From IMG/VR virus record IMGVR_UViG_3300019776_000324, positions 248,001 to 312,000 of that record: 64,000 bases of DNA; one strand, 5' to 3'. This document shows, in pieces, positions 1 to 64,000 of this stretch; positions within the stretch are counted from its first letter, which is position 1, and each line of letters starts with the position of its first letter. Both the position numbers and the translations under genes were made by a program. A model generated the notes under the pieces. That model had not been told where the DNA came from and did no database searches. It was given only the letters and a program-made list of their open reading frames with translations.

Positions 1-96
1 TTATTGAAGCAAACTGGGACTTTTTATTGTATCAAAGCACACTGGAATACCAGTCAAGAATGATTGGTTTCAGTACCATTTAAAATAAATATTAAT

Positions 97-639
97 ATGC
101 GTAACGAAATCAACTTAATTGAAGCAAGCACCCGTCCAGCTAAACTGGAAACTACTCCACTGCCATATGCAGAAAAGGCCTTAGATCCTGTAATGAGCAA
201 AGAGACCATAGAATATCACTATGAACATCTTGCAAAAGGCTACGCAAAACGCTATAATAGTGGTGAAGGCAATGCAGACTTTAACCGTGCTGGTAGCTTT
301 TTACACAATAAATTTTTCCCACAACTACAACCGCCCAAAGGCGCAAACCGTCCCAAAGGAGCAGTACTTGAACTCATTGAAACAAACTTCAAAACATACG
401 AAGACTTTAAAGATGAATTTAAAAAAGTGGCCATGGCTGTGCAGGGATCGGGCTGGGTATACCTTAGCACATCGGGCACGATTAAAACCATTCCAAACCA
501 TCAGGTTAGAACAGATATCTGTTTACTCGTTGATTGGTGGGAGCATGCTTGGGCACTAGATTATCAATGGGACAAAGAAAAGTACCTGGATAATATTTGG
601 AAAATTATTAATTGGAATGTTTGTAGCGAAAGATTATGA
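97..639 (+). CDS. sod: Fe/Mn superoxide dismutase
   Basis: LPY..AL.P..S.ETIEYHY, LHNKFF, GSGW and DWWEHA metal-ligand motifs. Start moved to ATG 97, 5 nt after TAAATA. Confidence 0.92.
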
Positions 640-962
640 TAACAGTAACCGAACAAGCAGTAGCTAAAATCAAGGATATTTTAGCAGAAGAAAACAACCC
701 AGATCTCAAACTCCGTGTATTTGTACAGGGAGGCGGATGTTCAGGCATGAGCTATGGCTTTACCTTGGACGATGCCCAGGCAGAAGATGACTGGGATTTA
801 GAAGTTTCTGGCATAAAAGTGCTGGTTGACAGCATGTCGGGTGGCTACCTACAAGGTGCTACAGTTGACTACAAAGAAAGTGATTACGGTAGCAGTTTTA
901 CCATTGATAATCCACAAGCAACTACAACCTGTGGTTGCGGTTCCAGCTTTAGTCCTTACTAA
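636..962 (+). CDS. erpA: A-type Fe-S cluster carrier (ErpA/IscA, HesB family)
   Basis: [15 protein letters not shown] and C-terminal TCGCGSSF. Confidence 0.93.
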
Positions 963-981
963 AATACCCAAAACACCTTAA

Positions 982-1017
982 ATCTAGTTTCTGCTAAATA
1001 CAGCAGAGGAACTAGAT
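982..1017 (+). promoter_or_regulatory. Late promoter TAAATA (995-1000) inside a 14-bp hairpin that sequesters the GAGGA RBS
   Basis: ATCTAGTTTCTGCT / AGCAGA(GG)AACTAGAT inverted repeat; T4-like late -10 element. Confidence 0.7.
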
Positions 1018-1019
1018 CT

Positions 1020-2483
1020 ATGGCTCAACAAATTATCAATATTGGCGCGGCTCCGAACGACGGGCAAGGTACCCCTTTACGGACAAGTTTTGAATATTGT
1101 GATGAAAATTTTACAGAATTATACGCTAGAGCACAAACAGAACCACCACCTACACTAGTAGGCAGCGCTGGCGATGTGCCCGGAATGTATGCATATAATA
1201 GTACATATTTTTACTATTGTTTTGGCACCTACAATGGCTCCAGTGTTATTTGGGCGCAGTTGACCAACACTGGTAATATTGCAGCCACACAAATTTCAAG
1301 TGGGACCAGCAGTGTTGCAATTGCTAGTCCCAACGCAAATGTTACTTTTACAGTCAACGGCACTAGTAATGTAATTGTAGTCAATTCATCTGGTGCTAAT
1401 CTTAATGGATACTTAAACGCTACAGGCAATATCACAGGCGGCAATGTTTCAACTGCTGGTAATGTTTCTGCTGGATACTTTGTTGGTAACGGTAGTTTAT
1501 TAACTGGATTACCAGCAACCTATGGCAATGCTCAAGTTGCTGCATACATGCCATTTTACACTGGCACCTTGTCTCCTATAGGAATATATACCAACAATTA
1601 TTATTATGCCAACGGCACTCCGGTTTCATTCAGTGGAAACGGTGGCGGATCATATGGCAATGCTCAAGTCGCTGATTACTTGCCAACATACACTGGCAAC
1701 CTTGGTGGGACATTAACCACCGTCAGTCAACCACACATTACTACAATTGGTACATTAACTGGACTTACTGTCACCGGACTAGGTGCTGTAGCATTAAACC
1801 CAACTGCAAATAATGTTTCAATTAGTCCAACCTTTGGTGGAACTGTAACTATTAATCCAGCAGGCATCGGATCAATAGATAATATGAACATTGGTGTTAC
1901 TACACCGGGCACCGGTAAGTTCAGCACATTATCTGCTACTGGTAATATTACTGGTGCATATTTTGTAGGTGACGGCAGTCAATTAACCAATTTGCCAGTT
2001 GGCAATTATTCCAACGCCAATGTGGCAGCATACTTGCCAACCTACACCGGAGATGTTACTGCTGGCAATGTTTTAGTTACAGCCAATGTTAGTGCAACTG
2101 GTAACATTACTGGTACATATTTTGTTGGTAATGGTAGTTTATTAACTGGAATCACCGGTAGCGGAAGCAACTATACCAATGCCAATGTGGCAGCATATCT
2201 ACCAACCTACACTGGCAATTTAACTGCTGGTAATATATCAGTTACTGGAACCACAACCAGTAGCGTAGTTGGCAATGTAACAGGAATAGTTACCGGACAA
2301 CTTTATGGATTAACCAACGGTGTTAATACCACTTATGGCGCATGGGACTTTGGATACATTGCTGCCAACACATATACCAATCCATTACAATGGATTTTTG
2401 CCCAGACCTCAGCAGGAAACATTGACATGGGAACAATTGCATCACCGGCGTCTTATGAAATAGACATTGGCACAATATTCTAG
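1020..2483 (+). CDS. Virion structural protein (baseplate/tail fibre) with T4 gp9/gp10-like N-terminal motif
   Basis: N-terminal INIGAAPNDGQGTPLR motif; internal repeats YGNA.VA.YLPTYTG and ATGNITG..F.G.GS.LT. Confidence 0.7.
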   Translation: MAQQIINIGAAPNDGQGTPLRTSFEYCDENFTELYARAQTEPPPTLVGSAGDVPGMYAYNSTYFYYCFGTYNGSSVIWAQLTNTGNIAATQISSGTSSVAIASPNANVTFTVNGTSNVIVVNSSGANLNGYLNATGNITGGNVSTAGNVSAGYFVGNGSLLTGLPATYGNAQVAAYMPFYTGTLSPIGIYTNNYYYANGTPVSFSGNGGGSYGNAQVADYLPTYTGNLGGTLTTVSQPHITTIGTLTGLTVTGLGAVALNPTANNVSISPTFGGTVTINPAGIGSIDNMNIGVTTPGTGKFSTLSATGNITGAYFVGDGSQLTNLPVGNYSNANVAAYLPTYTGDVTAGNVLVTANVSATGNITGTYFVGNGSLLTGITGSGSNYTNANVAAYLPTYTGNLTAGNISVTGTTTSSVVGNVTGIVTGQLYGLTNGVNTTYGAWDFGYIAANTYTNPLQWIFAQTSAGNIDMGTIASPASYEIDIGTIF

Positions 2484-2492
2484 GAGAAATAA

Positions 2493-4712
2493 ATGAGTTT
2501 GCAAATTAGACGCGGAACAGCCGCACAACTAGCTAACATAACACCAGTCACTGGCGAGTTGATTTATACAACTGACAGCAAGGCTGTATTTGTTGGCGAC
2601 GGTACTACAGCAGGTGGTATTGCTATTGCAGTTGGCGGATCTGGTAACGTTACCGGCACTAACTTGCTCACTAGCGGAATCGCAAGTGCTGCAGGCAATG
2701 TAACCGGTGGCAATGTTAATACAGGCGGCCAAGTAAGTGCCACAGGAAATATCACTGCAAACTATTTCATTGGTAACGGATCTGCGTTGACTGGGTTGGT
2801 AGCTAGTAGTGTCAATGCTAACTCTTTAACAGGTACTGTATTAAATTCAGGTGTAGTTACTTCTAGTTTAACAAGTGTTGGAACTCTTACAAGTGTAAGT
2901 ATCACCGGAAATGTTAACGGTGGAAATTTAAGAACAGCTGGATTAGTTAGTGCCACTGGTTCAATTACAGGCGCCAGTGTTGTTGGTGGTGTAATGACTG
3001 GTACAAGTTTATCAGTAAGCGGTGCAGTCACAGGCGCCAGTGTTGTTGGTGGTGTAATGACTGGTACAAGTTTAAGTACAAGTGGTGCAGTTACTGGAGC
3101 AAGTTTAGCCACAGGTGGAACAGCAAGTGCAACTGGTAACATTACAGGCGGTAATGTCTTAACAGGTGGCATTGTAAGTGCAACTGGAAACATCACAGGT
3201 GGCAATGTTAGTGCCACAGCTCATACTGGCGTTACAGTATCTGTAGTAGGAAACATCACAGGTGGCAACTTAGTTACTAGTGGAACTGTTATTAATTCTT
3301 CAGTATCATCAACTGGTAATGTGATTGGTGGCAATGTTACAACCGGAGGTGTTGTAAGTGCAACTGGTAATATTAGTACTGCTGGATTCTTTATAGGTAA
3401 CGGTTCTGCATTAACTGGTGTTATTTCTTCATATGGTAATACTAATGTTACAACATTATTATCTGCATTTGGTAGCAATAGTATATCTACAACAGGTACA
3501 ATTACTTCAGGTAATGCCACAGTTGGAAATGTATTAACAGGTGGTATCGTAAGTGCTACTGGTAACATCACAGGTGGTAATATTACAATTTCTACTGTGA
3601 CTGCTACTACAGTTAGTGCAACTGGTAATGTACAGGGCGGCAATTTAAGAACCGCAGGATTAATTTCAGCTACTGGTAATATTTCTGGTGGCAATGCGAT
3701 TGTTACAGGAGATGTTAATGCTGGCGGTAATGTCAGTGCTACAAATCATACAGGTAGTACTGTGTCAGTTGCTGGTAACATCACTGGCGGCAATATTAGT
3801 GCTAGTTTACACAGTGGTACTACAGTTAGTGTAACTGGTAACATCACTGGTGGTAATATTTCAAGCGGTGCTGCTGTTAGTGCAATCACATACACAGGTA
3901 CCACATTTAGTGCAACCGGTAACATCACTGGCGGCAATGTTAACACAGCCTCTTTAAGTGCTAGTGGTACTGTAACAGCTGCAAGTACAGTAGGTGGCGT
4001 TATTACAGGAACAAGTGCAAGCACTTCTGGCAATGTTACAGGTGGTAATGTATTAACTGGTGGCATTGTAAGTGCTATCGGAAACATTTCTGGTAATTAC
4101 TTTGTTGGTAACGGTTCTGCATTGACCGGTGTATTAGCTACTGAAGTTGGTACTTTGGCTAGTTTGAGTGTAACTGGTAATACAGTAAGTGGCAATTTAA
4201 CCACAGCTGGTGTACTTACAGTTAACAGTGGCGCAGCCGCAACAGCAATTGTCAATGGTGGATCAAATGCAGCTGGTAACATTGGTAGCTCAACCAAGTA
4301 CTTCAATACTGTTTATGCCACAGCAACTACAGCACTCTACGCTGACTTAGCTGAATCATATACTGCCGATGCTGACTATGAGCCAGGAACAGTTGTATGT
4401 TTTGATGGCACAGCCGAAGTTACACAATGTAACACAGATGCATGTCCTACTATAGCTGGTGTTGTTTCTACTGACCCAGCTTACAGAATGAATTCTGGAT
4501 TAGCTAGTGAATTTGTTGCCGTAGTAGCTCTAACAGGTCGTGTACCAACCAAGGTACGAGGTCCTGTTAAGAAAGGTGCTATGATGGTCAGTGCCGGCGA
4601 TGGTTATGCTCGTGCTGAATCTGCTCCAGCAATTGGAACAGTAATTGGCAAGGCACTTGAATCGTTTGATGGCGACTCTGGAATAATTGAGGTCGTAGTC
4701 GGAAGGCTCTAA
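2493..4712 (+). CDS. Tail fibre with Mtd_N-like head, SATGNITGGN repeats and C-terminal intramolecular-chaperone (peptidase G2-like) domain
   Basis: MSLQIRRGT..GELIY..D..VFVGDG; many Gly/Thr/Asn repeats; YADLAE...GTVIGKALE C-terminus. Confidence 0.8.
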   Translation: MSLQIRRGTAAQLANITPVTGELIYTTDSKAVFVGDGTTAGGIAIAVGGSGNVTGTNLLTSGIASAAGNVTGGNVNTGGQVSATGNITANYFIGNGSALTGLVASSVNANSLTGTVLNSGVVTSSLTSVGTLTSVSITGNVNGGNLRTAGLVSATGSITGASVVGGVMTGTSLSVSGAVTGASVVGGVMTGTSLSTSGAVTGASLATGGTASATGNITGGNVLTGGIVSATGNITGGNVSATAHTGVTVSVVGNITGGNLVTSGTVINSSVSSTGNVIGGNVTTGGVVSATGNISTAGFFIGNGSALTGVISSYGNTNVTTLLSAFGSNSISTTGTITSGNATVGNVLTGGIVSATGNITGGNITISTVTATTVSATGNVQGGNLRTAGLISATGNISGGNAIVTGDVNAGGNVSATNHTGSTVSVAGNITGGNISASLHSGTTVSVTGNITGGNISSGAAVSAITYTGTTFSATGNITGGNVNTASLSASGTVTAASTVGGVITGTSASTSGNVTGGNVLTGGIVSAIGNISGNYFVGNGSALTGVLATEVGTLASLSVTGNTVSGNLTTAGVLTVNSGAAATAIVNGGSNAAGNIGSSTKYFNTVYATATTALYADLAESYTADADYEPGTVVCFDGTAEVTQCNTDACPTIAGVVSTDPAYRMNSGLASEFVAVVALTGRVPTKVRGPVKKGAMMVSAGDGYARAESAPAIGTVIGKALESFDGDSGIIEVVVGRL
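2967..3074 (+). repeat. 45-nt identical direct repeat, period 63 nt (21 codons), inside the tail fibre gene
   Basis: ACAGGCGCCAGTGTTGTTGGTGGTGTAATGACTGGTACAAGTTTA at 2967-3011 and 3030-3074. Confidence 0.9.
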
Positions 4713-4714
4713 TA

Positions 4715-7240
4715 ATGTCTTCAATACCAAGTTGGGTCACTCCAGCCGGCACGCTCGGGTCCATACCAGAAGGTGTTTTTTATCAAACACCGCTGGTAGC
4801 TATCTCGGATGCTGATGTATATTACCGAGTTATTGCTGGCAATTTGCCACCTGGTATTCAAATAAACGAAACAGGTGTGTTATCTGGCAACCCACAGATT
4901 GGTGCGGTTATTCAAGGTGTTCCTTTAGATGTTCCTGTTGATACCACTAGTAAATTTGCTGTTCGTGCATTTACTAAACGAGTGATCGACGGAGTTACTG
5001 TAGTTGATAAATTAGCCGATAGAACTTTTACATTAACAGTAACAGGTCAAAGCGAAGTTACTTGGACTACTCCTCCTGGCCAAATTGCTACTTACTATGA
5101 TGGACAACAGATTACTGATCTTGCTGTTGATTATTATGATCCAGATGTATATGCAATCAATGTAGTTACCCTAATTGCTGGTTCACTGCCTACAGGATTA
5201 ACTATTTCTGCGGCAGGAATAATTTCTGGATACATTAGCCCTAATCCAGATTCAACTGTGACCTCTACAGATTATTCTTTTACATTACGAGTTACCAATG
5301 GTGTTACTAGCGATGTTAGAACTTTTAGTATTTTAGTTTATGCTCGCAGTACTATGACTGCAGATAACACTAACATTACCGCTGACAATACATTTATTAC
5401 TGCTGACGCCAGCCCATTACAACCACCAATTATTACAACCCCAGAAGGAAGTATTGGATCTGTTCGTAGTGATAATTTCTACGCATTTCAATTTGCTGGC
5501 TTGGACTTTGCCGGTAATGAATTTCAATTCATTGGCACCGATCTGCCACCAGGATTGACACTAGATCCTAATTCTGGTTGGCTTTATGGATATATTCCAT
5601 TTGAAGGATTAAGTTCAACTACCTATACATTTAGTGTTATAGCCAAAGAAGTTTTGAATCCTGATGTGTTTAGCGATCCTTACTACTATTCATTGACTAT
5701 CAATGGCCCAGTTAACTCTGATGTTATCTGGTTAACCGATAGCGACTTAGGAACCATCGACAATGGCGCCACCAGCACCTTGTATGTTGAGGCTGTGAAT
5801 GTTGCTGGTCTAGGATTACAATATCAATTACTGTCAGGTAGTGATAGTTTATTACCTCAAGGTTTACAATTACTATCGTCTGGACATATTGCTGGTCGTG
5901 TTAGTTTTGATACTTTTGCTGTTGATGGCGGCGCCACTACATTTGATGTGGATCTTAATACAGTTCGACAACCAACTACATTTGACATGGTGCATACATT
6001 TACTGTGAATGCGTATAGCGTAAATGGTATAGTTAATGTTAATAAAACTTTTTCAATTCGTGTGGTCAGAAGATACAACGAACCATATGATAATCTTTAT
6101 ATCCAGGCAATGCCCCCATTCAATGACAGAGCAATACTAGATAGCTTGTTACAGGATACTAGTATATTTCCTCCTGCTCTAATTTATCGAGGTGATGATC
6201 CAAACTTTGGCATAGCAAAAAAAGTTGTGTATCCACATGCCTATGGTCTTACTGTTGCGACATTAGATGAGTATGTGGCTAGTTTAAATTTAAACCACTA
6301 CTGGAAAGATTTGACACTGGGCGAAATTAAAACTGCTCGTGCATTAGATGATGTAGGTAATGTTATCTACGAAGTTGTTTACAGCGAAGTCATTGACAAT
6401 TTAGTAAACAACAGTGGTACCAGTGTAGGCAAGGAAGTAAATTTAGCATTTCCAATCGCTGAACCTGATTCAACTGAAACTTCAAAGGTATATCCAAATA
6501 GTCTATTTGACATGCGTAATCAAGTTATTGATGTTGTTGGACAAACCAGTAATGTATTACCTCGCTGGATGTTGAGCCGTCAAGCCAACGGACAGACTCT
6601 GGGCTTTACTAATGCTTGGGTAATTGCTTATACCAATCCTGGACAAAGTGGACAAGTTGCATATAATATACAACAACGATTTACTCAGCAGTTAAATTTA
6701 ATTGACTTTGAAGCAGATCGTTATGAATTAGATAATCTGTTGACTAAAAACTGGGACAGAGAAAATCAACACTGGATTCCTCGACCTCCTACCATTACTA
6801 CTTTTGATTTCGACACTTATTACATTATTACCTCTTTCAATGGTGGTGTAGGATATAGAGGAATCGAAACAGCGTCAAATGGAGACATTACCTATCCAGG
6901 CGATCAAATCAAAATTTTAGGCAGTCAAATTGGCGGCCAAGATGGTGTAAATGATATTATAATCACAGTATCCGGAGTCAACTCAATTGGCACAATTCAA
7001 ACTGTATTTTATAACCAACTTTCACCATTGACCACAGTGGGCAATAATTACGATAATATTGCTGGAACCAATATCTCGGGTGTTGGTAACGGAGCAATTT
7101 GGAATATTGAATCAGCAGATGGAACACCAACCGTATTTGATGGAAATAGTTTACAGTTTATAGCCCCTGTAGATATGTATTCGTCTACTCAGATATACGA
7201 TAAATACCTCGTATTCCCCAAACGGAACATTTTACAATAA
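4715..7240 (+). CDS. Virion structural protein with putative Ig (He_PIG-like) domains
   Basis: Repeated GxLPxG(L/I)x(I/L)..G.ISG motifs; lies in a structural operon. Confidence 0.65.
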   Translation: MSSIPSWVTPAGTLGSIPEGVFYQTPLVAISDADVYYRVIAGNLPPGIQINETGVLSGNPQIGAVIQGVPLDVPVDTTSKFAVRAFTKRVIDGVTVVDKLADRTFTLTVTGQSEVTWTTPPGQIATYYDGQQITDLAVDYYDPDVYAINVVTLIAGSLPTGLTISAAGIISGYISPNPDSTVTSTDYSFTLRVTNGVTSDVRTFSILVYARSTMTADNTNITADNTFITADASPLQPPIITTPEGSIGSVRSDNFYAFQFAGLDFAGNEFQFIGTDLPPGLTLDPNSGWLYGYIPFEGLSSTTYTFSVIAKEVLNPDVFSDPYYYSLTINGPVNSDVIWLTDSDLGTIDNGATSTLYVEAVNVAGLGLQYQLLSGSDSLLPQGLQLLSSGHIAGRVSFDTFAVDGGATTFDVDLNTVRQPTTFDMVHTFTVNAYSVNGIVNVNKTFSIRVVRRYNEPYDNLYIQAMPPFNDRAILDSLLQDTSIFPPALIYRGDDPNFGIAKKVVYPHAYGLTVATLDEYVASLNLNHYWKDLTLGEIKTARALDDVGNVIYEVVYSEVIDNLVNNSGTSVGKEVNLAFPIAEPDSTETSKVYPNSLFDMRNQVIDVVGQTSNVLPRWMLSRQANGQTLGFTNAWVIAYTNPGQSGQVAYNIQQRFTQQLNLIDFEADRYELDNLLTKNWDRENQHWIPRPPTITTFDFDTYYIITSFNGGVGYRGIETASNGDITYPGDQIKILGSQIGGQDGVNDIIITVSGVNSIGTIQTVFYNQLSPLTTVGNNYDNIAGTNISGVGNGAIWNIESADGTPTVFDGNSLQFIAPVDMYSSTQIYDKYLVFPKRNILQ

Positions 7241-7253
7241 ATTAGGATAACTT

Positions 7254-8141
7254 ATGACTAGTGCAATTAACCCACAAAATATTGACGGCGCCTACCCAGT
7301 CGCTGGACAAGATAACAATTCACAAGGTTTTCGTGATAACTTTACCAACACGAAAACTAACTTTCAGTATGCAGCTGATGAAATCACAGACCTGCAGAAT
7401 AAAGCTGTATTAAAAGCAGCACTAACAGGCACTACATTAAACAATGACATGCAAGGTGCAGTGTTAAGTAATGCTCAATTACAAGATATGAGCGAAACAG
7501 TTGTACCACTAGGTACAGTCAGCGGTTCACAAACTATTAATTACAGTTTGGGTTCATATCAAACTTTAACTACTAACGGATCAGTTAGTTTAGCGTTTAG
7601 TAATTTTCCAGCAGCAGGCACAGCTGGAAGTGTTACTGTTCAAGTTACAGTTGCAAGTGCTACTCATACATTAACTCTTCCTGCGGCAGTATCAGTTAAT
7701 AATATCGGTATCCAAGGTTTAAATACTTCAACAAATACTATAAGTTTTGCTGCTCCTGGTGTGTATAGTTTCCAATTTATTACCAGCAATGGTGGCACAA
7801 CTATTACAGTTAACGAAACTAATAAACTTTTACAAGCATTAAATGGAAGTGGTGAGACTTTGCCATCATCAGGTTTCCCATGTGATTTAGGAGTTACCAG
7901 TACTAAATTTGCAACCACAGGTTCATGGACAGCAACATTGGGCAACGGTGTAGCTGGTCAGGTCAAAGACTTTATTATGATTGCAGACGGTGGCGATATG
8001 GTTATCACTGTGGCCAATGCTGGATGGAAAACTTCTGGATCTGGCACAATGACATTCAATGACATTGGTGATTCTTGTATATTGCGCTTTGCTGCTAGTA
8101 AATGGTATTGCATAGGTAATAACGGCGTTGTATTTGCCTAA
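7254..8141 (+). CDS. Putative virion structural protein
   Basis: YPVAGQDNNSQGFRDNF N-terminus, beta-rich Thr/Ser/Gly composition, last gene of the structural run, AGGA RBS. Confidence 0.55.
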   Translation: MTSAINPQNIDGAYPVAGQDNNSQGFRDNFTNTKTNFQYAADEITDLQNKAVLKAALTGTTLNNDMQGAVLSNAQLQDMSETVVPLGTVSGSQTINYSLGSYQTLTTNGSVSLAFSNFPAAGTAGSVTVQVTVASATHTLTLPAAVSVNNIGIQGLNTSTNTISFAAPGVYSFQFITSNGGTTITVNETNKLLQALNGSGETLPSSGFPCDLGVTSTKFATTGSWTATLGNGVAGQVKDFIMIADGGDMVITVANAGWKTSGSGTMTFNDIGDSCILRFAASKWYCIGNNGVVFA

Positions 8142-8146
8142 ATCGT

Positions 8147-8175
8147 TTGACTTTTAGATGGATGTGCTGTACAAT
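8147..8175 (+). promoter_or_regulatory. sigma70-type promoter TTGACT-17-TACAAT
   Basis: Near-consensus with 17-nt spacer, 6 nt before ATG 8182. Confidence 0.7.
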
Positions 8176-8181
8176 TACAGT

Positions 8182-8406
8182 ATGGAACATCCATTAATAC
8201 CCAATCTTGACAGTTTAACTGAACAAGAACTACTTGATAAAATTTCAGAACTAAATCGAAAACTTAGTATTGCCTACGGAACTGGCAATGCTTATCTTTG
8301 CAATCAACTAAGAATGGCTATTGAAAGTTTTCAAACCAAATATCGAGAAAAGATCCGTGGTGGCGACAATGGCAATAACTTTGATGATGTGATTGATATT
8401 TCATGA
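8182..8406 (+). CDS. Hypothetical protein
   Basis: ORF track; start reassigned to MEHPLIP downstream of promoter; ATGA overlap with next gene. Confidence 0.7.
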   Translation: MEHPLIPNLDSLTEQELLDKISELNRKLSIAYGTGNAYLCNQLRMAIESFQTKYREKIRGGDNGNNFDDVIDIS

Positions 8407-9005
8407 ATGTAAGAATAGCACAATTAACTAGTTTTAATGCTGGAAACTGGCACGACGACTCATTAGAAATGACCGAGTACACAGTCAAGCTATGGATGAT
8501 CACTCAGACTTATAATGCACTTGAACAGAATATTGCTATCAGTCGAGCCAAACATTTTATTTTTGATCAAATTGAAAATACTATATTCATTGATTCAGAT
8601 GATGTAACCAAGGCAACAGCACTTGCTAGTGCCGGCCTTGATATTACAACTTTACCAGGAGACCCTGGGGATCAATTGGTTGGTATTATGCTATTTCATA
8701 AATTAAATGCTATAATGGAAGACCGCATCAAGATTGTTGAAATTGAAATTTCGTCAGGCAATGGTATAATTTATCTGCATGGTGAAAACGAAACCTCAGA
8801 TGACTTGTCTATTCCAGACTGGTGGGCAGCAGCAGATCTTGTACACTCTGACTTGCAATTGATCGAGTCCGACAAAGTTGTAACCATGCAACAAACCAGT
8901 GCCTGGAGAGATGTTGGACTAGCATGGCCCGACGAAGTAGTAGATATGGAACCTGGAAATACTGTAGTTTTTGCAAATTTTAAATCAACTAATGATACAG
9001 AATAA
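8403..9005 (+). CDS. Hypothetical protein
   Basis: 200-aa ORF coupled to neighbours. Confidence 0.7.
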   Translation: MNVRIAQLTSFNAGNWHDDSLEMTEYTVKLWMITQTYNALEQNIAISRAKHFIFDQIENTIFIDSDDVTKATALASAGLDITTLPGDPGDQLVGIMLFHKLNAIMEDRIKIVEIEISSGNGIIYLHGENETSDDLSIPDWWAAADLVHSDLQLIESDKVVTMQQTSAWRDVGLAWPDEVVDMEPGNTVVFANFKSTNDTE

Positions 9006-9504
9006 GTTTGGCGAAATGATTTTTAATGAATCAGATGTGTGTGACTTAGTCATGCAGGGCCAAGCTGAATCGTTGCATAGAATGGTAGTAGATAAATCTG
9101 TTAATTTAGAAACGGCTGCATTGGTTTTAGAAAATATTCCAGAGTTTTTAGATTACAACGAATTATCACAACTGTCAGTTGAAGAATTTGATCATCTTAA
9201 TCAAAGCAATTGGCACATGCCAACCAAGTATAAAGAATTAGATATTGCAGAATATGTGTTGGGCTTATGTACAACAGAGGCAGAATTACAAAGATGCGGA
9301 GAAGAATTACTATTGTACCAAGAAAAAGATTTGTTTAATCTATTACGATATTTAAAATATCTAGTAGATGTTATGACTGAAAATAATCTTATTTGGGGTG
9401 TAGGAAGAGGATCTAGTGTAGCTAGTTATATCTTGTATAAATTAGGTGTGCATCGAATCGATAGCATGTTCTATAAATTAGATATACACGAATTTCTCCG
9501 TTAA
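8992..9504 (+). CDS. Stand-alone fragment of DNA polymerase III alpha (DnaE NTPase/palm region)
   Basis: R..EEL, WGVGRGSSVAS..LY.LGV..ID...Y.L...EFL; stops before the PDID catalytic motif. Confidence 0.8.
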   Translation: MIQNKFGEMIFNESDVCDLVMQGQAESLHRMVVDKSVNLETAALVLENIPEFLDYNELSQLSVEEFDHLNQSNWHMPTKYKELDIAEYVLGLCTTEAELQRCGEELLLYQEKDLFNLLRYLKYLVDVMTENNLIWGVGRGSSVASYILYKLGVHRIDSMFYKLDIHEFLR

Positions 9505-9533
9505 ATATACAAACAAATTTAAGGAACAACAAA

Positions 9534-10019
9534 ATGACTAGTAAAGTTTACAAAACAGCGCAAGGTAAAACAGTTGATTTGGGCACTATCATGCTACAAA
9601 ACGAACATGTACGAGCAGTTGGCAACATGAATGTCAATGCCCGCGGCGATCAACTTGACAGCAACAATCGAGTAATTGAAACTAAGAATCGTCAAATACA
9701 AAGACAAAATTCTCGTACAACTACTCCTGCAACAACTGTAGCTGAAGTTCATACTAGTACAGGTAAAGCCAAGCGAGCACAACAGCAAGCATTGTTGCAA
9801 GCACAGGAAGCACAAAATAATGTTGAAGAGTCAGTAGATGATACTGAGTTGGAAGATGTTACAACTGTTGATGAAGCCACAGACGCTGACACAGAAGTAT
9901 CAGCCACTGGCGGCGGACTTGCTGCGGCAATTGCTAGATCAAAAATTGTCAAGCAAGAAAAAGAAAAAACACTTAGAGAACTTGCAAGAGAAGCCAACCC
10001 TGGAGTTAGAAGAATATAA
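9534..10019 (+). CDS. Hypothetical late protein
   Basis: AAGGA RBS; TAAATA at 9502-9507. Confidence 0.7.
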   Translation: MTSKVYKTAQGKTVDLGTIMLQNEHVRAVGNMNVNARGDQLDSNNRVIETKNRQIQRQNSRTTTPATTVAEVHTSTGKAKRAQQQALLQAQEAQNNVEESVDDTELEDVTTVDEATDADTEVSATGGGLAAAIARSKIVKQEKEKTLRELAREANPGVRRI

Positions 10020-10411
10020 TGAAACCAGCATTTTCACCACATCAAATTAAACAGTCAGATTTACGAGCATTAAAAAAGGATGTACTTGTGACTGATATGA
10101 GTTTTGATCATCGTATAACACAAGGCGGCCTGATACTGCTCAATGACAACGGTACTAGCTTGGGTATTCGTCCTCGCTGGGGTCGCGTTTACGCTATAGG
10201 ATCTGACCAAAAGGATGTGCATGTAGGGCAATGGATCTGTGTAGCACATGGTCGTTGGACTCGCGGAATCGACATTGAAGACGAATCTGGTAAACGCACT
10301 CTTCGTAAAATTGATCCTAAAGATATTTTATTAATCTCTGACTCAGCAGAAATGCCACAGGACGATAGTATGAGTACTGCTGTTCATGTGTCTAAACAAA
10401 CCAAAGAGTAA
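10019..10411 (+). CDS. GroES-like co-chaperonin
   Basis: T.GGLIL mobile-loop-like segment, G.V.AIG, V.VG..I, DILLI pattern. Confidence 0.75.
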   Translation: MKPAFSPHQIKQSDLRALKKDVLVTDMSFDHRITQGGLILLNDNGTSLGIRPRWGRVYAIGSDQKDVHVGQWICVAHGRWTRGIDIEDESGKRTLRKIDPKDILLISDSAEMPQDDSMSTAVHVSKQTKE

Positions 10412-10572
10412 TGAAAACAAACAAGACTGATTGCAAAACTTGCGGTAAACCATATTCGCCCATGTGCGACTACATGCAAGGTCGTTGTCCGCATCATCCA
10501 TCAATGATTAATACCTTGCAATTTAAAACAAGGCTAACAAATTTAATTAACTTTTTAACAGGAAAAAAATAA
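10411..10572 (+). CDS. Small Cys/His-rich (putative Zn-binding) protein, 53 aa, not in ORF track
   Basis: MKTNKTDCKTCGKPYSPMCDYMQGRCPHH...; TAATG coupling to upstream gene. Confidence 0.6.
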   Translation: MKTNKTDCKTCGKPYSPMCDYMQGRCPHHPSMINTLQFKTRLTNLINFLTGKK

Positions 10573-10573
10573 C

Positions 10574-10762
10574 ATGGCACTAACTAAACCAAAAAAATCA
10601 CAATTAGAACATCCGGATCCAAAATTGCATCGCAATATTAGTTTTGTTAAAAGTGGATTCCGTATTGTTGCTGGTGCACTACTTTGCACAGGCCAATTGT
10701 TTGCCGCTGGTGCTTTCCTAATTCTAGCAGAAGCATTGGGCGTTGTTGAGGAACTAGTATGA
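10574..10762 (+). CDS. Small membrane protein
   Basis: 62 aa, hydrophobic C-terminal half, AGGA RBS. Confidence 0.65.
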   Translation: MALTKPKKSQLEHPDPKLHRNISFVKSGFRIVAGALLCTGQLFAAGAFLILAEALGVVEELV

Positions 10763-10974
10763 AAAAGTTAATTCACCAAGTCGATGAACAAAGCGGATCG
10801 GTATATCAACTGTGGGCAGAACTTACTGAATGCATGCGTCCAGAAGGCTACAAGAGTTTGAAATTTACCAGCACATACACAGGTAGCAAAGAGCCAGAGA
10901 AGCCTTGGAACAAGGGTGAATTCTTTTTGCCGCCAGAAGCCCTACAAAATCTCAAAGATCTTTTGGATGCCTAA
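10759..10974 (+). CDS. Hypothetical protein
   Basis: ATGA overlap, GAGG RBS. Confidence 0.6.
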   Translation: MKKLIHQVDEQSGSVYQLWAELTECMRPEGYKSLKFTSTYTGSKEPEKPWNKGEFFLPPEALQNLKDLLDA

Positions 10975-11117
10975 TGACTCCGAAGTGGTTGCAAAAGTTA
11001 CGCGACCAGCGTAAAATCAAAGAACAAGAAGAATTAATCAAGGCGCTAAAACGCCCTGAGAATGAACCACGCCGTAGACCGGCAGCTAAATTTTCAAATA
11101 ATATGGGACCGAAATGA
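10974..11117 (+). CDS. Small basic hypothetical protein, 47 aa, not in ORF track
   Basis: MTPKWLQKLRDQRK...; TAATG and ATGA couplings on both sides. Confidence 0.55.
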   Translation: MTPKWLQKLRDQRKIKEQEELIKALKRPENEPRRRPAAKFSNNMGPK

Positions 11118-12034
11118 AACAACTTTGGGTAGAAAAGTATAGACCAACTACAGTAGATGGTTATGTGTTTGTTGATGATAATCAACGAAAGCAAGTACAA
11201 GCATGGATTAAAGATGGAACTATTCCGCAATTATTGTTTAGCGGAAGTCCGGGCACAGGTAAAACTACCTTGGCTAAAATGTTAATCAACGAACTCAAGG
11301 TTGATGAATATGATGTTATGTATGTTAACGGATCCAAGGAAGGTCGTAAGATTGAGTGGGTTACTAAATTAGAATCGTTTTGTCAAACCATGCCTTATGG
11401 CACATTTAAGGTTGTATTGATCGACGAAGCAGACTACATGAATCAGCAGTCAGTACAGCCAGCACTTCGTAACTTGATGGAAGACTACAGTGAAACAGTT
11501 AGATTTATTTTGACTTGTAACTATCCTAACAAGATTATTCCACCGCTACATTCAAGGCTACAACAGTTTCATATTCTTAAAACTGATCATACAGAGTTTA
11601 CGGCTAGAGTGGCCACAGTGTTGGTTGAAGAAGGTGTTGAATTTGATATTGACACCCTAGACAGTTATGTTCGCGCTACCTATCCAGACTTGCGCAAGTG
11701 TTTAAATCTTGTACAACAAAACAGCATCAGCGGATCGTTAAATGCGCCTAGCAGTGCAGATAAGAGTGTAGGTGACTGGAAGTTGGACTGTGTAGAATTA
11801 TTCAAGCATGGCAAGATTCGCGAAGCTCGTACATTGTTGTGTCAACAAAGCACACCAGAAGAAGCTGATGAAATCTTCCGTTGGATGTATGACAACTTAG
11901 ACTTGTGGTCAACTGATCCGCACAAGCAAGATCAAGCTATTGTTATTATTCGCAATGGATTAGTTAATATTCCATTGGTAGCAGATCAAGAAATTAACTT
12001 GTCAGCAACTATTACAGAACTATGTCAACTATAA
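11114..12034 (+). CDS. Sliding-clamp loader AAA+ subunit (T4 gp44/RFC-small-like)
   Basis: LWVEKYRP, GSPGTGKTT Walker A, LIDEAD Walker B, FILTCN, SRL arginine finger, DLRK..N. Confidence 0.93.
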   Translation: MKQLWVEKYRPTTVDGYVFVDDNQRKQVQAWIKDGTIPQLLFSGSPGTGKTTLAKMLINELKVDEYDVMYVNGSKEGRKIEWVTKLESFCQTMPYGTFKVVLIDEADYMNQQSVQPALRNLMEDYSETVRFILTCNYPNKIIPPLHSRLQQFHILKTDHTEFTARVATVLVEEGVEFDIDTLDSYVRATYPDLRKCLNLVQQNSISGSLNAPSSADKSVGDWKLDCVELFKHGKIREARTLLCQQSTPEEADEIFRWMYDNLDLWSTDPHKQDQAIVIIRNGLVNIPLVADQEINLSATITELCQL

Positions 12035-13195
12035 ATGGATCGAGACTATTATTGCTCGATGAAATTCAAGTATCTTAAAGTAGATCTTGAATCAAATCTA
12101 ACTTATTGTTGCCATGCTGCTACACCGCATGCCATTGACAAACAGTGGCTAAAGGAAAATCCAGGGCAACTGTTTAATACACCATTGATACACAAAGAGC
12201 GTACAATGATGTTGAATAACCAGCGTAATAGTAGTTGCGAGCAAAATTGTTGGCCTGCCGAAGACAAAGGCGCTACTAGTCCTAGAATATATCAACACGG
12301 TATTGAAAAGACGCACACTGATATCAATGTACAGCCAGAAGAAATTGAATTTACAGTAACCAGCGAATGTAATTTAACTTGCTCGTATTGCTGTAAAGAA
12401 TACAGTACAGCTTGGAAACGAGATTTACTGGACAACGGCGATTACGGGCTTGATGACAACAGATATAAACTCATTGACAAAGATAAAATATTATACCGGT
12501 TATCACAAAACGAAAAAATAAATTCAAAACAGTATCAAACTTTACTCAATGAAGTTAGTCTTATTACAGATGCTAATGTTAGAGAATTTACAATTACCGG
12601 TGGTGAACCGTTTTTAAATAACCAGCTAATGTCAGTGGTTGAGCTGGCTCGATCATGTGGTAAACTTATAATCTATACTGGACTTGGTATAGCTAACACA
12701 CGATTTGAAAAGATTCTGGAGCAGTTAAAAGACTATCCTAACTTGGAATTGCGCATCAGTGCAGAAAACATTGGAAAAAAATTAGAGTTTAATCGATACG
12801 GCATCAATTCAGATGAGTTCTTACACAAGGTTGAACTTATAAAACAGTCGGGCATTAAGCATGTATTTCACCTGACTCTAACAAACTTAACAATATTCGG
12901 ACTGGCAGAATTTTATGAAAAATTTGCAGGCACCAAGTTACTGATCACTTATGCATATCAACCCGAGTTCATGGCAATCAATGTACTTGACAATGCAAGC
13001 AAGCAACAGTTACTAAAAGAGCTAGTTGCACTTCCAGAATTACACTATAATAGGATCACGCAATCAATTGCAGAGACTCCAACTGATCAACAACGAGCTG
13101 ACTTAAAAATGTTCATCAACAAATTTGCCTCTAGACGAAATTTAGATTTAAATATCTACCCAACTAACTTTATTAACTGGATTAACCAACAATGA
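12035..13195 (+). CDS. Radical SAM protein with N-terminal auxiliary Cys (SPASM/twitch-like) domain
   Basis: CNLTCSYC, TGGEP; N-terminal C..CC..C...C. Confidence 0.85.
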   Translation: MDRDYYCSMKFKYLKVDLESNLTYCCHAATPHAIDKQWLKENPGQLFNTPLIHKERTMMLNNQRNSSCEQNCWPAEDKGATSPRIYQHGIEKTHTDINVQPEEIEFTVTSECNLTCSYCCKEYSTAWKRDLLDNGDYGLDDNRYKLIDKDKILYRLSQNEKINSKQYQTLLNEVSLITDANVREFTITGGEPFLNNQLMSVVELARSCGKLIIYTGLGIANTRFEKILEQLKDYPNLELRISAENIGKKLEFNRYGINSDEFLHKVELIKQSGIKHVFHLTLTNLTIFGLAEFYEKFAGTKLLITYAYQPEFMAINVLDNASKQQLLKELVALPELHYNRITQSIAETPTDQQRADLKMFINKFASRRNLDLNIYPTNFINWINQQ

Positions 13196-13494
13196 GATAC
13201 TTACTATTAACTTACTATCACAAAGCTTCAGGTCAAATTGACGAAGCTATGGCTGTCAGCACTCGGGTGCGTACAAAGGATTGGCAAACAGCCAATGTCA
13301 TTTTGGACTTTAAAGAACTCAAAGTTCTCAAATGCTCAATGCGTGATACTACAGTACCCAAGGACTGGGATAGAATTGTCAGCTATTACTACCCATTTTA
13401 TACCAACATCATTGAACGCTTGTTTCACGAAAACGGGCATGAAATTGATTTGGGTAACAAACCCCCTGCTACTACGGAGTCTGTAGCTGGTTGA
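13192..13494 (+). CDS. Hypothetical protein
   Basis: 100-aa ORF, ATGA overlap. Confidence 0.65.
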   Translation: MRYLLLTYYHKASGQIDEAMAVSTRVRTKDWQTANVILDFKELKVLKCSMRDTTVPKDWDRIVSYYYPFYTNIIERLFHENGHEIDLGNKPPATTESVAG

Positions 13495-13519
13495 CCATTA
13501 ATTCCGATTCAAGTATAAT
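13491..13519 (+). promoter_or_regulatory. sigma70-type promoter TTGACC-17-TATAAT
   Basis: Near-consensus; ATG 13526 is 6 nt downstream. Confidence 0.75.
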
Positions 13520-13525
13520 AATACT

Positions 13526-14134
13526 ATGAAATCGAAATTTAAGAACCTAAGCAAACTTATCCTAACTGACTGTGATGGCGTATGCCTTGACTGGGAGTGG
13601 GCCTTTAATGTTTGGATGCAGGAGCATGGTTTCGAAGAAGTGCCCGGTAGCAAACTCAGCTACGATATGGGCAAACGCTACGGCATCAGCAGAGATCAAG
13701 TAGTTAAACTGATCAAAGTGTTTAACGAGTCAGCGGCAATTGGATTCTTACCAGCACAGCGGGATGCCATGTACTATATCAAACGCTTGCATGAAGAATA
13801 CGGTTTCCGTTTCCATGCTATTACTAGTGTTAGTTTAGATCCTAATGCTATTAAATTGCGTGAAATGAATATCCACAAGTTGTTTGGTGATGCATTTGAA
13901 CGGGTTGTATGCCTGGATACTGGTGCACACAAAGACGAAGCCTTGGAAGAATACGAAGGCACTGGTTGCTGGTGGATCGAAGACAAAATTGAAAATGCCG
14001 AAGCAGGCTATAGGGCAGGACTGAAATGCCTTCTGGTAGAGCACGGTCATAACATGCACTACTACCACGAAGGCATTCAGCTGGTTAAAAACTGGCGTGA
14101 AATCTTTGAATTGATTTCAGGTCAGTCAGCGTAA
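13526..14134 (+). CDS. HAD-superfamily 5'(3')-deoxyribonucleotidase-like protein (T4 30.2-like)
   Basis: ILTDCDGV motif I, IT-S motif II, K and IEDK motif III/IV. Confidence 0.8.
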   Translation: MKSKFKNLSKLILTDCDGVCLDWEWAFNVWMQEHGFEEVPGSKLSYDMGKRYGISRDQVVKLIKVFNESAAIGFLPAQRDAMYYIKRLHEEYGFRFHAITSVSLDPNAIKLREMNIHKLFGDAFERVVCLDTGAHKDEALEEYEGTGCWWIEDKIENAEAGYRAGLKCLLVEHGHNMHYYHEGIQLVKNWREIFELISGQSA

Positions 14135-14859
14135 AGGTCTAGCACAGAGTCAATAATACTATGACGCTGAATGTCGCGATTATCTAAATCACAAACGGCT
14201 ATACCTTTTACACCCCCTTCCTTCAATCTTTTGCACAAATCTGCAAGGCCATTGTTAGCCTTACTACGGTCAGCTTGTTCCACATCTCCTGTGATAACAA
14301 TTTTACTATTTTCCCCGATACGGGTCATTAGCATCTTACACTGAGCTGGTGTTGCGTTCTGCATTTCATCAGCAATAATATAAGCGTTCTTAAAGGTACG
14401 ACCACGCATAAAGGCCAGTGGGGCAATCTCAATTTTTTGCTCCTCAATCATGGCTTGAATATCAGGTTGGCGATAGTACTCGCGCAAGATATCAGTAAGC
14501 GGGCGAACCCATGGGTCCATCTTTTGATTCAAGTCTCCGGGCAAGAACCCGTGCTTTTCATCATCTACACCCACTGCTGGGCGTGTTAATATAATGCGTT
14601 CTACAGCTCCTTCACGAAATGCTTTTACAGCGGCTAACATGGCCAGATAGGTTTTACCTGTACCAGCTGGACCGGCTGTGACCACAATATGTTGACCATC
14701 ATCTTGTAAAGCCAATACCAAACGCTCTTGATTCCTTGTGCGCGGCACGATATCAATGGGTCGTTGTTTTACTGGTTTTACCTGATCAAATCTTATGGTG
14801 TTTTCTTGGTTTGTCATTAGTTGACGCTTTTGTGATTTTACTGCGCTTTTTCTACTCAA
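14122..14859 (-). CDS. phoH: PhoH-like ATPase
   Basis: GPAGTGKT, LTRPAV, GFLPG, FMRGRT, DEMQN, TGD..Q.D. Probable TTG start at 14859 after GGAG. Confidence 0.95.
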   Translation of the reverse strand: MSRKSAVKSQKRQLMTNQENTIRFDQVKPVKQRPIDIVPRTRNQERLVLALQDDGQHIVVTAGPAGTGKTYLAMLAAVKAFREGAVERIILTRPAVGVDDEKHGFLPGDLNQKMDPWVRPLTDILREYYRQPDIQAMIEEQKIEIAPLAFMRGRTFKNAYIIADEMQNATPAQCKMLMTRIGENSKIVITGDVEQADRSKANNGLADLCKRLKEGGVKGIAVCDLDNRDIQRHSIIDSVLDLYAD

Positions 14860-15036
14860 AGTTAACTCCGTTGTAGTTAGAAATAAAACTGACAGCACCC
14901 TGCTGTCCAAGATATTTACGGAGTATTCACAGTGAGTTTAGTGTGGGTAGTAAATGATTTAAAATAGTCATAAGTATTAGGCTGTCCACCCAAATATCAA
15001 ACTTCTACTAGTATATAAACTACCATAAATAACTAT

Positions 15037-15609
15037 ATGGATCAAGAACTCTTTAAAGACCACGCAGATTATTGGCAAGTTGCCGAAAACATTCGCGACA
15101 TTTACATGTCAGAAGGATCATTGCTTACATTATTAGACTTTGAGCGTGTGCTTGATGAGCTAGATATCTATGCATTTAAAAACTGGGCTCTGGGCGAATT
15201 AGTAGCCGGTCCAGAAGTAACCAAATACCGTGTAGCCTGCACATTTATGTGGCCTGAAAAACTCATGCCAGACCCAAGAGGTGCCCGCAGATTATTACCA
15301 TTTGATTGTAAAGTACTTTACAAACGAACCAACATGAAAGTGCCTGTTAAGATTGAAGATCCAAGTGATTATCGTCCTGGCACACACAAAGCTAAGATTG
15401 AAGAAAAGAAAGTATGGCTAGTAGAAATTACTATGCCTAAAGCCTTGATGAGCGACATTCGTACAGGTAGTATCGAATTAGAAGATCAAGACATTGATTT
15501 AGCAGATTTAGATGATGCGTACGAGAAGGATCTAGATCAAGACAGTTATCAAAATGATGAGCAAGCCGACAATGCACAACAACAACTCCAACAACCAGCC
15601 CCTATTTGA
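15037..15609 (+). CDS. Hypothetical late protein (acidic C-terminus)
   Basis: TAAATA 5 nt before ATG; 190-aa ORF. Confidence 0.7.
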   Translation: MDQELFKDHADYWQVAENIRDIYMSEGSLLTLLDFERVLDELDIYAFKNWALGELVAGPEVTKYRVACTFMWPEKLMPDPRGARRLLPFDCKVLYKRTNMKVPVKIEDPSDYRPGTHKAKIEEKKVWLVEITMPKALMSDIRTGSIELEDQDIDLADLDDAYEKDLDQDSYQNDEQADNAQQQLQQPAPI

Positions 15610-16135
15610 AAGTCTAGGATTTAAAGAACTAGAAGGCCTAATGAAGCCGACTATTCACATAGACGAATTTTCAAGTAAAATGGGTGACGATGATGACATT
15701 ATCGTTGTTAGTTTTTTTGTACGAGATCAACAAGCAGCCAAGGATCTCATGAATTGGTTTGAGCGTGGTTACGACTTTGTACTTGATGCTGATCGTAGCC
15801 CAGGTGAAATTAAACCTAATCGTTATCTAGTCTATGTAGAAATTCGCCGTCGCAGTAATGCTGGCAGTAATGTAGAAACCTTATTGGACGATCTTAATAC
15901 TCTAACCGAATATGAAGATAGTGCAGATTGGACCATGCACTACAAAGGTGAAGAAATTCCTTTTAGTCGCGATGCGTTTGATGCCACAGTTCCACTTAGT
16001 CCAAAAGCCTATCGCGATCGTTATGAAACAGATCTCAACGAAATGCGTATTGCAGCAGGTATGCCAGTGGTTGCCACATACGACAAAAAAGATCCTGAAT
16101 TACAAGCAATCCAATCAGCCGCAGGATTAATTTAA
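15554..16135 (+). CDS. Hypothetical protein
   Basis: ORF track; true start possibly 15572. Confidence 0.7.
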   Translation: MMSKPTMHNNNSNNQPLFESLGFKELEGLMKPTIHIDEFSSKMGDDDDIIVVSFFVRDQQAAKDLMNWFERGYDFVLDADRSPGEIKPNRYLVYVEIRRRSNAGSNVETLLDDLNTLTEYEDSADWTMHYKGEEIPFSRDAFDATVPLSPKAYRDRYETDLNEMRIAAGMPVVATYDKKDPELQAIQSAAGLI

Positions 16136-16166
16136 CTGTAATCTAAAAGTAGGTATATAATTACCT

Positions 16167-16862
16167 ATGAATCTTAAAAGTTTTGGATGCAGTTTTATTT
16201 TTGGCACTGACTTAAACGGCCCCACACAACCAAATTCTCGAATTCATCCTAGTCAACTGACTTGGCCAGCTCACTTGGCCAAACATCTTGGGCGCACTTA
16301 TAAATGCTATGCTCGTCCAGCTGCTGGAAATTTACAAATATTAGAAAAAATACTCAATCGAATTTGTACCAGCGACGAGTCTGATTTGTTTGTGATTGGA
16401 TGGACTTGGATTGATCGATTTGATTATTATCCTTCTGTTCCGCCTACTCCGGGACAAACTCCTTGGCGCACTGTTATGCCATCTGATTCAGATGATTTAT
16501 CTAAGGTTTATTATAGAGATTTGCACTCTGAATACCGCGACAAACTTACCAGCTTGTCGTATATCAAACTGGCTATTGATACTTTAAATCAAAAAAATAT
16601 TCCATTTATTATGACTTACATGGATCGTTTATTATTTGATCAGCAATGGCATGTGAGTCCGGCTGTAAAAGACCTACAAGAGTATATAAAGCCTTACATG
16701 ACTGAATTTGATGGCAAAACTTTTTTAGACTGGAGTCGAGAAAACGGCTATCCAGAATCCGCAAGCTGGCACCCATTACACACAGCACATAAAGAAGCAG
16801 GGGATTACATGATTAAAATGTTTGATAGTGCTCAACCCAGCACAATAAGTATTACACAATAA
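16167..16862 (+). CDS. SGNH/GDSL-hydrolase-like protein
   Basis: FGCSF, A.P.AGN, C-terminal WHP...AH; paralog of 62899-63579. Confidence 0.55.
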   Translation: MNLKSFGCSFIFGTDLNGPTQPNSRIHPSQLTWPAHLAKHLGRTYKCYARPAAGNLQILEKILNRICTSDESDLFVIGWTWIDRFDYYPSVPPTPGQTPWRTVMPSDSDDLSKVYYRDLHSEYRDKLTSLSYIKLAIDTLNQKNIPFIMTYMDRLLFDQQWHVSPAVKDLQEYIKPYMTEFDGKTFLDWSRENGYPESASWHPLHTAHKEAGDYMIKMFDSAQPSTISITQ

Positions 16863-16878
16863 CAGCGAGAATGAAACT

Positions 16879-17718
16879 ATGACACAACGCATTTTAATCA
16901 TGGGCCTACCTGGCGCAGGCAAAACAACATTAGCGGCAGAACTTAAAAAGTATTTAGAAGCGCACGGCGAGATTAGTTATGGTCGTGCGTTAAACGAACA
17001 CATCGGCGATTTAAATGCTCAAGTAACTTGGTTCAATGCCGACGATATTCGTCGCAAGTACAACGACTGGGATTTTAGTAACGATGGTCGTATTCGTCAA
17101 AGCATGCGTATGTTTCAATTTAGTATGGAAGCCGGCGGCGACTATGTTATTTGCGACTTTGTTGCTCCTTTGGTAGAAATGCGTAACAACTTCAAAGCCG
17201 ACTGGACTATTTGGATGGACACTATCCGTGAAGGGCGTTACGCAGATACCAATGCGGCCTTTGTTGAGCCCGAAGTATATGACTTCCGTGTTACAGAACA
17301 AAACGCAGAAAAGTGGGCAGAGTTTATCGGTGAGCATATTATTAGCAATCGCCGTAGACCTACTTTTGATTGGCAAAAAGAAACAGTACAGATGCTGGGC
17401 CGTTGGCAACCTTGGCATGACGGACACCGCGCCTTGTTTGAACGAGCTATTGCTAAAACAGGACAAGTAGTCATACAAATCCGCGACTGTCAAGGCTGGC
17501 AAGGTAGTAACCCGTTTGAAATAGAACGAGTCAAAGCATTTATCAAGCGTGATCTAGATCCTATCTATCAAGGGCAGTATGAAATACAAGTAGTGCCTAA
17601 CATTGTAAACATTACTTACGGGCGTGATGTGGGTTATAAAATTGAACAAGAATCATTTGATGAAACAATTACAGACATCAGTGCTACAAAGATTCGTAAA
17701 GAGCTGGGCCTTAAATAA
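16879..17718 (+). CDS. Adenylylsulfate-kinase-like P-loop domain fused to cytidylyltransferase-like (HxGH) domain
   Basis: GLPGAGKTT, NADDIR, DFS..GR; then GRWQPWHDGH and ISATKIR. Confidence 0.8.
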   Translation: MTQRILIMGLPGAGKTTLAAELKKYLEAHGEISYGRALNEHIGDLNAQVTWFNADDIRRKYNDWDFSNDGRIRQSMRMFQFSMEAGGDYVICDFVAPLVEMRNNFKADWTIWMDTIREGRYADTNAAFVEPEVYDFRVTEQNAEKWAEFIGEHIISNRRRPTFDWQKETVQMLGRWQPWHDGHRALFERAIAKTGQVVIQIRDCQGWQGSNPFEIERVKAFIKRDLDPIYQGQYEIQVVPNIVNITYGRDVGYKIEQESFDETITDISATKIRKELGLK

Positions 17719-17923
17719 CACAGAGACTGCTACTCGCAGTTTTGTTAAAGCCTACTCCTATCGTTGCTGTGGGACTTTAACCACCATTGTAATATCCTAC
17801 ATAATAACTGGGCAGTTTATTGTTAGCCTGGGCATAGGTGCCACAGAAATGGTTGTTAAACCGTTTATATACTGGTGCCACGAACGAGTTTGGTCCAGGG
17901 TAAAGTGGGGTACAAAACGGTAA
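17624..17923 (+). CDS. DUF2061-like small membrane protein (true start probably near 17705)
   Basis: ET..RS..KA.SYR ... K..IY..HER.W..V.WG. Confidence 0.7.
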   Translation: MMWVIKLNKNHLMKQLQTSVLQRFVKSWALNNTETATRSFVKAYSYRCCGTLTTIVISYIITGQFIVSLGIGATEMVVKPFIYWCHERVWSRVKWGTKR

Positions 17924-17951
17924 ATATTGGTATCAAGGAGCATGCCAATAT
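17924..17951 (+). promoter_or_regulatory. 10-bp hairpin overlapping the late promoter (TAAATA 17921-17926), RBS in loop, endolysin start codon in stem
   Basis: ATATTGGTAT-CAAGGAGC-ATGCCAATAT. Confidence 0.7.
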
Positions 17952-18573
17952 GGAAATTACACAACAACAACTACAACAAATTATACCAAACAATCCTTAT
18001 GTGGATCATTGGTGCGAAGCATTAAACTCAATATTACCAGATTATGAAATCAACACACCACAGCGTGTGGCTGCTTTCCTAGCACAGTGCGCTCATGAGT
18101 CCGGTGGATTCACAGCACTACATGAAAACTTAAACTATCGTGCCGCTACATTGCGCAAGGTATTTCCTAAGTATTTCCCAACAGACGAACTAGCAGAGCA
18201 GTATGCTAGTCAGCCCAACAAGCAAGAACTAATTGCCAATCGTGTTTATGCTAATCGCATGGGCAATGGCGACGAAGCGTCAGGTGATGGTTATCGTTAC
18301 TGCGGTCGTGGATTGATTCAACTTACAGGCAAAAACAACTATCAATCATTTGCTGACAGTTTAGAAATGCCTGTTGAATCAGTACCAGAGTTCTTACAAA
18401 CATTCGAAGGCGCTATTCAATCAGCTTGCTGGTTCTGGGAAGCCAACAACTTGAATCAATATGCTGACATAGATGATATCCTTACCATGACCAAGCGTAT
18501 TAACGGTGGCACAATTGGCCTAGAAGATCGTACAAAACACTACGAACACGCCAAACATATCTTTGGAGCATAA
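17950..18573 (+). CDS. Endolysin, glycoside hydrolase family 19
   Basis: R.AAFLAQ..HESGGF...ENLNY, GRGLIQLTG..NY, A.WFW, TKRINGG..GL.DR; start MEITQQQ after AAGGAG. Confidence 0.92.
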   Translation: MEITQQQLQQIIPNNPYVDHWCEALNSILPDYEINTPQRVAAFLAQCAHESGGFTALHENLNYRAATLRKVFPKYFPTDELAEQYASQPNKQELIANRVYANRMGNGDEASGDGYRYCGRGLIQLTGKNNYQSFADSLEMPVESVPEFLQTFEGAIQSACWFWEANNLNQYADIDDILTMTKRINGGTIGLEDRTKHYEHAKHIFGA

Positions 18574-18574
18574 T

Positions 18575-19003
18575 ATGTGGATTTTAAAATGGTTACCAGA
18601 CTTTGTATTCTACTTGATCTTGCTGGCGGGCCTAGCTGGCATTGCCGCTAGTTTTGTTCTCAAGTTCATTCCTTTTGTAGCACAGTATCGACTGCCTATT
18701 CAATGGGCCGCTGGCATTATGACTGCATTTGGTTTGTATATGGTAGGTGCTATCAGTGACAACAATGCTTGGTTGGCTCGTGTAAGTGACTTAGAAAAAC
18801 AAATAGCAGTAGCAGAAGCCAAGAGTGCAGAAGCCAACACAGTATTAGTAAGCAAGATTGCTGAAAAGCAAAAAGAGATTGCCGCTGTACAAGCAGATGC
18901 ACATGCTCGCGTACAACGAGCCGCTGCTAGTATGGATGCTCAATGTCGAGTACCAAGTGATGTTGTTAGTATATTAAATGATGCCGCAGGAGTTAAAAAA
19001 TGA
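18575..19003 (+). CDS. Putative inner-membrane spanin (Rz-like)
   Basis: N-terminal TM helices, coiled-coil periplasmic domain with C-terminal Cys; follows endolysin. Confidence 0.7.
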   Translation: MWILKWLPDFVFYLILLAGLAGIAASFVLKFIPFVAQYRLPIQWAAGIMTAFGLYMVGAISDNNAWLARVSDLEKQIAVAEAKSAEANTVLVSKIAEKQKEIAAVQADAHARVQRAAASMDAQCRVPSDVVSILNDAAGVKK

Positions 19004-19263
19004 AACTAGCCGTTGTATTATCAGCATTAATGTTAACTGCTTGCGTATCAGTTCCAGTTGAGCGCAAGTTCCCTAGTGTACCGGGTGAGTTGCAACAGCC
19101 ATGTCCTAACTTACAAACTATTGATCCTAGTACAACCAAGTTAAGCACAGTAGTAGATACTGTAGTTACTAACTATGGACAGTATCGCGAGTGTCAATAC
19201 AAAGTTGAAGCGTGGAACGAGTGGTACACTAAACAGAAAGAAATATTTGATAGCGTAAAGTAA
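19000..19263 (+). CDS. Putative outer-membrane spanin (Rz1-like lipoprotein)
   Basis: Lipobox LTAC, Pro-rich segment, Y..C motif. Confidence 0.75.
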   Translation: MKLAVVLSALMLTACVSVPVERKFPSVPGELQQPCPNLQTIDPSTTKLSTVVDTVVTNYGQYRECQYKVEAWNEWYTKQKEIFDSVK

Positions 19264-19306
19264 AACAAATAATAGACATAACAAAAATAATAATAAAGGA
19301 GCAAAT

Positions 19307-19783
19307 ATGTCGGAACAAGGAAAAGAAGTGTTAGACGGAGATAAAAAAGAAGACTGGATGAATGCCAAATGGCGTCCAATGATGGGTTGGATGTACATGC
19401 TGGTATGTACAATGGACTTTGTTGTATTCCCAATCCTATGGGGTATCTTACAAACCCTAGGTGGCGGTAAAGTAGAAACACAATGGATGCCAATCACCCT
19501 TCAAGGTGCAGGATTGTTCCATATGGCCATGGGTGCTATTATCGGTGTTGCAGCATTTGGTCGTACACAAGAGAAGTTAGCAGGCGCAAGCCAAGTTGGT
19601 ACAACTGTAGCGGCACCTACACCAAGTTTTGGTAGTTCTTCTGCACCAGCACCAAGTTTTGGCAATGCACCGTTGGGTGGTAATTCAGTAAGCACCGCTC
19701 CTGCGTTTAACAGCGCACCAGCTCCAGCATTTGGTGGTACTAAACCTGTTGCTCCGCCTCCAGCGGCTCAACCAGAACTATAA
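19307..19783 (+). CDS. Putative holin
   Basis: W...WRP.MGW.Y, TM segments, G...FGRT.EK; position in lysis cassette. Confidence 0.7.
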   Translation: MSEQGKEVLDGDKKEDWMNAKWRPMMGWMYMLVCTMDFVVFPILWGILQTLGGGKVETQWMPITLQGAGLFHMAMGAIIGVAAFGRTQEKLAGASQVGTTVAAPTPSFGSSSAPAPSFGNAPLGGNSVSTAPAFNSAPAPAFGGTKPVAPPPAAQPEL

Positions 19784-19793
19784 GGATAACAAA

Positions 19794-19991
19794 ATGAAAA
19801 AATTAATCGCACTAGTGTTAGTGGCATTTGCAACTACAGCATTTGCTAAAGCAGAAGTCAAAAAGGTTTGCCATACAGACCCAAAAACCAAGAAGGAAGT
19901 GTGTAAGAATGTTAAAACACACAAAAAGGTAGAAGGCACAAAGGTTCCTGAAAAGGCACCAGCACCAGCCAAAAAACTAGCCAAGAAGTAA
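19794..19991 (+). CDS. Small secreted Lys-rich protein
   Basis: Signal peptide MKKLIALVLVAFATTAFA, two Cys; AAGGA RBS. Confidence 0.65.
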   Translation: MKKLIALVLVAFATTAFAKAEVKKVCHTDPKTKKEVCKNVKTHKKVEGTKVPEKAPAPAKKLAKK

Positions 19992-20020
19992 TTGACAGTA
20001 CCCCGAGCAGACAGTATAAT
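19992..20020 (+). promoter_or_regulatory. Consensus sigma70 promoter TTGACA-17-TATAAT for dnaJ
   Basis: Perfect consensus and spacing. Confidence 0.8.
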
Positions 20021-20045
20021 TAATATGCTGTCTGCTTTTTCTTTT
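20006..20045 (+). terminator. Intrinsic terminator after the lysis cassette
   Basis: AGCAGACAGTATA/TATGCTGTCTGCT 13-bp stem followed by TTTTCTTTT. Confidence 0.75.
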
Positions 20046-20047
20046 AT

Positions 20048-20836
20048 ATGAATAACTATTACCAAACCTTGGGTGTCAATCGTGATGCCAGCGCCGACGA
20101 AATCAAGCGAGCTTATCGCAAGCTGGCCAGCCAACATCATCCTGACAAAGGTGGCGATAAAACCCGTTTTCAAGAAATACAAAAGGCCTATGAAATCCTA
20201 GGCGATCCACAAAAGCGAGCACAGCACGATAATCCAATGAGTCAGGGCCGTGGATTTAATTTTAATGTCAACAACGGTCAATTTGATTTTGAATCTATAT
20301 TTGATATTTTTGGTGCTCGTTTTCACCATCCTGGTCAACAGCGTCAAAAACAACGAGCCATGATGAGCTTGTGGATTACTCTGCGTGATGCAGTAGTAGG
20401 CGGACAACGCACAGTAAGCATAGGCACACAGCAAGGCACACAAGCAGTAGAAATAGATATCCCGCCAGGAATAAACGAAGGCGAAAGCATTCAGTATCCA
20501 GGAATTGGACCAGGCGGTATTGATTTGATTATTACTTTTAGAGTACACCCAGATCCCAAGTGGGCTCGTCAAGGGCTTACCTTACATACAGAACACCCAG
20601 TTTCTGTTTGGGATCTTATACTAGGTTGTGAAACACCCATTAGAGATATTAATGGTAATGCCTTGAGTTTGACCATTCCTGCTGGCACACAGCCCGGAAC
20701 CATGTTAAGATTGCGTGGCCGTGGAATCACAACAAAACAAGGGCAATCGGGCGACCTGCTGGTTTTGATACAAGCCCGTTTACCAGACAACATTCCAGAA
20801 GAATTACTAACCCAAATTCGCCAAAATCGCAACTAA
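20048..20836 (+). CDS. dnaJ: DnaJ/CbpA-class co-chaperone (no Zn finger)
   Basis: J domain YYQTLGV..IKRAYRKLA..HHPDKGG; DnaJ C-terminal domain. Confidence 0.92.
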   Translation: MNNYYQTLGVNRDASADEIKRAYRKLASQHHPDKGGDKTRFQEIQKAYEILGDPQKRAQHDNPMSQGRGFNFNVNNGQFDFESIFDIFGARFHHPGQQRQKQRAMMSLWITLRDAVVGGQRTVSIGTQQGTQAVEIDIPPGINEGESIQYPGIGPGGIDLIITFRVHPDPKWARQGLTLHTEHPVSVWDLILGCETPIRDINGNALSLTIPAGTQPGTMLRLRGRGITTKQGQSGDLLVLIQARLPDNIPEELLTQIRQNRN

Positions 20837-20852
20837 TAAGTATTCATATAGA

Positions 20853-20881
20853 TTGCATTTTAATTCGATACATAGTATAAT
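20853..20881 (+). promoter_or_regulatory. sigma70-type promoter TTGCAT-17-TATAAT for clpA
   Basis: 17-nt spacer, consensus -10. Confidence 0.6.
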
Positions 20882-20911
20882 AGTGGTACAGGATATTATT
20901 TAAAGGAAGCT

Positions 20912-23191
20912 ATGCAAAACAATCCAGAAATCGAACAAATAGTTGAATCCGCAGTTAAAATTGCCCGTGATCTCAAACACGAGTATGTTTTAACCGAACA
21001 TGTGTTATTGGCATTGATTCGCTATAATCCGTTTAATAAAGTTTTAGAAAAATTTGGCACTGACATTACCATGTTAGACGCCGAGCTCGAATCATATCTG
21101 CATAGCCTAACCAGCTTGGTCACGGACAAGAATGTCCAGCCTAAAAAGACCAATGCACTTGAACGCTGTTTTAATCGTGCCATGACACAGGTTCTGTTTA
21201 CAGGCCGTCGCACAATGACCACAGCTGACTTGTACCTAGCAATGATGGCTGAAAACAATAGCCACGCACACTACTACTTGTTAAAGTACGGTATCAAGAA
21301 ACAGGAGTTTATGGATTTCTGGAACACCAACTACAATCAAGCAGATGCAGTAATCAGCGATCAACAAGCCAACGAAATCCTAACTGAACATTGTACTAAC
21401 CTTACCAAGTTGGCCAATGAAGATCGACTAGAACCAATGATTGGCCGTAGTGACGAACTACAAGAAATGATCACTGTACTAGCCCGTAGATTCAAACCCA
21501 ATGTGATCATGGTAGGTGATCCTGGTGTAGGTAAAACTGCCATCATCGAAGGACTTGCACAAGAAATTGCACAGGGCCGTGTACCTGAGTTTATTCGAGA
21601 CAACGAAGTATGGTCATTAGAAATTGGATCATTGCTTGCTGGTAGCAAATACCGTGGTGAGTTTGAAGAAAAGTTCAAGCAAGTTATCCAAGCATTAGAA
21701 GCCAAGAAGAATTGTATCTTGTTTATTGACGAAGCACACACTATGATGGGTGCTGGTAGTTCCAGCAACAGTAGTCTGGACTTTGCCAACATGCTAAAGC
21801 CGGCTATTACCAAAGGCAACATCAAGGTTGTAGCAAGTACAACTTGGGAAGAATACTACGAGAGCTTTGAAAAGGATCGTGCCCTGATGCGTCGCTTCCA
21901 TCGTGTCAGCATCGACGAGCCAAGCAATGAAGTTACTGAACAGATTCTTATTGGACTCAGTCCACGCTTGGAAAAGTTCCACAATGTGTTAATTGACACT
22001 GATGCTATCACAGCCGCAGTCGAACTGAGTGGCCGCTATATCCATGATCGTAAGAACCCAGACAAGAGTATTGACTTGATTGACGGTGCTTGTGCCAAAG
22101 AGCGTGTAAAAGATCAAGGCAATGTTACTGTTACTCGTGATATGATCATGGCACAGTTGAGTCGTGTAACTGATGTTCCGGTTGATCGACTACAAAATGA
22201 GCGCAGTGCTAATATCCTTGAGCTTGATAGCAATATCAAACAACGCTTGTATGGACAAGATAGCGCAGTAGACGCAGTGCTAGAGCGTGTGTATATCAAC
22301 TTCTCGGGCATTGGCAACAACAAGCGTCCTATTGCCAGCTTCTTGTTCTTAGGACCCACAGGTACAGGTAAAACAGAACTGGCCAAGTTGCTGGCTGAAA
22401 ACTTGGATATGAAACTGCTCAAGTATGACATGAGTGAGTATCAAGAAAAGCACACAGTAAGTAGCTTGATTGGTGCGCCTCCGGGCTATGTGGGCTTTGA
22501 AGATGGCAATGTGGGCGGTGGTAAACTCATCAGTGATGTAAGCAAGAACCCATTTAGTATCTTGTTGTTTGATGAAATTGAAAAGGCTCATCCAGATGTA
22601 ACCAATATCATGTTACAAATGCTAGACGAAGCCCGCATCACAAGTAGCAACGGTAAAACTGTAGATCTCAAGAACTGCATTATTATCATGACCAGTAACT
22701 TGGGTGCCCGCGACAACGAACAAAACAACATTGGCTTTGGACAAAGTTTAGAAAAGACCGGTAGTGAAGATAAAGCAATGAAGGACTTCTTCAAGCCAGA
22801 GTTGCGTAATCGTATTGATCAAGTATGTAAATTTGTCAAACTCGACAGCTTGGCTGTTAAGAAAGTTGTTGTTAAATTTGTTGATGAACTTAAAGTTAGT
22901 TTAGAAGCCAAGAACATTCGTTTAACTTTGACTGAATCTGCTATTGAGTTACTAGCAGAGCAGGGTTACGATAACAAGATGGGTGCTCGTCCGTTAAGTC
23001 GTAAAATTGACGAACTTATCCGTGTGCCATTGAGTAAGCGTATATTGTTTGATCAACTTGAAAATTGCACAATTCATGTGGTCACTCGTGATGGTGCTAT
23101 TGACTTTGTTACTGATGATCCAAACAGTGTACAACCTGTGGTAAACGAGGATGGGTATATAGTTCTTGACCAATTTAAACCTAACATTTAA
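20912..23191 (+). CDS. clpA: ATP-dependent Clp protease ATP-binding subunit ClpA
   Basis: Clp N-domain, two AAA+ modules (GDPGVGKT, GPTGTGKT), IGF ClpP-docking loop, GARPL; no ClpB M-domain. Confidence 0.93.
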   Translation: MQNNPEIEQIVESAVKIARDLKHEYVLTEHVLLALIRYNPFNKVLEKFGTDITMLDAELESYLHSLTSLVTDKNVQPKKTNALERCFNRAMTQVLFTGRRTMTTADLYLAMMAENNSHAHYYLLKYGIKKQEFMDFWNTNYNQADAVISDQQANEILTEHCTNLTKLANEDRLEPMIGRSDELQEMITVLARRFKPNVIMVGDPGVGKTAIIEGLAQEIAQGRVPEFIRDNEVWSLEIGSLLAGSKYRGEFEEKFKQVIQALEAKKNCILFIDEAHTMMGAGSSSNSSLDFANMLKPAITKGNIKVVASTTWEEYYESFEKDRALMRRFHRVSIDEPSNEVTEQILIGLSPRLEKFHNVLIDTDAITAAVELSGRYIHDRKNPDKSIDLIDGACAKERVKDQGNVTVTRDMIMAQLSRVTDVPVDRLQNERSANILELDSNIKQRLYGQDSAVDAVLERVYINFSGIGNNKRPIASFLFLGPTGTGKTELAKLLAENLDMKLLKYDMSEYQEKHTVSSLIGAPPGYVGFEDGNVGGGKLISDVSKNPFSILLFDEIEKAHPDVTNIMLQMLDEARITSSNGKTVDLKNCIIIMTSNLGARDNEQNNIGFGQSLEKTGSEDKAMKDFFKPELRNRIDQVCKFVKLDSLAVKKVVVKFVDELKVSLEAKNIRLTLTESAIELLAEQGYDNKMGARPLSRKIDELIRVPLSKRILFDQLENCTIHVVTRDGAIDFVTDDPNSVQPVVNEDGYIVLDQFKPNI

Positions 23192-23855
23192 ACCAGTTGT
23201 AAAAGACCAGCTATTTTATAATCGTTACAACTATTGCTTCGGCTTTACCCTGGCCGAAGCAAATTCCATGCGTGGACTGGATCACAAGGTAATTGATTCC
23301 AGACTGGATCAACGAATCGAATGGCGAGAAATTGCTCGACAGCGTTGGCAATCAGTGTTGCACGGAGGATCCACAGGATTAAATCCAATCACTGATCAAG
23401 TCAGAGAAGATTTGCACCGAGTATGTGATATGCTGGCCGATAAAACTTGTAAACTAGTGGTCAGTACAAATTTTGGCTGGGTATATACCAATGATTTAAC
23501 TCTAATAGATCAGCTTAGACAAGTCAGATGTTTGACAAACAAAACCTATACACAAGCTGTGGTCAATCGTCCAAGAAATACTGTACGATTAAAGAGAAGT
23601 ACTTACCAATACAGGAGTTATTTTCACAGTATCAAGTTGTCCACTGTGGAAAAAGAAATAATTAAAAACTTCTTTATTAACCAACAAGAGCATGTTAGAA
23701 CTAGTCCTAGTTTTAAACACTGGCTGTATGAATCGCCCTATTTGCGTGTTCAAGACTATTATTTTATAGATTATACTGGCGATCAGTGGCTAACCATGCT
23801 TAGTTTAATTAGGCCAGGATTAATTCGTAAAACCCAGACAATTATCACTAAATAA
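23166..23855 (+). CDS. Hypothetical protein
   Basis: 229-aa ORF. Confidence 0.65.
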   Translation: MTNLNLTFKPVVKDQLFYNRYNYCFGFTLAEANSMRGLDHKVIDSRLDQRIEWREIARQRWQSVLHGGSTGLNPITDQVREDLHRVCDMLADKTCKLVVSTNFGWVYTNDLTLIDQLRQVRCLTNKTYTQAVVNRPRNTVRLKRSTYQYRSYFHSIKLSTVEKEIIKNFFINQQEHVRTSPSFKHWLYESPYLRVQDYYFIDYTGDQWLTMLSLIRPGLIRKTQTIITK

Positions 23856-23861
23856 TACACT

Positions 23862-24029
23862 ATGGCAAAATTAATCGAACAAACCCTTATTATTACTGTT
23901 AGCAGAATGGTTCCAAATTCTATTGACAATCCAAACTTACCATTGCATGCAGAAAACATAGCAGAAATTGCTAGTGTTGTAGAAGCATTGGCTGGCGAAA
24001 ATACTCTGGTAGAAATTCAACAAGCATAA
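23862..24029 (+). CDS. Small hypothetical late protein, 55 aa, not in ORF track
   Basis: MAKLIEQTLIITVS...; TAAATA 7 nt upstream; TAATG coupling to next gene. Confidence 0.65.
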   Translation: MAKLIEQTLIITVSRMVPNSIDNPNLPLHAENIAEIASVVEALAGENTLVEIQQA

Positions 24030-24397
24030 TGAATTCTTATACCACTGTAACTTTACTTCCTGCTACAGTTAACGGCACACCATCCGGCAACTATGATGGC
24101 AGTAGCATGGAATTTTATGGTAATAGCTTGCCTGCTGCCAACTACTACAATGGACAAGGCAACTTGCAAACCATTGGATATCGTGTCAGCGACTTTGTAG
24201 GCATCGTTACTATTCAAGCCACACTACAAGATGCTCCAGATCAAAGTCATTGGTTTGATATAGATCATTACGGTGATGGCATCGACCCAGTTAGCAGTTA
24301 TCACACATCATCAGTGATTGGCAATTTTGCTCATGTGCGAGCACATGTCACTGAATTTTCCGCAGGCACTATTACCTTAGTAACAGCAGCATATTAA
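24029..24397 (+). CDS. Hypothetical (possibly structural, beta-rich) protein
   Basis: 122-aa ORF in late operon. Confidence 0.65.
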   Translation: MNSYTTVTLLPATVNGTPSGNYDGSSMEFYGNSLPAANYYNGQGNLQTIGYRVSDFVGIVTIQATLQDAPDQSHWFDIDHYGDGIDPVSSYHTSSVIGNFAHVRAHVTEFSAGTITLVTAAY

Positions 24398-24411
24398 CTT
24401 CAAATAAAATT

Positions 24412-24849
24412 ATGTCCGACACTGTACAGATATCCTGTAAAATCAACACCTCTGATGCGTCAGCACGACTGGGCTTGGAAATTCTAATAGACAACAATGT
24501 AATATTTGATTCTGACCATATTAAAGAAGAAATTGATTTTAGTTACGATTTAAATGATGACGAAGGCGAGCATTTATTAAATTTCGTTTTGAAAAATAAA
24601 ACTGCAACAGACACAGTAGTTGACGCAGACGGAAATATTCTTAAAGATGCCAGATTAATTATTTCAGACTTGGCATTTGATGGAATTAAATTAAATCAAA
24701 TTTTCATTGATCGAGCTGTATATGTTCACAATTATAATAATTCCGGAGACACTATACTGGACAAATTCTATGGTGAAATGGGTTGTAACGGCTCAGTAAA
24801 CCTGGAATTTACCACACCCATATACCTGTGGCTCTTAGAGAACATGTAA
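24412..24849 (+). CDS. Hypothetical protein
   Basis: 145-aa ORF. Confidence 0.65.
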   Translation: MSDTVQISCKINTSDASARLGLEILIDNNVIFDSDHIKEEIDFSYDLNDDEGEHLLNFVLKNKTATDTVVDADGNILKDARLIISDLAFDGIKLNQIFIDRAVYVHNYNNSGDTILDKFYGEMGCNGSVNLEFTTPIYLWLLENM

Positions 24850-24865
24850 CCATAAATATTAGATT

Positions 24866-25624
24866 ATGAATTTACTTGTTGTTTACCCTGGCAGATTCCA
24901 CCCATTTCATCTAGGGCATAAAGCCAGCTACGATTATCTTGCAAAAAAATACGGTGCAGATAATGTTTATATTGCCACTAGCGATGTACAGGCTCCTGTA
25001 ACCAGTCCATTTAGTTATGCAGATAAAGTCTCAATGATGACCAAGCTGGGTATTCCTGCAGGTCATATTGTAAAAGTACGCAATCCATATCAAGTAAAAG
25101 AATTAACAGATAATCTTCCTGACCCCGAAAATACAGCACTTATATTTGCTGTGAGTCAAAAAGACATGGCTGGAGATGGTGCTCGATTTAAATTTGGCAC
25201 AAAAAAGAATGGTGATCCCAGCTACATGCAAGCCCTGCCTGAAAATCTTAAAAAATTACAGCCATTGACCAAACATGCTTATGTGGATGTTGCGCCCACT
25301 GTCAACTTCCGTGTAAAAGGCGCAGATGCCAATAGTGCCAGTGAAATTCGCAAGATGTATATTGCTGGAAATGATGCTGACCGTGATCAAATCATAACTG
25401 ATTTATATGGAACTTATTATCCAGAATTGCGTGATATATTTGATGCCAAATTGGGTGCCAGTGAACGAGCACAAAACATAGTTCAAGAAGCTCGCCGTGG
25501 TAATTTAAGTGCAATCAAAGTATTAGAACAATTATTAATATTAGAGCGCCAAGCTCACGCCACAGGTCCTACTGAAGTGCTAGTAGAAGACTATATCGAC
25601 GAAAAAAAGCCTAGGAAAATTTAA
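24866..25624 (+). CDS. Cytidylyltransferase-like (HxGH) nucleotidyltransferase
   Basis: YPGRFHPFHLGH, SASEIR. Confidence 0.8.
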   Translation: MNLLVVYPGRFHPFHLGHKASYDYLAKKYGADNVYIATSDVQAPVTSPFSYADKVSMMTKLGIPAGHIVKVRNPYQVKELTDNLPDPENTALIFAVSQKDMAGDGARFKFGTKKNGDPSYMQALPENLKKLQPLTKHAYVDVAPTVNFRVKGADANSASEIRKMYIAGNDADRDQIITDLYGTYYPELRDIFDAKLGASERAQNIVQEARRGNLSAIKVLEQLLILERQAHATGPTEVLVEDYIDEKKPRKI

Positions 25625-25674
25625 CCACACCTGTTATACTCTATTAAATATCAGACACTTTAATAGAGGAAACC

Positions 25675-26583
25675 ATGGCTGAAAACCAAGCAACACCAAC
25701 AACACAAACACCAGGCAGTAATGTAAATGATGTAACTGAGCAACCACAGCCAGGGCAACAACAAATCCAAGTTAATATTGATTATTTAAAAACTACCCGT
25801 GTGCATATTTGTATGCCGTGTTATGGTGGTATGTTAACAGAATCCTGTTTTATGAGTTACATTAAATGGGCCAATATTTGCCGTCAAATTGGCATTGATT
25901 GGACAATGGAAACAATGACTAATGAAAGTTTAATTAGTCGTGCTAGAAATACATTAACAGCTAAATTCCTACACAATAAAGAATCTACTCATTTGATGTT
26001 TATTGATGCTGACATTGGCTGGGAGCCATGGCACCTGTTGGTAATGTTAAATCGCGATGTGGATGTTATTGGCGGTTTATACCCAATGAAATCATTACCA
26101 GTTAAATGGTGTGTAAATGGCTTTGAAGGCGCTGAAGAAGGCCCAGATGGCCTGCAAGAAGTAAGCAAAACAGGCACAGGCTTTATGCTGATCAAGCGTG
26201 GAGTATTTGAGAAATTAGATGCGCACCCTGCTACCAAACCATTTATGAATGATATCGGCTTGCCTGCAGAATTAAACCCTTACATGAAAACATACTTTGA
26301 CACAGCAGTTCGTGAGAACCGTTACTATTCAGAGGACTGGACATTCTGTGAAAACTGGCGTGACTTAGGCGGTAAAGTTTGGGTAGACAAGCGTGTGTTG
26401 CTCAAGCACACAGGAACTTATGTGTTTGATTATGCAGCTCAAGATCAACTGTATAAAGATCTACACAGTTTAGCCCTGACCAATAACACAGCTCTTGGCG
26501 GTCCTGTTGGCACAGCAGCACCAGTTGATGCTCCTAAACCTGCAGAAGCTAAAGTATTGGCCAGCAAAAAGAAAAAGAAATAA
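25675..26583 (+). CDS. GT-A fold glycosyltransferase-like protein
   Basis: ESLISRARN, THLMFIDADI (DxD), GTGFMLIKR.VFE, YSEDWTFC. Confidence 0.8.
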   Translation: MAENQATPTTQTPGSNVNDVTEQPQPGQQQIQVNIDYLKTTRVHICMPCYGGMLTESCFMSYIKWANICRQIGIDWTMETMTNESLISRARNTLTAKFLHNKESTHLMFIDADIGWEPWHLLVMLNRDVDVIGGLYPMKSLPVKWCVNGFEGAEEGPDGLQEVSKTGTGFMLIKRGVFEKLDAHPATKPFMNDIGLPAELNPYMKTYFDTAVRENRYYSEDWTFCENWRDLGGKVWVDKRVLLKHTGTYVFDYAAQDQLYKDLHSLALTNNTALGGPVGTAAPVDAPKPAEAKVLASKKKKK

Positions 26584-26605
26584 ACATAATAACCCTGTAT
26601 AACAC

Positions 26606-26633
26606 GAGCCGCTTTGATAGCGGCTTTTGTTTT
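26606..26633 (+). terminator. Intrinsic terminator
   Basis: GAGCCGCT-TTGAT-AGCGGCTT followed by TTGTTTT. Confidence 0.75.
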
Positions 26634-26649
26634 ACAAATAAATACATCT

Positions 26650-29600
26650 ATGAACATTCTTGAATTAGATTCCTATAATCTTGCTGACGCAGTTAAATTT
26701 AATAAAACATTAAATCCTAAAATCTGGGCTGGCGAAACAATGCGCCCCGAAGTTAGAGAAAAGCTATTAGCTATTGCTGAGGATTTTAAAGAATTTCTAG
26801 GCTTAAGTGACATTGAAGTCAAAGACATTACAGTGTCTGGCAGTAATGCCAACTACAGCTATACACCATACAGTGATATTGACTTGCATTTGGTAGTTGA
26901 TATTCCCCGTGCAGACAATGATGAAGTTTATCGTGAATTGTTTGATGCTAAAAAATATCAATACAACGATTTACATGATTACAAAATTGGCGGTTACGAT
27001 GTTGAGTTGTATGTAGAAAACGCAAACGAACCTCCTGTTTCTAAAGGTGTATACTCTATATTAAACAGCGACTGGATAAATATTCCTCGCAAGATTCGCA
27101 GTGAAGTCAACGACAATGCAGTTCGTAGCAAGTACGAAGATCTAAAACACCGTATTGACAATGCCATTGCTAGTGATGATTCTCAAGTGATTGATCGCTT
27201 GGCCAAGAAAATTAAAGATCTGCGTCAAGCAGGACTAGATGCACATGGCGAACTAGGAGCAGAAAATCTTGCTTATAAAATGTTACGCACACAGGGCAAG
27301 ATTAAAGAATTATACGATGCTCGTAATGCAGCCAAAGATCAAGAATTAAGTTTAAAAGAACGAGCACCAAAAGAAAAATTCACTTATGGATTTAAAGAAG
27401 ATGTTGGTATGAGCTGGGACGGAGTTAGTCCTACAACCAAAATGTTCTTGAGTGAAGAACCACCCGAACTCACAGACGAAGAAGTACTACGAGATTTTAT
27501 TAAATTCTGCGTTCAAGAATTAAAAATTGAAGCATTACCCAAAGTCAAGTTGCGCAGAGATCCACAGTGGAGTGTGCGTAACAAAACATTTGGTCGTTAT
27601 ATCAACGACATTCATACCTTGGAAGTGGCATTTGGTCAACGACACATCATGGATGTGCTCCGTACAGTGGCACACGAATTAACACACAAACATCAACACG
27701 AGCGTGACGGTGCCAAGATGGGTGCAGATGCAGGTGAAACTGGCAGTCCATGGGAAAATGAAGCCAATGCCCGTGCTGGTATTCTAATGCGTGACTATGG
27801 TCGACTACATCCAGAATTGTTTGATAGTAGCCAAACTGAATTGGGCGAAAGTGCCAGCGGTTATATTCCTACTAAGAAACAGGCCAACGATCCTCGTTTC
27901 AAAATGGCACTTACCAAAGATATTCGTCCGGGACAACTAGGCAAAGAAGCAAACAAATTAAAATTAAAGACAGACAGTCAGGGTCATCCACAAATAGCTA
28001 ACCCAAATGGCCTGTTTGAAAAACTAGCATTAGAATTAAATCAGTTCAAGCGCCGTGGTACTGTATTAGAGTCTGAGCAGTTGGATGAAGTTAGTATGCG
28101 TCCCAGCAGTCTTAAACAGTTTGCCAACAGCGAAGAAGCCAAGGGCATACAAGCTGGCTTTGAAGCAGAATTAATTTTCCGTGACACTACCAGCGATGAA
28201 AATGATGGCGAGGACATGGAACCTGACTATGACATGGACGAGCGTTGCCGTAGCATTAGTCAAGTTGTAGAGTTTTTCCAAGATGACGAATACGGATACG
28301 GATTAACTGAGCGTCAAGCTTCACGCTTACAAGACAGCTTGGACGAACAGTACATGGAGTGGTCAGACGAGCAAATGTACGACGCCTGGCGCGATGAGCG
28401 TGATGAATTGATTAAAGATGCGTGGTTGCGTGAAAAATCAATGGACGAGCGCATTCATGCTGCCCTAGTAGACGGATTAGATTTAACAGATGCGCAAGCC
28501 GATGCTGTTGTTAAACTGCACGATGATCGTGCCAGTGGCAAAATCAAAGGCAGTGAAATGAGCGATGAGCAGTTGGAGATGGCCAGCCAGTACAGCGAAG
28601 CTGTTTCCATTGCTGAAGATATTTTACAAGAAGATGTTGAACAAACCATAGAAAAAGAAGATGGTTTCTATGATGAAGTCTTAGATGATTTCCGCAGTAA
28701 TTTTTATGTTGATGATGATTCGGGCTTTTTTGATGATGTTGGCCTGCGCTGGATGAGTGATGTTGCTAACTCATATGACTTGGGTTGGCCTTATCTAACT
28801 GGCGGTGGCGGCAATGATGGCTCACGCAGTTGGGAAGAAATTGGCGATAGTTTACAACAAGCTGTTGATATGCCGGTTAAAGTAAGTAGCGGATATCACA
28901 GTGCTACACGCAAACCAGGTTTGTGGATTGTAGAACCAGACTCTAGTTTAGAACCAGATGATCGTGAAGATTATGGTTTAGAAATTGTAAGCCCTCCTAT
29001 GCCGTTGGAGCAGGCTTTAGAAAAATTAAAACAAGTTGCTGACTGGGCCAACCGCGAGGGTGATGCTTATACCAACAGTTCAACTGGCTTACATATGGGC
29101 GTAAGTGTACCTTACAAAGGTGGTGATGTTGACTACTTAAAGTTGATCCTGTTCCTAGGCGATGAGTATGTGTTAAAATCATTTGGTCGTCAAGCCAACA
29201 CCTATACCAAGAGTGCAATGAGCAAGTTTAAAGAAAACATCAAAGGTGGCCGTACTGATCCAATGAGCGTGATCAAACTCATGCAACACGGCCTGCTTGA
29301 GTTGGCACAGCGTGAAGTACAAAAAGGTGTTGGTGAAGGCAAGTATACCAGTGCTCACAAACAAAACAAATATATTGAATTCCGTAGTGCCGGAGGAGAT
29401 TGGTTAGCAGGTACCAATCCAATGCTAGGCGAAGCTGATGATGGATTTGTCGCTGGTAGTATGGACAAATTACAAAACACCATGATGCGCTATGCCTATG
29501 CCATGTATCTGGCAAGTCGTCCAGATCTTGAGCGCAGAGAATATGCTAAAAAGTTATACAAGCTAATTGCTCCCGAAGGCGATAGTCAACTGGCCCTGTT

Positions 29601-30849
29601 TAGTCAGTATGCTGCAGGCGAGCTCACAGCTGAGCAACTCAAAAAGCAATGGGCCGAAAAGACCATTGGCAAAGAAAAGAAAATGAACCAGCGTTGGAAA
29701 CTGTTCCAATTTGATAAAGTTGCTGACCAATGGTTGCCTGTCCCGGGTGCTGAGTGGAACGGTTACACTGAAGATCAAGTTAAAAATGCAGTATGGAGCA
29801 AGTATGGTCGCGAAGCATTAGACTCAGGTGAGTATGAATTACGCAACATGAGTGAAGATCAACAGTGGGAAGTCTACGATGTCAACACCGGTGATGTTCT
29901 TGAAATTGTTAAAGGCAAGAACAAAGGCGAAGTTGCTGACAAAGTGTACGACAAGTATAAGGATCAAGGAATAGGATTCAATGTTCGTCCGTATGAGGAT
30001 CCAACTACATTGACTCCTCGTGCCAAGTTAGCCAAGCGTATCGCTCAACCCAAGCAAGAACCTGACCAGACTGTAGATATGACGCCCGGTAATTGGGAAT
30101 TTTTCTACGAACCAACTGGACGAGTACTTGACGCAGTCTCTGGCGTTAGCACAACTCAAGCTAGAGCTGTGCTGGCTGATGTTCAACGCCGTTATAATGA
30201 TTTGGCCGCACCTAGTATTAAGATGCGTAAAACTGGTGAAGCCGCACCGGATGTAGCACAAAACTTTAGTCAAAATCCTAACCCAACAGCACCTATAGCC
30301 AATCAAGTGCGTATGCCTAACGGTGTGCCTGTTTGGGAATTGTTTGATATTGATACTGGCAGTGCCTTACATGCTATTGCTGATCATACTGGTCGCGAAG
30401 CATATACTCAAGGCATGGCATGGTTGCGCTCAGTTGGTGCTGAAAATCCAGAAACATACGGCGAGCGTTTTGCTATTCGTCCCAAGCGTTTACAACCAGG
30501 AGAACAAAATTTATCAGCTCCGCAAGATGCTACACAACGAGTAGGATCCTGGAGCATATATGATGTTACCTTAGGAAGAGAAATCAGTAGAATGGACGAT
30601 GTTTCGTTCGCACAGGCTGATGCTCGTGCTAATGAATTAGAGCGTAGCACTGGACATAACATGTCAGTTAGAGGTTTATCTGAGAACTTTGCCGATGGCA
30701 AGGGTCCCGGTCGCCCAGGAGATAGTCAGCGTCACGGAATACCTAAAGGTGCTACTATAGCTGAGTTAGAAAAAGCAGCTAAAGCACCAGGTCGTAAAGG
30801 ACAATTGGCCCGTTGGCAGTTAAATATGCGTAGAGGAAAGAAAAAATGA
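26650..30849 (+). CDS. Polyvalent protein: Pol-beta-type nucleotidyltransferase + HExxH metallopeptidase + putative amidoligase + small modules
   Basis: GSNA..SDIDLH; VAHELTH..E.EANA; GFEAE..EPDSSL..GLEIVSPP..STGLH..IEFRS. Start MNILE 5 nt after TAAATA. Confidence 0.8.
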   Translation: MNILELDSYNLADAVKFNKTLNPKIWAGETMRPEVREKLLAIAEDFKEFLGLSDIEVKDITVSGSNANYSYTPYSDIDLHLVVDIPRADNDEVYRELFDAKKYQYNDLHDYKIGGYDVELYVENANEPPVSKGVYSILNSDWINIPRKIRSEVNDNAVRSKYEDLKHRIDNAIASDDSQVIDRLAKKIKDLRQAGLDAHGELGAENLAYKMLRTQGKIKELYDARNAAKDQELSLKERAPKEKFTYGFKEDVGMSWDGVSPTTKMFLSEEPPELTDEEVLRDFIKFCVQELKIEALPKVKLRRDPQWSVRNKTFGRYINDIHTLEVAFGQRHIMDVLRTVAHELTHKHQHERDGAKMGADAGETGSPWENEANARAGILMRDYGRLHPELFDSSQTELGESASGYIPTKKQANDPRFKMALTKDIRPGQLGKEANKLKLKTDSQGHPQIANPNGLFEKLALELNQFKRRGTVLESEQLDEVSMRPSSLKQFANSEEAKGIQAGFEAELIFRDTTSDENDGEDMEPDYDMDERCRSISQVVEFFQDDEYGYGLTERQASRLQDSLDEQYMEWSDEQMYDAWRDERDELIKDAWLREKSMDERIHAALVDGLDLTDAQADAVVKLHDDRASGKIKGSEMSDEQLEMASQYSEAVSIAEDILQEDVEQTIEKEDGFYDEVLDDFRSNFYVDDDSGFFDDVGLRWMSDVANSYDLGWPYLTGGGGNDGSRSWEEIGDSLQQAVDMPVKVSSGYHSATRKPGLWIVEPDSSLEPDDREDYGLEIVSPPMPLEQALEKLKQVADWANREGDAYTNSSTGLHMGVSVPYKGGDVDYLKLILFLGDEYVLKSFGRQANTYTKSAMSKFKENIKGGRTDPMSVIKLMQHGLLELAQREVQKGVGEGKYTSAHKQNKYIEFRSAGGDWLAGTNPMLGEADDGFVAGSMDKLQNTMMRYAYAMYLASRPDLERREYAKKLYKLIAPEGDSQLALFSQYAAGELTAEQLKKQWAEKTIGKEKKMNQRWKLFQFDKVADQWLPVPGAEWNGYTEDQVKNAVWSKYGREALDSGEYELRNMSEDQQWEVYDVNTGDVLEIVKGKNKGEVADKVYDKYKDQGIGFNVRPYEDPTTLTPRAKLAKRIAQPKQEPDQTVDMTPGNWEFFYEPTGRVLDAVSGVSTTQARAVLADVQRRYNDLAAPSIKMRKTGEAAPDVAQNFSQNPNPTAPIANQVRMPNGVPVWELFDIDTGSALHAIADHTGREAYTQGMAWLRSVGAENPETYGERFAIRPKRLQPGEQNLSAPQDATQRVGSWSIYDVTLGREISRMDDVSFAQADARANELERSTGHNMSVRGLSENFADGKGPGRPGDSQRHGIPKGATIAELEKAAKAPGRKGQLARWQLNMRRGKKK

Positions 30850-31397
30850 GAGCTAGTGATTTTATAACAGAAGCAGTTAAACAACGCTTGGATCCCAAGT
30901 GCTGGAAGGGCAAGCACAAAGAAGGCACCAAAGTAAAAGGTGGTGTTAGAGTTAACAACTGTGTGCCCAACGAAAGTGTTGAACTAGATGAAGAATTTGA
31001 TCTTATCGAAAGCATTATTGAAACACTAGCTGAACGCAATCAAGTTGATGCTGAAGCTATCTGGGAAGATCTAGAGTCATTAACTGATGATGAGCTGTAT
31101 GTGTTTGCTACTACAACTCCAGTCATGGAAGATTGGCAAAAAGTCAATAAGAAGGACAAAACAGATGGCATGAGTACAAAAGCTGTTAAGGCCTATCGTC
31201 GTGAACATCCTGGTTCAAAGTTAAAGACTGCTGTGACTACCAAGCCCAGCAAGTTAAAGAAGGGTAGTAAAGCCAGCAAGCGTCGTAAGAGTTATTGCTC
31301 ACGCTCAAAGGGTCAAATGAAAATGCACAACATCAGCTGTGCGAAAACTCCAGATAAAGCTATCTGCAAAGCCCGCCGTCGTTGGAACTGTGAATGA
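30846..31397 (+). CDS. Putative head-internal protein with basic Cys-containing modules
   Basis: MRASDFITEA leader; CWKG..NCVP and RRKSYC.RS.GQ..ICKARRRWNC. Confidence 0.65.
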   Translation: MRASDFITEAVKQRLDPKCWKGKHKEGTKVKGGVRVNNCVPNESVELDEEFDLIESIIETLAERNQVDAEAIWEDLESLTDDELYVFATTTPVMEDWQKVNKKDKTDGMSTKAVKAYRREHPGSKLKTAVTTKPSKLKKGSKASKRRKSYCSRSKGQMKMHNISCAKTPDKAICKARRRWNCE

Positions 31398-33385
31398 GAT
31401 TTAAGGAATTTGTCACAGAATACAGCCAGCTAAAAACACAGCGGGCTCATCGTGATGGCTTAGATCTTGAGGTTCGTAGTAATGATGAAAATGTAAGCAT
31501 CTATGCTTATGCCAATGGTAAAGAACTTGCCCATGTGCATTTTGATCGAGTTGGTAACAATATTCTACCATATGATTTAGAAGTGGGCGAACACTATCGC
31601 GGTCAAGGTATTGCTAGTGTAATGTATGATTATGCCAAAGAGTTAGGCTATACAATAAAACGCAGTAGCGAGCAAACAGATGCAGGTCGTGCATTCTGGA
31701 ATAAGAATCGCGGTGAAGAAGGAAACATTTGGGAAGATAAAACACTAGATCCTGAGATCTATGGTGAGATGCTTCCCACCTCCACAGTCAAGCGCATTGT
31801 TACCAGTGTAATGAAACAAGTAGATCCTACAGCTAAAGTCACAGTTAAACAAAGTCCAGAAGGTTACTATAATGTTAATAGTGACAAACTTAGATTAGAC
31901 TTTGGTATCACTGCTGATGGTGGCGAGATCAATGCCAACATTGTTAATGCTTATAGTAGTTACAAGGGTGCTGGTGTTGTTACTAACATATTTGCTCAAT
32001 GCTTTAAGGCCGCAGAACAACTATGGGGCAAGCCCGCTAAGTTTGTTATGAGTGCTCACGAAGATCGTGGACACGGAGTATGGCAACACATAGCACAGAA
32101 ACTAGGTGCTGAGTGGCAAGGTAGCATAAGTGAAATAGCCCGCATACCAAATGATTACTATTCTGGAGGTAAAGAATCGTTACCCATTAACCCATCTGCT
32201 AGAAAATCCCAAATAAAACCGTTACCAGGTGGCAGTGGATTTGGATATTATACTCGCGAAGCGCCTGGTAGTATCATTATTTACATTGTGGATCCTAACA
32301 AGCCAGCTGAGCAACGAGATAATAAAAATGATATTATTGTAGCCATGTTAAGTTTAGATAAATGTCAATGGATTCCTGGTGCCTATACAGTTAATTCAGT
32401 CACTACAGACGAGGCGTATCGAGGTCGTGGACTTGGACATAGTTTGTATGGTATAGCATTATCAATCTTAGGTCTTACATTAGTTTCTGGAACCGAACAA
32501 ACATCTAGTGGTAGAAGTATGTGGAAAACAATAAGCAATTTTCCTGGAGTAGACATTAAAGGTTATACCAAAGCAACAGATAATCAAGCAAAACAACTAT
32601 TAAAACAAAATGGTGCTCAACCACTTACCGGAGACTATTGGACTTTTCCTATCAAACAAGGTAAACACGAACTTAAAAGCACCATACCGGATGTGCCAAC
32701 ATATCATACTCAATTTGCTAAAGATGTGCCGTACCACAAAATCTATAGAACTGGTCTAATTGCCAAGTGGAATCCAGGTCGAACTAATACTGTAAATGAA
32801 ATAGCCCGCATACCACAAAGCGAACTAGGTGACTGGGGAGAAGAAGGAACTATTGTTCCACCAGAACATCCAGTAGAAAAGAAGCCATTGCCTGGCGGCA
32901 GTAAGTTTACCTATGCTGTAGATAAAAACAGCCAGGGCAATCTAGAAATACTAATATTCGATGGCGAAAAGTTAGCTGCCGAATTAGACTTGTTTGAAAC
33001 AGGTGATGTGCTGAACACTTGGGGTGTAGAAACTATTGTAGTTGAACGCCCATATCGTGGACAGGGGTTGGGCAAAGCCTTATATGGTATTGCCTTAAGC
33101 ATACTAAAACTTACCATAGAAGCTGGCTCAACACAAACACGACATGGCCAACAGATGTGGTTAATGCTTAACAGTATTCCAGGAGTAGAAGTCAAAGGCT
33201 ACACTATGGTTCCTACTGCCAAGTATCAACCTAACAAGAATGATACCATTGTCAAGCAAGACAAAGACTGGACTCGTTATACATTCCCGGTTCATCCAGG
33301 AAAACAAAGTATGCGTAGTGGTCGCCCAGGTGCTGGACTTTATACTAGTCAAGCAACTATGATAGCTAAATGGACAGGTAAATGA
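31394..33385 (+). CDS. Tandem GNAT-acetyltransferase polyprotein (4 domains)
   Basis: Acetyl-CoA motif A: YRGQGIA (31595), YKGAGV (31961), YRGRGLG (32417), YRGQGLG (33053); three are followed by QT..G...W. Confidence 0.8.
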   Translation: MRFKEFVTEYSQLKTQRAHRDGLDLEVRSNDENVSIYAYANGKELAHVHFDRVGNNILPYDLEVGEHYRGQGIASVMYDYAKELGYTIKRSSEQTDAGRAFWNKNRGEEGNIWEDKTLDPEIYGEMLPTSTVKRIVTSVMKQVDPTAKVTVKQSPEGYYNVNSDKLRLDFGITADGGEINANIVNAYSSYKGAGVVTNIFAQCFKAAEQLWGKPAKFVMSAHEDRGHGVWQHIAQKLGAEWQGSISEIARIPNDYYSGGKESLPINPSARKSQIKPLPGGSGFGYYTREAPGSIIIYIVDPNKPAEQRDNKNDIIVAMLSLDKCQWIPGAYTVNSVTTDEAYRGRGLGHSLYGIALSILGLTLVSGTEQTSSGRSMWKTISNFPGVDIKGYTKATDNQAKQLLKQNGAQPLTGDYWTFPIKQGKHELKSTIPDVPTYHTQFAKDVPYHKIYRTGLIAKWNPGRTNTVNEIARIPQSELGDWGEEGTIVPPEHPVEKKPLPGGSKFTYAVDKNSQGNLEILIFDGEKLAAELDLFETGDVLNTWGVETIVVERPYRGQGLGKALYGIALSILKLTIEAGSTQTRHGQQMWLMLNSIPGVEVKGYTMVPTAKYQPNKNDTIVKQDKDWTRYTFPVHPGKQSMRSGRPGAGLYTSQATMIAKWTGK

Positions 33386-34113
33386 CAACAGTTACCGGTG
33401 GCGTAGTAACAACTGATGGTGCATATACTGTACGCACTTTTGAAACCTCTGGCACATTAACTGTGTCTGGCGGAACATTAACTGATGTGCAATACTTGTT
33501 GATTGCTGGCGGCGGTCGTGCCGCAGTTCCAACTAGTTCCTATGTGGCCGGTGGAGGTGCTGGTGGTGCTCTAACAGGCAACATTACTCTTAATGCTGGT
33601 ACATATCCTGTAGTCATAGGTGAAGCTACAATAAGTAGTGCTTTTAATGATCTTGTAACTATACCCGGCGGCACAGGAGGATTTTATGGTAATGGATTCT
33701 CAGGTGGTTCAGGTGGTGGTGGTGGAGTAATAGGTGTTACTCATATAAATTTTCAGAACTTTGTTGCTGGCAATGGCACACCCGGACAAGGACATGCAGG
33801 GGGCAATCCCTATGGTGGTGGATATCCACCATTTGGCCCAGGTGGCGGTGGTGGTGCATCAGGACCCGGTGGACAAGGCAGTGCTGACGGAGTTGGTGGT
33901 GCAGGTGGCCCAGGCTTAGCCAGCGATATAACTGGTAATACTGTTTATTATGCAGGTGGCGGTGCTGGCAAAGGACCCAAAGGTATTGGGAATAATAGCC
34001 CCGGATACGACAACTACGGAGCTGGCGGTGGTTACTCAAGCACGGTAAATAATAACTACGGAGAGTTACTATCTCCACAACCCGGAGTGTTGATTTTAAG
34101 GTACCTAACATGA
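33382..34113 (+). CDS. Glycine-rich domain protein (phage virion-associated type)
   Basis: YTV.TF..SG.L, YL.IAGGG, GGGAGG, YYAGGGAG, GV.ILRY. Confidence 0.7.
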   Translation: MTTVTGGVVTTDGAYTVRTFETSGTLTVSGGTLTDVQYLLIAGGGRAAVPTSSYVAGGGAGGALTGNITLNAGTYPVVIGEATISSAFNDLVTIPGGTGGFYGNGFSGGSGGGGGVIGVTHINFQNFVAGNGTPGQGHAGGNPYGGGYPPFGPGGGGGASGPGGQGSADGVGGAGGPGLASDITGNTVYYAGGGAGKGPKGIGNNSPGYDNYGAGGGYSSTVNNNYGELLSPQPGVLILRYLT

Positions 34114-34322
34114 GATTTCAAGAAATAGTCGAAGCTAAAAACACAAATCCTATTGTAAATTACAATTTGTGGACAGCACAGGTACAGATCAAACAACCTA
34201 ACTATGTTGGCCGTATTGATGTTACTGTAACTGCTGCCAACGCACAAGATGCTCGCTTGTTAATGAAATCACAGTATGGTGTTGAATTTTGGCAAATTGG
34301 CAGTGTTAAACAAGTAAAATGA
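34110..34322 (+). CDS. Small putative head-internal protein
   Basis: MRFQEIVEA leader; V.A.N..DAR..K.QYG. Confidence 0.6.
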   Translation: MRFQEIVEAKNTNPIVNYNLWTAQVQIKQPNYVGRIDVTVTAANAQDARLLMKSQYGVEFWQIGSVKQVK

Positions 34323-34681
34323 GACTCAAAGAATTCGAACAAAAAGGCACTGATGCTGAACATGTGCTTGCTTATGTAAACAGCATACATCACGGCTTCA
34401 ATATTCCTGATACTATTTTAAATCACCCACAATGGCGCAAGACTCGTGTGCCACTAAACAAGCTACATATTCCCGACGAAGAAGGCGAAGACCTAGAAGA
34501 TCCGTACAATCGAGTACAGTGGATTGACTATGATCAAGTTAAAAGCGTTGATCGCCAATACATTGAAACACATCCTATTGTAGTAGACACCAATGGGCAT
34601 ATTATCGACGGTAATCACCGTGCTATAGCCGCTAAACTAGGCGGCATGTTTGACATTCCGGCATACATACCCACCAAATAA
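34319..34681 (+). CDS. ParB/sulfiredoxin-like domain protein
   Basis: PIVV....IIDGNHR..AA..G...IPAY. Confidence 0.75.
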   Translation: MRLKEFEQKGTDAEHVLAYVNSIHHGFNIPDTILNHPQWRKTRVPLNKLHIPDEEGEDLEDPYNRVQWIDYDQVKSVDRQYIETHPIVVDTNGHIIDGNHRAIAAKLGGMFDIPAYIPTK

Positions 34682-34699
34682 TATACAGCTAAATACAGC

Positions 34700-34993
34700 A
34701 TGGATAAGAAATTTGTGCGAGTATTAGCTGATGTACATTGCGAATGGGAAGGCCTAGATCCTATCTATCGTTTGTATGTTAATGACGAACTATTTGCCGA
34801 GCGCACATGGACATGGGCCAGTGCTTATCTTGAAGAAAATCTACAAATTGAAGCTGAACCCGGCGAATATACTATACGCTACGAATTAGTACAGCCGCAT
34901 CTAGCTGAATTAAAAGTAGAAAATATCCGTGTTGATTTTGGACCCGGAGTTATAGAAAATAATGTACTAAGGATTACCAATGAGACTGTATGA
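34700..34993 (+). CDS. Hypothetical protein
   Basis: TAAATA 4 nt upstream; YRLYVNDELF.ERTW. Confidence 0.65.
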   Translation: MDKKFVRVLADVHCEWEGLDPIYRLYVNDELFAERTWTWASAYLEENLQIEAEPGEYTIRYELVQPHLAELKVENIRVDFGPGVIENNVLRITNETV

Positions 34994-35180
34994 ATTTGTT
35001 AACTTGACTGAAGAAGCAAGTGCTTGTAGCACCACAGCAGGCAGTATTGCTCCGGTAAGTTCACCCATTGGTGGAATGGTCGCAAGAAATGCAGGATCTT
35101 TCTTTGCTGGTAAATACACTACTGACGATGCAACGCCTAATACGCCTGCAGAGTACAAAAAGTATAAACGGAAGAAATAA
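34980..35180 (+). CDS. Small putative head-internal protein
   Basis: MRLYEFVNLTEE leader; basic C-terminus. Confidence 0.6.
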   Translation: MRLYEFVNLTEEASACSTTAGSIAPVSSPIGGMVARNAGSFFAGKYTTDDATPNTPAEYKKYKRKK

Positions 35181-35620
35181 TGTTAGCTGATTTATTAAAA
35201 ACTTACTTGGCCAGTACATTTTCGTACTATTTAAAAGCCCACATGTTCCATTGGAATGTGGAAGGTCCAGACTTTGGCGAACTACATGGTTTCTTTTCAC
35301 AAATTTATGAAGATGCGTTTGATGCAGTAGATCCTATTGCTGAATTTATCCGTACTGCAGAAGAATATGCCCCAGGAAGCCTAACCCGCTTTCATGAATT
35401 AACACAAATACAGGACCAAACCAAGGTCCCTCGTGCCCGATTAATGTTAGAAGAATTACTCGCAGATACACAGACCATGAAAGATCTAAGCAAACAAGTG
35501 TTTGATGTTTCAACCCAAGAAGGTCGTGATGATGTTGCAAACTTTGCCGCAGATAGACTAAGCCAACACGGCAAGTACATGTGGCAACTTAAGAGTTATT
35601 TGAAAGACGCTAGGGCATGA
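35180..35620 (+). CDS. dps: Dps family ferritin-like DNA-protection protein
   Basis: K.H.FHWNVEG..F.ELH..F..IYE.....D.IAE; H.KY.WQL. Confidence 0.92.
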   Translation: MLADLLKTYLASTFSYYLKAHMFHWNVEGPDFGELHGFFSQIYEDAFDAVDPIAEFIRTAEEYAPGSLTRFHELTQIQDQTKVPRARLMLEELLADTQTMKDLSKQVFDVSTQEGRDDVANFAADRLSQHGKYMWQLKSYLKDARA

Positions 35621-35623
35621 TCA

Positions 35624-36244
35624 ATGCAAGACCATAACGATATATACTCCATTGTAGAACGCCTCCGTATGTTGGAGGAAGGTCTTGACAAGAATCAAAA
35701 GAGTGTCAATCAACTCAGTGCCACATTTAAACCAAAAACAGTAGCAGTACTCACAGCCAAAACAGATCCTAAAAATCCTCTAGCCGGCAAGCTGGTTGGT
35801 GGCGCAGAAGAAAGCGTAGAGTCCGACGAAGAGCCATTGGAAGAAGCTATTACTAGCGAAGATGTGCTGGACAAAGTTAAAAAATCATTTGCTGATTATC
35901 TAAGTAATATAGCAGATGAAATCAAACAAGATTCCGATCTCAAAGACAAGAAAAAAGAAGATACTGATCTAAAGCAAAAAGAAAAGAAGGATCGTGATCT
36001 TGTTTCTAAACAAATCGATGAACATGGTACTAATCTTCCAGAAGCAGTCAAATGTGTCACTATGGAAGATGGTCGCGTTTGTGAAATACACGGCGATGAC
36101 AACTCTGGGTTTGAGATCCACCACGGTAACCGTAGTTTACCAACAAGATTTAAAGATTTAGCTGAAGCCGAAATGGCTTTAGAAATGTTTATGAGTCGTC
36201 GTCGTAAGACTGACGAAGCACAAGATTATATTGAAGAAGCTTAA
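35624..36244 (+). CDS. Hypothetical acidic/charged protein
   Basis: 206-aa ORF ending DYIEEA. Confidence 0.65.
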   Translation: MQDHNDIYSIVERLRMLEEGLDKNQKSVNQLSATFKPKTVAVLTAKTDPKNPLAGKLVGGAEESVESDEEPLEEAITSEDVLDKVKKSFADYLSNIADEIKQDSDLKDKKKEDTDLKQKEKKDRDLVSKQIDEHGTNLPEAVKCVTMEDGRVCEIHGDDNSGFEIHHGNRSLPTRFKDLAEAEMALEMFMSRRRKTDEAQDYIEEA

Positions 36245-36256
36245 GGAAAAAAAGAA

Positions 36257-38758
36257 ATGAATTTGTTAAACCTATTTGAAGGACGCGAACCGCATCAACA
36301 AGCTATTGACAAGCTGGAACAGGCTCGTATTGATCACTTAAAAGAAAAAATGGATTACTATGCTAAACACGGCATGGTAGAACAATTCAAAAAAGCCAAA
36401 GCTGAACACGACAGTTATTTTAAAGTTCAAGATGAGTGCATGGGATATGGTAGTGTTGTTGGCGAACAAGGCATTCCTGGTTCAGTACCAACAGAAAAGA
36501 TTCCTGGCAAAGAAGACTTACTCCGAGGCAAGGGTCGTAGCTACTACGAATCAGTCGAAGAAGTTAATCCAAGTAAAAAAGTATTCAAAGACAAAGCTGG
36601 TAAACCAGTAGGAGAGATTGGTATTGATCCTGAATCAAGTCCTGGCAATAGCGAATGGTATGTATATCATTACGGCACAGGTTATAGTGTTGTTGGATTC
36701 GATAGTGCCGCAGAAGCTAAACGCGAATTAATGTATGTTCACAAGCATCCAGAAGCGGTCGAAGGGCACGAATCAACATTTGACGAAGCTGGTATTCCTG
36801 GTAATGTTCCAGTTGAAAAGATTCCAGGTAAAGAAGATTTGCTAAAGGGCAAGGGTCGTAGCTACTACGAAGCCCAAGACCAAAAAAAAAATTCTGAAGA
36901 AGTAGATAAGCTACAAACAGCTGCAAGAGAGTTTATAGAATTAATAAACGATCGCACTGGTCCTATCTATAAAGCATATTATCGTAGTTTTCCAAAAGGT
37001 TCTGCACTAGAAGCAGAACTGCGTAAACGCATTGCCGCCAAGTATGGCGTTGCAGAAAAAGAACTTGCTAACGCCGAAGCTGGCGATCGTGCTCGTCGCA
37101 TGTTTGGTAATAAACTCAATGAAGATCAAAAGTTACATGTAGGTGATCCTATCATTGTTACAGCTCCTAATGAGTTTGAAGGCAAGACTGGTGAGATTGC
37201 AGAGTTCAGCCCAAGTGGCGCATTTGTTGTTGTAAACTTATACAACCACGGTGAACACAGCATGCACCTGAGTGATGTTGAGTTTAATCAATATGCCGCA
37301 GATCAAGAAGATGAAGATGACTGGTACGACGACGGTGCAGAAGATACATTAGAAGAAGAACAAAAAGAATTCCTGTACACAGTTGAATGCGATGGCTACA
37401 ACAAAGGTAACTTTGTTAATAAAAACGACGCAATCTTTAGTGCTCAGTACATGATCTACTATGGCGAAAAAGAATATAACAAGATTGAAGTTATTGAACT
37501 TAAAACAGGTGATGTAATCTGGGAATGGCATGGCAAGAAAGCAGACAACGATGTTGCTCCTACAGAAGTAGAAGTAGGTGAAGGTTGGAGCAACAAGATG
37601 GTTGCTCAAAGAACCGGTCAAGCTCCAACACCATATTCAGTTTATATCAAAGGTAAAGAATGGAAGAGCTTTGCTGACGATGATCATGCTGAAAATGTAG
37701 CTAACAAGTTAAGAGCTAAATTCAAAGCAGAAGGTAAAGATCCTAGTGTTATTACTATTGCACCTACTGACTACGATAAAGATCTTAAAGAATTCGCACC
37801 AGGTGGCGGATATCAAGAACCACCTCCACCAGTATTAAAGAAAAAAGATCCGTTTGATGACGATGATCGTAGTATCTATCCACGCAAGATTCAACAACTA
37901 TTAACCAGTGGTGCTAAAGTAGATAGCCGTGTTCCTGGTGCTATGGGACACATTATTGCAGCTAATGGCGAAATGATTAGAATGAAGCCATTGAACAAGC
38001 CATACAGCCAAAAGAAATATGCTTGGTATATTGATCAAGAGCGTGATGATAAACTTTTATTAAAGCAAGTTGAACCTAACCATTATGTATTGTATGATCG
38101 TGATTGGTTGCCACAAGGCACAACAGAGGCTGCTAATCCAGCACAACAGGCCGCTATTGCCGTTGCTATGAAGAAGGCTGGCAAGAAACCTAAGAGTGTT
38201 GATGAAGGTATCATGGATGTTGTTAAACAAACATTCAACGACAATGTAGTAGGTTGGCCAATGGGCACTTCTACTGAACAGTTTATACAAGGTTGGGCTA
38301 GAGATATTAAAAATCGCACAGGAAAAAATGTTCCAGTAGAAAAGTTAACACAGTTGTACAATAACTATGTTAAGCGTTCTGGTGAACTTATGCAATCACA
38401 TGGCACCACTAACGAAGCTGAAACAGATTATTCTAAGCGTCGCCAGCGTGAGCGTGATGTAGATGCAGGTAAGCCCGTAGCAAAACAGCGCCAACCCAAG
38501 ATGACTGATTATCAAAAGCGCCGTGCTCAGCAGAAGAAAGAAATGGAACTAGGCGAGGATCAAGACACTAGTGGTGTTGAGAGCGCAATTATTCGTCGTA
38601 TTATGGTAGCACACACAGACTTGTTACAACAGTTTGGCCCAGAAAAAGTCATGCAGGCCGCAGAAGAAGTTGCTTACAATGTAGGCGATGTTGACGAAAT
38701 TGGTACCAGTGATGTCAGTGCTTGGGTACACGAAGTCAAACAAATCCTTGGTGCCTAA
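36257..38758 (+). CDS. Modular polyprotein-like head protein
   Basis: MNLLNLFEG leader; many short modules separated by xxE junctions; duplicated 27-aa unit; KOW/SH3-like module LHVGDPIIV..GK.G.I. Confidence 0.65.
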   Translation: MNLLNLFEGREPHQQAIDKLEQARIDHLKEKMDYYAKHGMVEQFKKAKAEHDSYFKVQDECMGYGSVVGEQGIPGSVPTEKIPGKEDLLRGKGRSYYESVEEVNPSKKVFKDKAGKPVGEIGIDPESSPGNSEWYVYHYGTGYSVVGFDSAAEAKRELMYVHKHPEAVEGHESTFDEAGIPGNVPVEKIPGKEDLLKGKGRSYYEAQDQKKNSEEVDKLQTAAREFIELINDRTGPIYKAYYRSFPKGSALEAELRKRIAAKYGVAEKELANAEAGDRARRMFGNKLNEDQKLHVGDPIIVTAPNEFEGKTGEIAEFSPSGAFVVVNLYNHGEHSMHLSDVEFNQYAADQEDEDDWYDDGAEDTLEEEQKEFLYTVECDGYNKGNFVNKNDAIFSAQYMIYYGEKEYNKIEVIELKTGDVIWEWHGKKADNDVAPTEVEVGEGWSNKMVAQRTGQAPTPYSVYIKGKEWKSFADDDHAENVANKLRAKFKAEGKDPSVITIAPTDYDKDLKEFAPGGGYQEPPPPVLKKKDPFDDDDRSIYPRKIQQLLTSGAKVDSRVPGAMGHIIAANGEMIRMKPLNKPYSQKKYAWYIDQERDDKLLLKQVEPNHYVLYDRDWLPQGTTEAANPAQQAAIAVAMKKAGKKPKSVDEGIMDVVKQTFNDNVVGWPMGTSTEQFIQGWARDIKNRTGKNVPVEKLTQLYNNYVKRSGELMQSHGTTNEAETDYSKRRQRERDVDAGKPVAKQRQPKMTDYQKRRAQQKKEMELGEDQDTSGVESAIIRRIMVAHTDLLQQFGPEKVMQAAEEVAYNVGDVDEIGTSDVSAWVHEVKQILGA
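36470..36871 (+). repeat. Duplicated 81-nt/27-aa unit GIPG.VP.EKIPGKEDLL.GKGRSYYE
   Basis: Copies at 36470-36550 and 36791-36871; last 24 nt identical. Confidence 0.9.
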
Positions 38759-39378
38759 TGAGAGCAGAAGAGTTCACAGTTAGTCTAGACGAAAAATTAG
38801 ATGAAATTCTAGTTCGTCTCTGTGAACTTGTAGTTCAAGGTCAAAAAGAAAATCAAGACCTAGGCATGGTGGCTGCCGCTGTATTAGATCCCGATGATAA
38901 TTGTGTAACAGGTATTAACTATCCTGCACGAGATGGTAAGCGTGTTCATGCCGAGCGTGCCGCTATAAACAACTATATTGATCGTTTTGGCCCTGTTCCT
39001 CCTGGCAGTATTGTTATTACAACATTAAGTCCATGCAATCAAGATATGGATAGTCGAGCAGGAGAAAGTTGTCAAGCGTTATTAGATCAACACGGCATTG
39101 ATTCAGTTTACTGTGGTTATGTTGATCCTACACAAGATAAGCATCAAGTCGGCTTAACTGCTAATAAAAAAATACAAGCATTGTGTAAAGCATTCGCTGA
39201 CACTTTTCTTAAAGACAAACTAGACGAACTTGAATTTTTAGGTAGCCCTTGCACCAAAGACTGTTCAGGTCATCGTGCCGGATATGCATGGGCACAAAGC
39301 AAAGGCGGTCGTGTTGCTAACAGTCCATTTAGTCCTAGCTTTAATAACGGCAGTCAGCTTTATGTTGATGGTAAGTAA
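38758..39378 (+). CDS. Zn-dependent cytidine/dCMP-deaminase-fold protein with C-terminal small Cys module
   Basis: VHAERAA and TLSPC..(10)..C; start MRAEEF (TAATG coupling). Confidence 0.8.
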   Translation: MRAEEFTVSLDEKLDEILVRLCELVVQGQKENQDLGMVAAAVLDPDDNCVTGINYPARDGKRVHAERAAINNYIDRFGPVPPGSIVITTLSPCNQDMDSRAGESCQALLDQHGIDSVYCGYVDPTQDKHQVGLTANKKIQALCKAFADTFLKDKLDELEFLGSPCTKDCSGHRAGYAWAQSKGGRVANSPFSPSFNNGSQLYVDGK

Positions 39379-39383
39379 TAAAA

Positions 39384-39563
39384 ATGATTACAACTTTAAT
39401 AAAACAAAAATATTTAACAATCGTACAGACACTTGACAGGAAAGGTCCGTGGATTAAGGAAAATTTTGATCGTAAAGCATTTATTCGACAAATGGCTGAC
39501 GATCATAATACTACCACAGACATGATTGAGAAGTTACTTGAAAATTGCGAATGGTTTAAATAA
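39384..39563 (+). CDS. Small hypothetical protein, 59 aa, not in ORF track
   Basis: MITTLIKQKYL...CEWFK; fills the gap after the deaminase. Confidence 0.5.
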   Translation: MITTLIKQKYLTIVQTLDRKGPWIKENFDRKAFIRQMADDHNTTTDMIEKLLENCEWFK

Positions 39564-39564
39564 A

Positions 39565-39639
39565 ATGAACGACTATCCGATTATTCCAGAACAACAAGGT
39601 GACGAGGATTATAAACTTAATCCTTACGCACCAGTATAG
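39565..39639 (+). CDS. 24-aa peptide MNDYPIIPEQQGDEDYKLNPYAPV
   Basis: ATG 1 nt after the previous stop; ends 1 nt before the structured element. Confidence 0.4.
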   Translation: MNDYPIIPEQQGDEDYKLNPYAPV

Positions 39640-39640
39640 A

Positions 39641-39740
39641 ACACCCCTTAGGATCGTTTAGTTACGGTTTGGTGTAGGCGGCTGCTGCCTGCAAAACATT
39701 TCGGAGTCGTGCCCGATCGCGTGTTTGGCCAAGTGAGCAT
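39641..39740 (+). ncRNA. Candidate structured non-coding RNA, family not recognised
   Basis: GC-rich island in AT-rich DNA; stems ACACC/GGTGT, GGATCGT/ACGGTTT, AGGCGG/CTGCCT, AAACA/TGTTT with inner TCGG/CCGA. Confidence 0.55.
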
Positions 39741-39751
39741 TACCAAATTAC

Positions 39752-39779
39752 TTGCATTGTCTAGATAAACCTGTATAAT
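39752..39779 (+). promoter_or_regulatory. sigma70-type promoter TTGCAT-16-TATAAT
   Basis: Consensus -10; upstream of AGGAGA RBS and ATG 39806. Confidence 0.55.
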
Positions 39780-39805
39780 TAATACATTACTAACAGGAGA
39801 TTTAA

Positions 39806-40066
39806 ATGTCAGATCGCGTTTTTACATCAGAGCAAACCAACAAACTTACACAAATTATCAATGAAGGCATTAGTGTAATGTCCGAAATTGAAACACTCAC
39901 AGGCGGCCTCAACGACACAGTCAAAGCCATTGCTGAAGAATTAGAAATCAAACCAAGCATCTTGAAAAAAGCTATCAAGTTAGCACACAAAGCTGAGTTC
40001 GGTCGTGAACAACAGGATCACGAATTGCTTGAGCAAATTTTAGTACAAGTAGGAAAAACACTGTAA
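39806..40066 (+). CDS. Small helical dsDNA-binding-like protein (T4 DsbA/GapR-like)
   Basis: Helical, D..KAIAEELEIKP.IL.KAIKLAHK pattern. Confidence 0.5.
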   Translation: MSDRVFTSEQTNKLTQIINEGISVMSEIETLTGGLNDTVKAIAEELEIKPSILKKAIKLAHKAEFGREQQDHELLEQILVQVGKTL

Positions 40067-40939
40067 TTGCAAGCAGATTTTAAATTTTTAAATACGAACG
40101 GCGAGATTGTAGATACAGTCAGTGTAGAGTTACTTGATACACCTGCATCACTAGCATGGCAGTACGCCGTTCATTTAAATAATAAAAATCGTAAGATCAG
40201 TTCTCGTAGTACCATAGGTGGTTATTCTAATATTATTAATCAAGCACATGTTGATTCTACCTTTGAAAAAATATGTGCTTGTATCGATCAACTAGCCGAC
40301 ACAGAGTTTCCATATACAGGGTCGTTGCCAGAAACTGCGTTAGATATTGATCAGCAGTTTCTTAATCAATTACACAGATACTTTACTGATAGTTGTTTAG
40401 AAATTTGGAATTATAAATTTAGTGACTTTGCACTACAGATCACACTAAATGAAATTTTTCAGCAACTAAACATTCTAATACACGCAATCGAAAATTACTT
40501 TCCAACTCCTCAAAAACAACAATGGCAAGGATGCGGAAAAGAAATACACTTACACAGCAACGGTGACTCAACTAGCTACGATATAGCACCATTTCGTGGA
40601 TGCCACAGTTACGAAAGAGCAGATCTAGTATTAGACTCTCATATTTTAGGTAAAACTTTAATTGAAAGTTTCATGTGCAATGACAATCCTGCGCATTGGG
40701 ATACTTCAGGGCATGTGCGTACCAGTGGTGGATGTGTGTTTTTATTAACTGATCACCGCCAGCAAATTTACAACAGCAATGAATTCATTGAATGGTTATC
40801 TAGCCATCAAACTAGTAAACAAAAACAGTTTGCTGATTTGCCCTTGGGAAATTTAATTGCAGGGCACCGAGACCGCCTAGATACATTGTTAACTGACAAC
40901 ATGTTTAACAAGTATACATGTGAAATTGCCTTATTGTGA
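40067..40939 (+). CDS. Hypothetical protein
   Basis: 290-aa ORF with LN.LH..F and LN..IH.IE His pairs. Confidence 0.65.
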   Translation: MQADFKFLNTNGEIVDTVSVELLDTPASLAWQYAVHLNNKNRKISSRSTIGGYSNIINQAHVDSTFEKICACIDQLADTEFPYTGSLPETALDIDQQFLNQLHRYFTDSCLEIWNYKFSDFALQITLNEIFQQLNILIHAIENYFPTPQKQQWQGCGKEIHLHSNGDSTSYDIAPFRGCHSYERADLVLDSHILGKTLIESFMCNDNPAHWDTSGHVRTSGGCVFLLTDHRQQIYNSNEFIEWLSSHQTSKQKQFADLPLGNLIAGHRDRLDTLLTDNMFNKYTCEIALL

Positions 40940-41985
40940 TTATAAAACCTCAATTCTTTGGTCACAAACAATATCAAGGCAAATATTGTCTAAGCCCTTT
41001 TTGTATGATACAAATAGAAACCAATGGACAAGTTCGTCTCTGCGGTTGTGCTGCATGGATGCCAGCTACTATCGGCAACATACTTGAAACGCCACTTTCT
41101 GAGTTGTTAGCTACACCGCTGGCGCAATCTATTCGTCAAAGTATTATCAACGGCACTTATCAATTTTGTAATGAAAAAGTTTGCGGGGTCATTCAGAATA
41201 ACGGTTTAAACACTATAGATACTGTTCCGGAAAATATCAAATACCTACTAGAAGATTCAGCTAGATTTCAACTGCCATATGAAATCAGTATTCATGGCGA
41301 CTTTACTTGTAATCTAAGTTGTCCTAGTTGTAGAACTAAAGTTATTAAAGTTGACGACGACAAAGTTGAACAACAAAACAAGGTTGGCGAGATAATTTTT
41401 AATAATTTGTTAGGAGAGCCAACAGATCGCCGCATGCATTTGATGTTAAGCGGCACCGGAGAAGTGTTTGCTAGCCCGATGTTATTAAATTTCATGAATA
41501 AAATAACACTTGATAAGTTTCCTAATGTAGCTTTTAGTATCGGCACCAATGGGTTATTATGCGAAAAGCGATGGGAACGAATTGAGCACTTAGAATCAGC
41601 CATTGAAAAAATTACAGTAAGCATTGATGCTACTTGTGCAGATACCTACGAAAAAATTCGACGAGGTGGCAACTGGGATCAACTATTAACAAATATGAAT
41701 TTCTTAAAAAATAAGAAACAGTTAACTGGTATGAAGTTACACACTCGCATGATTGTTCAAGATGGTAACTACTCTGAGATATTAAAATTTTATGAGTTTT
41801 CTAAACAGTTTGATGCAGATGTTGTTGAGTATTCTCGATTGATCAATTGGGGCACTTGGACTAACGATGAATTTAAATTGCATAATGTTTTTGATGTTGC
41901 TCACCCCAACAGAGATCAAGCACTAGAGTCAATAACAGAATTAAAAAGGTTAACCGATGTGTGGTTTGAAGGAAATTTTAGTTGA
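40936..41985 (+). CDS. Radical SAM protein with N-terminal SPASM/twitch-like domain
   Basis: CNLSCPSC, GTGE.F.S, TNG, VSIDA; N-terminal C.SPF..G.V.LC.C..IGNI. Confidence 0.87.
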   Translation: MIIKPQFFGHKQYQGKYCLSPFCMIQIETNGQVRLCGCAAWMPATIGNILETPLSELLATPLAQSIRQSIINGTYQFCNEKVCGVIQNNGLNTIDTVPENIKYLLEDSARFQLPYEISIHGDFTCNLSCPSCRTKVIKVDDDKVEQQNKVGEIIFNNLLGEPTDRRMHLMLSGTGEVFASPMLLNFMNKITLDKFPNVAFSIGTNGLLCEKRWERIEHLESAIEKITVSIDATCADTYEKIRRGGNWDQLLTNMNFLKNKKQLTGMKLHTRMIVQDGNYSEILKFYEFSKQFDADVVEYSRLINWGTWTNDEFKLHNVFDVAHPNRDQALESITELKRLTDVWFEGNFS

Positions 41986-42022
41986 TTTTTAAACAAAATA
42001 AGTATATCATAAACAATGAATC

Positions 42023-42068
42023 GCTCACATTACGAGCATGAATCATGGCTTACCGGCCATAAACGGAG
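42023..42068 (+). promoter_or_regulatory. Structured leader of DNA polymerase gene (two hairpins, possible pseudoknot on RBS)
   Basis: GCTC/GAGC and ATGGC/GCCAT stems; loop CCG complementary to CGG of CGGAG; upstream TTGATT-17-TATCAT promoter (41982-42010). Confidence 0.5.
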
Positions 42069-42074
42069 AAAAAT

Positions 42075-44732
42075 TTGAGTTATATAGATGCACTATTTGA
42101 TCGTGAACACGATCGTATTCATGTTGTAGAACGACGAGATGGAAAGAGATGTTATCAAGAATATCCAGCCAACTATGTGTTCTACTACGAAGACCCTCGC
42201 GGTAAATTCCAAAGTATTTTTAACACACCTGTAAGTAGATTCTCTACTCGCAACAACAAAGAATTTCGCAAAGAGATTCGCATACAGTCAGGCAAGCAAT
42301 TATACGAGTCGGATATCAATCCAATCTTTCGTTGCCTAGAAGAAAACTACAAAGGACAAGACGGTCCTAAATTAAATGTAGCGTTCTTCGACATTGAGGT
42401 GGACTTTGATCCTGATCGCGGATTTAGTCCACCAAGTGATCCGTTCAATGCTATCACTGCTATTTCAGTTTACTTGCAGTGGTTAGATCAGCTAGTCACT
42501 CTAGTAGTTCCACCCAAACATATGAGCACAGAAACTGCTCAGGAAATTGCCAGCGAGTTTGAAAACACCATTATCTTCCAAGACGAAGGTGAAATGTTAA
42601 AAACATTCCTGGACTTGATTGAAGATGCTGATGCACTGTCAGGTTGGAACAGTGAAGGCTTCGATATTCCGTACACAGTTAATCGTGTTACTCGTGTGTT
42701 AAGCAAAGACGACACACGGCGCTTCTGCTTGTGGAATCAATATCCTAAAAAGCGTATGTTTGAACGCTTTGGTAACGAACAAGAAACATATGACTTGATT
42801 GGCCGTGTGCATATGGACTATATGCAACTGTATCGCAAATACACATATGAAGAGCGTCATAGTTATAGCTTGGATGCTATTCTTGAATACGAAGGTCTGG
42901 AAGGCAAGACCAAGTTTGAAGGCACACTGGATCAGCTTTACAATCAAAACTTCAAGACATTTATTGAGTATAACCGACAAGACGTTAACGGGTTGGCACA
43001 GATGGATAAGAAGTTAAAGTTCTTGGATCTTGCCAATACACTGGCGCATGAAAACACAGTGTTGCTACAGACTACCATGGGTGCTGTGGCTGTAACAGAA
43101 CAGGCTATTATTAATGAAGCACACGAGCGTGGCATGGTTGTTCCAAACCGTAAGGAACGCTATTCGGATGAAGACACTCAAGCGGCGGGTGCGTATGTTG
43201 CGTATCCACGCAAGGGCGTTCATGAATATGTCGGGTCGATAGACATTAACTCACTGTACCCTAGTGCGATTCGTGCGCTTAACATGGGACCTGAAACTAT
43301 TGTTGGTCAACTTCGACCAGTAATGACTGATCGCTATATTGCTGACAAGATGCGTAGCGGTAGTAGTTTTGCTGCGGCATGGGAAGGCTTGTTTGGTTCA
43401 TTGGAATTCACAGCAGTAATGGAAATGCAAACAGGCACAGAAATTACTATTGATTGGCAAGGCGGAGAAGAATCAGTTCACAGTGCCGCAGAAGTATGGA
43501 AGATTATCTTTGACAGTAATCAACCTTGGATGATCAGTGCCAACGGAACAATCTTTACCTATGAGCGTGAAGGTGTTATTCCCGGACTATTAAAACGCTG
43601 GTATGCCGAGCGTAAAGAAATGCAGGCTAAACTTAAACAATGTACAACGGCAGAAGATGAAGAATACTGGGATAAACGACAACTCGTTAAAAAGATTAAC
43701 CTTAATAGTTTGTATGGCGCAATTCTTAACCCTGGTTGCCGCTTTTTTGATAAGCGCATTGGACAATCTACCACACTAACTGGTCGTGCTATTGCCAAGC
43801 ATATGGATGCGTATGTAAACGAATGTATTACAGGCAAGTATGACCATGTGGGCGAATCAATCATCTATGGTGATACTGACTCTTGTTACTTTACTGCTTG
43901 GCCTGCTGTCAAGGAAGCAGTAGAGAAGGGCGAGATGGAATGGTCTAAAGATATTGCTGTCCAACTTTACAACAGTATAGCTGATCAAGTCAATGCTAGT
44001 TTCCCAGGATTTATGGAACAGTCATTCCATGTGCCTAGAGAGATGGGCAGTGTGATTAAAGGTGGCCGCGAGATTGTAGCAAGCAAAGGCTTGTTTATTA
44101 CCAAGAAGCGTTATGCTGTCCTGTATTATGACAAAGAAAACAAGCGTGTGGACACACATGGCGAACCAGGCAAAGTAAAAGCCATGGGCTTGGACTTGAA
44201 GCGTAGTGATACTCCTAAGGTTATTCAAGAATTCTTAAGCGAGATCTTAAACGATGTACTGACTGGTAAAACTCGTGAAGAAATCATTGAAAAGATTCGA
44301 AACTTTAAATATGAATTCAAAGAGCGACCAGGTTGGGAGAAGGGTAGTCCCAAGCGTGTAAACAACTTGACCAAGTATGGCAAGGAAGAAGAACGCCTAG
44401 GTAAAGCCAATATGCCAGGACATGTCCGTGCTGCACTTAACTGGAATAATTTGCGTAGAATGAACAGCGACAAGTATAGTTTACAAATTGTTGATGGAAT
44501 GAAAACTATTGTATGTAAACTAAAGCAAAATCCCCTGGGTTGGACCAGCATAGGCTATCCTACAGATGAATTGCATTTACCACAGTGGTTCAAAGAATTA
44601 CCATTTGACGATAGTGAAATGGAAGCAACAGTGGTTGATCAAAAATTAGACAACTTATTAGGTGTGCTAGAATGGGATTTAAAGTCGGCCACTAATACTG
44701 AAAACACCTTCCAAAGTTTATTCGAGTTCTAA
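42075..44732 (+). CDS. polB: Family B DNA polymerase (T4 gp43-like)
   Basis: Exo FDIE, GWN..FDIPY, YN.QDV; Pol DINSLYPS, K...NSLYG, YGDTDS, KKRY; TTG start. Confidence 0.97.
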   Translation: MSYIDALFDREHDRIHVVERRDGKRCYQEYPANYVFYYEDPRGKFQSIFNTPVSRFSTRNNKEFRKEIRIQSGKQLYESDINPIFRCLEENYKGQDGPKLNVAFFDIEVDFDPDRGFSPPSDPFNAITAISVYLQWLDQLVTLVVPPKHMSTETAQEIASEFENTIIFQDEGEMLKTFLDLIEDADALSGWNSEGFDIPYTVNRVTRVLSKDDTRRFCLWNQYPKKRMFERFGNEQETYDLIGRVHMDYMQLYRKYTYEERHSYSLDAILEYEGLEGKTKFEGTLDQLYNQNFKTFIEYNRQDVNGLAQMDKKLKFLDLANTLAHENTVLLQTTMGAVAVTEQAIINEAHERGMVVPNRKERYSDEDTQAAGAYVAYPRKGVHEYVGSIDINSLYPSAIRALNMGPETIVGQLRPVMTDRYIADKMRSGSSFAAAWEGLFGSLEFTAVMEMQTGTEITIDWQGGEESVHSAAEVWKIIFDSNQPWMISANGTIFTYEREGVIPGLLKRWYAERKEMQAKLKQCTTAEDEEYWDKRQLVKKINLNSLYGAILNPGCRFFDKRIGQSTTLTGRAIAKHMDAYVNECITGKYDHVGESIIYGDTDSCYFTAWPAVKEAVEKGEMEWSKDIAVQLYNSIADQVNASFPGFMEQSFHVPREMGSVIKGGREIVASKGLFITKKRYAVLYYDKENKRVDTHGEPGKVKAMGLDLKRSDTPKVIQEFLSEILNDVLTGKTREEIIEKIRNFKYEFKERPGWEKGSPKRVNNLTKYGKEEERLGKANMPGHVRAALNWNNLRRMNSDKYSLQIVDGMKTIVCKLKQNPLGWTSIGYPTDELHLPQWFKELPFDDSEMEATVVDQKLDNLLGVLEWDLKSATNTENTFQSLFEF

Positions 44733-44733
44733 C

Positions 44734-45669
44734 ATGAAATTAAGTCAACTTGTCTCTTTTAAAAACGAACTTGAAAAACTTTCAGCAATACCAGCACATC
44801 AAACAGCTGATCTGGAAGTTAAAAAAATTACACATTTGGTTGAATCGTTTCCAACAACAGCTTCTCAATTTGATAAATTTGAACAGGCTAGACTTTCTAT
44901 TACAGAAAAATTTGTTGAACTCGAATCTCAACTTGATGAATTAAAGCAATCGATTAAGAAACAAATTGAAGATGCTGAGCGTCCTTGGTTTGCTGAAAGT
45001 TATCGTTTGTACGAGAAGGAGATGGTCTTTGAATCAGTTGACTACATTTTAAATCGTCAACCTGCTATATTAGATGAAACCAACGAGTTCTATAAAACTC
45101 GTATCACAAGATATACAAACTGGAAATATCCAGCTATGATTATTCGTCCTGGACTAGAAACACATAGCAACTATATGGTTGACTGCGATCCATTATATCT
45201 AGTTGATGAACAATACGATTTATTAACTCCGGTTATAAATCAACACAGCGAAGTTTACCAAAAAAGATTGCGCCCTTATGTTATCAACGAAAGACAGGAT
45301 GGCGAAATACTTACTCGTTTGCCCAACAACCAATTTGGATTAATACTTGCTTATAACTTTTTTAATTTTAGACCGTTAGAAGTTATTCGAAAATATCTTA
45401 CTGAACTTTATGAAAAATTAAGAACAGGCGGAGTATTGATCATGACCATAAATGACTGTGATCGGGACAAAGGTGTAATGCTAGTAGAACAACATTTTGC
45501 TTGTTATACTCCTGGAAACATGATCATCGATCTGGCAAAGAGTATCGGGTATGAAGTAGAGTTTGTTTGGGACGACCAAGGACCATCTACCTGGATCGAA
45601 TTCCGCAAACCGGGCGAGTTGATTAGTCTTAGAGGCGGTCAAACTTTGGCAACAATTGTACCAAAATAA
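44734..45669 (+). CDS. Coiled-coil plus class I SAM-methyltransferase-like fold protein
   Basis: LP.NQFG.I..YNFF ... L..LY.KLR.GG.L.M pattern; canonical GxGxG absent. Confidence 0.5.
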   Translation: MKLSQLVSFKNELEKLSAIPAHQTADLEVKKITHLVESFPTTASQFDKFEQARLSITEKFVELESQLDELKQSIKKQIEDAERPWFAESYRLYEKEMVFESVDYILNRQPAILDETNEFYKTRITRYTNWKYPAMIIRPGLETHSNYMVDCDPLYLVDEQYDLLTPVINQHSEVYQKRLRPYVINERQDGEILTRLPNNQFGLILAYNFFNFRPLEVIRKYLTELYEKLRTGGVLIMTINDCDRDKGVMLVEQHFACYTPGNMIIDLAKSIGYEVEFVWDDQGPSTWIEFRKPGELISLRGGQTLATIVPK

Positions 45670-45728
45670 ATCAAAAACAGTTGCAAAATCTAAATAAACC
45701 AGTTATAATCAACAACAAGGAGAATTAC

Positions 45729-46451
45729 ATGAGAGATCACTTATTAGACTTAGTAGAACACACGCACGACTTAGGTTGCATTGACCTAGTTAAAATTACA
45801 GGAACTGCCCAAGAGACAGATATCTTTGGTATTGCCGAAGATCGTAGCGTTATTGTAGAAGGCAAGTATGCTGGCCCAGTGGGAGAATTTGTTGGCTTAT
45901 TTGGTATGCCAAACTTGGCAAAACTTAAGGTATTGTTAAACTTGCAAGAGTACAAAGAAGATGCCAAACTCAGTATCACTAACAAAGCTGATGGCACATT
46001 AGATGGCATCAACTTTGAAAACAAATCAGGCGACTTTAAAAACAACTATCGTTTCATGACAGCGGCTGCAGTTAACGAAAAGGCTAAGACAGCTAAGATG
46101 CGCCCAGTTACATGGCAAGTTGAGTTTACTCCTACTGTAGGATCAATCCAGCGTTTAAAAATGCAAGCACAGGCCAATGCCGAGGAACCAACATTCCAAG
46201 TTAGCACTGATGGTAGTGATTTAAAATTTGCATTTGGTGATCATTCAACTCACAGTGGTAACTTTGTATTCCAATCTGGTGTAGGCGGACAACTCAAACG
46301 AGCATGGTCATATCCAATTGCTCATGTCATTAGTATTTTAAATTTAACTGGTGACAAGACTATGCGTTTCAGTGATGACGGTGTTGCAGAGATTACTGTT
46401 GATTCTGGCTTGGCTGTTTATAGTTACAAGATTCCAGCGCAGTCTAAATAA
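45729..46451 (+). CDS. Sliding clamp (gp45/PCNA-like)
   Basis: About 240 aa, alpha/beta repeat, near PolB; C-terminal M.FSD.G...I.VDSG...Y.Y.IP; AAGGAG RBS; dual TTGCAA-17-TATAAT / TAAATA promoter. Confidence 0.7.
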   Translation: MRDHLLDLVEHTHDLGCIDLVKITGTAQETDIFGIAEDRSVIVEGKYAGPVGEFVGLFGMPNLAKLKVLLNLQEYKEDAKLSITNKADGTLDGINFENKSGDFKNNYRFMTAAAVNEKAKTAKMRPVTWQVEFTPTVGSIQRLKMQAQANAEEPTFQVSTDGSDLKFAFGDHSTHSGNFVFQSGVGGQLKRAWSYPIAHVISILNLTGDKTMRFSDDGVAEITVDSGLAVYSYKIPAQSK

Positions 46452-46454
46452 TCA

Positions 46455-47075
46455 ATGGGGGCTCCTTATACTATCCTGGATCACATTCAACTTGACTGTG
46501 ATTCAGCTACTGACATTGTTGTTGAAATTGGTAGCGAAAATGGAGAGGGGAGCAGTCGATGGTTATATCAGTGGTCTAGTAACCGTGATGTAAAATTTTA
46601 TAGTATAGATGTAGAGCACAGTGAAAGAGAAATAAGTTATCCAGAAATACCTTGGGTAGTATCGGAATCTGGATCATTGTGGTGTAAAAACATATTACCA
46701 ACTCTAAATAAAGCTATTAAAGTATTATACTTAGATAATTTTGATTACATGTACAACACTAACAACCCATCGGTATTGGAACAGTATGCTCGTCAAGTAA
46801 CCTTGTATGCGCAACGAGGAGTAGTTATGAATAATCAAAATTGCATGGAAGAACATCGATTACAAGTTGAATATTGTTTACCGTACATGGCAGAACAATC
46901 TGTAATTATAATGGATGATACTTATTATGACCCAGCATTAGAATTTCAACCAGCAAACGAACTTCCACAATGGTATGGTAAATGTGCTACTGCTATGCCA
47001 CTAATGATCGAAGCTGGATATTCTATAATTAGAGACCAAGAACACAATATAAATTATGCCATTAAATCAAGATAA
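46455..47075 (+). CDS. Class I SAM-dependent methyltransferase-like protein
   Basis: IVVEIGS..G.GS, FYSID, LYLD, IIMDDT. Confidence 0.65.
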   Translation: MGAPYTILDHIQLDCDSATDIVVEIGSENGEGSSRWLYQWSSNRDVKFYSIDVEHSEREISYPEIPWVVSESGSLWCKNILPTLNKAIKVLYLDNFDYMYNTNNPSVLEQYARQVTLYAQRGVVMNNQNCMEEHRLQVEYCLPYMAEQSVIIMDDTYYDPALEFQPANELPQWYGKCATAMPLMIEAGYSIIRDQEHNINYAIKSR

Positions 47076-48693
47076 CTTAACAGCCAAACAAAACGATTAC
47101 GCTGTATTCTTACCAGCTATCAGTGGCTTCTATGCTACTTTTGTCGGTAAACAACGAGATCCAGTAAATGGACCTTATGTAGATCCAGCTCGCTTGCCAG
47201 CTGGCATTCCGGACATGGAAATGCTTAACTGGCTTAATCCACAGAAAGGTATGTTTCCGTACAAGTGGTCTTTGTACTCAGGCGGACATGCTAACTTAGA
47301 TCTTAACAAACAAGACTGGTCCGAAGACATGGTTCGCAATCGCGATCCGGGTTCAGTTATCCTTGGCGACTCGGGTGGATTCCAGATTGCTAAAGGCTTG
47401 TGGGAAGGTGACTGGAAGGCTAACAGTGGTTGTCCTAAAGCGCAGAAGAAGCGTGATGCTGTACTTAAATGGTTAGATGGTGTTGCTGACTATGGCATGA
47501 TTCTTGATATTCCAACTTGGGTTATCCACGATAAGAAAGCCAGTGCCGCTTGTCAAATTACCACACTTCAAGAAGCTGTGGACGCTACCAAGTACAACAA
47601 CGACTACTTTATGAAGCATCGCAAAGGTGTTAAGAATGGTGGTGCCAAGTTCTTAAATGTTTTACAAGGTGCTAATCATGCTGACGCAGATCGTTGGTAT
47701 GAAACAATGAAACACTATTGTGATCCTAAAGTATATCCAGACACACATTTTAATGGCTGGTCCATGGGTGGTCAGAACATGTGTGATGTACACTTGGTAC
47801 TTCGTCGGTTGGTAGCACTTAGACACGATGGCTTGCTACAAGAAGGTGTTCACGATTGGATGCACTTCTTGGGCACAAGCAAACTAGAGTGGGCAGTATT
47901 ATTAACAGACATTCAACGAGCTGTTCGCAAATATGTTAATCCTGCATTTACTATTAGTTTTGACTGCGCTAGTCCATTCTTAGCCACAGCTAACGGACAA
48001 GTATATCATCATATTGACTTGCCACACAATGACAAGTGGTGTTATCGAATGAGTCCTATTGTGGACGATAAGAAATATGCCACAGACACTCGTCCATATG
48101 GTCCTACAGTAGTTCAAGAAGGCTATGTTGATCACTTTGATGAAAGTCCAATCAGCCGAGAGCTTAAGATGAAAGACATTTGCATCTATAAAGCAGGTGT
48201 TCGTAAAACTGATGCTGAACTAAACGGAGAAACATTTGATCCCAACAACATGAATCATTTCCATGTTGCTCCAGACTTAAACAAAATTGGTAAGAATGGC
48301 AAGACATCATGGGATAGTTTCAGTTATGCATTGTTAATGGGCCATAATGTTTGGATGCACTTGGAAGCAGTACAACGAGCCAACCGTGAATACGATGCTG
48401 GATCTTGGCCCAAGATGATGTGGAACGAAAACGGTGACCATGCCCGCTTTAAAGACATTGTGGATGCTATCTTTGCCACATCTGATCGTGCAGAAGCTGA
48501 AGCTATCATTGAACACTATGATCGCTATTGGATGGACATTGTTGGTACTCGTGGATTCAAAGGCAAGAAAGCCAAGAACGCACACAGTCAGTTTAATGCC
48601 TTGTTTGAAGTTGATGACAATGACGGAGTCGACGGCGACGAAGTGGAATTTGATGAGTCAAAACTGGATCACTTGGGAGACCAAATTGTTTAA
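47056..48693 (+). CDS. TGT-fold guanine transglycosylase (DpdA/Tgt-like)
   Basis: DSGGFQ, MILD, VLQG, SMGG, HFLG, SFDCASP, HN motifs colinear with tRNA-guanine transglycosylase. Confidence 0.8.
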   Translation: MPLNQDNLTAKQNDYAVFLPAISGFYATFVGKQRDPVNGPYVDPARLPAGIPDMEMLNWLNPQKGMFPYKWSLYSGGHANLDLNKQDWSEDMVRNRDPGSVILGDSGGFQIAKGLWEGDWKANSGCPKAQKKRDAVLKWLDGVADYGMILDIPTWVIHDKKASAACQITTLQEAVDATKYNNDYFMKHRKGVKNGGAKFLNVLQGANHADADRWYETMKHYCDPKVYPDTHFNGWSMGGQNMCDVHLVLRRLVALRHDGLLQEGVHDWMHFLGTSKLEWAVLLTDIQRAVRKYVNPAFTISFDCASPFLATANGQVYHHIDLPHNDKWCYRMSPIVDDKKYATDTRPYGPTVVQEGYVDHFDESPISRELKMKDICIYKAGVRKTDAELNGETFDPNNMNHFHVAPDLNKIGKNGKTSWDSFSYALLMGHNVWMHLEAVQRANREYDAGSWPKMMWNENGDHARFKDIVDAIFATSDRAEAEAIIEHYDRYWMDIVGTRGFKGKKAKNAHSQFNALFEVDDNDGVDGDEVEFDESKLDHLGDQIV

Positions 48694-49048
48694 TCCAATT
48701 TTTATTCCGTTGGTGTTGTTGTTTATTAAACATTGGTATGTTGATTTTGTCAATCAAACACAGGACGAAATTGACAGCAAAGGTACCTACGGTGGACTGG
48801 ATGGCATGTCACACAGTGCCAAACACGGATTAGGAACTATATTTGTATTTTTATTAGTAGGATTAGATCCAGCACTATCTGTAACACTAGGTGCAATTGA
48901 TATGGTTGTACACTATCACATCGATTGGATCAAAATGCGGTTTGGTACTCGTGATGTTGCTACTAAGGAATTTTGGAACCAATTAGGGTTAGATCAGTTA
49001 GCACACGCTCTAACCTATATTGGACTTGTTTGGTTATTATGGATATAA
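48686..49048 (+). CDS. DUF3307-like membrane protein
   Basis: H..VDF..Q, H..KH, HYHID..K, G.DQ..H; start estimated. Confidence 0.7.
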   Translation: MFNPIFIPLVLLFIKHWYVDFVNQTQDEIDSKGTYGGLDGMSHSAKHGLGTIFVFLLVGLDPALSVTLGAIDMVVHYHIDWIKMRFGTRDVATKEFWNQLGLDQLAHALTYIGLVWLLWI

Positions 49049-49050
49049 AA

Positions 49051-49257
49051 ATGATTGATAAATTACAGCACAGACTCAACCACTTAGAAAACGATCATGC
49101 TGCACTTAACAAGCGTATTGACGGAATGGAATCAACTGGTGTCTTTGAAGATGCTACCTTAGAGGTTTTGAAGAAGCAAAGGTTGCATTTGAAGGACGAA
49201 ATCTCTAAAATAAAACTTCAACTTGCATACGAAGCTGGACAACAGGAAAACGATTAA
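49051..49257 (+). CDS. DUF465/YdcH-like coiled-coil protein
   Basis: L...H..L...I ... LKKQRL.LKDEI. Confidence 0.7.
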   Translation: MIDKLQHRLNHLENDHAALNKRIDGMESTGVFEDATLEVLKKQRLHLKDEISKIKLQLAYEAGQQEND

Positions 49258-49790
49258 TGATTAGAGATGGGCACGATGATGTAAGTTTCTTTGTAGGAAC
49301 TGAAGTAGAACACACTCCTGCATTTGGACAAATTACATTATTTGTAGTAGGCTTACAGTCTATAGCAGATATTAAGAACGCACTTAAGACACACCGTGCT
49401 CTAGGCGGATACCTTGTTACCCATATATATTTTGGTGCTAACCAAAGTTTTCCTAACCCAGAATATAGTGATGCTCCTACCTGGCGTGATTGGGAAGGAA
49501 TGATTAATACATTCTTGCAAGACGGATACTTATGCACACTTGATATTGATGTAAAGTGTGTAGAAGGCCTGCTTGAATCTCCGTTGGTGGAATACCACAA
49601 CTTTATTCCAATGATTTCTATTAAACTCCCTTATATTAACCAACTTGGATACAATGCAACTATTAAACTTGATGACAAAGATTTTAAAGCAACCAACCCG
49701 GGCGTCTGGTGCCACTCGCTACACAGCTTACAAAAGCGCGAGGTGTTTACTGACTGGTCTAAATACACAAAGGACGAAGTAATTAAATGA
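49257..49790 (+). CDS. Hypothetical protein in the deazaguanine cluster
   Basis: 177-aa ORF coupled to the T-fold gene; HIYFGANQSF, TNPGVWCH. Confidence 0.7.
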   Translation: MIRDGHDDVSFFVGTEVEHTPAFGQITLFVVGLQSIADIKNALKTHRALGGYLVTHIYFGANQSFPNPEYSDAPTWRDWEGMINTFLQDGYLCTLDIDVKCVEGLLESPLVEYHNFIPMISIKLPYINQLGYNATIKLDDKDFKATNPGVWCHSLHSLQKREVFTDWSKYTKDEVIK

Positions 49791-50251
49791 TACAAGAACA
49801 ACGAGAAACAATAGAGAGAATTAAATCCGCAGCCAATCGTAAGATATGGGTTACTTTCCAGCGAGAAGGTATTCACTGCTATCCTGCGGCAGCAACAGAT
49901 CCTGCGTTAAATACTAACGATGAATACAATGTTGCGTTCCTTGCTAGCCCTCACCGTCATATCTTTCACTTTAGGGTGTCAATCAATGTCTTCCACAATG
50001 ACCGAGACATTGAGTTCATCCAGTTCAAACGCTGGCTCGAGAACTTATACAGTGGGACCGGTCCCTATAATGAAAATCGAGTTTTAGAACTCAACTACAA
50101 GTCCTGCGAAATGATTGCAGACGACTTGTACTTACAAATTGCAGGCCGCTATCCTGGTCGTGCTGTAGAAATCGAAGTGTCCGAAGACGGCGAGAACGGA
50201 TGCTTGATTAGTTATAACCTTACTCGTCCAACACAATCAATTGTAATTTAA
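49787..50251 (+). CDS. QueD-paralog T-fold protein (DpdL-like)
   Basis: GIH ... LASPHRHIF (LxxxHRHxF rather than CxxxHGH), IEF, SCE.IA, V.EDGENG. Confidence 0.7.
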   Translation: MIQEQRETIERIKSAANRKIWVTFQREGIHCYPAAATDPALNTNDEYNVAFLASPHRHIFHFRVSINVFHNDRDIEFIQFKRWLENLYSGTGPYNENRVLELNYKSCEMIADDLYLQIAGRYPGRAVEIEVSEDGENGCLISYNLTRPTQSIVI

Positions 50252-50263
50252 AAAGGAAATAAA

Positions 50264-50491
50264 ATGGGAAAGCCACAACATCGTGTAAACCCTAGAGCTT
50301 TGCAAGCATTGGAAGATTTGTCAAACTATTTGGAATTCTGTGTAGACTACGGTTACAGATATCGCGAAGAAGATTTGTATAACTTCAAAGCGTATGCTTG
50401 GCAACAGTACAACAAGTTTAGCCAGGGTAAAAATGCCAAGAACATGTGGGATGAAGATTCACGCAGATTCTCAGGATATCGCCGTGCGTAA
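50264..50491 (+). CDS. Hypothetical protein
   Basis: AGGA RBS; DL..YL.FC..YGY.Y.E.DLY. Confidence 0.65.
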   Translation: MGKPQHRVNPRALQALEDLSNYLEFCVDYGYRYREEDLYNFKAYAWQQYNKFSQGKNAKNMWDEDSRRFSGYRRA

Positions 50492-51689
50492 GTTATTCTA
50501 CATGGGCTTAGAGAGTTATGAGGCTCGCTATACCTTACAACTAACTGAATGGAATCGGCGTGTGTTTGATCGTCGCGGACTAGATGTGGTATATGTTCCA
50601 GGCCAAACCATTGACGACACTCAGGCTATCTGTGTAGGACAAGTATTAGATGCACATGGTCGTAGTTACTTTGGTATGAGTCAGATGATGAATCTGGTTC
50701 AAATGATGCGTAACGGAGAAGTTACCAGTGAAGATGTTATCTACTTCGAAGACATGTTCCAGCCTGGCATTGAAAGTTTGCCATACATCATGGATCAAGT
50801 TCCAGTAACACATCGTCCGCGTGTGTATGTACGCTGTCTAGCACAAGCTATTGACCCAGATGACTTTGTTCATGTATGGGGCATGCAAAAGTGGATGGAC
50901 TTGTACGAAAAGATGGTCAATGAGTTTGTTACAGGCGTACTAGCTACTAACGAAGAGATGGTAGCTCATATGCGTATTGCAGGCTGGTCGGCTCCAATTT
51001 ACAATATTAGTGGACTAGCATTTGGCAAAGAAGAAGTTCTAGAGCGTATAGGTGGCTCGCAAAATATTAAACCGTTTGACCAACGCAAGATGCGTGTGGG
51101 CTTTGCCGCTAGGTTTGACCAAGAGAAGCAACCAGACTTCTTTATGGACTTGATTGATATGTATCACGATCAGGGCAAACACAAGGATGTAGAGTTTGCT
51201 ATATTCCAAGGTGGCCCGTTGCGTAGTAACAATCAAAAGTATATCGATCGTGCTCGTCAGTTAGAGCGTGAAGGTAAACTTAAAATTTATGAGAACCTAA
51301 AGAAAAATGATTATTATAATCTCCTTAATGATACTCGTGTGCTTTTCAATTGCGCTTTACAAGACTGGGTATCAAACACAGTATCCGAAGCAGATACACT
51401 TGGATCGAATGTTCTATTTCCTGCTTATCGTTCTTTTCCTGAAACTTTCGCAGATGATCCTAACAGGCTTTACATTCCTTGGTCAATAGATGATGCTTAT
51501 CACAAGTTAGAAAACTTGCTAGGTGAACTACATCATAACACAGGACTTATTAGTGACTGGACCGATGGTACTGTGGATCGTGTTGTAGACATTTTAGAAG
51601 GCAAAGGCGAACAATGGAATCGTGCAGGTAATCGCTATCGTGATCATGTAAGCCAAGCCAAGTATCATGTAAGAAAGATCGAAGGATGA
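50484..51689 (+). CDS. GT-B fold glycosyltransferase
   Basis: F.ARFDQEKQP.F, Y..LL...RVL...ALQD.VS.TV.EA...G..VL.P..RSFPE; GTG start. Confidence 0.75.
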   Translation: MRKLFYMGLESYEARYTLQLTEWNRRVFDRRGLDVVYVPGQTIDDTQAICVGQVLDAHGRSYFGMSQMMNLVQMMRNGEVTSEDVIYFEDMFQPGIESLPYIMDQVPVTHRPRVYVRCLAQAIDPDDFVHVWGMQKWMDLYEKMVNEFVTGVLATNEEMVAHMRIAGWSAPIYNISGLAFGKEEVLERIGGSQNIKPFDQRKMRVGFAARFDQEKQPDFFMDLIDMYHDQGKHKDVEFAIFQGGPLRSNNQKYIDRARQLEREGKLKIYENLKKNDYYNLLNDTRVLFNCALQDWVSNTVSEADTLGSNVLFPAYRSFPETFADDPNRLYIPWSIDDAYHKLENLLGELHHNTGLISDWTDGTVDRVVDILEGKGEQWNRAGNRYRDHVSQAKYHVRKIEG

Positions 51690-52636
51690 GAGTAATAGTA
51701 ACTGGTGGTGCCGGCTATATTGGCGGCACAACTGTTCTTAAATTGCTTGATGCTGGACACAGTGTTTTGGCAATTGATCGTCAAATGCCTCCAAAACATT
51801 TAGTTGACTGTGGTGCTAAATGGCATACTGGTGACTTTTCTAGTGAAATTGGATTAGACTGTATAAGATTGTTTGCACCAGATGCTATTATACATTGTGC
51901 TGGTACTAGTTTAGTTGGACCCAGTATGACAAATCCTGGCGAGTACTACGACAATAATTTTGTTAAGACTTTAAGTATGGTTAACTATTTGGTTAACAAC
52001 AAGATGACTAACATTAGAGTTATTTTCAGTAGTAGTGCTGCAACTTATGGCAATCCAGTAATGACGCCTATACAAGAAGTTGATCCAACTGAACCAATCA
52101 GTCCATATGGTCAGAGCAAGCTCATGATTGACTGGATGTTGAGTAGCTATCGCAATGCTTACGGTCTGGACTTTGTAAGTTTTAGATACTTTAATGCTTG
52201 TGGTGCAGAGAGTCAAGCTAGAAATGGACAACTTCCTGGTGCCACGCATATTATTGCTAGAGTATTAGAAGCCATGCGAGATAAAAAACCATTTACTCTT
52301 AATGGCACAGACTATCCTACCAAAGACGGTACCTGTGTTCGAGACTACATTCATGTTGAAGATTTAGCATTGGCACATATTTTAGCAATTGATAAATCTA
52401 TTCCTAGTGACATTTATAATCTTGGCACTTCTGAGGGAACAAGCAATGCCGAAATTATTGACACAGCTAGAATTGTCACAGGACAGAAAATAGAAGTTGT
52501 AGTTGGACCGCAACGCCCAGGTGATCCTGCTATCCTTACTGCTGATGCTGGCAAGTTTATCAAGGTCAGCAATTGGCAACCACAATTCAAGTTAAATGAT
52601 ATTATTCAACATGCATGGGCTTGGTATAATAGATGA
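51686..52636 (+). CDS. galE: UDP-glucose 4-epimerase
   Basis: VTGGAGYIG, FSSSAATYG, YGQSK, RYFNA.G, DGTCVRDYIHV.DLA.AH, RPGDP. Confidence 0.92.
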   Translation: MRVIVTGGAGYIGGTTVLKLLDAGHSVLAIDRQMPPKHLVDCGAKWHTGDFSSEIGLDCIRLFAPDAIIHCAGTSLVGPSMTNPGEYYDNNFVKTLSMVNYLVNNKMTNIRVIFSSSAATYGNPVMTPIQEVDPTEPISPYGQSKLMIDWMLSSYRNAYGLDFVSFRYFNACGAESQARNGQLPGATHIIARVLEAMRDKKPFTLNGTDYPTKDGTCVRDYIHVEDLALAHILAIDKSIPSDIYNLGTSEGTSNAEIIDTARIVTGQKIEVVVGPQRPGDPAILTADAGKFIKVSNWQPQFKLNDIIQHAWAWYNR

Positions 52637-53223
52637 GCTTTCAAGCCTTATTTGATTTTGAATCTACTCTAGCTGAATATACCGGTGCACCATATGTTGT
52701 ATTAACAGATGGTTGCACCCATGCTCTTGAACTTTGTTTTAGACACGACAATATCAAACAAACAGCGTTTACTCCATATACCTATCTGAGTGTTCCTATG
52801 CTTATGCATCACTTGGGAATCAAATACGATTATCACACTCAAGAACATAGACAACAATGGGTCGGGGAATACAAGTTTGAAGGTACTCGTATTTGGGACA
52901 GTGCCCGCAGACTTGAGCGCAATATGTATCGCCCAGGACAGTTTCAATGTTTAAGTTTTGGTTGGTCTAAACCTTTGCAACTAGGCAAGGTTGGTGCTAT
53001 ACTGTTAGACGATGAGCTAGCATACAAAAAGTTCAGTCGACAACGAGCAGACGGTCGCGATCTACATGTTGCTTGGGAAACTGAAACAGACCTAATACTA
53101 GGTTATCATTACTGCCCAACATTAGAATTGTGTGCTAAGGGATTAGAATTGTTACCAACTGTAGAACCAAAATCACAACCTGGAGTTTATCCTGATTGCA
53201 GAAATATTTCATTTGCCTCTTGA
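52633..53223 (+). CDS. Short DegT/DnrJ/EryC1-like PLP-dependent aminotransferase
   Basis: FE..LAEY.GA.Y.V....CT.AL, IWDSA, CLSF...KPL..G..GAIL. Confidence 0.7.
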   Translation: MSFQALFDFESTLAEYTGAPYVVLTDGCTHALELCFRHDNIKQTAFTPYTYLSVPMLMHHLGIKYDYHTQEHRQQWVGEYKFEGTRIWDSARRLERNMYRPGQFQCLSFGWSKPLQLGKVGAILLDDELAYKKFSRQRADGRDLHVAWETETDLILGYHYCPTLELCAKGLELLPTVEPKSQPGVYPDCRNISFAS

Positions 53224-53293
53224 TAAAACTCTAAATAACTGTTACAATAGAAGTAAGACTGGTCATCCACGACTATAACTCGGAGAAAAAGAA
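53220..53293 (+). promoter_or_regulatory. folE promoter pair (TTGATA-17-TACAAT; TAAATA) and small structured leader
   Basis: TGGTC/GACTA stem with loop ATCCAC; TCC complementary to GGA of the RBS. Confidence 0.45.
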
Positions 53294-54091
53294 TTGACAA
53301 CATTTACATCAGAAGATCGAAACAACGCTACTAAACTAGTAGATGAAGCACCGTTCCATCCTGGATACGAAGATGCCGCAGTAAATCCTAACGAAAGCGG
53401 TCGTCCACTTAGCGTGGTAATTCGCGAACAAATGAAGCTTAGAGGCAAACGCTTTTGGGCAGGTGATAATGTATCTGAATACATTACACAAGAATCAGAC
53501 AAAGAAATGCTTATCAACGAAGCTACACAGGCTTTTGAAAAGGTATTAGACACCTTGTTGATTGATCGTGAAAATGATCCTAACAGTAAGGGCACAGCTC
53601 GTCGTTTGGCTAAGATGTATTATAATGAAATTATGGCAGGTAGATATGAGAAGGCACCAGATGCTACTGCTTTTCCAAATGATAGTGAGGATAGATATGA
53701 AGGTATGTTGGTTGTACGCAGTGAATTGCGTTCTATGTGTAGTCATCATCATCAGCCAGTTAGCGGGGTGGCCTATATTGGCATCATCGCAGCAAACAAA
53801 CTCATTGGTCTTAGCAAGTATACTCGCATTGCTCAATGGTGTGCTCGCCGTGGCACTTTACAAGAAGAGTTATGTAACGACATCGCAAGAGAAATAATGA
53901 AGGCTACAGATTCACAGAATGTTGGCGTGTATATTCAAGCAACACATGGTTGCTGTGAGAATCGCGGCATTATGGCACACAGTAGTTTAACACAAACTAC
54001 AGTACTTAAAGGTGTGTTCAACACAGATCCAGCAACTAAGAAAGAGTTTATGGACAATATTAAATTACAACAGGAGTTTGCCCCAAGATGA
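53294..54091 (+). CDS. folE: GTP cyclohydrolase I
   Basis: T..RLAKMY, SMCSHHHQP, IGLSK..RI, R..LQE, A.H.C...RG, EF; TTG start. Confidence 0.95.
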   Translation: MTTFTSEDRNNATKLVDEAPFHPGYEDAAVNPNESGRPLSVVIREQMKLRGKRFWAGDNVSEYITQESDKEMLINEATQAFEKVLDTLLIDRENDPNSKGTARRLAKMYYNEIMAGRYEKAPDATAFPNDSEDRYEGMLVVRSELRSMCSHHHQPVSGVAYIGIIAANKLIGLSKYTRIAQWCARRGTLQEELCNDIAREIMKATDSQNVGVYIQATHGCCENRGIMAHSSLTQTTVLKGVFNTDPATKKEFMDNIKLQQEFAPR

Positions 54092-54417
54092 GAACATGGT
54101 TAAGACAACGATTAATTAACTTATTAGTAAACGACGATAATAGCGGTAATAAAGTATCTCGTTCGACGCCCTCTGTAGGAAGCATAAGTGTTAGGTTAGC
54201 TCGAGAACAAGATATTTGCGTTAGTGACGGCAATATCGATCTTCCAGATCCTATCAACTTCCGTGTGCAGACAGTGTCGGGTGGCACAGTGGTCGAATCA
54301 CGCTGGTATGATCACAAGAAGGATGAACATCGCACTAAGCTACACATCATTACTCCAGATGAAAGTTTATCCGAGTCTATCGGTAAAATTGTAACTATGG
54401 AATTGTTACAACGATGA
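54088..54417 (+). CDS. Hypothetical protein
   Basis: 109-aa ORF, ATGA overlaps. Confidence 0.65.
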   Translation: MRTWLRQRLINLLVNDDNSGNKVSRSTPSVGSISVRLAREQDICVSDGNIDLPDPINFRVQTVSGGTVVESRWYDHKKDEHRTKLHIITPDESLSESIGKIVTMELLQR

Positions 54418-54779
54418 TCAAGACCATCAGCACCGGACATTCACAGTGGCTTAATATAAATTCGCCACCACCACCGTCAGTTTATGGCAATATGACAAAT
54501 GGTGTAGATGGTCAAATAAGATTTAATGCTTCCACACAACAGTATGAAGTATTTGCCAGTGGTGTGTGGAACCCTACAGGAGCATTTGCTACAGTGGATC
54601 CAAGTCAAAGAATGATTCAAATATTAGAGTGGGCAGAAAGTAAAATGCACATGGAACGAGAGGTTATGGAATTGCTTGCAAAGAATCCCACTGTAGCTGA
54701 CTCGTACAACAACTATAAACAAGCTGAAGCCCAGCTTAAAATGGTAATGACCCTGGTGAAAAAAGATTCTGTAGCATAA
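54414..54779 (+). CDS. Hypothetical protein
   Basis: 121-aa ORF; G.IRFN....YEV...W. Confidence 0.65.
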   Translation: MIKTISTGHSQWLNINSPPPPSVYGNMTNGVDGQIRFNASTQQYEVFASGVWNPTGAFATVDPSQRMIQILEWAESKMHMEREVMELLAKNPTVADSYNNYKQAEAQLKMVMTLVKKDSVA

Positions 54780-54798
54780 AAACAACACTTTTTACCGT

Positions 54799-54828
54799 TT
54801 GACCTAAAAATCCGTTTCGCTGTATAAT
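54799..54828 (+). promoter_or_regulatory. sigma70-type promoter TTGACC-18-TATAAT
   Basis: Near consensus, upstream of the lipoprotein gene. Confidence 0.6.
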
Positions 54829-54859
54829 ACTAGTATTGTTAATTAATCTAGGTTATACG

Positions 54860-57274
54860 ATGAAGCGGATTTTGCTTTTAGCAACAGTAGTTCTACAACT
54901 AGCGGCCTGTGCTGGTGGAGGTGGTGGAGGTGGCGCAAATAATCCTGGCGGTAGTGCTCCACCAACCCCAAGCAGTGGGCCAACTTATCTTCGATCAGAA
55001 GTACCCTTTTCAACTCCGACCAAGGTAGCTACAGTTGATCCATTGGTAGCTATTACAACTTCAGCCGCAGTGGTTGATACCTTTACTGCAAATATTTCTG
55101 GGTCAGGCGAAGATGTTATTATTGCCGGCCGTCAAACTCAACCAACTAGTATTGCCAATTGGAGCAATAGTAAAATTAGTATGCTAAGTTGGTCAAATGG
55201 TACATTGGTTGATCGAACAGCGCAATGGTTCACAGGAGACTCTAATGTAATACTAGGAGCAGATCCTAATATTAAATTTGCTGACTTCTTTAAGAGCGGG
55301 CGCACTGATATGTTTGTGGCACCTAGTACCGATGCACAAAATTATGGTCCAGCATACCTTTATCAAAATACAGGAACTACATTCAATCGCATTACAATTC
55401 CGTTGTCCAATGTATGGGGACACGATACTGCTGTAGCTGATTTAAATGGCGATGGATATAAGGATTTTGTAATTACCGACTATGGTCCTAATATGACTGT
55501 CGGTATCAATAACCGAGTTAACGGTTTTAAAACTTATACCTCTGCGTTTGGGCCTGGGCCTAGTGCCGCATCAGTTGCAGTTGCAGATTTTATGGGCAAC
55601 GGAACTACCACTATGGTATTAACTGATACCGACACTAATATTGCTAACAGCACAAAATTATACAAGTGGGCTATTGACGGCGCAGATCAATTAAAGTTTG
55701 ACATGGTCAGTGTATTGCCTGCTCCTAGGCCTGGTATTAATCATAATATTAGAAGTTTGGTGTATGACTTTGATTCAAGTGGCGCCAACAGCTTGTTAAT
55801 CTTTGGAACCAACACCGCAACAAAATATTCTGACATACAATTTTTAAAAAATAACGGAAGCGGAGCATTTACAGATGTTACAGATACTACTCTAGTAGGG
55901 TATAATCACAACACATACAGTAGCTACAATCCAAAAATTGTTGATGTCAATGGAGATGGATTAACTGACATTTTAGTTAGTGGACAGGACTTTTCTGGTA
56001 ATAACAACAGCACTCAAGTCTTGTTGCGTAGTCGAGATAACAAATATGTGGCGGCCTATCAAAATTTATTAACTGATTTTGCCACACAATCAAATCAAAT
56101 ACAAGGAACAGACAATTCCTCCAACACCGTAAATGTTGTAAAGGGGCCTAACGGAAAAATGTATCTGGTTACTGCTACTAGTTTTATGAATGGTGCAGAC
56201 CGTCAACTAGCAGTATATCTTAGTAATATCAGTGACTCAACTAGTGTAGTGACTCCAAAGTTGGCCTTGGACTTGATTAAATCCAAATGGCCATACATGA
56301 CTGATATTCAAGCCAACACTGCACTGGCCATGACTTCGTCTACATACATGACTAATGCAGGCACTGGGCTAGTAATCAATCCAGATTCATTGCTACAACC
56401 AATTGGGTCGTTGTCCTTGATGACACAAAATGGATTAACACCGATCAAAGGATATATTGCAGGTGCAGACATTGGTGACGGTAATACACTAGTGCTAGAT
56501 AGCATAGGGCGTGGGTTTACTACTAGTCTTAAAGCAATGAATGTATCTGGATTAAACAGTTTTGGTTATAACACCGAGCATGTTGACCAACACAACTTAA
56601 CTAGTCATGCAGAATATCTAGTCAACGGTAGTCCAATGACCTATGGTAACATGCGTATTGCTACTGAAAATCGTAATGCCTTGTTTGGTAACGATCAAGG
56701 TCCGGGTATGTTGCAGAAACCCACACAATATTCCATAGGTATTCCCGAAGCATACAGAAATGGTAAGTTTAGTTATGGTATGCAGTACACCAACTTGAAC
56801 ACCAATCCGTGGATAGCATTTGGTGGAGCATGGGGTAGCATTACTAATTCTGGTATTATGGATAATGTGGCCACTTACAAAGATGGTGGATTTAGTGCCC
56901 AGGCCAGCATGATGCATGTTACCACTAATGTTACTCCTGGATTGATTACTAAAGTTAATAATATAGTTGGTGGCTGGGCCGAAAGTGGTTATCGTTATAC
57001 TGAAGATCAGTTTGGTGATATTGGAGTTTATGCTGGTGTTAAGCCCGTGGTACTGTCAGGCAATGTTGAAGCAAGAATGCCAACTAGTGTTGACAGCGCA
57101 GGCAATATAGTGTACACTAACAAGAAATTAGCGATACAAAATCAAGTCACCCCTTATGTTAGAGCACTATATACTAACATGATCGATAAGAAGACCATGT
57201 ATCGTTTTAGTGTAATGGGTACACAGCAAGGTCAATATCGACTCATGCACGAACTTAGATTTTGGATAGATTAA
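54860..57274 (+). CDS. Large lipoprotein with FG-GAP/VCBS repeats and C-terminal beta-barrel-like domain
   Basis: MKRILLLATVVLQLAAC lipobox plus poly-Gly tether; ADLNGDGYKD, VDVNGDGLTD, F.D.T repeats; amphipathic beta strands ending LRFWID. Confidence 0.7.
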   Translation: MKRILLLATVVLQLAACAGGGGGGGANNPGGSAPPTPSSGPTYLRSEVPFSTPTKVATVDPLVAITTSAAVVDTFTANISGSGEDVIIAGRQTQPTSIANWSNSKISMLSWSNGTLVDRTAQWFTGDSNVILGADPNIKFADFFKSGRTDMFVAPSTDAQNYGPAYLYQNTGTTFNRITIPLSNVWGHDTAVADLNGDGYKDFVITDYGPNMTVGINNRVNGFKTYTSAFGPGPSAASVAVADFMGNGTTTMVLTDTDTNIANSTKLYKWAIDGADQLKFDMVSVLPAPRPGINHNIRSLVYDFDSSGANSLLIFGTNTATKYSDIQFLKNNGSGAFTDVTDTTLVGYNHNTYSSYNPKIVDVNGDGLTDILVSGQDFSGNNNSTQVLLRSRDNKYVAAYQNLLTDFATQSNQIQGTDNSSNTVNVVKGPNGKMYLVTATSFMNGADRQLAVYLSNISDSTSVVTPKLALDLIKSKWPYMTDIQANTALAMTSSTYMTNAGTGLVINPDSLLQPIGSLSLMTQNGLTPIKGYIAGADIGDGNTLVLDSIGRGFTTSLKAMNVSGLNSFGYNTEHVDQHNLTSHAEYLVNGSPMTYGNMRIATENRNALFGNDQGPGMLQKPTQYSIGIPEAYRNGKFSYGMQYTNLNTNPWIAFGGAWGSITNSGIMDNVATYKDGGFSAQASMMHVTTNVTPGLITKVNNIVGGWAESGYRYTEDQFGDIGVYAGVKPVVLSGNVEARMPTSVDSAGNIVYTNKKLAIQNQVTPYVRALYTNMIDKKTMYRFSVMGTQQGQYRLMHELRFWID

Positions 57275-57275
57275 A

Positions 57276-57458
57276 ATGTTAGCACTTACCGCACTGATGT
57301 GTGCCTTGTTAGGATACCAGGTAACTATGCCTGCTGTAGACAATGCCAAGTACACCTTTACTGTTCACAAAGAACAAATTGTTCGCATGAATACTCAAAA
57401 TGGTTCATTTGAAGTGTGCGATGAGCATCTGAAGTGTACACCAGTTGAGAATAAATAG
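57276..57458 (+). CDS. Small exported hypothetical protein
   Basis: Hydrophobic N-terminus; VRMNT..G..E.C. Confidence 0.55.
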   Translation: MLALTALMCALLGYQVTMPAVDNAKYTFTVHKEQIVRMNTQNGSFEVCDEHLKCTPVENK

Positions 57459-57464
57459 TAGTCC

Positions 57465-57530
57465 AGCGGCCTTTCGGCGTCATCCCGCTTTACAAATTCT
57501 GCCGCCTATGCTATAATCTAACATAGGAGA
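57465..57530 (+). promoter_or_regulatory. Candidate riboswitch-like pseudoknot plus RBS-sequestering hairpin upstream of the queD operon, overlapping a TTTACA-17-TATAAT promoter
   Basis: AGCGG/CCGCT stem, loop CGGCG pairs TGCCG, A-rich linker TTACAAA; CCTATG/CATAGG covers AGGAGA. Confidence 0.5.
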
Positions 57531-57536
57531 ATAATC

Positions 57537-57674
57537 ATGGCAAAACAAATTTATGTATTTCATATCTTACACGAAGGTAAGAATCGTATCGAATTCCTTA
57601 GAGCCGAAACCGAAGACCAAGCTCGTGCTCAATTACCAGACGGTTGTACAGTAAACAAGGTTGAGGTGAAATAA
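57537..57674 (+). CDS. Small hypothetical protein, 45 aa, not in ORF track
   Basis: AGGAGA RBS; MAKQIYVFHILHEG...; stop abuts queD ATG. Confidence 0.65.
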   Translation: MAKQIYVFHILHEGKNRIEFLRAETEDQARAQLPDGCTVNKVEVK

Positions 57675-58181
57675 ATGAACTACACCGGATCAAGACCTTA
57701 CAAATATACAAGTACTAAAGAATATCACGATGCATTTCCTTGCGCTTATCGTCAATGGAGAGCAGATAGTCACTGCAACTTGATTCATGGCTACTCATTT
57801 AGCATGAAGTTTTACTTTGGCACAGACGACTTAGATGTGCGTAACTGGGCTGCTGACTACGGCGGACTCAAAGAACTCAAAGGTATCCTTGAAAGTCAAT
57901 TTGATCATACCTTACTAGTAGCAGAAGATGATCCTGAACTAGAAACATACAAGTTATTACAAGAAAAGAATCTTGCTAAACTAACTATACTACCTAAGCT
58001 AGGTTGCGAAGGTCTAGCAGATCAATTGTACAAGTTTGTAAATGGTGTTTATATTCCAGACATGTGGGGTCAATCAGAAGCAGATCGCTTGTGGTGCTAT
58101 CGTGTGGAAGTTCGCGAAACAATGTCTAACATGGCATATCGCGAAGGACATCGTGAATGGAATGAAGATCTCTTCGAATAA
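57675..58181 (+). CDS. queD: 6-carboxy-5,6,7,8-tetrahydropterin synthase
   Basis: HCNLIHGY (CxxxHG), D.G.LK.LK, FDH.LL, GCE.LA, VEVRET. Confidence 0.88.
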   Translation: MNYTGSRPYKYTSTKEYHDAFPCAYRQWRADSHCNLIHGYSFSMKFYFGTDDLDVRNWAADYGGLKELKGILESQFDHTLLVAEDDPELETYKLLQEKNLAKLTILPKLGCEGLADQLYKFVNGVYIPDMWGQSEADRLWCYRVEVRETMSNMAYREGHREWNEDLFE

Positions 58182-58443
58182 AGTTAACGAAATCCTTGAC
58201 ATACTTCAGGAGGAGTGTGGAGAGGTTATTGTTGCTATCAGCAAGTGTCGTCGCTTTGGTATGGATAACTCCTACAAAGACGGCGGCACACAACGCGAAC
58301 ATTTAATCCAAGAACTTGGCGATGTTACCTTGTTGATCGAATTACTTCACGCACATCAAGTTTTTACTGAACAAGAATTACATCAAGCACAAGTAAGAAA
58401 AAGTCAAAAGTTAGTCAAGTGGTCAAAAATCTATGAAGAATAG
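58162..58443 (+). CDS. MazG-like NTP pyrophosphohydrolase
   Basis: LQEECGEVI.A.SK..RFG ... L..ELGDV. Confidence 0.8.
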   Translation: MKISSNKVNEILDILQEECGEVIVAISKCRRFGMDNSYKDGGTQREHLIQELGDVTLLIELLHAHQVFTEQELHQAQVRKSQKLVKWSKIYEE

Positions 58444-58471
58444 AAATTTATTTTGACTAATAATATACGCA

Positions 58472-58479
58472 TATAAATA
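58472..58479 (+). promoter_or_regulatory. T4 consensus late promoter TATAAATA
   Basis: Exact 8-mer, 8 nt before ATG 58488. Confidence 0.75.
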
Positions 58480-58487
58480 TTCGCACT

Positions 58488-59306
58488 ATGTCAAATGAAT
58501 ACAAAATATCTATTTTATTGCCCACACGAGGGCGCACAAAAGCACTGGATCGAAGCCTAATAGGTTTATTAGAAAAAGCCTCGGACCTCAGCAGTATCCA
58601 GTTACTGTTAGGATTGGATTCCGACGACTCTATAGGAGTTGAACATTTTCAAAATGAACTACAACCTAAATTAGATGACATGGGCATTGATTACACTGCC
58701 ATGTTGTTTAGTCCAATGGGTTATGGTCGCCTGAATGAATACATTAACAAACTAGCTGAAAATTCTTCTGCTGATTGGTTATTCTTTTGGAATGACGATG
58801 CAATCATGGAAACCACGGATTGGGATCTAGAGATTACCAAGCACACTGGCGAATTTAAATTATTAGCTGTACATACTCACAATGATCATCCATACAGCAT
58901 TTTCCCAATCGTACCTAAAGAGTGGTTGGATGTCATTGGTCATTTAAGTTTACACTCAATGACTGATGCTTGGTTGAGCCAAATTGCATACTGTGTGGAT
59001 ATTTGGGAACGAATTGATATTGATGTATTACACGACCGTGCAGACTTAACTGGCAACAATCAAGATGCTACCTACAAACAAAGAGAACTGCTCGAAGGCA
59101 ATCCTAATAATCCTAGAGACTTCCATCACCCTGCACAGACCATGTTGCGTATGAAAGAATGCGATATACTAGACAACTATCTTAAAAGCATCGGAAAAGG
59201 TAGCGATTGGTGGGATCGTGTTAAATCAGGAGATCAAGATCCTTGGGACCGATTGAAAGAAAACGACATTAATAAACAAATGGTTCAGTTCCAATTAAAA
59301 AAATAA
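58488..59306 (+). CDS. GT2-family (GT-A) glycosyltransferase
   Basis: ISILLPTRGR, LD.DD, WNDD, D.WL. Confidence 0.8.
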   Translation: MSNEYKISILLPTRGRTKALDRSLIGLLEKASDLSSIQLLLGLDSDDSIGVEHFQNELQPKLDDMGIDYTAMLFSPMGYGRLNEYINKLAENSSADWLFFWNDDAIMETTDWDLEITKHTGEFKLLAVHTHNDHPYSIFPIVPKEWLDVIGHLSLHSMTDAWLSQIAYCVDIWERIDIDVLHDRADLTGNNQDATYKQRELLEGNPNNPRDFHHPAQTMLRMKECDILDNYLKSIGKGSDWWDRVKSGDQDPWDRLKENDINKQMVQFQLKK

Positions 59307-59309
59307 CTT

Positions 59310-60359
59310 ATGACTAACAAACAAAAAACTATACTTGTAACAGGCGGTGCTGGATTTATCGGACACCATATGATTCGTCGTTTACTCAAGCACGAAGAAT
59401 ATCGAATTATCTCAATGGATCGACTAGACTTTTCTGGCAATCTTAATCGCTTGCACGAACTAAGTCAAGAGTTTGGCACCGATGCAATGAGTCGTTTGCG
59501 TGTGATTTTTCACGATCTTCGTGCAGAAATTAATCCACAACTAGCACATCAGATTGGTCCTGTGGATTACATTATTCATATGGCCGCTGGTAGTCATGTC
59601 ACACGATCAATTGAGAATCCCATGTTGTTTGTACAGGACAATGTGGTTGGTACTTGTAACCTATTAGAATATGCTCGTAAGTATTTGCCCAACTTGGAAA
59701 AGTTTATTAACTTTGGCACCGACGAAGTGTTTGGATCGGCTCCAGAAGGTGTAGAATACAAAGAATACGATCGTTACAACAGTCGTAGTCCTTACAGTGC
59801 TACTAAAGCTGGCGCAGAAGAATTATGTGTATGCTACGAAAATACCTATAACATGCCTATCTACTGTACACACACAATGAATGTGTTTGGTGAGCGTCAA
59901 TTACCGGAGAAGTTTATTGGTATTGCTATGCGCAAGATACTTGCTGGGGAAGAAGTTACTATCCACTGTGATGAAGAAACAGGAACCAAGAGTGGATTGC
60001 GTCACTGGGTTCATGCTGCCGATGTTGCTGATGCTACTATGTTTATCATGGACTTGCCTCATAAAGGCTTTCCACTTGCTGATGACTTTGGCGGTGCTAC
60101 ATGTCCTAAGTTCAACATTGTAGGGCAACAAGAAGTTTCTAACTTTGATGTAGCACAAAAGATTGCCGACATCCTGGGCAAGGAATTAAAGCACACAATG
60201 ATTGGCTACGATACACAACGCCCAGGGCATGATTTCCGTTATGCACTCAGCGGAGAGTATATGAAGAAGTTAGGTTGGGAACCCAAGTACGACTTTGAAA
60301 CACGCATTGAACAAATGGTTCTTTGGACATTGAAGAATGATCGCTGGTTAAAAATATGA
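59310..60359 (+). CDS. rmlB: dTDP-glucose 4,6-dehydratase-like (RmlB)
   Basis: VTGGAGFIG, HMAA.SHV.RSI, TDEVFG, SPYSATKA, Q.PEKF, RPGHD.RY. Confidence 0.9.
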   Translation: MTNKQKTILVTGGAGFIGHHMIRRLLKHEEYRIISMDRLDFSGNLNRLHELSQEFGTDAMSRLRVIFHDLRAEINPQLAHQIGPVDYIIHMAAGSHVTRSIENPMLFVQDNVVGTCNLLEYARKYLPNLEKFINFGTDEVFGSAPEGVEYKEYDRYNSRSPYSATKAGAEELCVCYENTYNMPIYCTHTMNVFGERQLPEKFIGIAMRKILAGEEVTIHCDEETGTKSGLRHWVHAADVADATMFIMDLPHKGFPLADDFGGATCPKFNIVGQQEVSNFDVAQKIADILGKELKHTMIGYDTQRPGHDFRYALSGEYMKKLGWEPKYDFETRIEQMVLWTLKNDRWLKI

Positions 60360-61567
60360 AACATGTAACAGAAAATACACATTGCCTAGCGTGTGGGTCA
60401 GGCGACATACACACAGCACTAGATTTAGGCAAGCAACCTTTAGCAAACAGTTATAAAGATTCAGCAGACGAGCCAGAAGCACGATACCCACTGGGTGTTA
60501 GGCTATGTCGTAAGTGCTATCACTTGCAACTGAGTCACACTGTGGATCCCGAAATCATTTATAAAAACTACCTGTATGCTACTGGTACTAATCAAACTAT
60601 CAAAGATTACTCAGCGTGGTTTGCTAACTTTTGTTTAGAGTCATGTAATCGTGCCGGTACAGTGTTAGACATTGGTTGTAATGATGGTACTCAACTTGAT
60701 TACTTCAAAGCACTTGGTGTCAAGACATATGGAATTGATCCTGCGGAAAATTTGCACTCTAGAAGTGGTGCCAATCACAATGTAGTATGCGATTTCTTTG
60801 GCCCGCAGGCTGTGGAAAAATTAAACACGGTCTACTATGATCTTATCATAGCACAAAATGTATGTGCTCATAATCCAGATCCACGGGCATTTTTAGAATC
60901 ATGCTATCAATTAATGGCCGATCATACTGTGTTGTTTGTACAGACTAGCCAGGCTGACATGGTTCTACACAATGAATTTGATACTATCTATCACGAACAT
61001 GTAAACTTTTTCAATGCTAATAGCATGAACGAACTGGCCAAACGAGTTGGTTTGCATCTGATTGATGTTATTAAAGCTCCTATTCATGGCAACAGTTATA
61101 TTTTTATTTTAAGTAAACAGCCGTTTAACAAAAATCGTATTAGCAACATTATCGGACTTGAAGCGGCCTATGGACTGCTTGATGTAGAAACATATATCAA
61201 GTGGGAAAAGTATGTGCAGTCACTTGTTCGTAAATTAAAAGCACAGATTAATGCTTATCGCAAAGATGGTTACGCTATTGCAGGTTATGGTGCTGCGGCC
61301 AAGGGTAATACCTTGCTGAATTTTACTGATATCAAACTTGATTTTATCATTGACGACAATCCGCTCAAGCAAGGAAAGTTTACGCCAGGTACTAGTTGTC
61401 CTATTGTTAGTATTGATCATCTTACAAAGTTTAAAAAGAAAGACAAGATTTTGTTTATGCCCTTGGCTTGGAACTTCTTTCCAGAGATCAAGTCAAAAAT
61501 TCAATCTGCTAGAAGCAATCCTAACGATCTCTTTATTCGTTATTTTCCACAGGTTGATGTACAATAA
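60356..61567 (+). CDS. NDP-hexose C-methyltransferase
   Basis: N-terminal CxxC...CxxC Zn domain, LDIGCNDG, FDTIYHEH, YGAAAKGNT.LN, LAWNF. Confidence 0.88.
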   Translation: MKHVTENTHCLACGSGDIHTALDLGKQPLANSYKDSADEPEARYPLGVRLCRKCYHLQLSHTVDPEIIYKNYLYATGTNQTIKDYSAWFANFCLESCNRAGTVLDIGCNDGTQLDYFKALGVKTYGIDPAENLHSRSGANHNVVCDFFGPQAVEKLNTVYYDLIIAQNVCAHNPDPRAFLESCYQLMADHTVLFVQTSQADMVLHNEFDTIYHEHVNFFNANSMNELAKRVGLHLIDVIKAPIHGNSYIFILSKQPFNKNRISNIIGLEAAYGLLDVETYIKWEKYVQSLVRKLKAQINAYRKDGYAIAGYGAAAKGNTLLNFTDIKLDFIIDDNPLKQGKFTPGTSCPIVSIDHLTKFKKKDKILFMPLAWNFFPEIKSKIQSARSNPNDLFIRYFPQVDVQ

Positions 61568-62334
61568 TGAAAAATTATCTAATCAAAGGCCTGCATCGTA
61601 TTGGTAGTACTCAGTGGTGGCCTGGGCGTGATCGTGCCGACGAAGGTGACTTATTTTATTACTATACAAAGATGGCCGAACTAAGCGAAGCCAGCTTCTT
61701 TCACAACTTACAAGGCGATTGGGAATACATCAAGCTAGAGTCTGAAGCTACCGATGTAAACCATGTGTTCCGTCAGCAATTTGCTGCCATTTGGGATATT
61801 TGGAAATCAGAACCTTGTAACATTTATTACTGCGGCAGTGATGTACAAGTGTTAAAACCTGTGGAAGTGTTTGGTCGATACAAGCATTTCTTGATGTTTA
61901 ATTATACCGATCCAAAGAGTTTGGATGAGCATGCTCATTTCTTGAACGCTGACATACGCTATTATCCTGCCGAAATGGATCGAGACATGTTTGAACAAGC
62001 AACTCGAGATGTTGCTCAAGCTACAGAATGGAACAATGATCAAAAGCTGTATAATCGCATGGTGTGGTCGCAAGGGCTCGCTCCAGACGAAGTAATCGAT
62101 CCAACAATGGCCTATCAGGGTCCTTGGTTGCCAGGGCCGCAAGAAGCCAGAGACTTTACAGATAAGTGGAACGGATGCCGATTAGAAGATGCCAACATTG
62201 TACACTGGCATGGTAGCCGAAATGCCAATGGTAAATTACAACTTATGCAATCGGTAAATGATCAATTGGGCATACCAGCTGTTCCGGTTAATCCTAGACC
62301 AACAAAGACCTTAGATATCTCACATTATCCTTGA
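61567..62334 (+). CDS. Putative nucleotide-diphospho-sugar transferase
   Basis: Y.GSD, N.D.RY, DQ..YN, IVHWHGSR; lies in the sugar operon. Confidence 0.5.
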   Translation: MKNYLIKGLHRIGSTQWWPGRDRADEGDLFYYYTKMAELSEASFFHNLQGDWEYIKLESEATDVNHVFRQQFAAIWDIWKSEPCNIYYCGSDVQVLKPVEVFGRYKHFLMFNYTDPKSLDEHAHFLNADIRYYPAEMDRDMFEQATRDVAQATEWNNDQKLYNRMVWSQGLAPDEVIDPTMAYQGPWLPGPQEARDFTDKWNGCRLEDANIVHWHGSRNANGKLQLMQSVNDQLGIPAVPVNPRPTKTLDISHYP

Positions 62335-62359
62335 CAAGACTGCTAATAAGTGTTAAAAT
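62331..62359 (+). promoter_or_regulatory. sigma70-type promoter TTGACA-17-TAAAAT
   Basis: Consensus -35; ATG 62366 is 6 nt downstream. Confidence 0.7.
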
Positions 62360-62365
62360 AGTAAT

Positions 62366-62902
62366 ATGAAAAAAGTATATTACACTTGGCAGGATGTTGA
62401 AAATCAAACACAAGAAATTCTGCGTCAACTACAGCGTGATGCATGGATGCCCGATTATGTTGTAGGGCTTACTAGAGGCGGACTTGTTCCAGCTAATCTT
62501 ATTAGCCAATACTTAGAAGTGCCAATGGAAACACTCAAAGTAAGCCTGCGTGACGATGCTAGCCAACCCGAATCAAACTTATGGATGGCCGAAGATGCAT
62601 ACGGTCATGTAGATTATGATCCAATGTCAGGTGGTGATGGGCGTCAAAAGATTCTTATTGTAGACGACATCAATGATTCGGGTGCTACACTTAATTGGAT
62701 TAAACAAGACTGGATGAGTAGTTGTATGCCTGGCGATCTAGAACGCTGGAATCATGTATGGAACGATAATGTTCGTGTTGCTGTACTAGTTGATAACGAA
62801 GCCAGCGCCAGTGAATTAAATGTTAGATATTCAGCCATTGACCTAAATAAAGCTGAAGAAGATTGTTGGATTGTGTTTCCTTGGGAAGATTGGTGGAAGT
62901 GA
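62366..62902 (+). CDS. Purine phosphoribosyltransferase (Gpt-like)
   Basis: VVGLTRGGLVPA, LIVDDINDSGAT PRPP loop, WIVFPWE. Confidence 0.9.
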   Translation: MKKVYYTWQDVENQTQEILRQLQRDAWMPDYVVGLTRGGLVPANLISQYLEVPMETLKVSLRDDASQPESNLWMAEDAYGHVDYDPMSGGDGRQKILIVDDINDSGATLNWIKQDWMSSCMPGDLERWNHVWNDNVRVAVLVDNEASASELNVRYSAIDLNKAEEDCWIVFPWEDWWK

Positions 62903-63579
62903 AAAGTATAGTATCTTTTGGCGATAGCTTTGTATTTGGCAGTGAACTAGCTGACAACAACGATGGCTCCAAGGCCTGGCCTGCGCTGGTGGCCAAAGAA
63001 CTAGGATATTCTTATAATACATCTGCGGTTCCAGGGTGCGGCAATGATCATATTGCTAGACAAATTTATACATGGTTTTCTAATAACTCACCTGAAAATA
63101 CTCTAGCAGTGATCAACTGGACTTGGATGAGTCGTTGGGACTTTTATATTGTTGAGCACGAAACATGGATTACCTTAGGACCAACTTGTGTTCCAGAAAA
63201 ACTCAAAGATTTAGTTGATCGTACACAAGCCGAAGACATGATTGATTTTTATAAGACTCGAGCCAATAGTAGCTTGCTATGGAACAAGTTTAGAAACTTA
63301 CAAACCATTTGGGCTGTGCAACAATACATGAATCACAAGGGTATCAAGTCTGTACAAACTTACATGGACTATGAGTTGTTTGATCAAACCTTTCACGCAC
63401 CGGATTATATTAAAGAACTACAACAATTAGTGTTACCAAAATTACAATTATTTGATGATAAAAACTTTGTTGATTGGTCGCATGAACATGAATATCCTGT
63501 TACAATACAAGGGTGGCATCCGCTGGAACAAGCACATCAAGCGGCAGCAGAATATTGGAAAGATATTTACAAAATCTAA
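62899..63579 (+). CDS. SGNH/GDSL-hydrolase-like protein
   Basis: FGDSF, PG.GN, WT..SR.D, WHP...AH; GTG start. Confidence 0.55.
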   Translation: MKSIVSFGDSFVFGSELADNNDGSKAWPALVAKELGYSYNTSAVPGCGNDHIARQIYTWFSNNSPENTLAVINWTWMSRWDFYIVEHETWITLGPTCVPEKLKDLVDRTQAEDMIDFYKTRANSSLLWNKFRNLQTIWAVQQYMNHKGIKSVQTYMDYELFDQTFHAPDYIKELQQLVLPKLQLFDDKNFVDWSHEHEYPVTIQGWHPLEQAHQAAAEYWKDIYKI

Positions 63580-63587
63580 ATACTATT

Positions 63588-63794
63588 ATGAACATATACT
63601 ATAGAGAATCAACATTGTTAGAACAAATAAATGATGCTATTAGCGACTGCGCTACTAGTAAAAAGCACATTGACTATTTTGAATTAACCAGCGAAGAACT
63701 TGCTTCTAATTGGACCAGTTTTGATAGAACCACAAATAATGGTATCGATGTTAGATATTCCTATAAAGGTATTCCTATAAAGGTTAAAGAATGA
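63588..63794 (+). CDS. Hypothetical protein
   Basis: TAAATA 5 nt before ATG; ATGA overlap with queE. Confidence 0.6.
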
Positions 63795-64000
63795 AAATTA
63801 AAGTATCAGAATTATTTTATAGTTTACAAGGCGAAGGTCGCTTTGTTGGTGTGCCAAGTGTGTTCTTGCGTACATATGGATGTAACTTTAAGTGTGCAGG
63901 CTTTGGTTGCAAGCCAGGCGAAAAGTCAACAGGCGCAGATGAAGTTGCTAAAGAAGTCAGCAAGTATGATACATTCTTAAGTTTGCCATTGGTTGAAACT
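63791..64000 (+). CDS. queE: 7-carboxy-7-deazaguanine synthase QueE (radical SAM), truncated by window end
   Basis: [32 protein letters not shown]. Confidence 0.85.

Follow-up and report, generated by a model that had tools for sequence, protein, structure and literature searches.

A DpdL-family gene in a tight operon with a predicted glycosyltransferase in a 344-kb phage: a putative module for a sugar-bearing 7-deazaguanine in phage DNA

The DNA region analysed here (hereafter, the window) is a stretch of 64,000 nucleotides, corresponding to positions 248,001 to 312,000 of the virus record IMGVR_UViG_3300019776_000324, which derives from a phage genome of 344 kb. At positions 49257-51689 the window carries four translationally coupled genes, encoding a protein of 177 aa (g177), a 154-aa protein with the motif LASPHRHIF, a small protein of 75 aa (g75) and a glycosyltransferase (GT) of the GT-B type, followed by a gene for a GalE-type epimerase. 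The features of the region are collected in Table 1.

Table 1. Genes of the DpdL locus and of the surrounding region (window coordinates).
Position	Strand	Predicted product	Observations
47056..48693	+	545-aa TGT/DpdA-like protein, presumed DNA guanine transglycosylase	No Pfam, PHROG or NCBIfam hit; PA5oct EST35_0316 homologue at 2.5e-108; present in 75/80 related loci
48973..49257	+	94-aa DUF465 protein, variable and probably not part of the module	PF04325 at 2.6e-14; found in only 13/80 related loci
49257..49790	+	g177, 177 aa, unnamed family, unassigned alpha/beta fold	No family hit; just upstream of DpdL in 78/80 related loci
49787..50251	+	DpdL-family protein, 154 aa, proposed 7-carboxy-7-deazaguanine decarboxylase	phrog_17812 at 1e-33; no Pfam hit
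50264..50491	+	g75, 75 aa, basic (pI 9.1), function unknown	In 43/44 related loci with enough downstream sequence, with both GT types; no homologue in cultured phages
50484..51689	+	DpdL-associated GT-B glycosyltransferase, 401 aa from GTG, GT4-like retaining type, long subtype	Glycos_transf_1 (PF00534) at 21.8 bits, below the cutoff of 26.4
51686..52636	+	GalE-type UDP-hexose 4-epimerase	PF01370 (Epimerase) at 6e-52; phrog_540 at 7e-68
52633..53223	+	196-aa miniature DegT/DnrJ/EryC1-like protein, role not established	PF01041 at 2e-8, residues 8-62 only; next to FolE in 38/44 related loci; coding-type substitution pattern
53294..54091	+	FolE, GTP cyclohydrolase I	NCBIfam FolE at 7e-41
57675..58181	+	Phage-type QueD-like CPH4 synthase (CxxxHGY)	PF01242 at 6e-13; phrog_2389 at 1e-34
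62366..62902	+	Phosphoribosyltransferase (PRT) linked to DpdL phages	PF00156 at 7e-16; only cultured-phage homologues in the phiST group and BUCT-ZZ01, all DpdL-positive (6/6)
63791..64000	+	Start of QueE (7-carboxy-7-deazaguanine synthase)	Runs past the window end to genome position 312648; aligns with phage QueE proteins; weak Radical_SAM hit

An earlier note, based on the sequence alone, had pointed to this cluster as a second QueD-like protein linked to two unknown ORFs and a glycosyltransferase, and this observation was confirmed, since all the listed ORFs exist. The junctions show tight coupling: g177 and the 154-aa gene share ATGA, the 154-aa gene and g75 are 12 nt apart with an AAGGAAA ribosome-binding site, and the GT and GalE genes share ATGA. 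The start of the GT gene, however, had to be corrected: the longest ORF extends from ATG 50394 (431 aa), but the homologues all begin MRKLFY, and the gene therefore most likely starts at GTG 50484, overlapping the g75 stop by 8 nt and not by about 100 nt. All four genes are real coding genes, as across 54-78 homologues third codon positions differ about twice as often as first and second positions (0.55-0.58 against 0.25-0.35).

The 154-aa protein belongs to the DpdL family. The motif at residues 52-60 is exactly the LxxxHRHxF sequence which, in the paper defining DpdL (Hutinet/Cui et al., NAR 2023; PMC10516641), replaces the CxxxHGH of QueD. Alignment with the DpdL proteins studied in that work, which had been indicated in advance as a way to verify the assignment, showed by tblastn 52% identity (8e-37) to ASD50405 of Acidovorax phage ACP17 and 32.5% identity (2e-8) to CGPG_00067 of Cellulophaga phage phiST. 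The family comprises 2112 representatives, with H30, H56, R57, H58, F60, S106, C107, E108, E133 and D134 conserved, and the motif is present in 108 of the 150 representatives that were listed. In the alignment with E. coli QueD, the zinc histidines (HxH) and the two glutamates are retained, while the catalytic Cys27 is replaced by Leu and no equivalent of the Asp70-His71 pair is found; hence, although ancestry is shared, this protein is not a QueD. With regard to the QueD-like T-fold, hhalign against a QueD profile gave 87% probability (E 4e-6) over the C-terminal 46 columns only, 45 of the 100 nearest ESM-Atlas clusters carry PF01242, and a family model aligned to such a cluster at TM 0.87; with no structure of the protein itself predicted here, these data do not settle its fold in either direction. 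Profile searches of PDB sequences with the DpdL, g177 and 545-aa protein alignments returned only spurious hits (bacterioferritin, designed repeat proteins) or nothing.

The genomic context is that expected for DpdL, as the genome encodes FolE, a QueD-like protein, QueE and a DpdA-like protein, while the search for QueC retrieved NadE as the only PP-loop hit (NAD_synthase, 1e-48). The gene at 57675, referred to in the earlier note as a true QueD, encodes a divergent phage type with CxxxHGY and not a canonical CxxxHGH enzyme. The 545-aa protein contains LGDSGGFQ (residues 103-110) and SFDCASP (301-307), which resemble the two catalytic-Asp motifs of TGT, its nearest Atlas clusters with a family carry PF01702 TGT (score 0.93) or PF23859 DpdA (0.89), and the structural neighbours of its own family are TGT/DpdA models. 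On the other hand, PF01702 does not hit anywhere in the genome and a PDB profile search found nothing, so that by family models alone its membership is left undecided. The window protein shares with the DpdL proteins of phiST and ACP17 the same conserved His and Glu residues as well as the motif, and those phages have the same context of FolE, QueD, QueE and DpdA-like genes without QueC. Compared with this locus, phiST uses a short DpdA3 of 259 aa and has no GT, g177 or GalE near DpdL.

The GT model (pLDDT 76) showed the two-Rossmann-domain GT-B fold, with Foldseek matches at 4e-11 to MshA, GlgM, BshA and PimB' (TM 0.65 to MshA) and, in a second fold search (VIA), Z scores of 24.9-22 to GT4 enzymes, the best over 343 residues and including tetrahydrobiopterin (BH4) glucosyltransferases. 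The E-x7-E motif is present in short-type relatives, whereas the window protein has D-x7-E at the same place; together with the sub-threshold Pfam score, this does not decide formal assignment to Glycos_transf_1. Family-invariant residues include E..RYT near the N-terminus and R...EKQP, and the protein is 67% identical to UTS52032 of BUCT-ZZ01, which abuts the DpdL of that phage. A relationship to the T4 alpha-glucosyltransferase, suspected from the N-terminal GLE..RYT stretch, was not supported, since neither of the T4 alpha- and beta-glucosyltransferases appears among the 50 best matches of either search.

To assess whether the four-gene unit is conserved, a survey that the earlier note had also called for, we compared cultured phages and related metagenomic loci. 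All 18 cultured-phage records with a full-length hit to the GT family are among the 29 DpdL-positive records out of 50,697. The GT usually lies beside DpdL and a long DpdA: it lies within about 3 kb of DpdL, directly abutting it in BUCT-ZZ01, Phosso, PA5oct and ACP17, and also in X1 and BCSR5. Of the 44 related loci with enough downstream sequence, 33 have the long GT type, 11 the short type and none lacks it, and GalE accompanies the long form (31/33) and never the short form (0/11). The same link was observed in further independent contigs (numbered L103, L104, L106, L109 and L111). These counts are inflated by relatedness and represent roughly a dozen independent lineages, not 18 plus 44. 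In addition, about half of the DpdL lineages lack the GT within the sequence examined (phiST, RHph_I1_18, Bakedbeans, D479, Ahp1, and contigs L105 and L107). The GT and g177 are not lineage-specific tailoring extras, but widespread partners of DpdL and DpdA.

In cultured phages g177 occurs only in DpdL-positive records (13/13, the PA5oct group and ACP17). Contig L103 encodes a g177-DpdL fusion followed by the GT with overlapping stop and start codons, and a related family of ~143 aa precedes the GT in X1, BCSR5, L106, L109 and L111. The g177 model (pLDDT 86) gave a best PDB Z of 6.4, which is not significant. Shape searches repeatedly listed QueE (TM 0.57; Z 5.3-5.7), but these scores are within background, profile-profile comparison by hhalign gave 0.3% probability and no CxxxCxxC-type motif is present in the sequence; a degenerate QueE was therefore rejected as unsupported. 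A complex prediction for DpdL plus g177 scored 0.00, reported as no answer, which counts neither for nor against a physical interaction. In other lineages DpdL is fused to different partners: seven DpdL cluster representatives carry an N-terminal domain with the two PIG-L/LmbE signature motifs of sugar-deacetylase type, although statistical support is weak (Pfam E 0.0016-0.007; PDB 1uan E 0.5), and in one case (P0190) DpdL is fused to a Vut_1/YhhQ-type transporter domain. The window phage itself has no PIG-L-like domain.

All together, these data are best explained by a DpdA-DpdL-g177-glycosyltransferase module that makes a glycosylated 7-deazaguanine DNA base, a reading that we consider about as likely as not. 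In this view, FolE, the QueD-like protein and QueE would make 7-carboxy-7-deazaguanine (CDG), at which the pathway would stop in the absence of QueC. DpdL, as a QueD-derived protein with a probable T-fold, keeping the three zinc histidines and the two base-binding glutamates, would convert CDG to the base that goes into DNA, according to the published proposal by decarboxylation to 7-deazaguanine, and probably works with g177. The 545-aa DpdA-like protein, the presumed transglycosylase, would exchange guanine in phage DNA for this base, and the GT would add a hexose to the deazaguanine, or do so beforehand on the free base, with GalE most likely supplying UDP-galactose in this phage and g75 possibly assisting. 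The resulting sugar-bearing 7-deazaguanine would shield the DNA from host nucleases. The family memberships, the gene order and the co-occurrence come directly from our analysis, while every catalytic step, the acceptor atom, the sugar and whether glycosylation precedes or follows insertion are inferred.

The interpretation offered by the earlier note is thus partly supported. The motif it gave for DpdL and the DpdL assignment were right, and the idea that the neighbours belong to the pathway, with GalE feeding the GT, is strongly backed by co-occurrence. CDG decarboxylation by DpdL, instead, is itself only a proposal that has not been demonstrated for any member, heterologous expression having failed in the defining paper, and neither this activity, nor dDG in the DNA, nor the donor and acceptor of the GT was measured here. 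Nothing here shows what the GT glycosylates, and the evidence on its sugar donor and acceptor is only indirect, through the co-variation of GalE with the long subtype. Against the favoured reading, no chemistry is available for any GT-positive phage, about half of the DpdL lineages lack the GT within the sequence examined, and 7-deazaguanine has no hydroxyl, so that the acceptor would have to be N2, O6 or, for CDG, the carboxylate. The GT is also acidic (pI 5.4), as are most invariant residues of its N-terminal domain, which looks less like a DNA-binding enzyme and more like one acting on a base or small molecule. Expression of dpdL plus dpdA of ACP17 alone gave no dDG (PMC10516641), which fits a need for the partners ASD50402 (g177-like) and ASD50404 (GT) lying beside them, and PA5oct, which has the module, has restriction-resistant DNA with a modified G of unknown chemistry (PMC12191111).

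Known systems offer partial parallels. The proposed logic is that of the T4 enzymes acting on 5-hydroxymethylcytosine DNA, in which a phage GT-B enzyme decorates a modified base with a hexose from a UDP-sugar to block host nucleases, but here the GT family differs, the base is a purine analogue without a hydroxymethyl group and activity on DNA is not shown. A GT4 enzyme plus a PIG-L deacetylase is the logic of MshA/MshB and BshA/BshB, whose acceptors are inositol phosphate or malate; MshA and BshA are the best structural matches of the GT. GT-B enzymes placing a sugar on a 7-deazapurine base or on a pterin are HuiG of huimycin biosynthesis (preprint 10.64898/2026.04.15.718813) and cyanobacterial tetrahydrobiopterin glucosyltransferase (5zes, 9v0l); they belong to secondary or pterin metabolism, and the Z of 22.4 to the latter is no higher than for many other GT4 enzymes and indicates no specific relationship. 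The word 'glycosyl' does not occur in the published work on DpdL, and literature searches for a glycosylated deazaguanine, or for any follow-up on DpdL, found nothing, which, with most subscription journals outside their reach, does not prove that no such report exists.

Alternative scenarios were considered. It is possible, although unlikely, that the phage makes plain 2'-deoxy-7-deazaguanine, as does phiST, which has DpdL and dDG without this GT, and that the GT, GalE and the other sugar genes merely sit in the same early-gene region and build a glycan for virion proteins or the host envelope. Indeed, the nearest structural relatives of the GT are general GT4 enzymes, jumbo phages often carry glycan genes, and the window holds further sugar genes at 58488-61567; its other sugar-nucleotide genes, a 4,6-dehydratase and a C-methyltransferase, could serve a non-DNA glycan. 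However, the GT sits between DpdA and DpdL in PA5oct and ACP17 and immediately upstream of DpdA and DpdL in X1, with no other annotated sugar gene nearby in any of the three, and the restriction of the full-length family to DpdL-positive cultured phages, as well as the arrangement in L103, also speak against this view. The nearest GT outside the family, in PhiXhv-12, matches only from residue 83 and lies in a GlmS/PIG-L context, and the partial hits in PhiXhv and Ep026 phages belong to a different, BshA-like context.

An equally unlikely alternative is that the GT acts on a free small molecule, such as CDG, 7-deazaguanine, a nucleotide made by the linked PRT or a pterin intermediate, the sugar being a transient handle or an end product that does not stay in DNA (a deacetylated GlcNAc in lineages with the PIG-L-like domain). 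Close structural matches have small acceptors (MshA, BshA, SenB, LmbT and BH4 glucosyltransferase), HuiG glycosylates a free 7-deazapurine, and the GT is acidic, as are most invariant residues of its N-terminal domain. A PRT-FolE fusion in L105 and a Vut_1 gene in the L104 module, besides the PRT and transporter-domain links described above, point in the same direction. By contrast, the GT stays adjacent to the DNA transglycosylase gene across lineages, a phage has no obvious use for a free glycosylated metabolite, and a base glycosylated before insertion would still end up in DNA, merging this reading with the favoured one. Finally, we rejected as very unlikely a split QueD, in which DpdL is not a decarboxylase but complements the QueD-like protein to form the CPH4 synthase. 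The residue losses are complementary, since the QueD-like protein keeps the Cys but has Tyr at the positions of E. coli QueD His16 and His33, thus lacking two of the three zinc histidines. Nevertheless, the same QueD-like subfamily occurs in 105 cultured-phage records, many of which lack DpdL and have QueC or proven preQ0/preQ1-type modifications, for example phiSM, immuto_2-6A and vB_Ade_ART (PMC10516641), and it therefore works without DpdL; in solved QueD structures the Cys and the zinc ligands of one active site come from one chain, and L104 has DpdL with no QueD nearby.

A broader hypothesis, which we hold only tentatively, is that a large and widespread group of phages replaces guanine with a glycosylated 7-deazaguanine through this four-part module. 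The group would include this abundant 340-kb environmental lineage, the PA5oct/Paride group of Pseudomonas aeruginosa jumbo phages, ACP17, X1, BCSR5, Phosso and a cyanophage, with a sugar varying by lineage, galactose where GalE is present and deacetylated GlcNAc where a PIG-L-like domain is fused to DpdL. To our knowledge, this would be the first sugar-bearing purine analogue in any DNA, and it would also explain why DpdL plus DpdA alone were inactive in E. coli.

In conclusion, 7-deazaguanine DNA modifications are a current frontier in phage counter-defence, and DpdL, for which the only attempt at reconstitution failed, is their least understood step. While DpdL was already described, the new finding is that in about half of the DpdL lineages the gene travels with a dedicated glycosyltransferase and a second unknown protein, to which it is sometimes fused. 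This provides a concrete reason for the failed reconstitution, namely missing partners, and a testable prediction of a new class of DNA hypermodification in cultured phages, including the therapeutic candidate PA5oct. It would also matter for sequencing and restriction analysis of such phages, and for understanding the modification-sensing nucleases that target them.

In the 344,244-bp virus record to which the window belongs, which carries direct terminal repeats and is a jumbo phage from a metagenome, almost all genes of the window are located on the + strand, and the genes under study lie downstream of a family-B DNA polymerase and of a clamp-like gene. The four ORFs listed in the earlier note exist as described, so that the observation held. 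Analysis of the gene junctions shows one tightly coupled unit: the gene for the 177-aa protein (g177) and that for the 154-aa protein share ATGA, the gene for the 75-aa protein (g75) has its own AAGGAAA ribosome-binding site 12 nt after the preceding stop, and the glycosyltransferase (GT) and GalE genes also share ATGA, as do GalE and the next gene. The homologues of the GT all start with MRKLFY, which in the window corresponds to GTG 50484, 8 nt before the g75 stop, and the gene therefore encodes 401 aa and is not the longest ORF from 50394. In addition, across 54-78 homologues each, g75, g177, the DegT-like gene and the GT all show about twice as many differences at third codon positions as at first and second positions, indicating that even the 75-aa ORF is a real gene. 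The positions of the features discussed here are collected in the table below.

Positions of the features discussed in the text
Feature	Sequence	Position
Window	virus record	248001-312000
Radical_SAM match	window	12035-13195
Radical_SAM match	window	40936-41985
Family-B DNA polymerase	window	42075-44732
Methyltransferase-like ORF (206 aa)	window	46455-47075
DpdA-like protein (545 aa)	window	47056-48693
GT (401 aa)	window	50484-51689
DegT/DnrJ/EryC1-like protein (196 aa)	window	52633-53223
FolE	window	53294-54091
812-aa protein with FG-GAP repeats	window	54836-57274
QueD-like protein	window	57675-58181
Second sugar-nucleotide block	window	58488-62334
NDP-hexose 4,6-dehydratase-type gene	window	59310-60359
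Sugar C-methyltransferase with a zinc-ribbon domain	window	60356-61567
Phosphoribosyltransferase	window	62366-62902
Gene between phosphoribosyltransferase and QueE	window	62863-63579
Gene between phosphoribosyltransferase and QueE	window	63513-63794
QueE	window	starts at 63791, runs past the window end
DpdA545-like, GT, Vut_1/YhhQ-like and DpdL genes	L104 (contig)	591-8396
GT region of Synechococcus phage BUCT-ZZ01	L002	7007-8536
PAPS-reductase-like protein in X1 and in the two lineages with PIG-L-like-DpdL fusions	L097; L109; L111	4843-5376; 7411-8004; 7493-8008

The paper that named DpdL defines it as a QueD paralogue in which CxxxHGH has become LxxxHRHxF, occurring in phages that encode DpdA, FolE, QueD and QueE but not QueC (PMC10516641). 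Alignment with characterised DpdL proteins had been set out beforehand as one test of the 154-aa protein, and its outcome is positive: the protein reads LASPHRHIF and, by tblastn, hits ACP17 ASD50405 (52% identity, 8e-37) and phiST CGPG_00067 (32.5%, 2e-8), the two proteins studied in that paper. The family is very large, with 2,112 representatives at 50% identity with E<=0.001, and more than 8,000 clusters at 90% identity resemble this protein. The conserved residues are H30, H56, R57, H58, F60, S106, C107, E108, E133 and D134. Specifically, an alignment with E. coli QueD shows that DpdL keeps the HxH zinc ligands and both glutamates, while it has Leu at the position of the catalytic Cys and lacks the Asp-His pair. 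Pfam PTPS does not hit the protein, a DpdL profile matches a QueD profile at E 4e-6 over the C-terminal part only, and no structure of DpdL itself was predicted, so that these data do not settle whether it has the QueD-like fold; 45 of the 100 nearest ESM-Atlas clusters carry PF01242.

FolE and a QueD-like gene are both present in the window, and QueE starts close to its end, whereas the only QueC-like match in the whole genome is a NadE (NAD_synthase 1e-48). The 545-aa DpdA-like protein hits no family model; it does carry DSGGFQ and FDC motifs like those of TGT, and in the ESM Atlas it is surrounded by clusters carrying TGT or DpdA domains, which, in the absence of a predicted structure for this protein, leaves its placement in either family undecided. 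The genome therefore fulfils the genomic definition of a DpdL phage. The QueD-like gene, called a true QueD in the earlier note, is a divergent phage type. Aligned to E. coli QueD, its product keeps the catalytic Cys, His31, Asp-His and both Glu, but it has Tyr at His16 and His33, two of the three zinc ligands (CxxxHGY), and its NCBIfam QueD score is 29 bits against a cutoff of 89. How it binds metal is unexplained. This subfamily occurs in 105 cultured-phage records, many of them without DpdL.

Further genes of possible relevance were observed in the same region. A phosphoribosyltransferase (PRT) gene lies two genes upstream of QueE, and its only cultured-phage homologues are in the phiST group and in BUCT-ZZ01, all DpdL-positive (6/6); in BUCT-ZZ01 it abuts QueE, and in L105, the contig of a distant DpdL representative, a PRT domain is fused to FolE next to DpdL. 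This hints at a nucleotide-level step, as in tubercidin biosynthesis. The 196-aa miniature DegT/DnrJ/EryC1-like protein matches the Pfam model only over residues 8-62, retains a possible SF..K lysine motif and is conserved next to FolE in 38/44 related loci, with both GT types, although it is too short for a normal sugar aminotransferase. Between the QueD-like gene and the PRT gene lies a second sugar-nucleotide block, which holds the 4,6-dehydratase-type gene, the C-methyltransferase and two unassigned ORFs; whether it feeds the same modification is open. An 812-aa protein with a lipoprotein-like N-terminus and FG-GAP repeats, encoded between FolE and the QueD-like gene, is present in only 10/80 related loci, and the 206-aa methyltransferase-like ORF (weak Methyltransf_24 match) just upstream of the DpdA-like gene has no counterpart in any of the 80 related loci. 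In addition, the 344-kb genome gives 15 matches to the Radical_SAM Pfam model, 11 of them above the cutoff and two in the window, an unusually large number for a phage.

As regards the GT, Pfam gives only a sub-threshold Glycos_transf_1 match. A model built on 32 homologues (pLDDT 76, pTM 0.79) is a clear GT-B fold of the GT4, retaining type, with matches to MshA, BshA, GlgM, PimB', SenB, LmbT, trehalose and sucrose-phosphate synthases and tetrahydrobiopterin glucosyltransferases (Foldseek 4e-11; Z 22-25), while T4 DNA glucosyltransferases are not among the best 50 matches. The protein is acidic (pI 5.4), and the invariant residues of its N-terminal (acceptor) domain are mostly Asp and Glu, plus an E..RYT motif. 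Neither UDP-Gal nor deazaguanine was docked into the model.

A survey of synteny around the four-gene unit, which had been named in advance as a way to examine its meaning, gave the key comparative result. A profile of this GT finds a member next to DpdL in Synechococcus phage BUCT-ZZ01, Sinorhizobium phage Phosso, Pseudomonas phage PA5oct, Acidovorax phage ACP17 and Xanthomonas phage X1, while in Burkholderia phage BCSR5 it lies 3 kb away. In PA5oct and ACP17 the order is DpdA-GT-DpdL, with no annotated sugar gene beside the trio. The GT of BUCT-ZZ01 is 67% identical to the window GT, with 68% nucleotide identity over 865 bases, whereas its DpdL is only 35% identical, which suggests recent transfer of the long-type GT between a cyanophage and this jumbo-phage lineage. 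Three tblastn searches with divergent members against 50,697 phage records returned 18 records with full-length matches, and all 18 are among the 29 DpdL-positive records. Five further records match only from residue 83; these belong to a BshA-like gene next to GlmS and a PIG-L deacetylase, with no DpdL hit in those phage records.

In 80 IMG/VR loci of the window's own lineage, the block polymerase - clamp - DpdA - g177 - DpdL - g75 - GT - (GalE) - DegT-like - FolE is conserved, with variable insertions. Of the 44 loci with at least 6 kb downstream of DpdL, 33 have the long (~400 aa) GT type, 11 have a short (~350 aa) type and none lacks it. GalE accompanies the long type in 31 of 33 loci and the short type in 0 of 11, and this is the best evidence that GalE feeds this enzyme. 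We then sampled the contigs of six distant DpdL representatives that yielded readable DNA: four of these, L104, L106, L109/L110 and L111, carry the GT family near DpdL, while two, L105 and L107, do not. About half of the DpdL lineages therefore have the GT, although no phylogeny-corrected co-occurrence test of DpdL, GT, g177 or the related ~143-aa protein, PIG-L-like domain, PRT and DpdA type over all about 2,000 DpdL representatives with their contigs was carried out, and phiST, the only DpdL phage with known chemistry (plain dDG), is in the other half. Contig L104, which has bacterial-looking genes (TctABC, sulfatase, LysR, two-component system), carries a DpdA545-like gene, the GT, a Vut_1/YhhQ-like gene and DpdL, but no FolE, QueD or QueE nearby, and may represent a cellular or prophage version of the module that salvages a deazaguanine precursor.

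The g177 protein has no family assignment, and its confident model (pLDDT 86) has no significant structural match, the best Z being 6.4, within background; QueE-like partial barrels recur at TM 0.57, but profile comparison with QueE is negative. The gene lies upstream of DpdL in 78 of 80 related loci. Its only cultured-phage homologues are in ACP17, next to the module, and in the eleven PA5oct-group records, 27 kb away from DpdL, and all of these are DpdL-positive. Contig L103 encodes a single 322-aa protein made of a g177-like part (1-172) and a DpdL part (192-320), followed with an overlapping start by a GT of the same family; that contig, however, is short and was seen in only one sample. 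In X1, BCSR5, L106, L109 and L111 a ~143-aa protein (p143) sits just before the GT. Its profile weakly matches g177 (hhalign E 4e-4, 35% probability) and also hits the ACP17 g177 homologue (E 0.0018), so that it is probably a distant relative. A complex prediction for DpdL plus g177 gave no answer and counts neither for nor against.

Other fusions of DpdL point the same way. Seven cluster representatives carry an N-terminal ~145-aa domain with the two signature motifs of PIG-L/LmbE deacetylases, PH-DDE-IGC and D-HP-H, although statistical support is weak (Pfam E 0.0016-0.007, and PDB 1uan E 0.5 but at both motifs). Two of these fusions were located, and both lie in modules with a PAPS-reductase-like gene, the 143-aa protein, the GT and a TGT-like gene. 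GT4 followed by PIG-L is the logic of mycothiol and bacillithiol synthesis. One representative is fused to a Vut_1/YhhQ-type domain, the family of the preQ0 transporter, and another to a dUTPase-like domain. In addition, a small PAPS-reductase-like (PP-loop) protein recurs next to DpdL or FolE in X1 and in the two lineages with PIG-L-like-DpdL fusions, and one DpdL representative (P0194) is fused to such a domain, whereas the window has no equivalent.

DpdL itself is already known, though unvalidated. The defining paper never mentions glycosyltransferases, and in the literature searched, to whose limits this statement is confined, that work alone uses the term DpdL and nothing relevant on glycosylated deazaguanine was found; the association of DpdL with a dedicated GT, g177/p143, GalE and PIG-L-like domains therefore appears unreported.

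Different explanations of these data were considered. The phage could make plain dDG, with the GT serving another glycan, or the GT could act on a free intermediate, with the sugar not remaining in DNA. The proposal that DpdL complements the His-poor QueD-like protein was instead rejected, because that QueD type is common in phages without DpdL. The analysis itself establishes the family memberships, within the limits stated for each protein, the operon structure and the co-occurrence, while the steps that follow are inferences. In this view, FolE, the QueD-like protein and QueE would give CDG; DpdL, probably with g177, would convert CDG to the base to be inserted, decarboxylation being the published proposal; the DpdA-like protein would insert it; and the GT would add a hexose, probably galactose in this phage. 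Our data do not discriminate whether the sugar goes on before or after insertion, or on which atom, but the acidic character of the GT and its small-molecule relatives favour a free base or a flipped-out base over general DNA binding.

The failure of dpdL plus dpdA from ACP17 to give dDG in E. coli (PMC10516641) fits this picture, since the ACP17 genes for the g177 homologue and the GT lie beside them and were left out. PA5oct DNA resists several restriction enzymes with G in their sites, and the nature of its modified G is unknown (PMC12191111). The interpretation put forward in the earlier note, namely a DpdL acting on CDG with the neighbouring genes as tailoring steps and GalE as the source of the sugar, is supported in part. 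In conclusion, the 154-aa protein is almost certainly a DpdL, the module very likely serves deazaguanine DNA modification and the GT is probably a functional part of it, while it is possible, but no more than an even prospect, that the final DNA base carries a sugar.

What the first reader, a model, noticed from the sequence alone, without database searches (positions are those of the whole stretch)
57451..57539. preQ1-I-like H-type pseudoknot in front of the queD operon: possible phage riboswitch variant
Seen: 7 nt after a late TAAATA comes a 5-bp P1 (AGCGG 57465-69 / CCGCT 57485-89), a 15-nt loop, an A-rich tail TTACAAA, and TGCCG (57500-04) able to pair loop CGGCG. An alternative pairing GCGGC/GCCGC and an adjacent CCTATG/CATAGG hairpin over the RBS offer a switch. 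The layout resembles preQ1-I aptamers, which regulate que genes, but the loop differs from the consensus I recall, so the ligand might be another deazapurine. Caveat: the tail also reads as a sigma70 promoter (TTTACA-17-TATAAT).
Basis: partly seen in the sequence, partly recalled or inferred. Interest (0 to 1): 0.65.

Follow-up and report, generated by a model that had tools for sequence, protein, structure and literature searches.

The report
Phage pseudoknot riboswitch candidate before queD
A 42-nucleotide RNA pseudoknot is conserved in front of a QueD-like gene in hundreds of uncultivated phages; it looks like an undescribed riboswitch class, laid out like preQ1-I but not a member of it, and is predicted to switch translation on.

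Summary
The element is real, and comparative evidence puts it far beyond chance. A covariance model finds the element in 72 of 80 loci fetched by the QueD protein alone.

Covariation proves an H-type pseudoknot:
- P1 is 57465-69 with 57485-89.
- P2 is GGCG 57476-79 with CGCC 57503-06.

About 14 unpaired nucleotides are invariant. At least three different expression platforms follow the same aptamer. In each, the P2 3' strand overlaps the strand that sequesters the Shine-Dalgarno sequence or the start codon. A ligand that stabilises the pseudoknot should therefore turn translation ON, the opposite of preQ1-I.

Rfam 15 gives no match for three variants. GenBank phages and the searched literature give nothing. 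Promoter-like motifs lie upstream of P1 in relatives, so the internal TTTACA-17-TATAAT cannot explain the family, though it may be a second promoter. No ligand, transcript or binding data exist. These phages have FolE, QueD-like and QueE-like genes but no QueC or TGT, so preQ1 is not the obvious ligand.

The parts
57452..57457 (+). TAAATA, T4-late-like promoter motif 7 nt upstream of P1; it overlaps the stop codon of the upstream 60-aa ORF
   Evidence: TAA[AG]TA lies within 26 nt upstream of P1 in 73 of 85 type-A relatives, against 1.3% of random windows. In this genome ATAAATA occurs 39 times on the + strand and 7 times on the - strand, and 25 of the 39 lie within 120 nt upstream of an ORF start. 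No transcript data.
57465..57469 (+). P1 5' strand, AGCGG
   Evidence: Pairs with 57485-89. Pair 2 is seen as G-C, C-G and U-A. Pair 3 is seen as C-G, A-U and U-A. In a scan that left both W positions free, 120 of 120 hits were complementary. Four true elements carry one P1 mismatch.
57470..57475 (+). L1, CCTTTC; it starts with a conserved N-C-U, and its length varies from about 4 to 11 nt in relatives
   Evidence: In the protein-derived, pattern-free set, C is 100% and U is 98% conserved (columns 21-22).
57476..57479 (+). P2 5' strand, GGCG
   Evidence: Pairs with 57503-06. Supported by anchor-defined pairs and by a tool count on an unfitted MAFFT alignment.
57480..57484 (+). L2, TCATC: invariant UCA, then U/C/A, then an invariant unpaired C just 5' of the P1 3' strand
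   Evidence: UCA and the last C are 100% conserved in 56 unique pattern-free sequences.
57485..57489 (+). P1 3' strand, CCGCT
   Evidence: See the P1 5' strand.
57490..57502 (+). L3 tail, TTACAAATTCTGC: an A-rich core followed by an invariant UCUGC
   Evidence: Three A positions are 98-100% conserved and UCUGC is 98-100% conserved in the pattern-free set.
57503..57506 (+). P2 3' strand, CGCC; its last two C also belong to the anti-SD strand of P3
   Evidence: Pair 1 shows all four Watson-Crick types. In subclass 2 all five P2 pairs have double changes; the covariation score is 0.518 against 0.143 for shuffles, reached by 0 of 500.
57505..57527 (+). P3, the SD-sequestering hairpin: CCTATG 57505-10 with CATAGG 57522-27, loop 57511-21
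   Evidence: 99.5% of cells are paired in 108 type-A sequences, with one double change and several G-U pairs. In other platform types it is replaced by different helices that also pair the P2 3' strand with the SD or start codon.
57525..57529 (+). Shine-Dalgarno AGGAG, 7 nt before the ATG at 57537
   Evidence: Read from the sequence. The unpaired probability of 57525-27 is 0.01-0.03 in the free ensemble and 0.39-0.71 when the P2 strands are blocked.
57537..57674 (+). 45-aa ORF directly controlled by the element in this phage; it has no Pfam or PHROG hit
   Evidence: It is absent from all relatives. Among 305 elements only the window and L139 have an ORF between the element and QueD.
57675..58181 (+). 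QueD-like / PTPS-family gene. Its ATG abuts the TAA of the 45-aa ORF, and it has its own GAGG 8 nt upstream
   Evidence: Pfam PF01242 at 6e-13; PHROG QueD-like at 1e-34; NCBIfam QueD 29 bits, below the cut-off.
57489..57517 (+). sigma-70-like TTTACA-17-TATAAT with TG, lying inside L3, P2 and the P3 loop; possibly a second promoter
   Evidence: The -35 is explained by L3 conservation. The -10-like TAnnnT is kept in most type-A loops but is absent in platform types B and O.

Best explanation
Window 57465-57506 encodes the aptamer of an undescribed riboswitch-like RNA. It sits in the 5' leader of a QueD-like gene; in this phage a 45-aa ORF lies in between. The RNA folds into an H-type pseudoknot. 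P1 is AGCGG/CCGCU. A conserved loop ends in an unpaired C. An A-rich tail ends in an invariant UCUGC. P2 joins the loop GGCG to CGCC just after the tail.

The P2 3' strand has a second possible partner. In this window its last two C, together with UAUG, pair with CAUAGG and bury the Shine-Dalgarno sequence. In other phages the same strand pairs with the start-codon region. The two pairings exclude each other. Without the pseudoknot the ribosome-binding site is closed; when the pseudoknot is held shut, most likely by a small molecule bound among the invariant nucleotides, the site opens and translation goes ON.

Shown: the pseudoknot, the invariant unpaired nucleotides, the exclusive link to QueD-like genes, the modular expression platforms, and the overlap of P2 with the RBS-blocking strand. 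Inferred: transcription from the upstream TAAATA, ligand binding, the ON direction, and translational coupling to QueD here. The ligand is unknown. A guanine-like or pterin-like intermediate of the FolE/QueD/QueE pathway is the best guess (H2NTP, CPH4, CDG, preQ0 or a 7-deazapurine).
For: - In each, 116 of 120 hits lie directly before a QueD-like gene, whose identity to the window's ranges from 21% to 97%.
- Model R1 finds the element in 72 of 80 loci fetched by protein alone, and only once in the 344-kb genome.
- Aptamer identity stays at 0.81-0.85 whatever the QueD divergence, while the upstream 60 nt sit at 0.57.
- P1 covaries at two pairs, plus a third in one weak second copy. W:W was complementary in 120 of 120 hits when left free.
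- P2 covaries. Set 1: pairs 1-3 are paired 0.88/0.77/0.85 against shuffle means 0.39/0.43/0.47. Set 2: an unfitted alignment is 97.6% paired against 77.3%, with covariation 0.518 against 0.143 (0 of 500) and slid controls <=0.122. Duplex energy with the own partner is -4.79 against -3.61+-0.14 for swapped partners.
- About 14 single-stranded nucleotides are invariant in the pattern-free set.
- Three or more expression platforms follow one aptamer, and each pairs the P2 3' strand with the SD or start codon. Examples are AAGUCAUC/GAUGACUU, UGCCAUUG/CAAUGGCA and AUGUCU/AGACAU. Own-partner energy is -8.86 against -7.82+-0.13 swapped.
- Blocking P2 opens the SD in silico.
- Promoter-like motifs lie upstream of P1.
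Against:
- An ON switch on a biosynthetic gene is unusual.
- Within type A the SD hairpin is nearly invariant, so it has little covariation of its own, and it shares only two nucleotides with P2.
- The single-sequence fold is no more stable than shuffles.
- A near-consensus sigma-70 promoter lies inside the element and could give transcripts that lack the aptamer.
- Both pattern scans were ascertained on the conserved loops, and the sequences are related, so shuffle statistics overstate independence.
- A protein could be the effector instead of a metabolite.
Confidence: 0.6

Rival explanations
1. The pseudoknot is a protein-binding translational operator. A phage or host protein (for example QueD itself or a phage translational regulator) binds the conserved loops and shifts the same P2-versus-RBS equilibrium. 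Known pseudoknotted operators of this kind include the phage T4 gene 32 mRNA and ribosomal-protein leaders (from my own knowledge).
For: Everything that supports the structure and the mutually exclusive pairing fits this reading equally well. No ligand has been shown. Phages do use pseudoknot operators.
Against: The aptamer stays about 0.8 identical while QueD drifts to 21-40% identity, and the neighbouring genes differ between loci. A co-evolving protein partner would therefore have to be a conserved host factor. The compact pocket-like set of invariant unpaired nucleotides next to a helix junction, and the tie to a single metabolic enzyme family, are typical of metabolite sensors.
Confidence: 0.17
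2. It is a divergent true preQ1-I riboswitch that binds preQ1 or preQ0 through the unpaired C before the P1 3' strand, as in types I-III.
For: The topology is the same: a 5-bp P1 topped by G-C, U/A/C then C before the P1 3' strand, an A-rich tail, and a link to a QueD-like gene.
Against: Rfam gives no match for three variants, even at E<=10 on stretches of 85, 96 and 126 nt. L1 and L3 are much longer, and L3 ends in an invariant UCUGC. P2 carries the anti-SD rather than the SD, so the logic is reversed. The phages lack QueC, so they have no phage route to preQ0 or preQ1, and they lack TGT/DpdA.
Confidence: 0.12
3. It is a ligand-independent structure: a leader that sets a fixed translation level or mRNA stability, or that responds to temperature or to co-transcriptional folding kinetics only.
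For: The two competing folds exist without any need for a ligand. The default nested fold closes the SD.
Against: About 14 invariant unpaired nucleotides across very divergent phages are not needed for a simple stability element or thermometer. A structure that always closes the RBS of a conserved enzyme gene would serve no purpose.
Confidence: 0.08
4. The conservation reflects DNA signals only: the sigma-70-like TTTACA-17-TATAAT promoter 57489-57517, perhaps with an operator, and no functional RNA structure.
For: The match is 11 of 12 with an extended -10 TG. The TAnnnT in the P3 loop is kept in most type-A relatives.
Against: Compensatory changes keep Watson-Crick and G-U pairing in P1 and P2. 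Platform types B and O have the same aptamer without any -10 there. Promoter-like motifs lie upstream of P1 instead. In one group the element starts 6-8 nt after an upstream stop codon, inside an operon.
Confidence: 0.03

Closest known systems
preQ1-I riboswitch (Rfam RF00522; types I-III as reviewed in PMC11625349)
   Same: Small H-type pseudoknot with a 5-bp P1 topped by a G-C pair. An unpaired C directly 5' of the P1 3' strand is preceded by U (as in type I) or A (as in type II/III). An A-rich tail follows P1. P2 forms between the loop and the sequence after the tail. Regulation is translational, and the element sits next to a 7-deazaguanine pathway gene.
   Different: No covariance-model match. 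The aptamer is about 42 nt rather than about 34. L1 is 4-11 nt and starts N-C-U rather than being a 2-3 nt loop with UU. L3 is 13 nt and ends in an invariant UCUGC. The P2 3' strand is the anti-SD or anti-start strand rather than the SD, so the predicted logic is ON rather than OFF. It is found only in uncultivated phage contigs and two MAG contigs. The phages lack QueC and TGT.
Guanidine-III (ykkC-III) riboswitch
   Same: A classic H-type pseudoknot of about 40 nt (PMC5696562) that regulates translation. From my own knowledge, ligand binding is thought to free the ribosome-binding site, making it an ON switch.
   Different: The conserved nucleotides are unrelated, there is no Rfam match, and the gene context differs (guanidine carboxylases and exporters).
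SAM-II / SAM-V riboswitches
   Same: H-type pseudoknots that control translation through the SD (PMC3303485). From my own knowledge, SAM-V occurs in marine bacteria and phage-rich metagenomes.
   Different: They are OFF switches in which the SD lies in the pseudoknot helix. The sequences are unrelated and there is no Rfam match.
Phage T4 gene 32 mRNA leader pseudoknot (from my own knowledge)
   Same: A phage 5'-leader H-type pseudoknot that takes part in translational control.
   Different: It nucleates binding of the gene's own protein, has no invariant pocket-like loops and has no metabolic link.

Membership tests
preQ1-I riboswitch (RF00522) | Match to the Rfam covariance model | tested here: not met
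   No hit at gathering score on the window. No PreQ1 hit at E<=10 on 501 nt or on 85 nt. Two divergent relatives gave only noise hits to miRNA and snoRNA models.
preQ1-I riboswitch (RF00522) | H-type pseudoknot: a 5-bp P1 and a short P2 between the loop and the 3' tail | tested here: met
   P1 and P2 are supported by covariation.
preQ1-I riboswitch (RF00522) | P1 3' strand preceded by UC (type I) or AC (types II, III), where C is the specificity base (PMC11625349) | tested here: met
   In 56 unique pattern-free sequences the C is 100% conserved; the base before it is U in 88%, otherwise C or A. Its role in ligand recognition is untested.
preQ1-I riboswitch (RF00522) | A-rich L3 right after P1 that docks in the P1 minor groove | tested here: inconclusive
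   L3 has an A-rich core with three A at 98-100%, but it is 13 nt long and ends in an invariant UCUGC. Docking cannot be tested here.
preQ1-I riboswitch (RF00522) | Very small aptamer with a short L1 (UU atop the P1 5' strand in types I and III) | tested here: not met
   L1 is 6 nt here and about 4-11 nt in relatives, and it starts N-C-U.
preQ1-I riboswitch (RF00522) | In translational members the SD lies in the P2 3' strand, so the ligand turns expression OFF | tested here: not met
   The P2 3' strand is complementary to the SD or start codon, not part of it.
preQ1-I riboswitch (RF00522) | Binds preQ1 or preQ0 | not testable with these tools
   Needs in-line probing or ITC.
preQ1-I riboswitch (RF00522) | Controls queuosine/preQ1 synthesis or transport genes | tested here: inconclusive
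   The element always sits before a QueD-like/PTPS gene, with FolE and a QueE-like gene nearby. There is no real QueC and no TGT in this genome or in five large relatives.
Riboswitch (generic) | Conserved aptamer with covarying helices and invariant unpaired nucleotides, joined to varying expression platforms | tested here: met
Riboswitch (generic) | Transcribed as part of the 5' leader of the controlled gene | tested here: inconclusive
   Promoter-like motifs lie upstream of P1, and some copies are intercistronic.
Riboswitch (generic) | Direct, selective binding of a small molecule that changes the fold | not testable with these tools
sigma-70 promoter | -35 and -10 hexamers at 16-18 nt spacing | tested here: met
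   TTTACA-17-TATAAT, 11 of 12, with TG.
sigma-70 promoter | Both hexamers conserved in relatives as the reason for the conservation | tested here: not met
   The -35 coincides with L3, which is kept in all platform types. The -10 is missing in types B and O. Paired positions change in a compensatory way.
T4-type late promoter | TATAAATA-like box a few nucleotides upstream of the transcript start | tested here: inconclusive
   TAA[AG]TA lies 5-11 nt before P1 in most type-A relatives, and the motif is strand-biased and close to gene starts in this genome. A gp55-like sigma factor and the start site were not tested.

The most novel reading that the evidence does not exclude
This is a new riboswitch class, confined to uncultivated and often jumbo phages. 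It senses a metabolite of the GTP-to-7-deazapurine/pterin branch other than preQ1 (for example CDG, CPH4, dihydroneopterin triphosphate or a 7-deazapurine base). It turns translation of the committed enzyme ON by pulling the anti-SD or anti-start strand into a pseudoknot.
Probability: 0.4. Interest if true: 0.9.

Novelty: new variant of a known kind. Interest (0 to 1): 0.82.

Why it matters
Riboswitches are rare in phages, and those known are borrowed bacterial classes. This would be a class found almost only in phages: hundreds of copies in IMG/VR, none in 50,697 GenBank phage records, and only two MAG contigs among about 185,000 species genomes. It guards the entry step of a 7-deazapurine/pterin pathway that in other phages makes DNA modifications against restriction. 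Three things would follow if it holds:
- It gives a handle on when and why these phages make such bases.
- It offers a natural example of the preQ1-I-like fold rewired for ON logic, and perhaps for another ligand.
- It provides a very small (about 42 nt) ON-switch part for engineering.
The ligand could also reveal the still unknown product of the FolE / QueD-like / QueE-like / PRTase cluster, which lacks QueC and DpdA.

Tried and rejected
- Rfam: no hit at gathering score on the whole window and none at E<=10 on three stretches; only noise for two relatives.
- Single-sequence folding: z = -0.22, uninformative.
- An outer helix UGCC(G)/(U)GGCA between 57500-04 and 57538-42, which appears in the MFE: only 70% paired, with no covariation in type A. 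It was not kept as a part. The equivalent anti-start helix is supported in the other platform types.
- Megablast and blastn against GenBank phages: nothing.
- Cultured phages with the closest QueD (ACP17, vB_DshS-R5C, X1): QueD overlaps or abuts the upstream gene, there is no leader, and the model gives no hit.
- Second copy in the genome: only an E = 0.5 noise hit.
- QueC: the apparent hit is a NadE-like PP-loop enzyme.
I did not try to get it another way.
- Literature: five full-text searches found no description of such a motif. The one phage riboswitch paper found concerns a glutamine riboswitch.
- Host inference from the two MAG bins (Haliscomenobacter, Chitinophagales): not trusted. The elements use strong SD sequences and sigma-70-like promoters, and the contigs may be phage DNA in bins.

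Full report
**What is there.** The window is bases 248001-312000 of a 344,244-bp IMG/VR phage record with direct terminal repeats. The sigma-70-like TTTACA-17-TATAAT (57489-57517) scores 11 of 12 with an extended -10 TG. On the single sequence nothing stands out. The MFE of 57451-57545 has a z-score of -0.22 against shuffles. Rfam 15 has no match at gathering score on the window, and none at E<=10 on 501 nt or 85 nt around the site.

**Gene context.**
- The ATG at 57537 opens a 45-aa ORF with no family match. Its TAA abuts the ATG of a QueD-like/PTPS gene at 57675-58181.
- Downstream lie MazG, a glycosyltransferase-like protein, a GDP-mannose-4,6-dehydratase-like protein, a C-methyltransferase and an XPRT-like phosphoribosyltransferase.
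- Just past the window end lie a QueE-like radical-SAM protein and a NadE-like enzyme. FolE is 3.4 kb upstream.
- There is no real QueC and no TGT/DpdA, either here or in five large related contigs. 'queD operon' is therefore only loosely right.

**Relatives.** The QueD protein fetched 80 IMG/VR loci with 83-97% identity, out of 592 confirmed relatives. About 60 of them keep window 57464-57548 at 80-94% nucleotide identity, immediately before QueD, while the sequence further upstream is unrelated.

Of those hits 116 are true elements, and nearly all are directly followed by a QueD-like gene, including QueD only 36-60% identical to the window's. Of its 120 hits, 116 precede a QueD-like gene at 21-94% identity.

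Covariance model R1 finds the element in 72 of the 80 protein-derived loci. It finds it once in this genome (77.9 bits) and not in the cultured phages with the closest QueD, where no leader exists. GenBank phages hold nothing similar. One genome per 185,579 species gave only two MAG contigs, both with QueD after the element. Aptamer identity to the window stays at 0.81-0.85 in every QueD identity band from 30% to 100%, while the 60 nt upstream sit at about 0.57. The pattern scans inflate the aptamer figure somewhat.

**Structure.**
- *P1 (57465-69 with 57485-89).* It covaries at pair 2 (G-C, C-G, U-A) and pair 3 (C-G, A-U, U-A), and RNAalifold predicts it independently. In the second scan both W positions were free, and 120 of 120 hits are complementary: 79 A-U and 41 U-A. 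Four true elements carry one P1 mismatch.
- *P2, set 1.* I paired the bases counted back from the invariant UCA with those counted forward from the invariant UCUGC. This uses no complementarity to build the alignment. Pairs 1-4 are paired in 88, 77, 85 and 75% of 114 unique sequences. Shuffle means are 39, 43, 47 and 70%, and pair 1 shows all four Watson-Crick types.
- *P2, set 2.* A plain MAFFT alignment of 92 distinct sequences gives 97.6% paired cells against 77.3% for shuffles. The covariation score is 0.518 against 0.143 (0 of 500), slid controls reach at most 0.122, and all five P2 pairs have double changes. Own-partner duplex energy beats swapped partners, -4.79 against -3.61+-0.14 kcal/mol.
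- *Register.* In window coordinates P2 is GGCG 57476-79 with CGCC 57503-06.
- *Invariant unpaired bases.* In the pattern-free set of 56 unique sequences, the invariant or nearly invariant unpaired bases are C and U at the start of L1, UCA and the last C of L2, three A in L3, and UCUGC at its end.

**Expression platform.** The same aptamer is followed by at least three platforms.
- *Type A, this window.* The last two C of the P2 3' strand, plus UAUG, pair with CAUAGG and cover the SD. This hairpin is 99.5% paired but almost invariant.
- *Type B and others.* The P2 3' strand plus the next three or four bases pairs with the start-codon region or with the bases just after the SD. Examples are AAGUCAUC with GAUGACUU, UGCCAUUG with CAAUGGCA and AUGUCU with AGACAU. 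In several cases the start region simply repeats the P2 5' strand. Own-partner energy is -8.86 against -7.82+-0.13 for swapped partners, and CAUC...GAUG alternates with CAUUG...CAAUG.
- *In this window.* The SD bases 57525-27 are unpaired with probability 0.01-0.03 in the free ensemble and 0.39-0.71 when the P2 strands are blocked.

P2 and RBS closure therefore exclude each other, and whatever stabilises the pseudoknot should open the RBS. That is ON logic, the reverse of preQ1-I, where the SD itself lies in P2.

**Transcription.** TAA[AG]TA lies within 26 nt upstream of P1 in 73 of 85 type-A elements against 1.3% of random windows, mostly 5-11 nt away. Type B elements have TTGACA-17-TATAAT-like pairs ending about 8-12 nt before P1. 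One large group starts 6-8 nt after an upstream stop codon. In this genome ATAAATA is strand-biased (39 against 7) and lies near gene starts. These data place the aptamer in the transcript.

The internal promoter-like site cannot explain the family. Its -35 is the conserved L3, and its -10 is absent in types B and O. However, the TGnTAnnnT in the type-A loop is well kept, so a second, aptamer-less transcript remains possible.

**Comparison with known families.** The layout matches preQ1-I as defined in PMC11625349. Both are H-type pseudoknots with a 5-bp P1 topped by G-C, U/A then C before the P1 3' strand, and an A-rich tail. Membership fails on four counts:
- the covariance model gives no match;
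- the aptamer and L1 are larger;
- L3 ends in the extra invariant UCUGC;
- the platform logic is reversed.
Full-text searches found no description of such a motif.

**Verdict.** The structured, conserved, QueD-specific pseudoknot with a mutually exclusive RBS-blocking helix is established by comparative evidence (about 0.9). That it is a metabolite-sensing ON riboswitch is the best explanation (about 0.6). A protein operator (0.17), a true preQ1 sensor (0.12), a ligand-free element (0.08) and DNA signals only (0.03) remain as rivals. In this particular phage the element directly controls the unique 45-aa ORF. QueD probably follows by coupling, since the stop and start codons abut and QueD has its own GAGG; this last step is inferred.

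Noticed in passing
window 53294-54091, 57675-58181, 58042-58443, 62366-62902, 63791-64000 and on to G000 312648; G000 312906-313658: FolE, a QueD-like gene, MazG, an XPRT-like phosphoribosyltransferase, a QueE-like radical-SAM gene and a NadE-like amidotransferase are clustered with sugar-nucleotide enzymes. There is no QueC and no TGT/DpdA in this genome or in five large relatives. This suggests a phosphoribosyltransferase route to a 7-deazapurine nucleotide, with logic like tubercidin or toyocamycin synthesis, rather than DpdA-type DNA transglycosylation.
   Followed up: partly
window 57537-57674: A 45-aa ORF with no homologue in about 320 related loci sits between the element and QueD. It keeps the first codons of the relatives' QueD (MAKQ here, MANQ there), and its TAA abuts the QueD ATG. 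Only one other locus (L139, a 113-aa ORF) has any ORF in that place.
   Followed up: partly
L037:2203-2254: A second, partial copy of the aptamer lies about 640 nt upstream of the full element, before an unrelated ORF. It has P1 UGCGG/CCGCA, P2 5' strand GACAU and L2 UCAUC, but no UCUGC tail. Model score 20 bits.
   Followed up: no
window 57509-57514 and the same place in all relatives: UGCUA between the P2 3' strand and the SD is kept in every platform type: UAUGCUAWAAU, CUUGCUAC, UUGCUA. Nothing explains this. In type A it doubles as an extended -10 (TGnTAWAAT).
   Followed up: no
window 57534-57542 and relatives: In nearly all type-A elements a GCA lies within -3 to +6 of the start codon, as AGCAUG, AUGCA or AUGGCA. 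It is complementary to the invariant UGC of the UCUGC tail. The corresponding helix shows no covariation in type A.
   Followed up: partly
whole genome G000: ATAAATA occurs 39 times on the + strand and 7 times on the - strand. Of the 39, 25 lie within 120 nt upstream of an ORF start of at least 100 aa. This fits a T4-late-like promoter class in this jumbo phage.
   Followed up: partly
L206 (NZ_JBBAKG010000001.1, Haliscomenobacter MAG) and L207 (CAZXGO010000106.1, Chitinophagales MAG): These are the only two hits among the species-representative genomes. L206 carries FolE, HIT, two radical-SAM proteins, a QueD-like gene, a GT2 and a methyltransferase around the element. They are probably phage contigs in MAG bins, so host assignment is unsafe.
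   Followed up: partly
window 54836-57274: An 812-aa protein with FG-GAP repeats lies just upstream; it is found in only 13 of about 200 related loci.
   Followed up: no
window 58042-58443 versus 57675-58181: The longest MazG frame overlaps the QueD 3' end by 140 nt. The real MazG start is probably later, since the Pfam match begins at residue 49.
   Followed up: no
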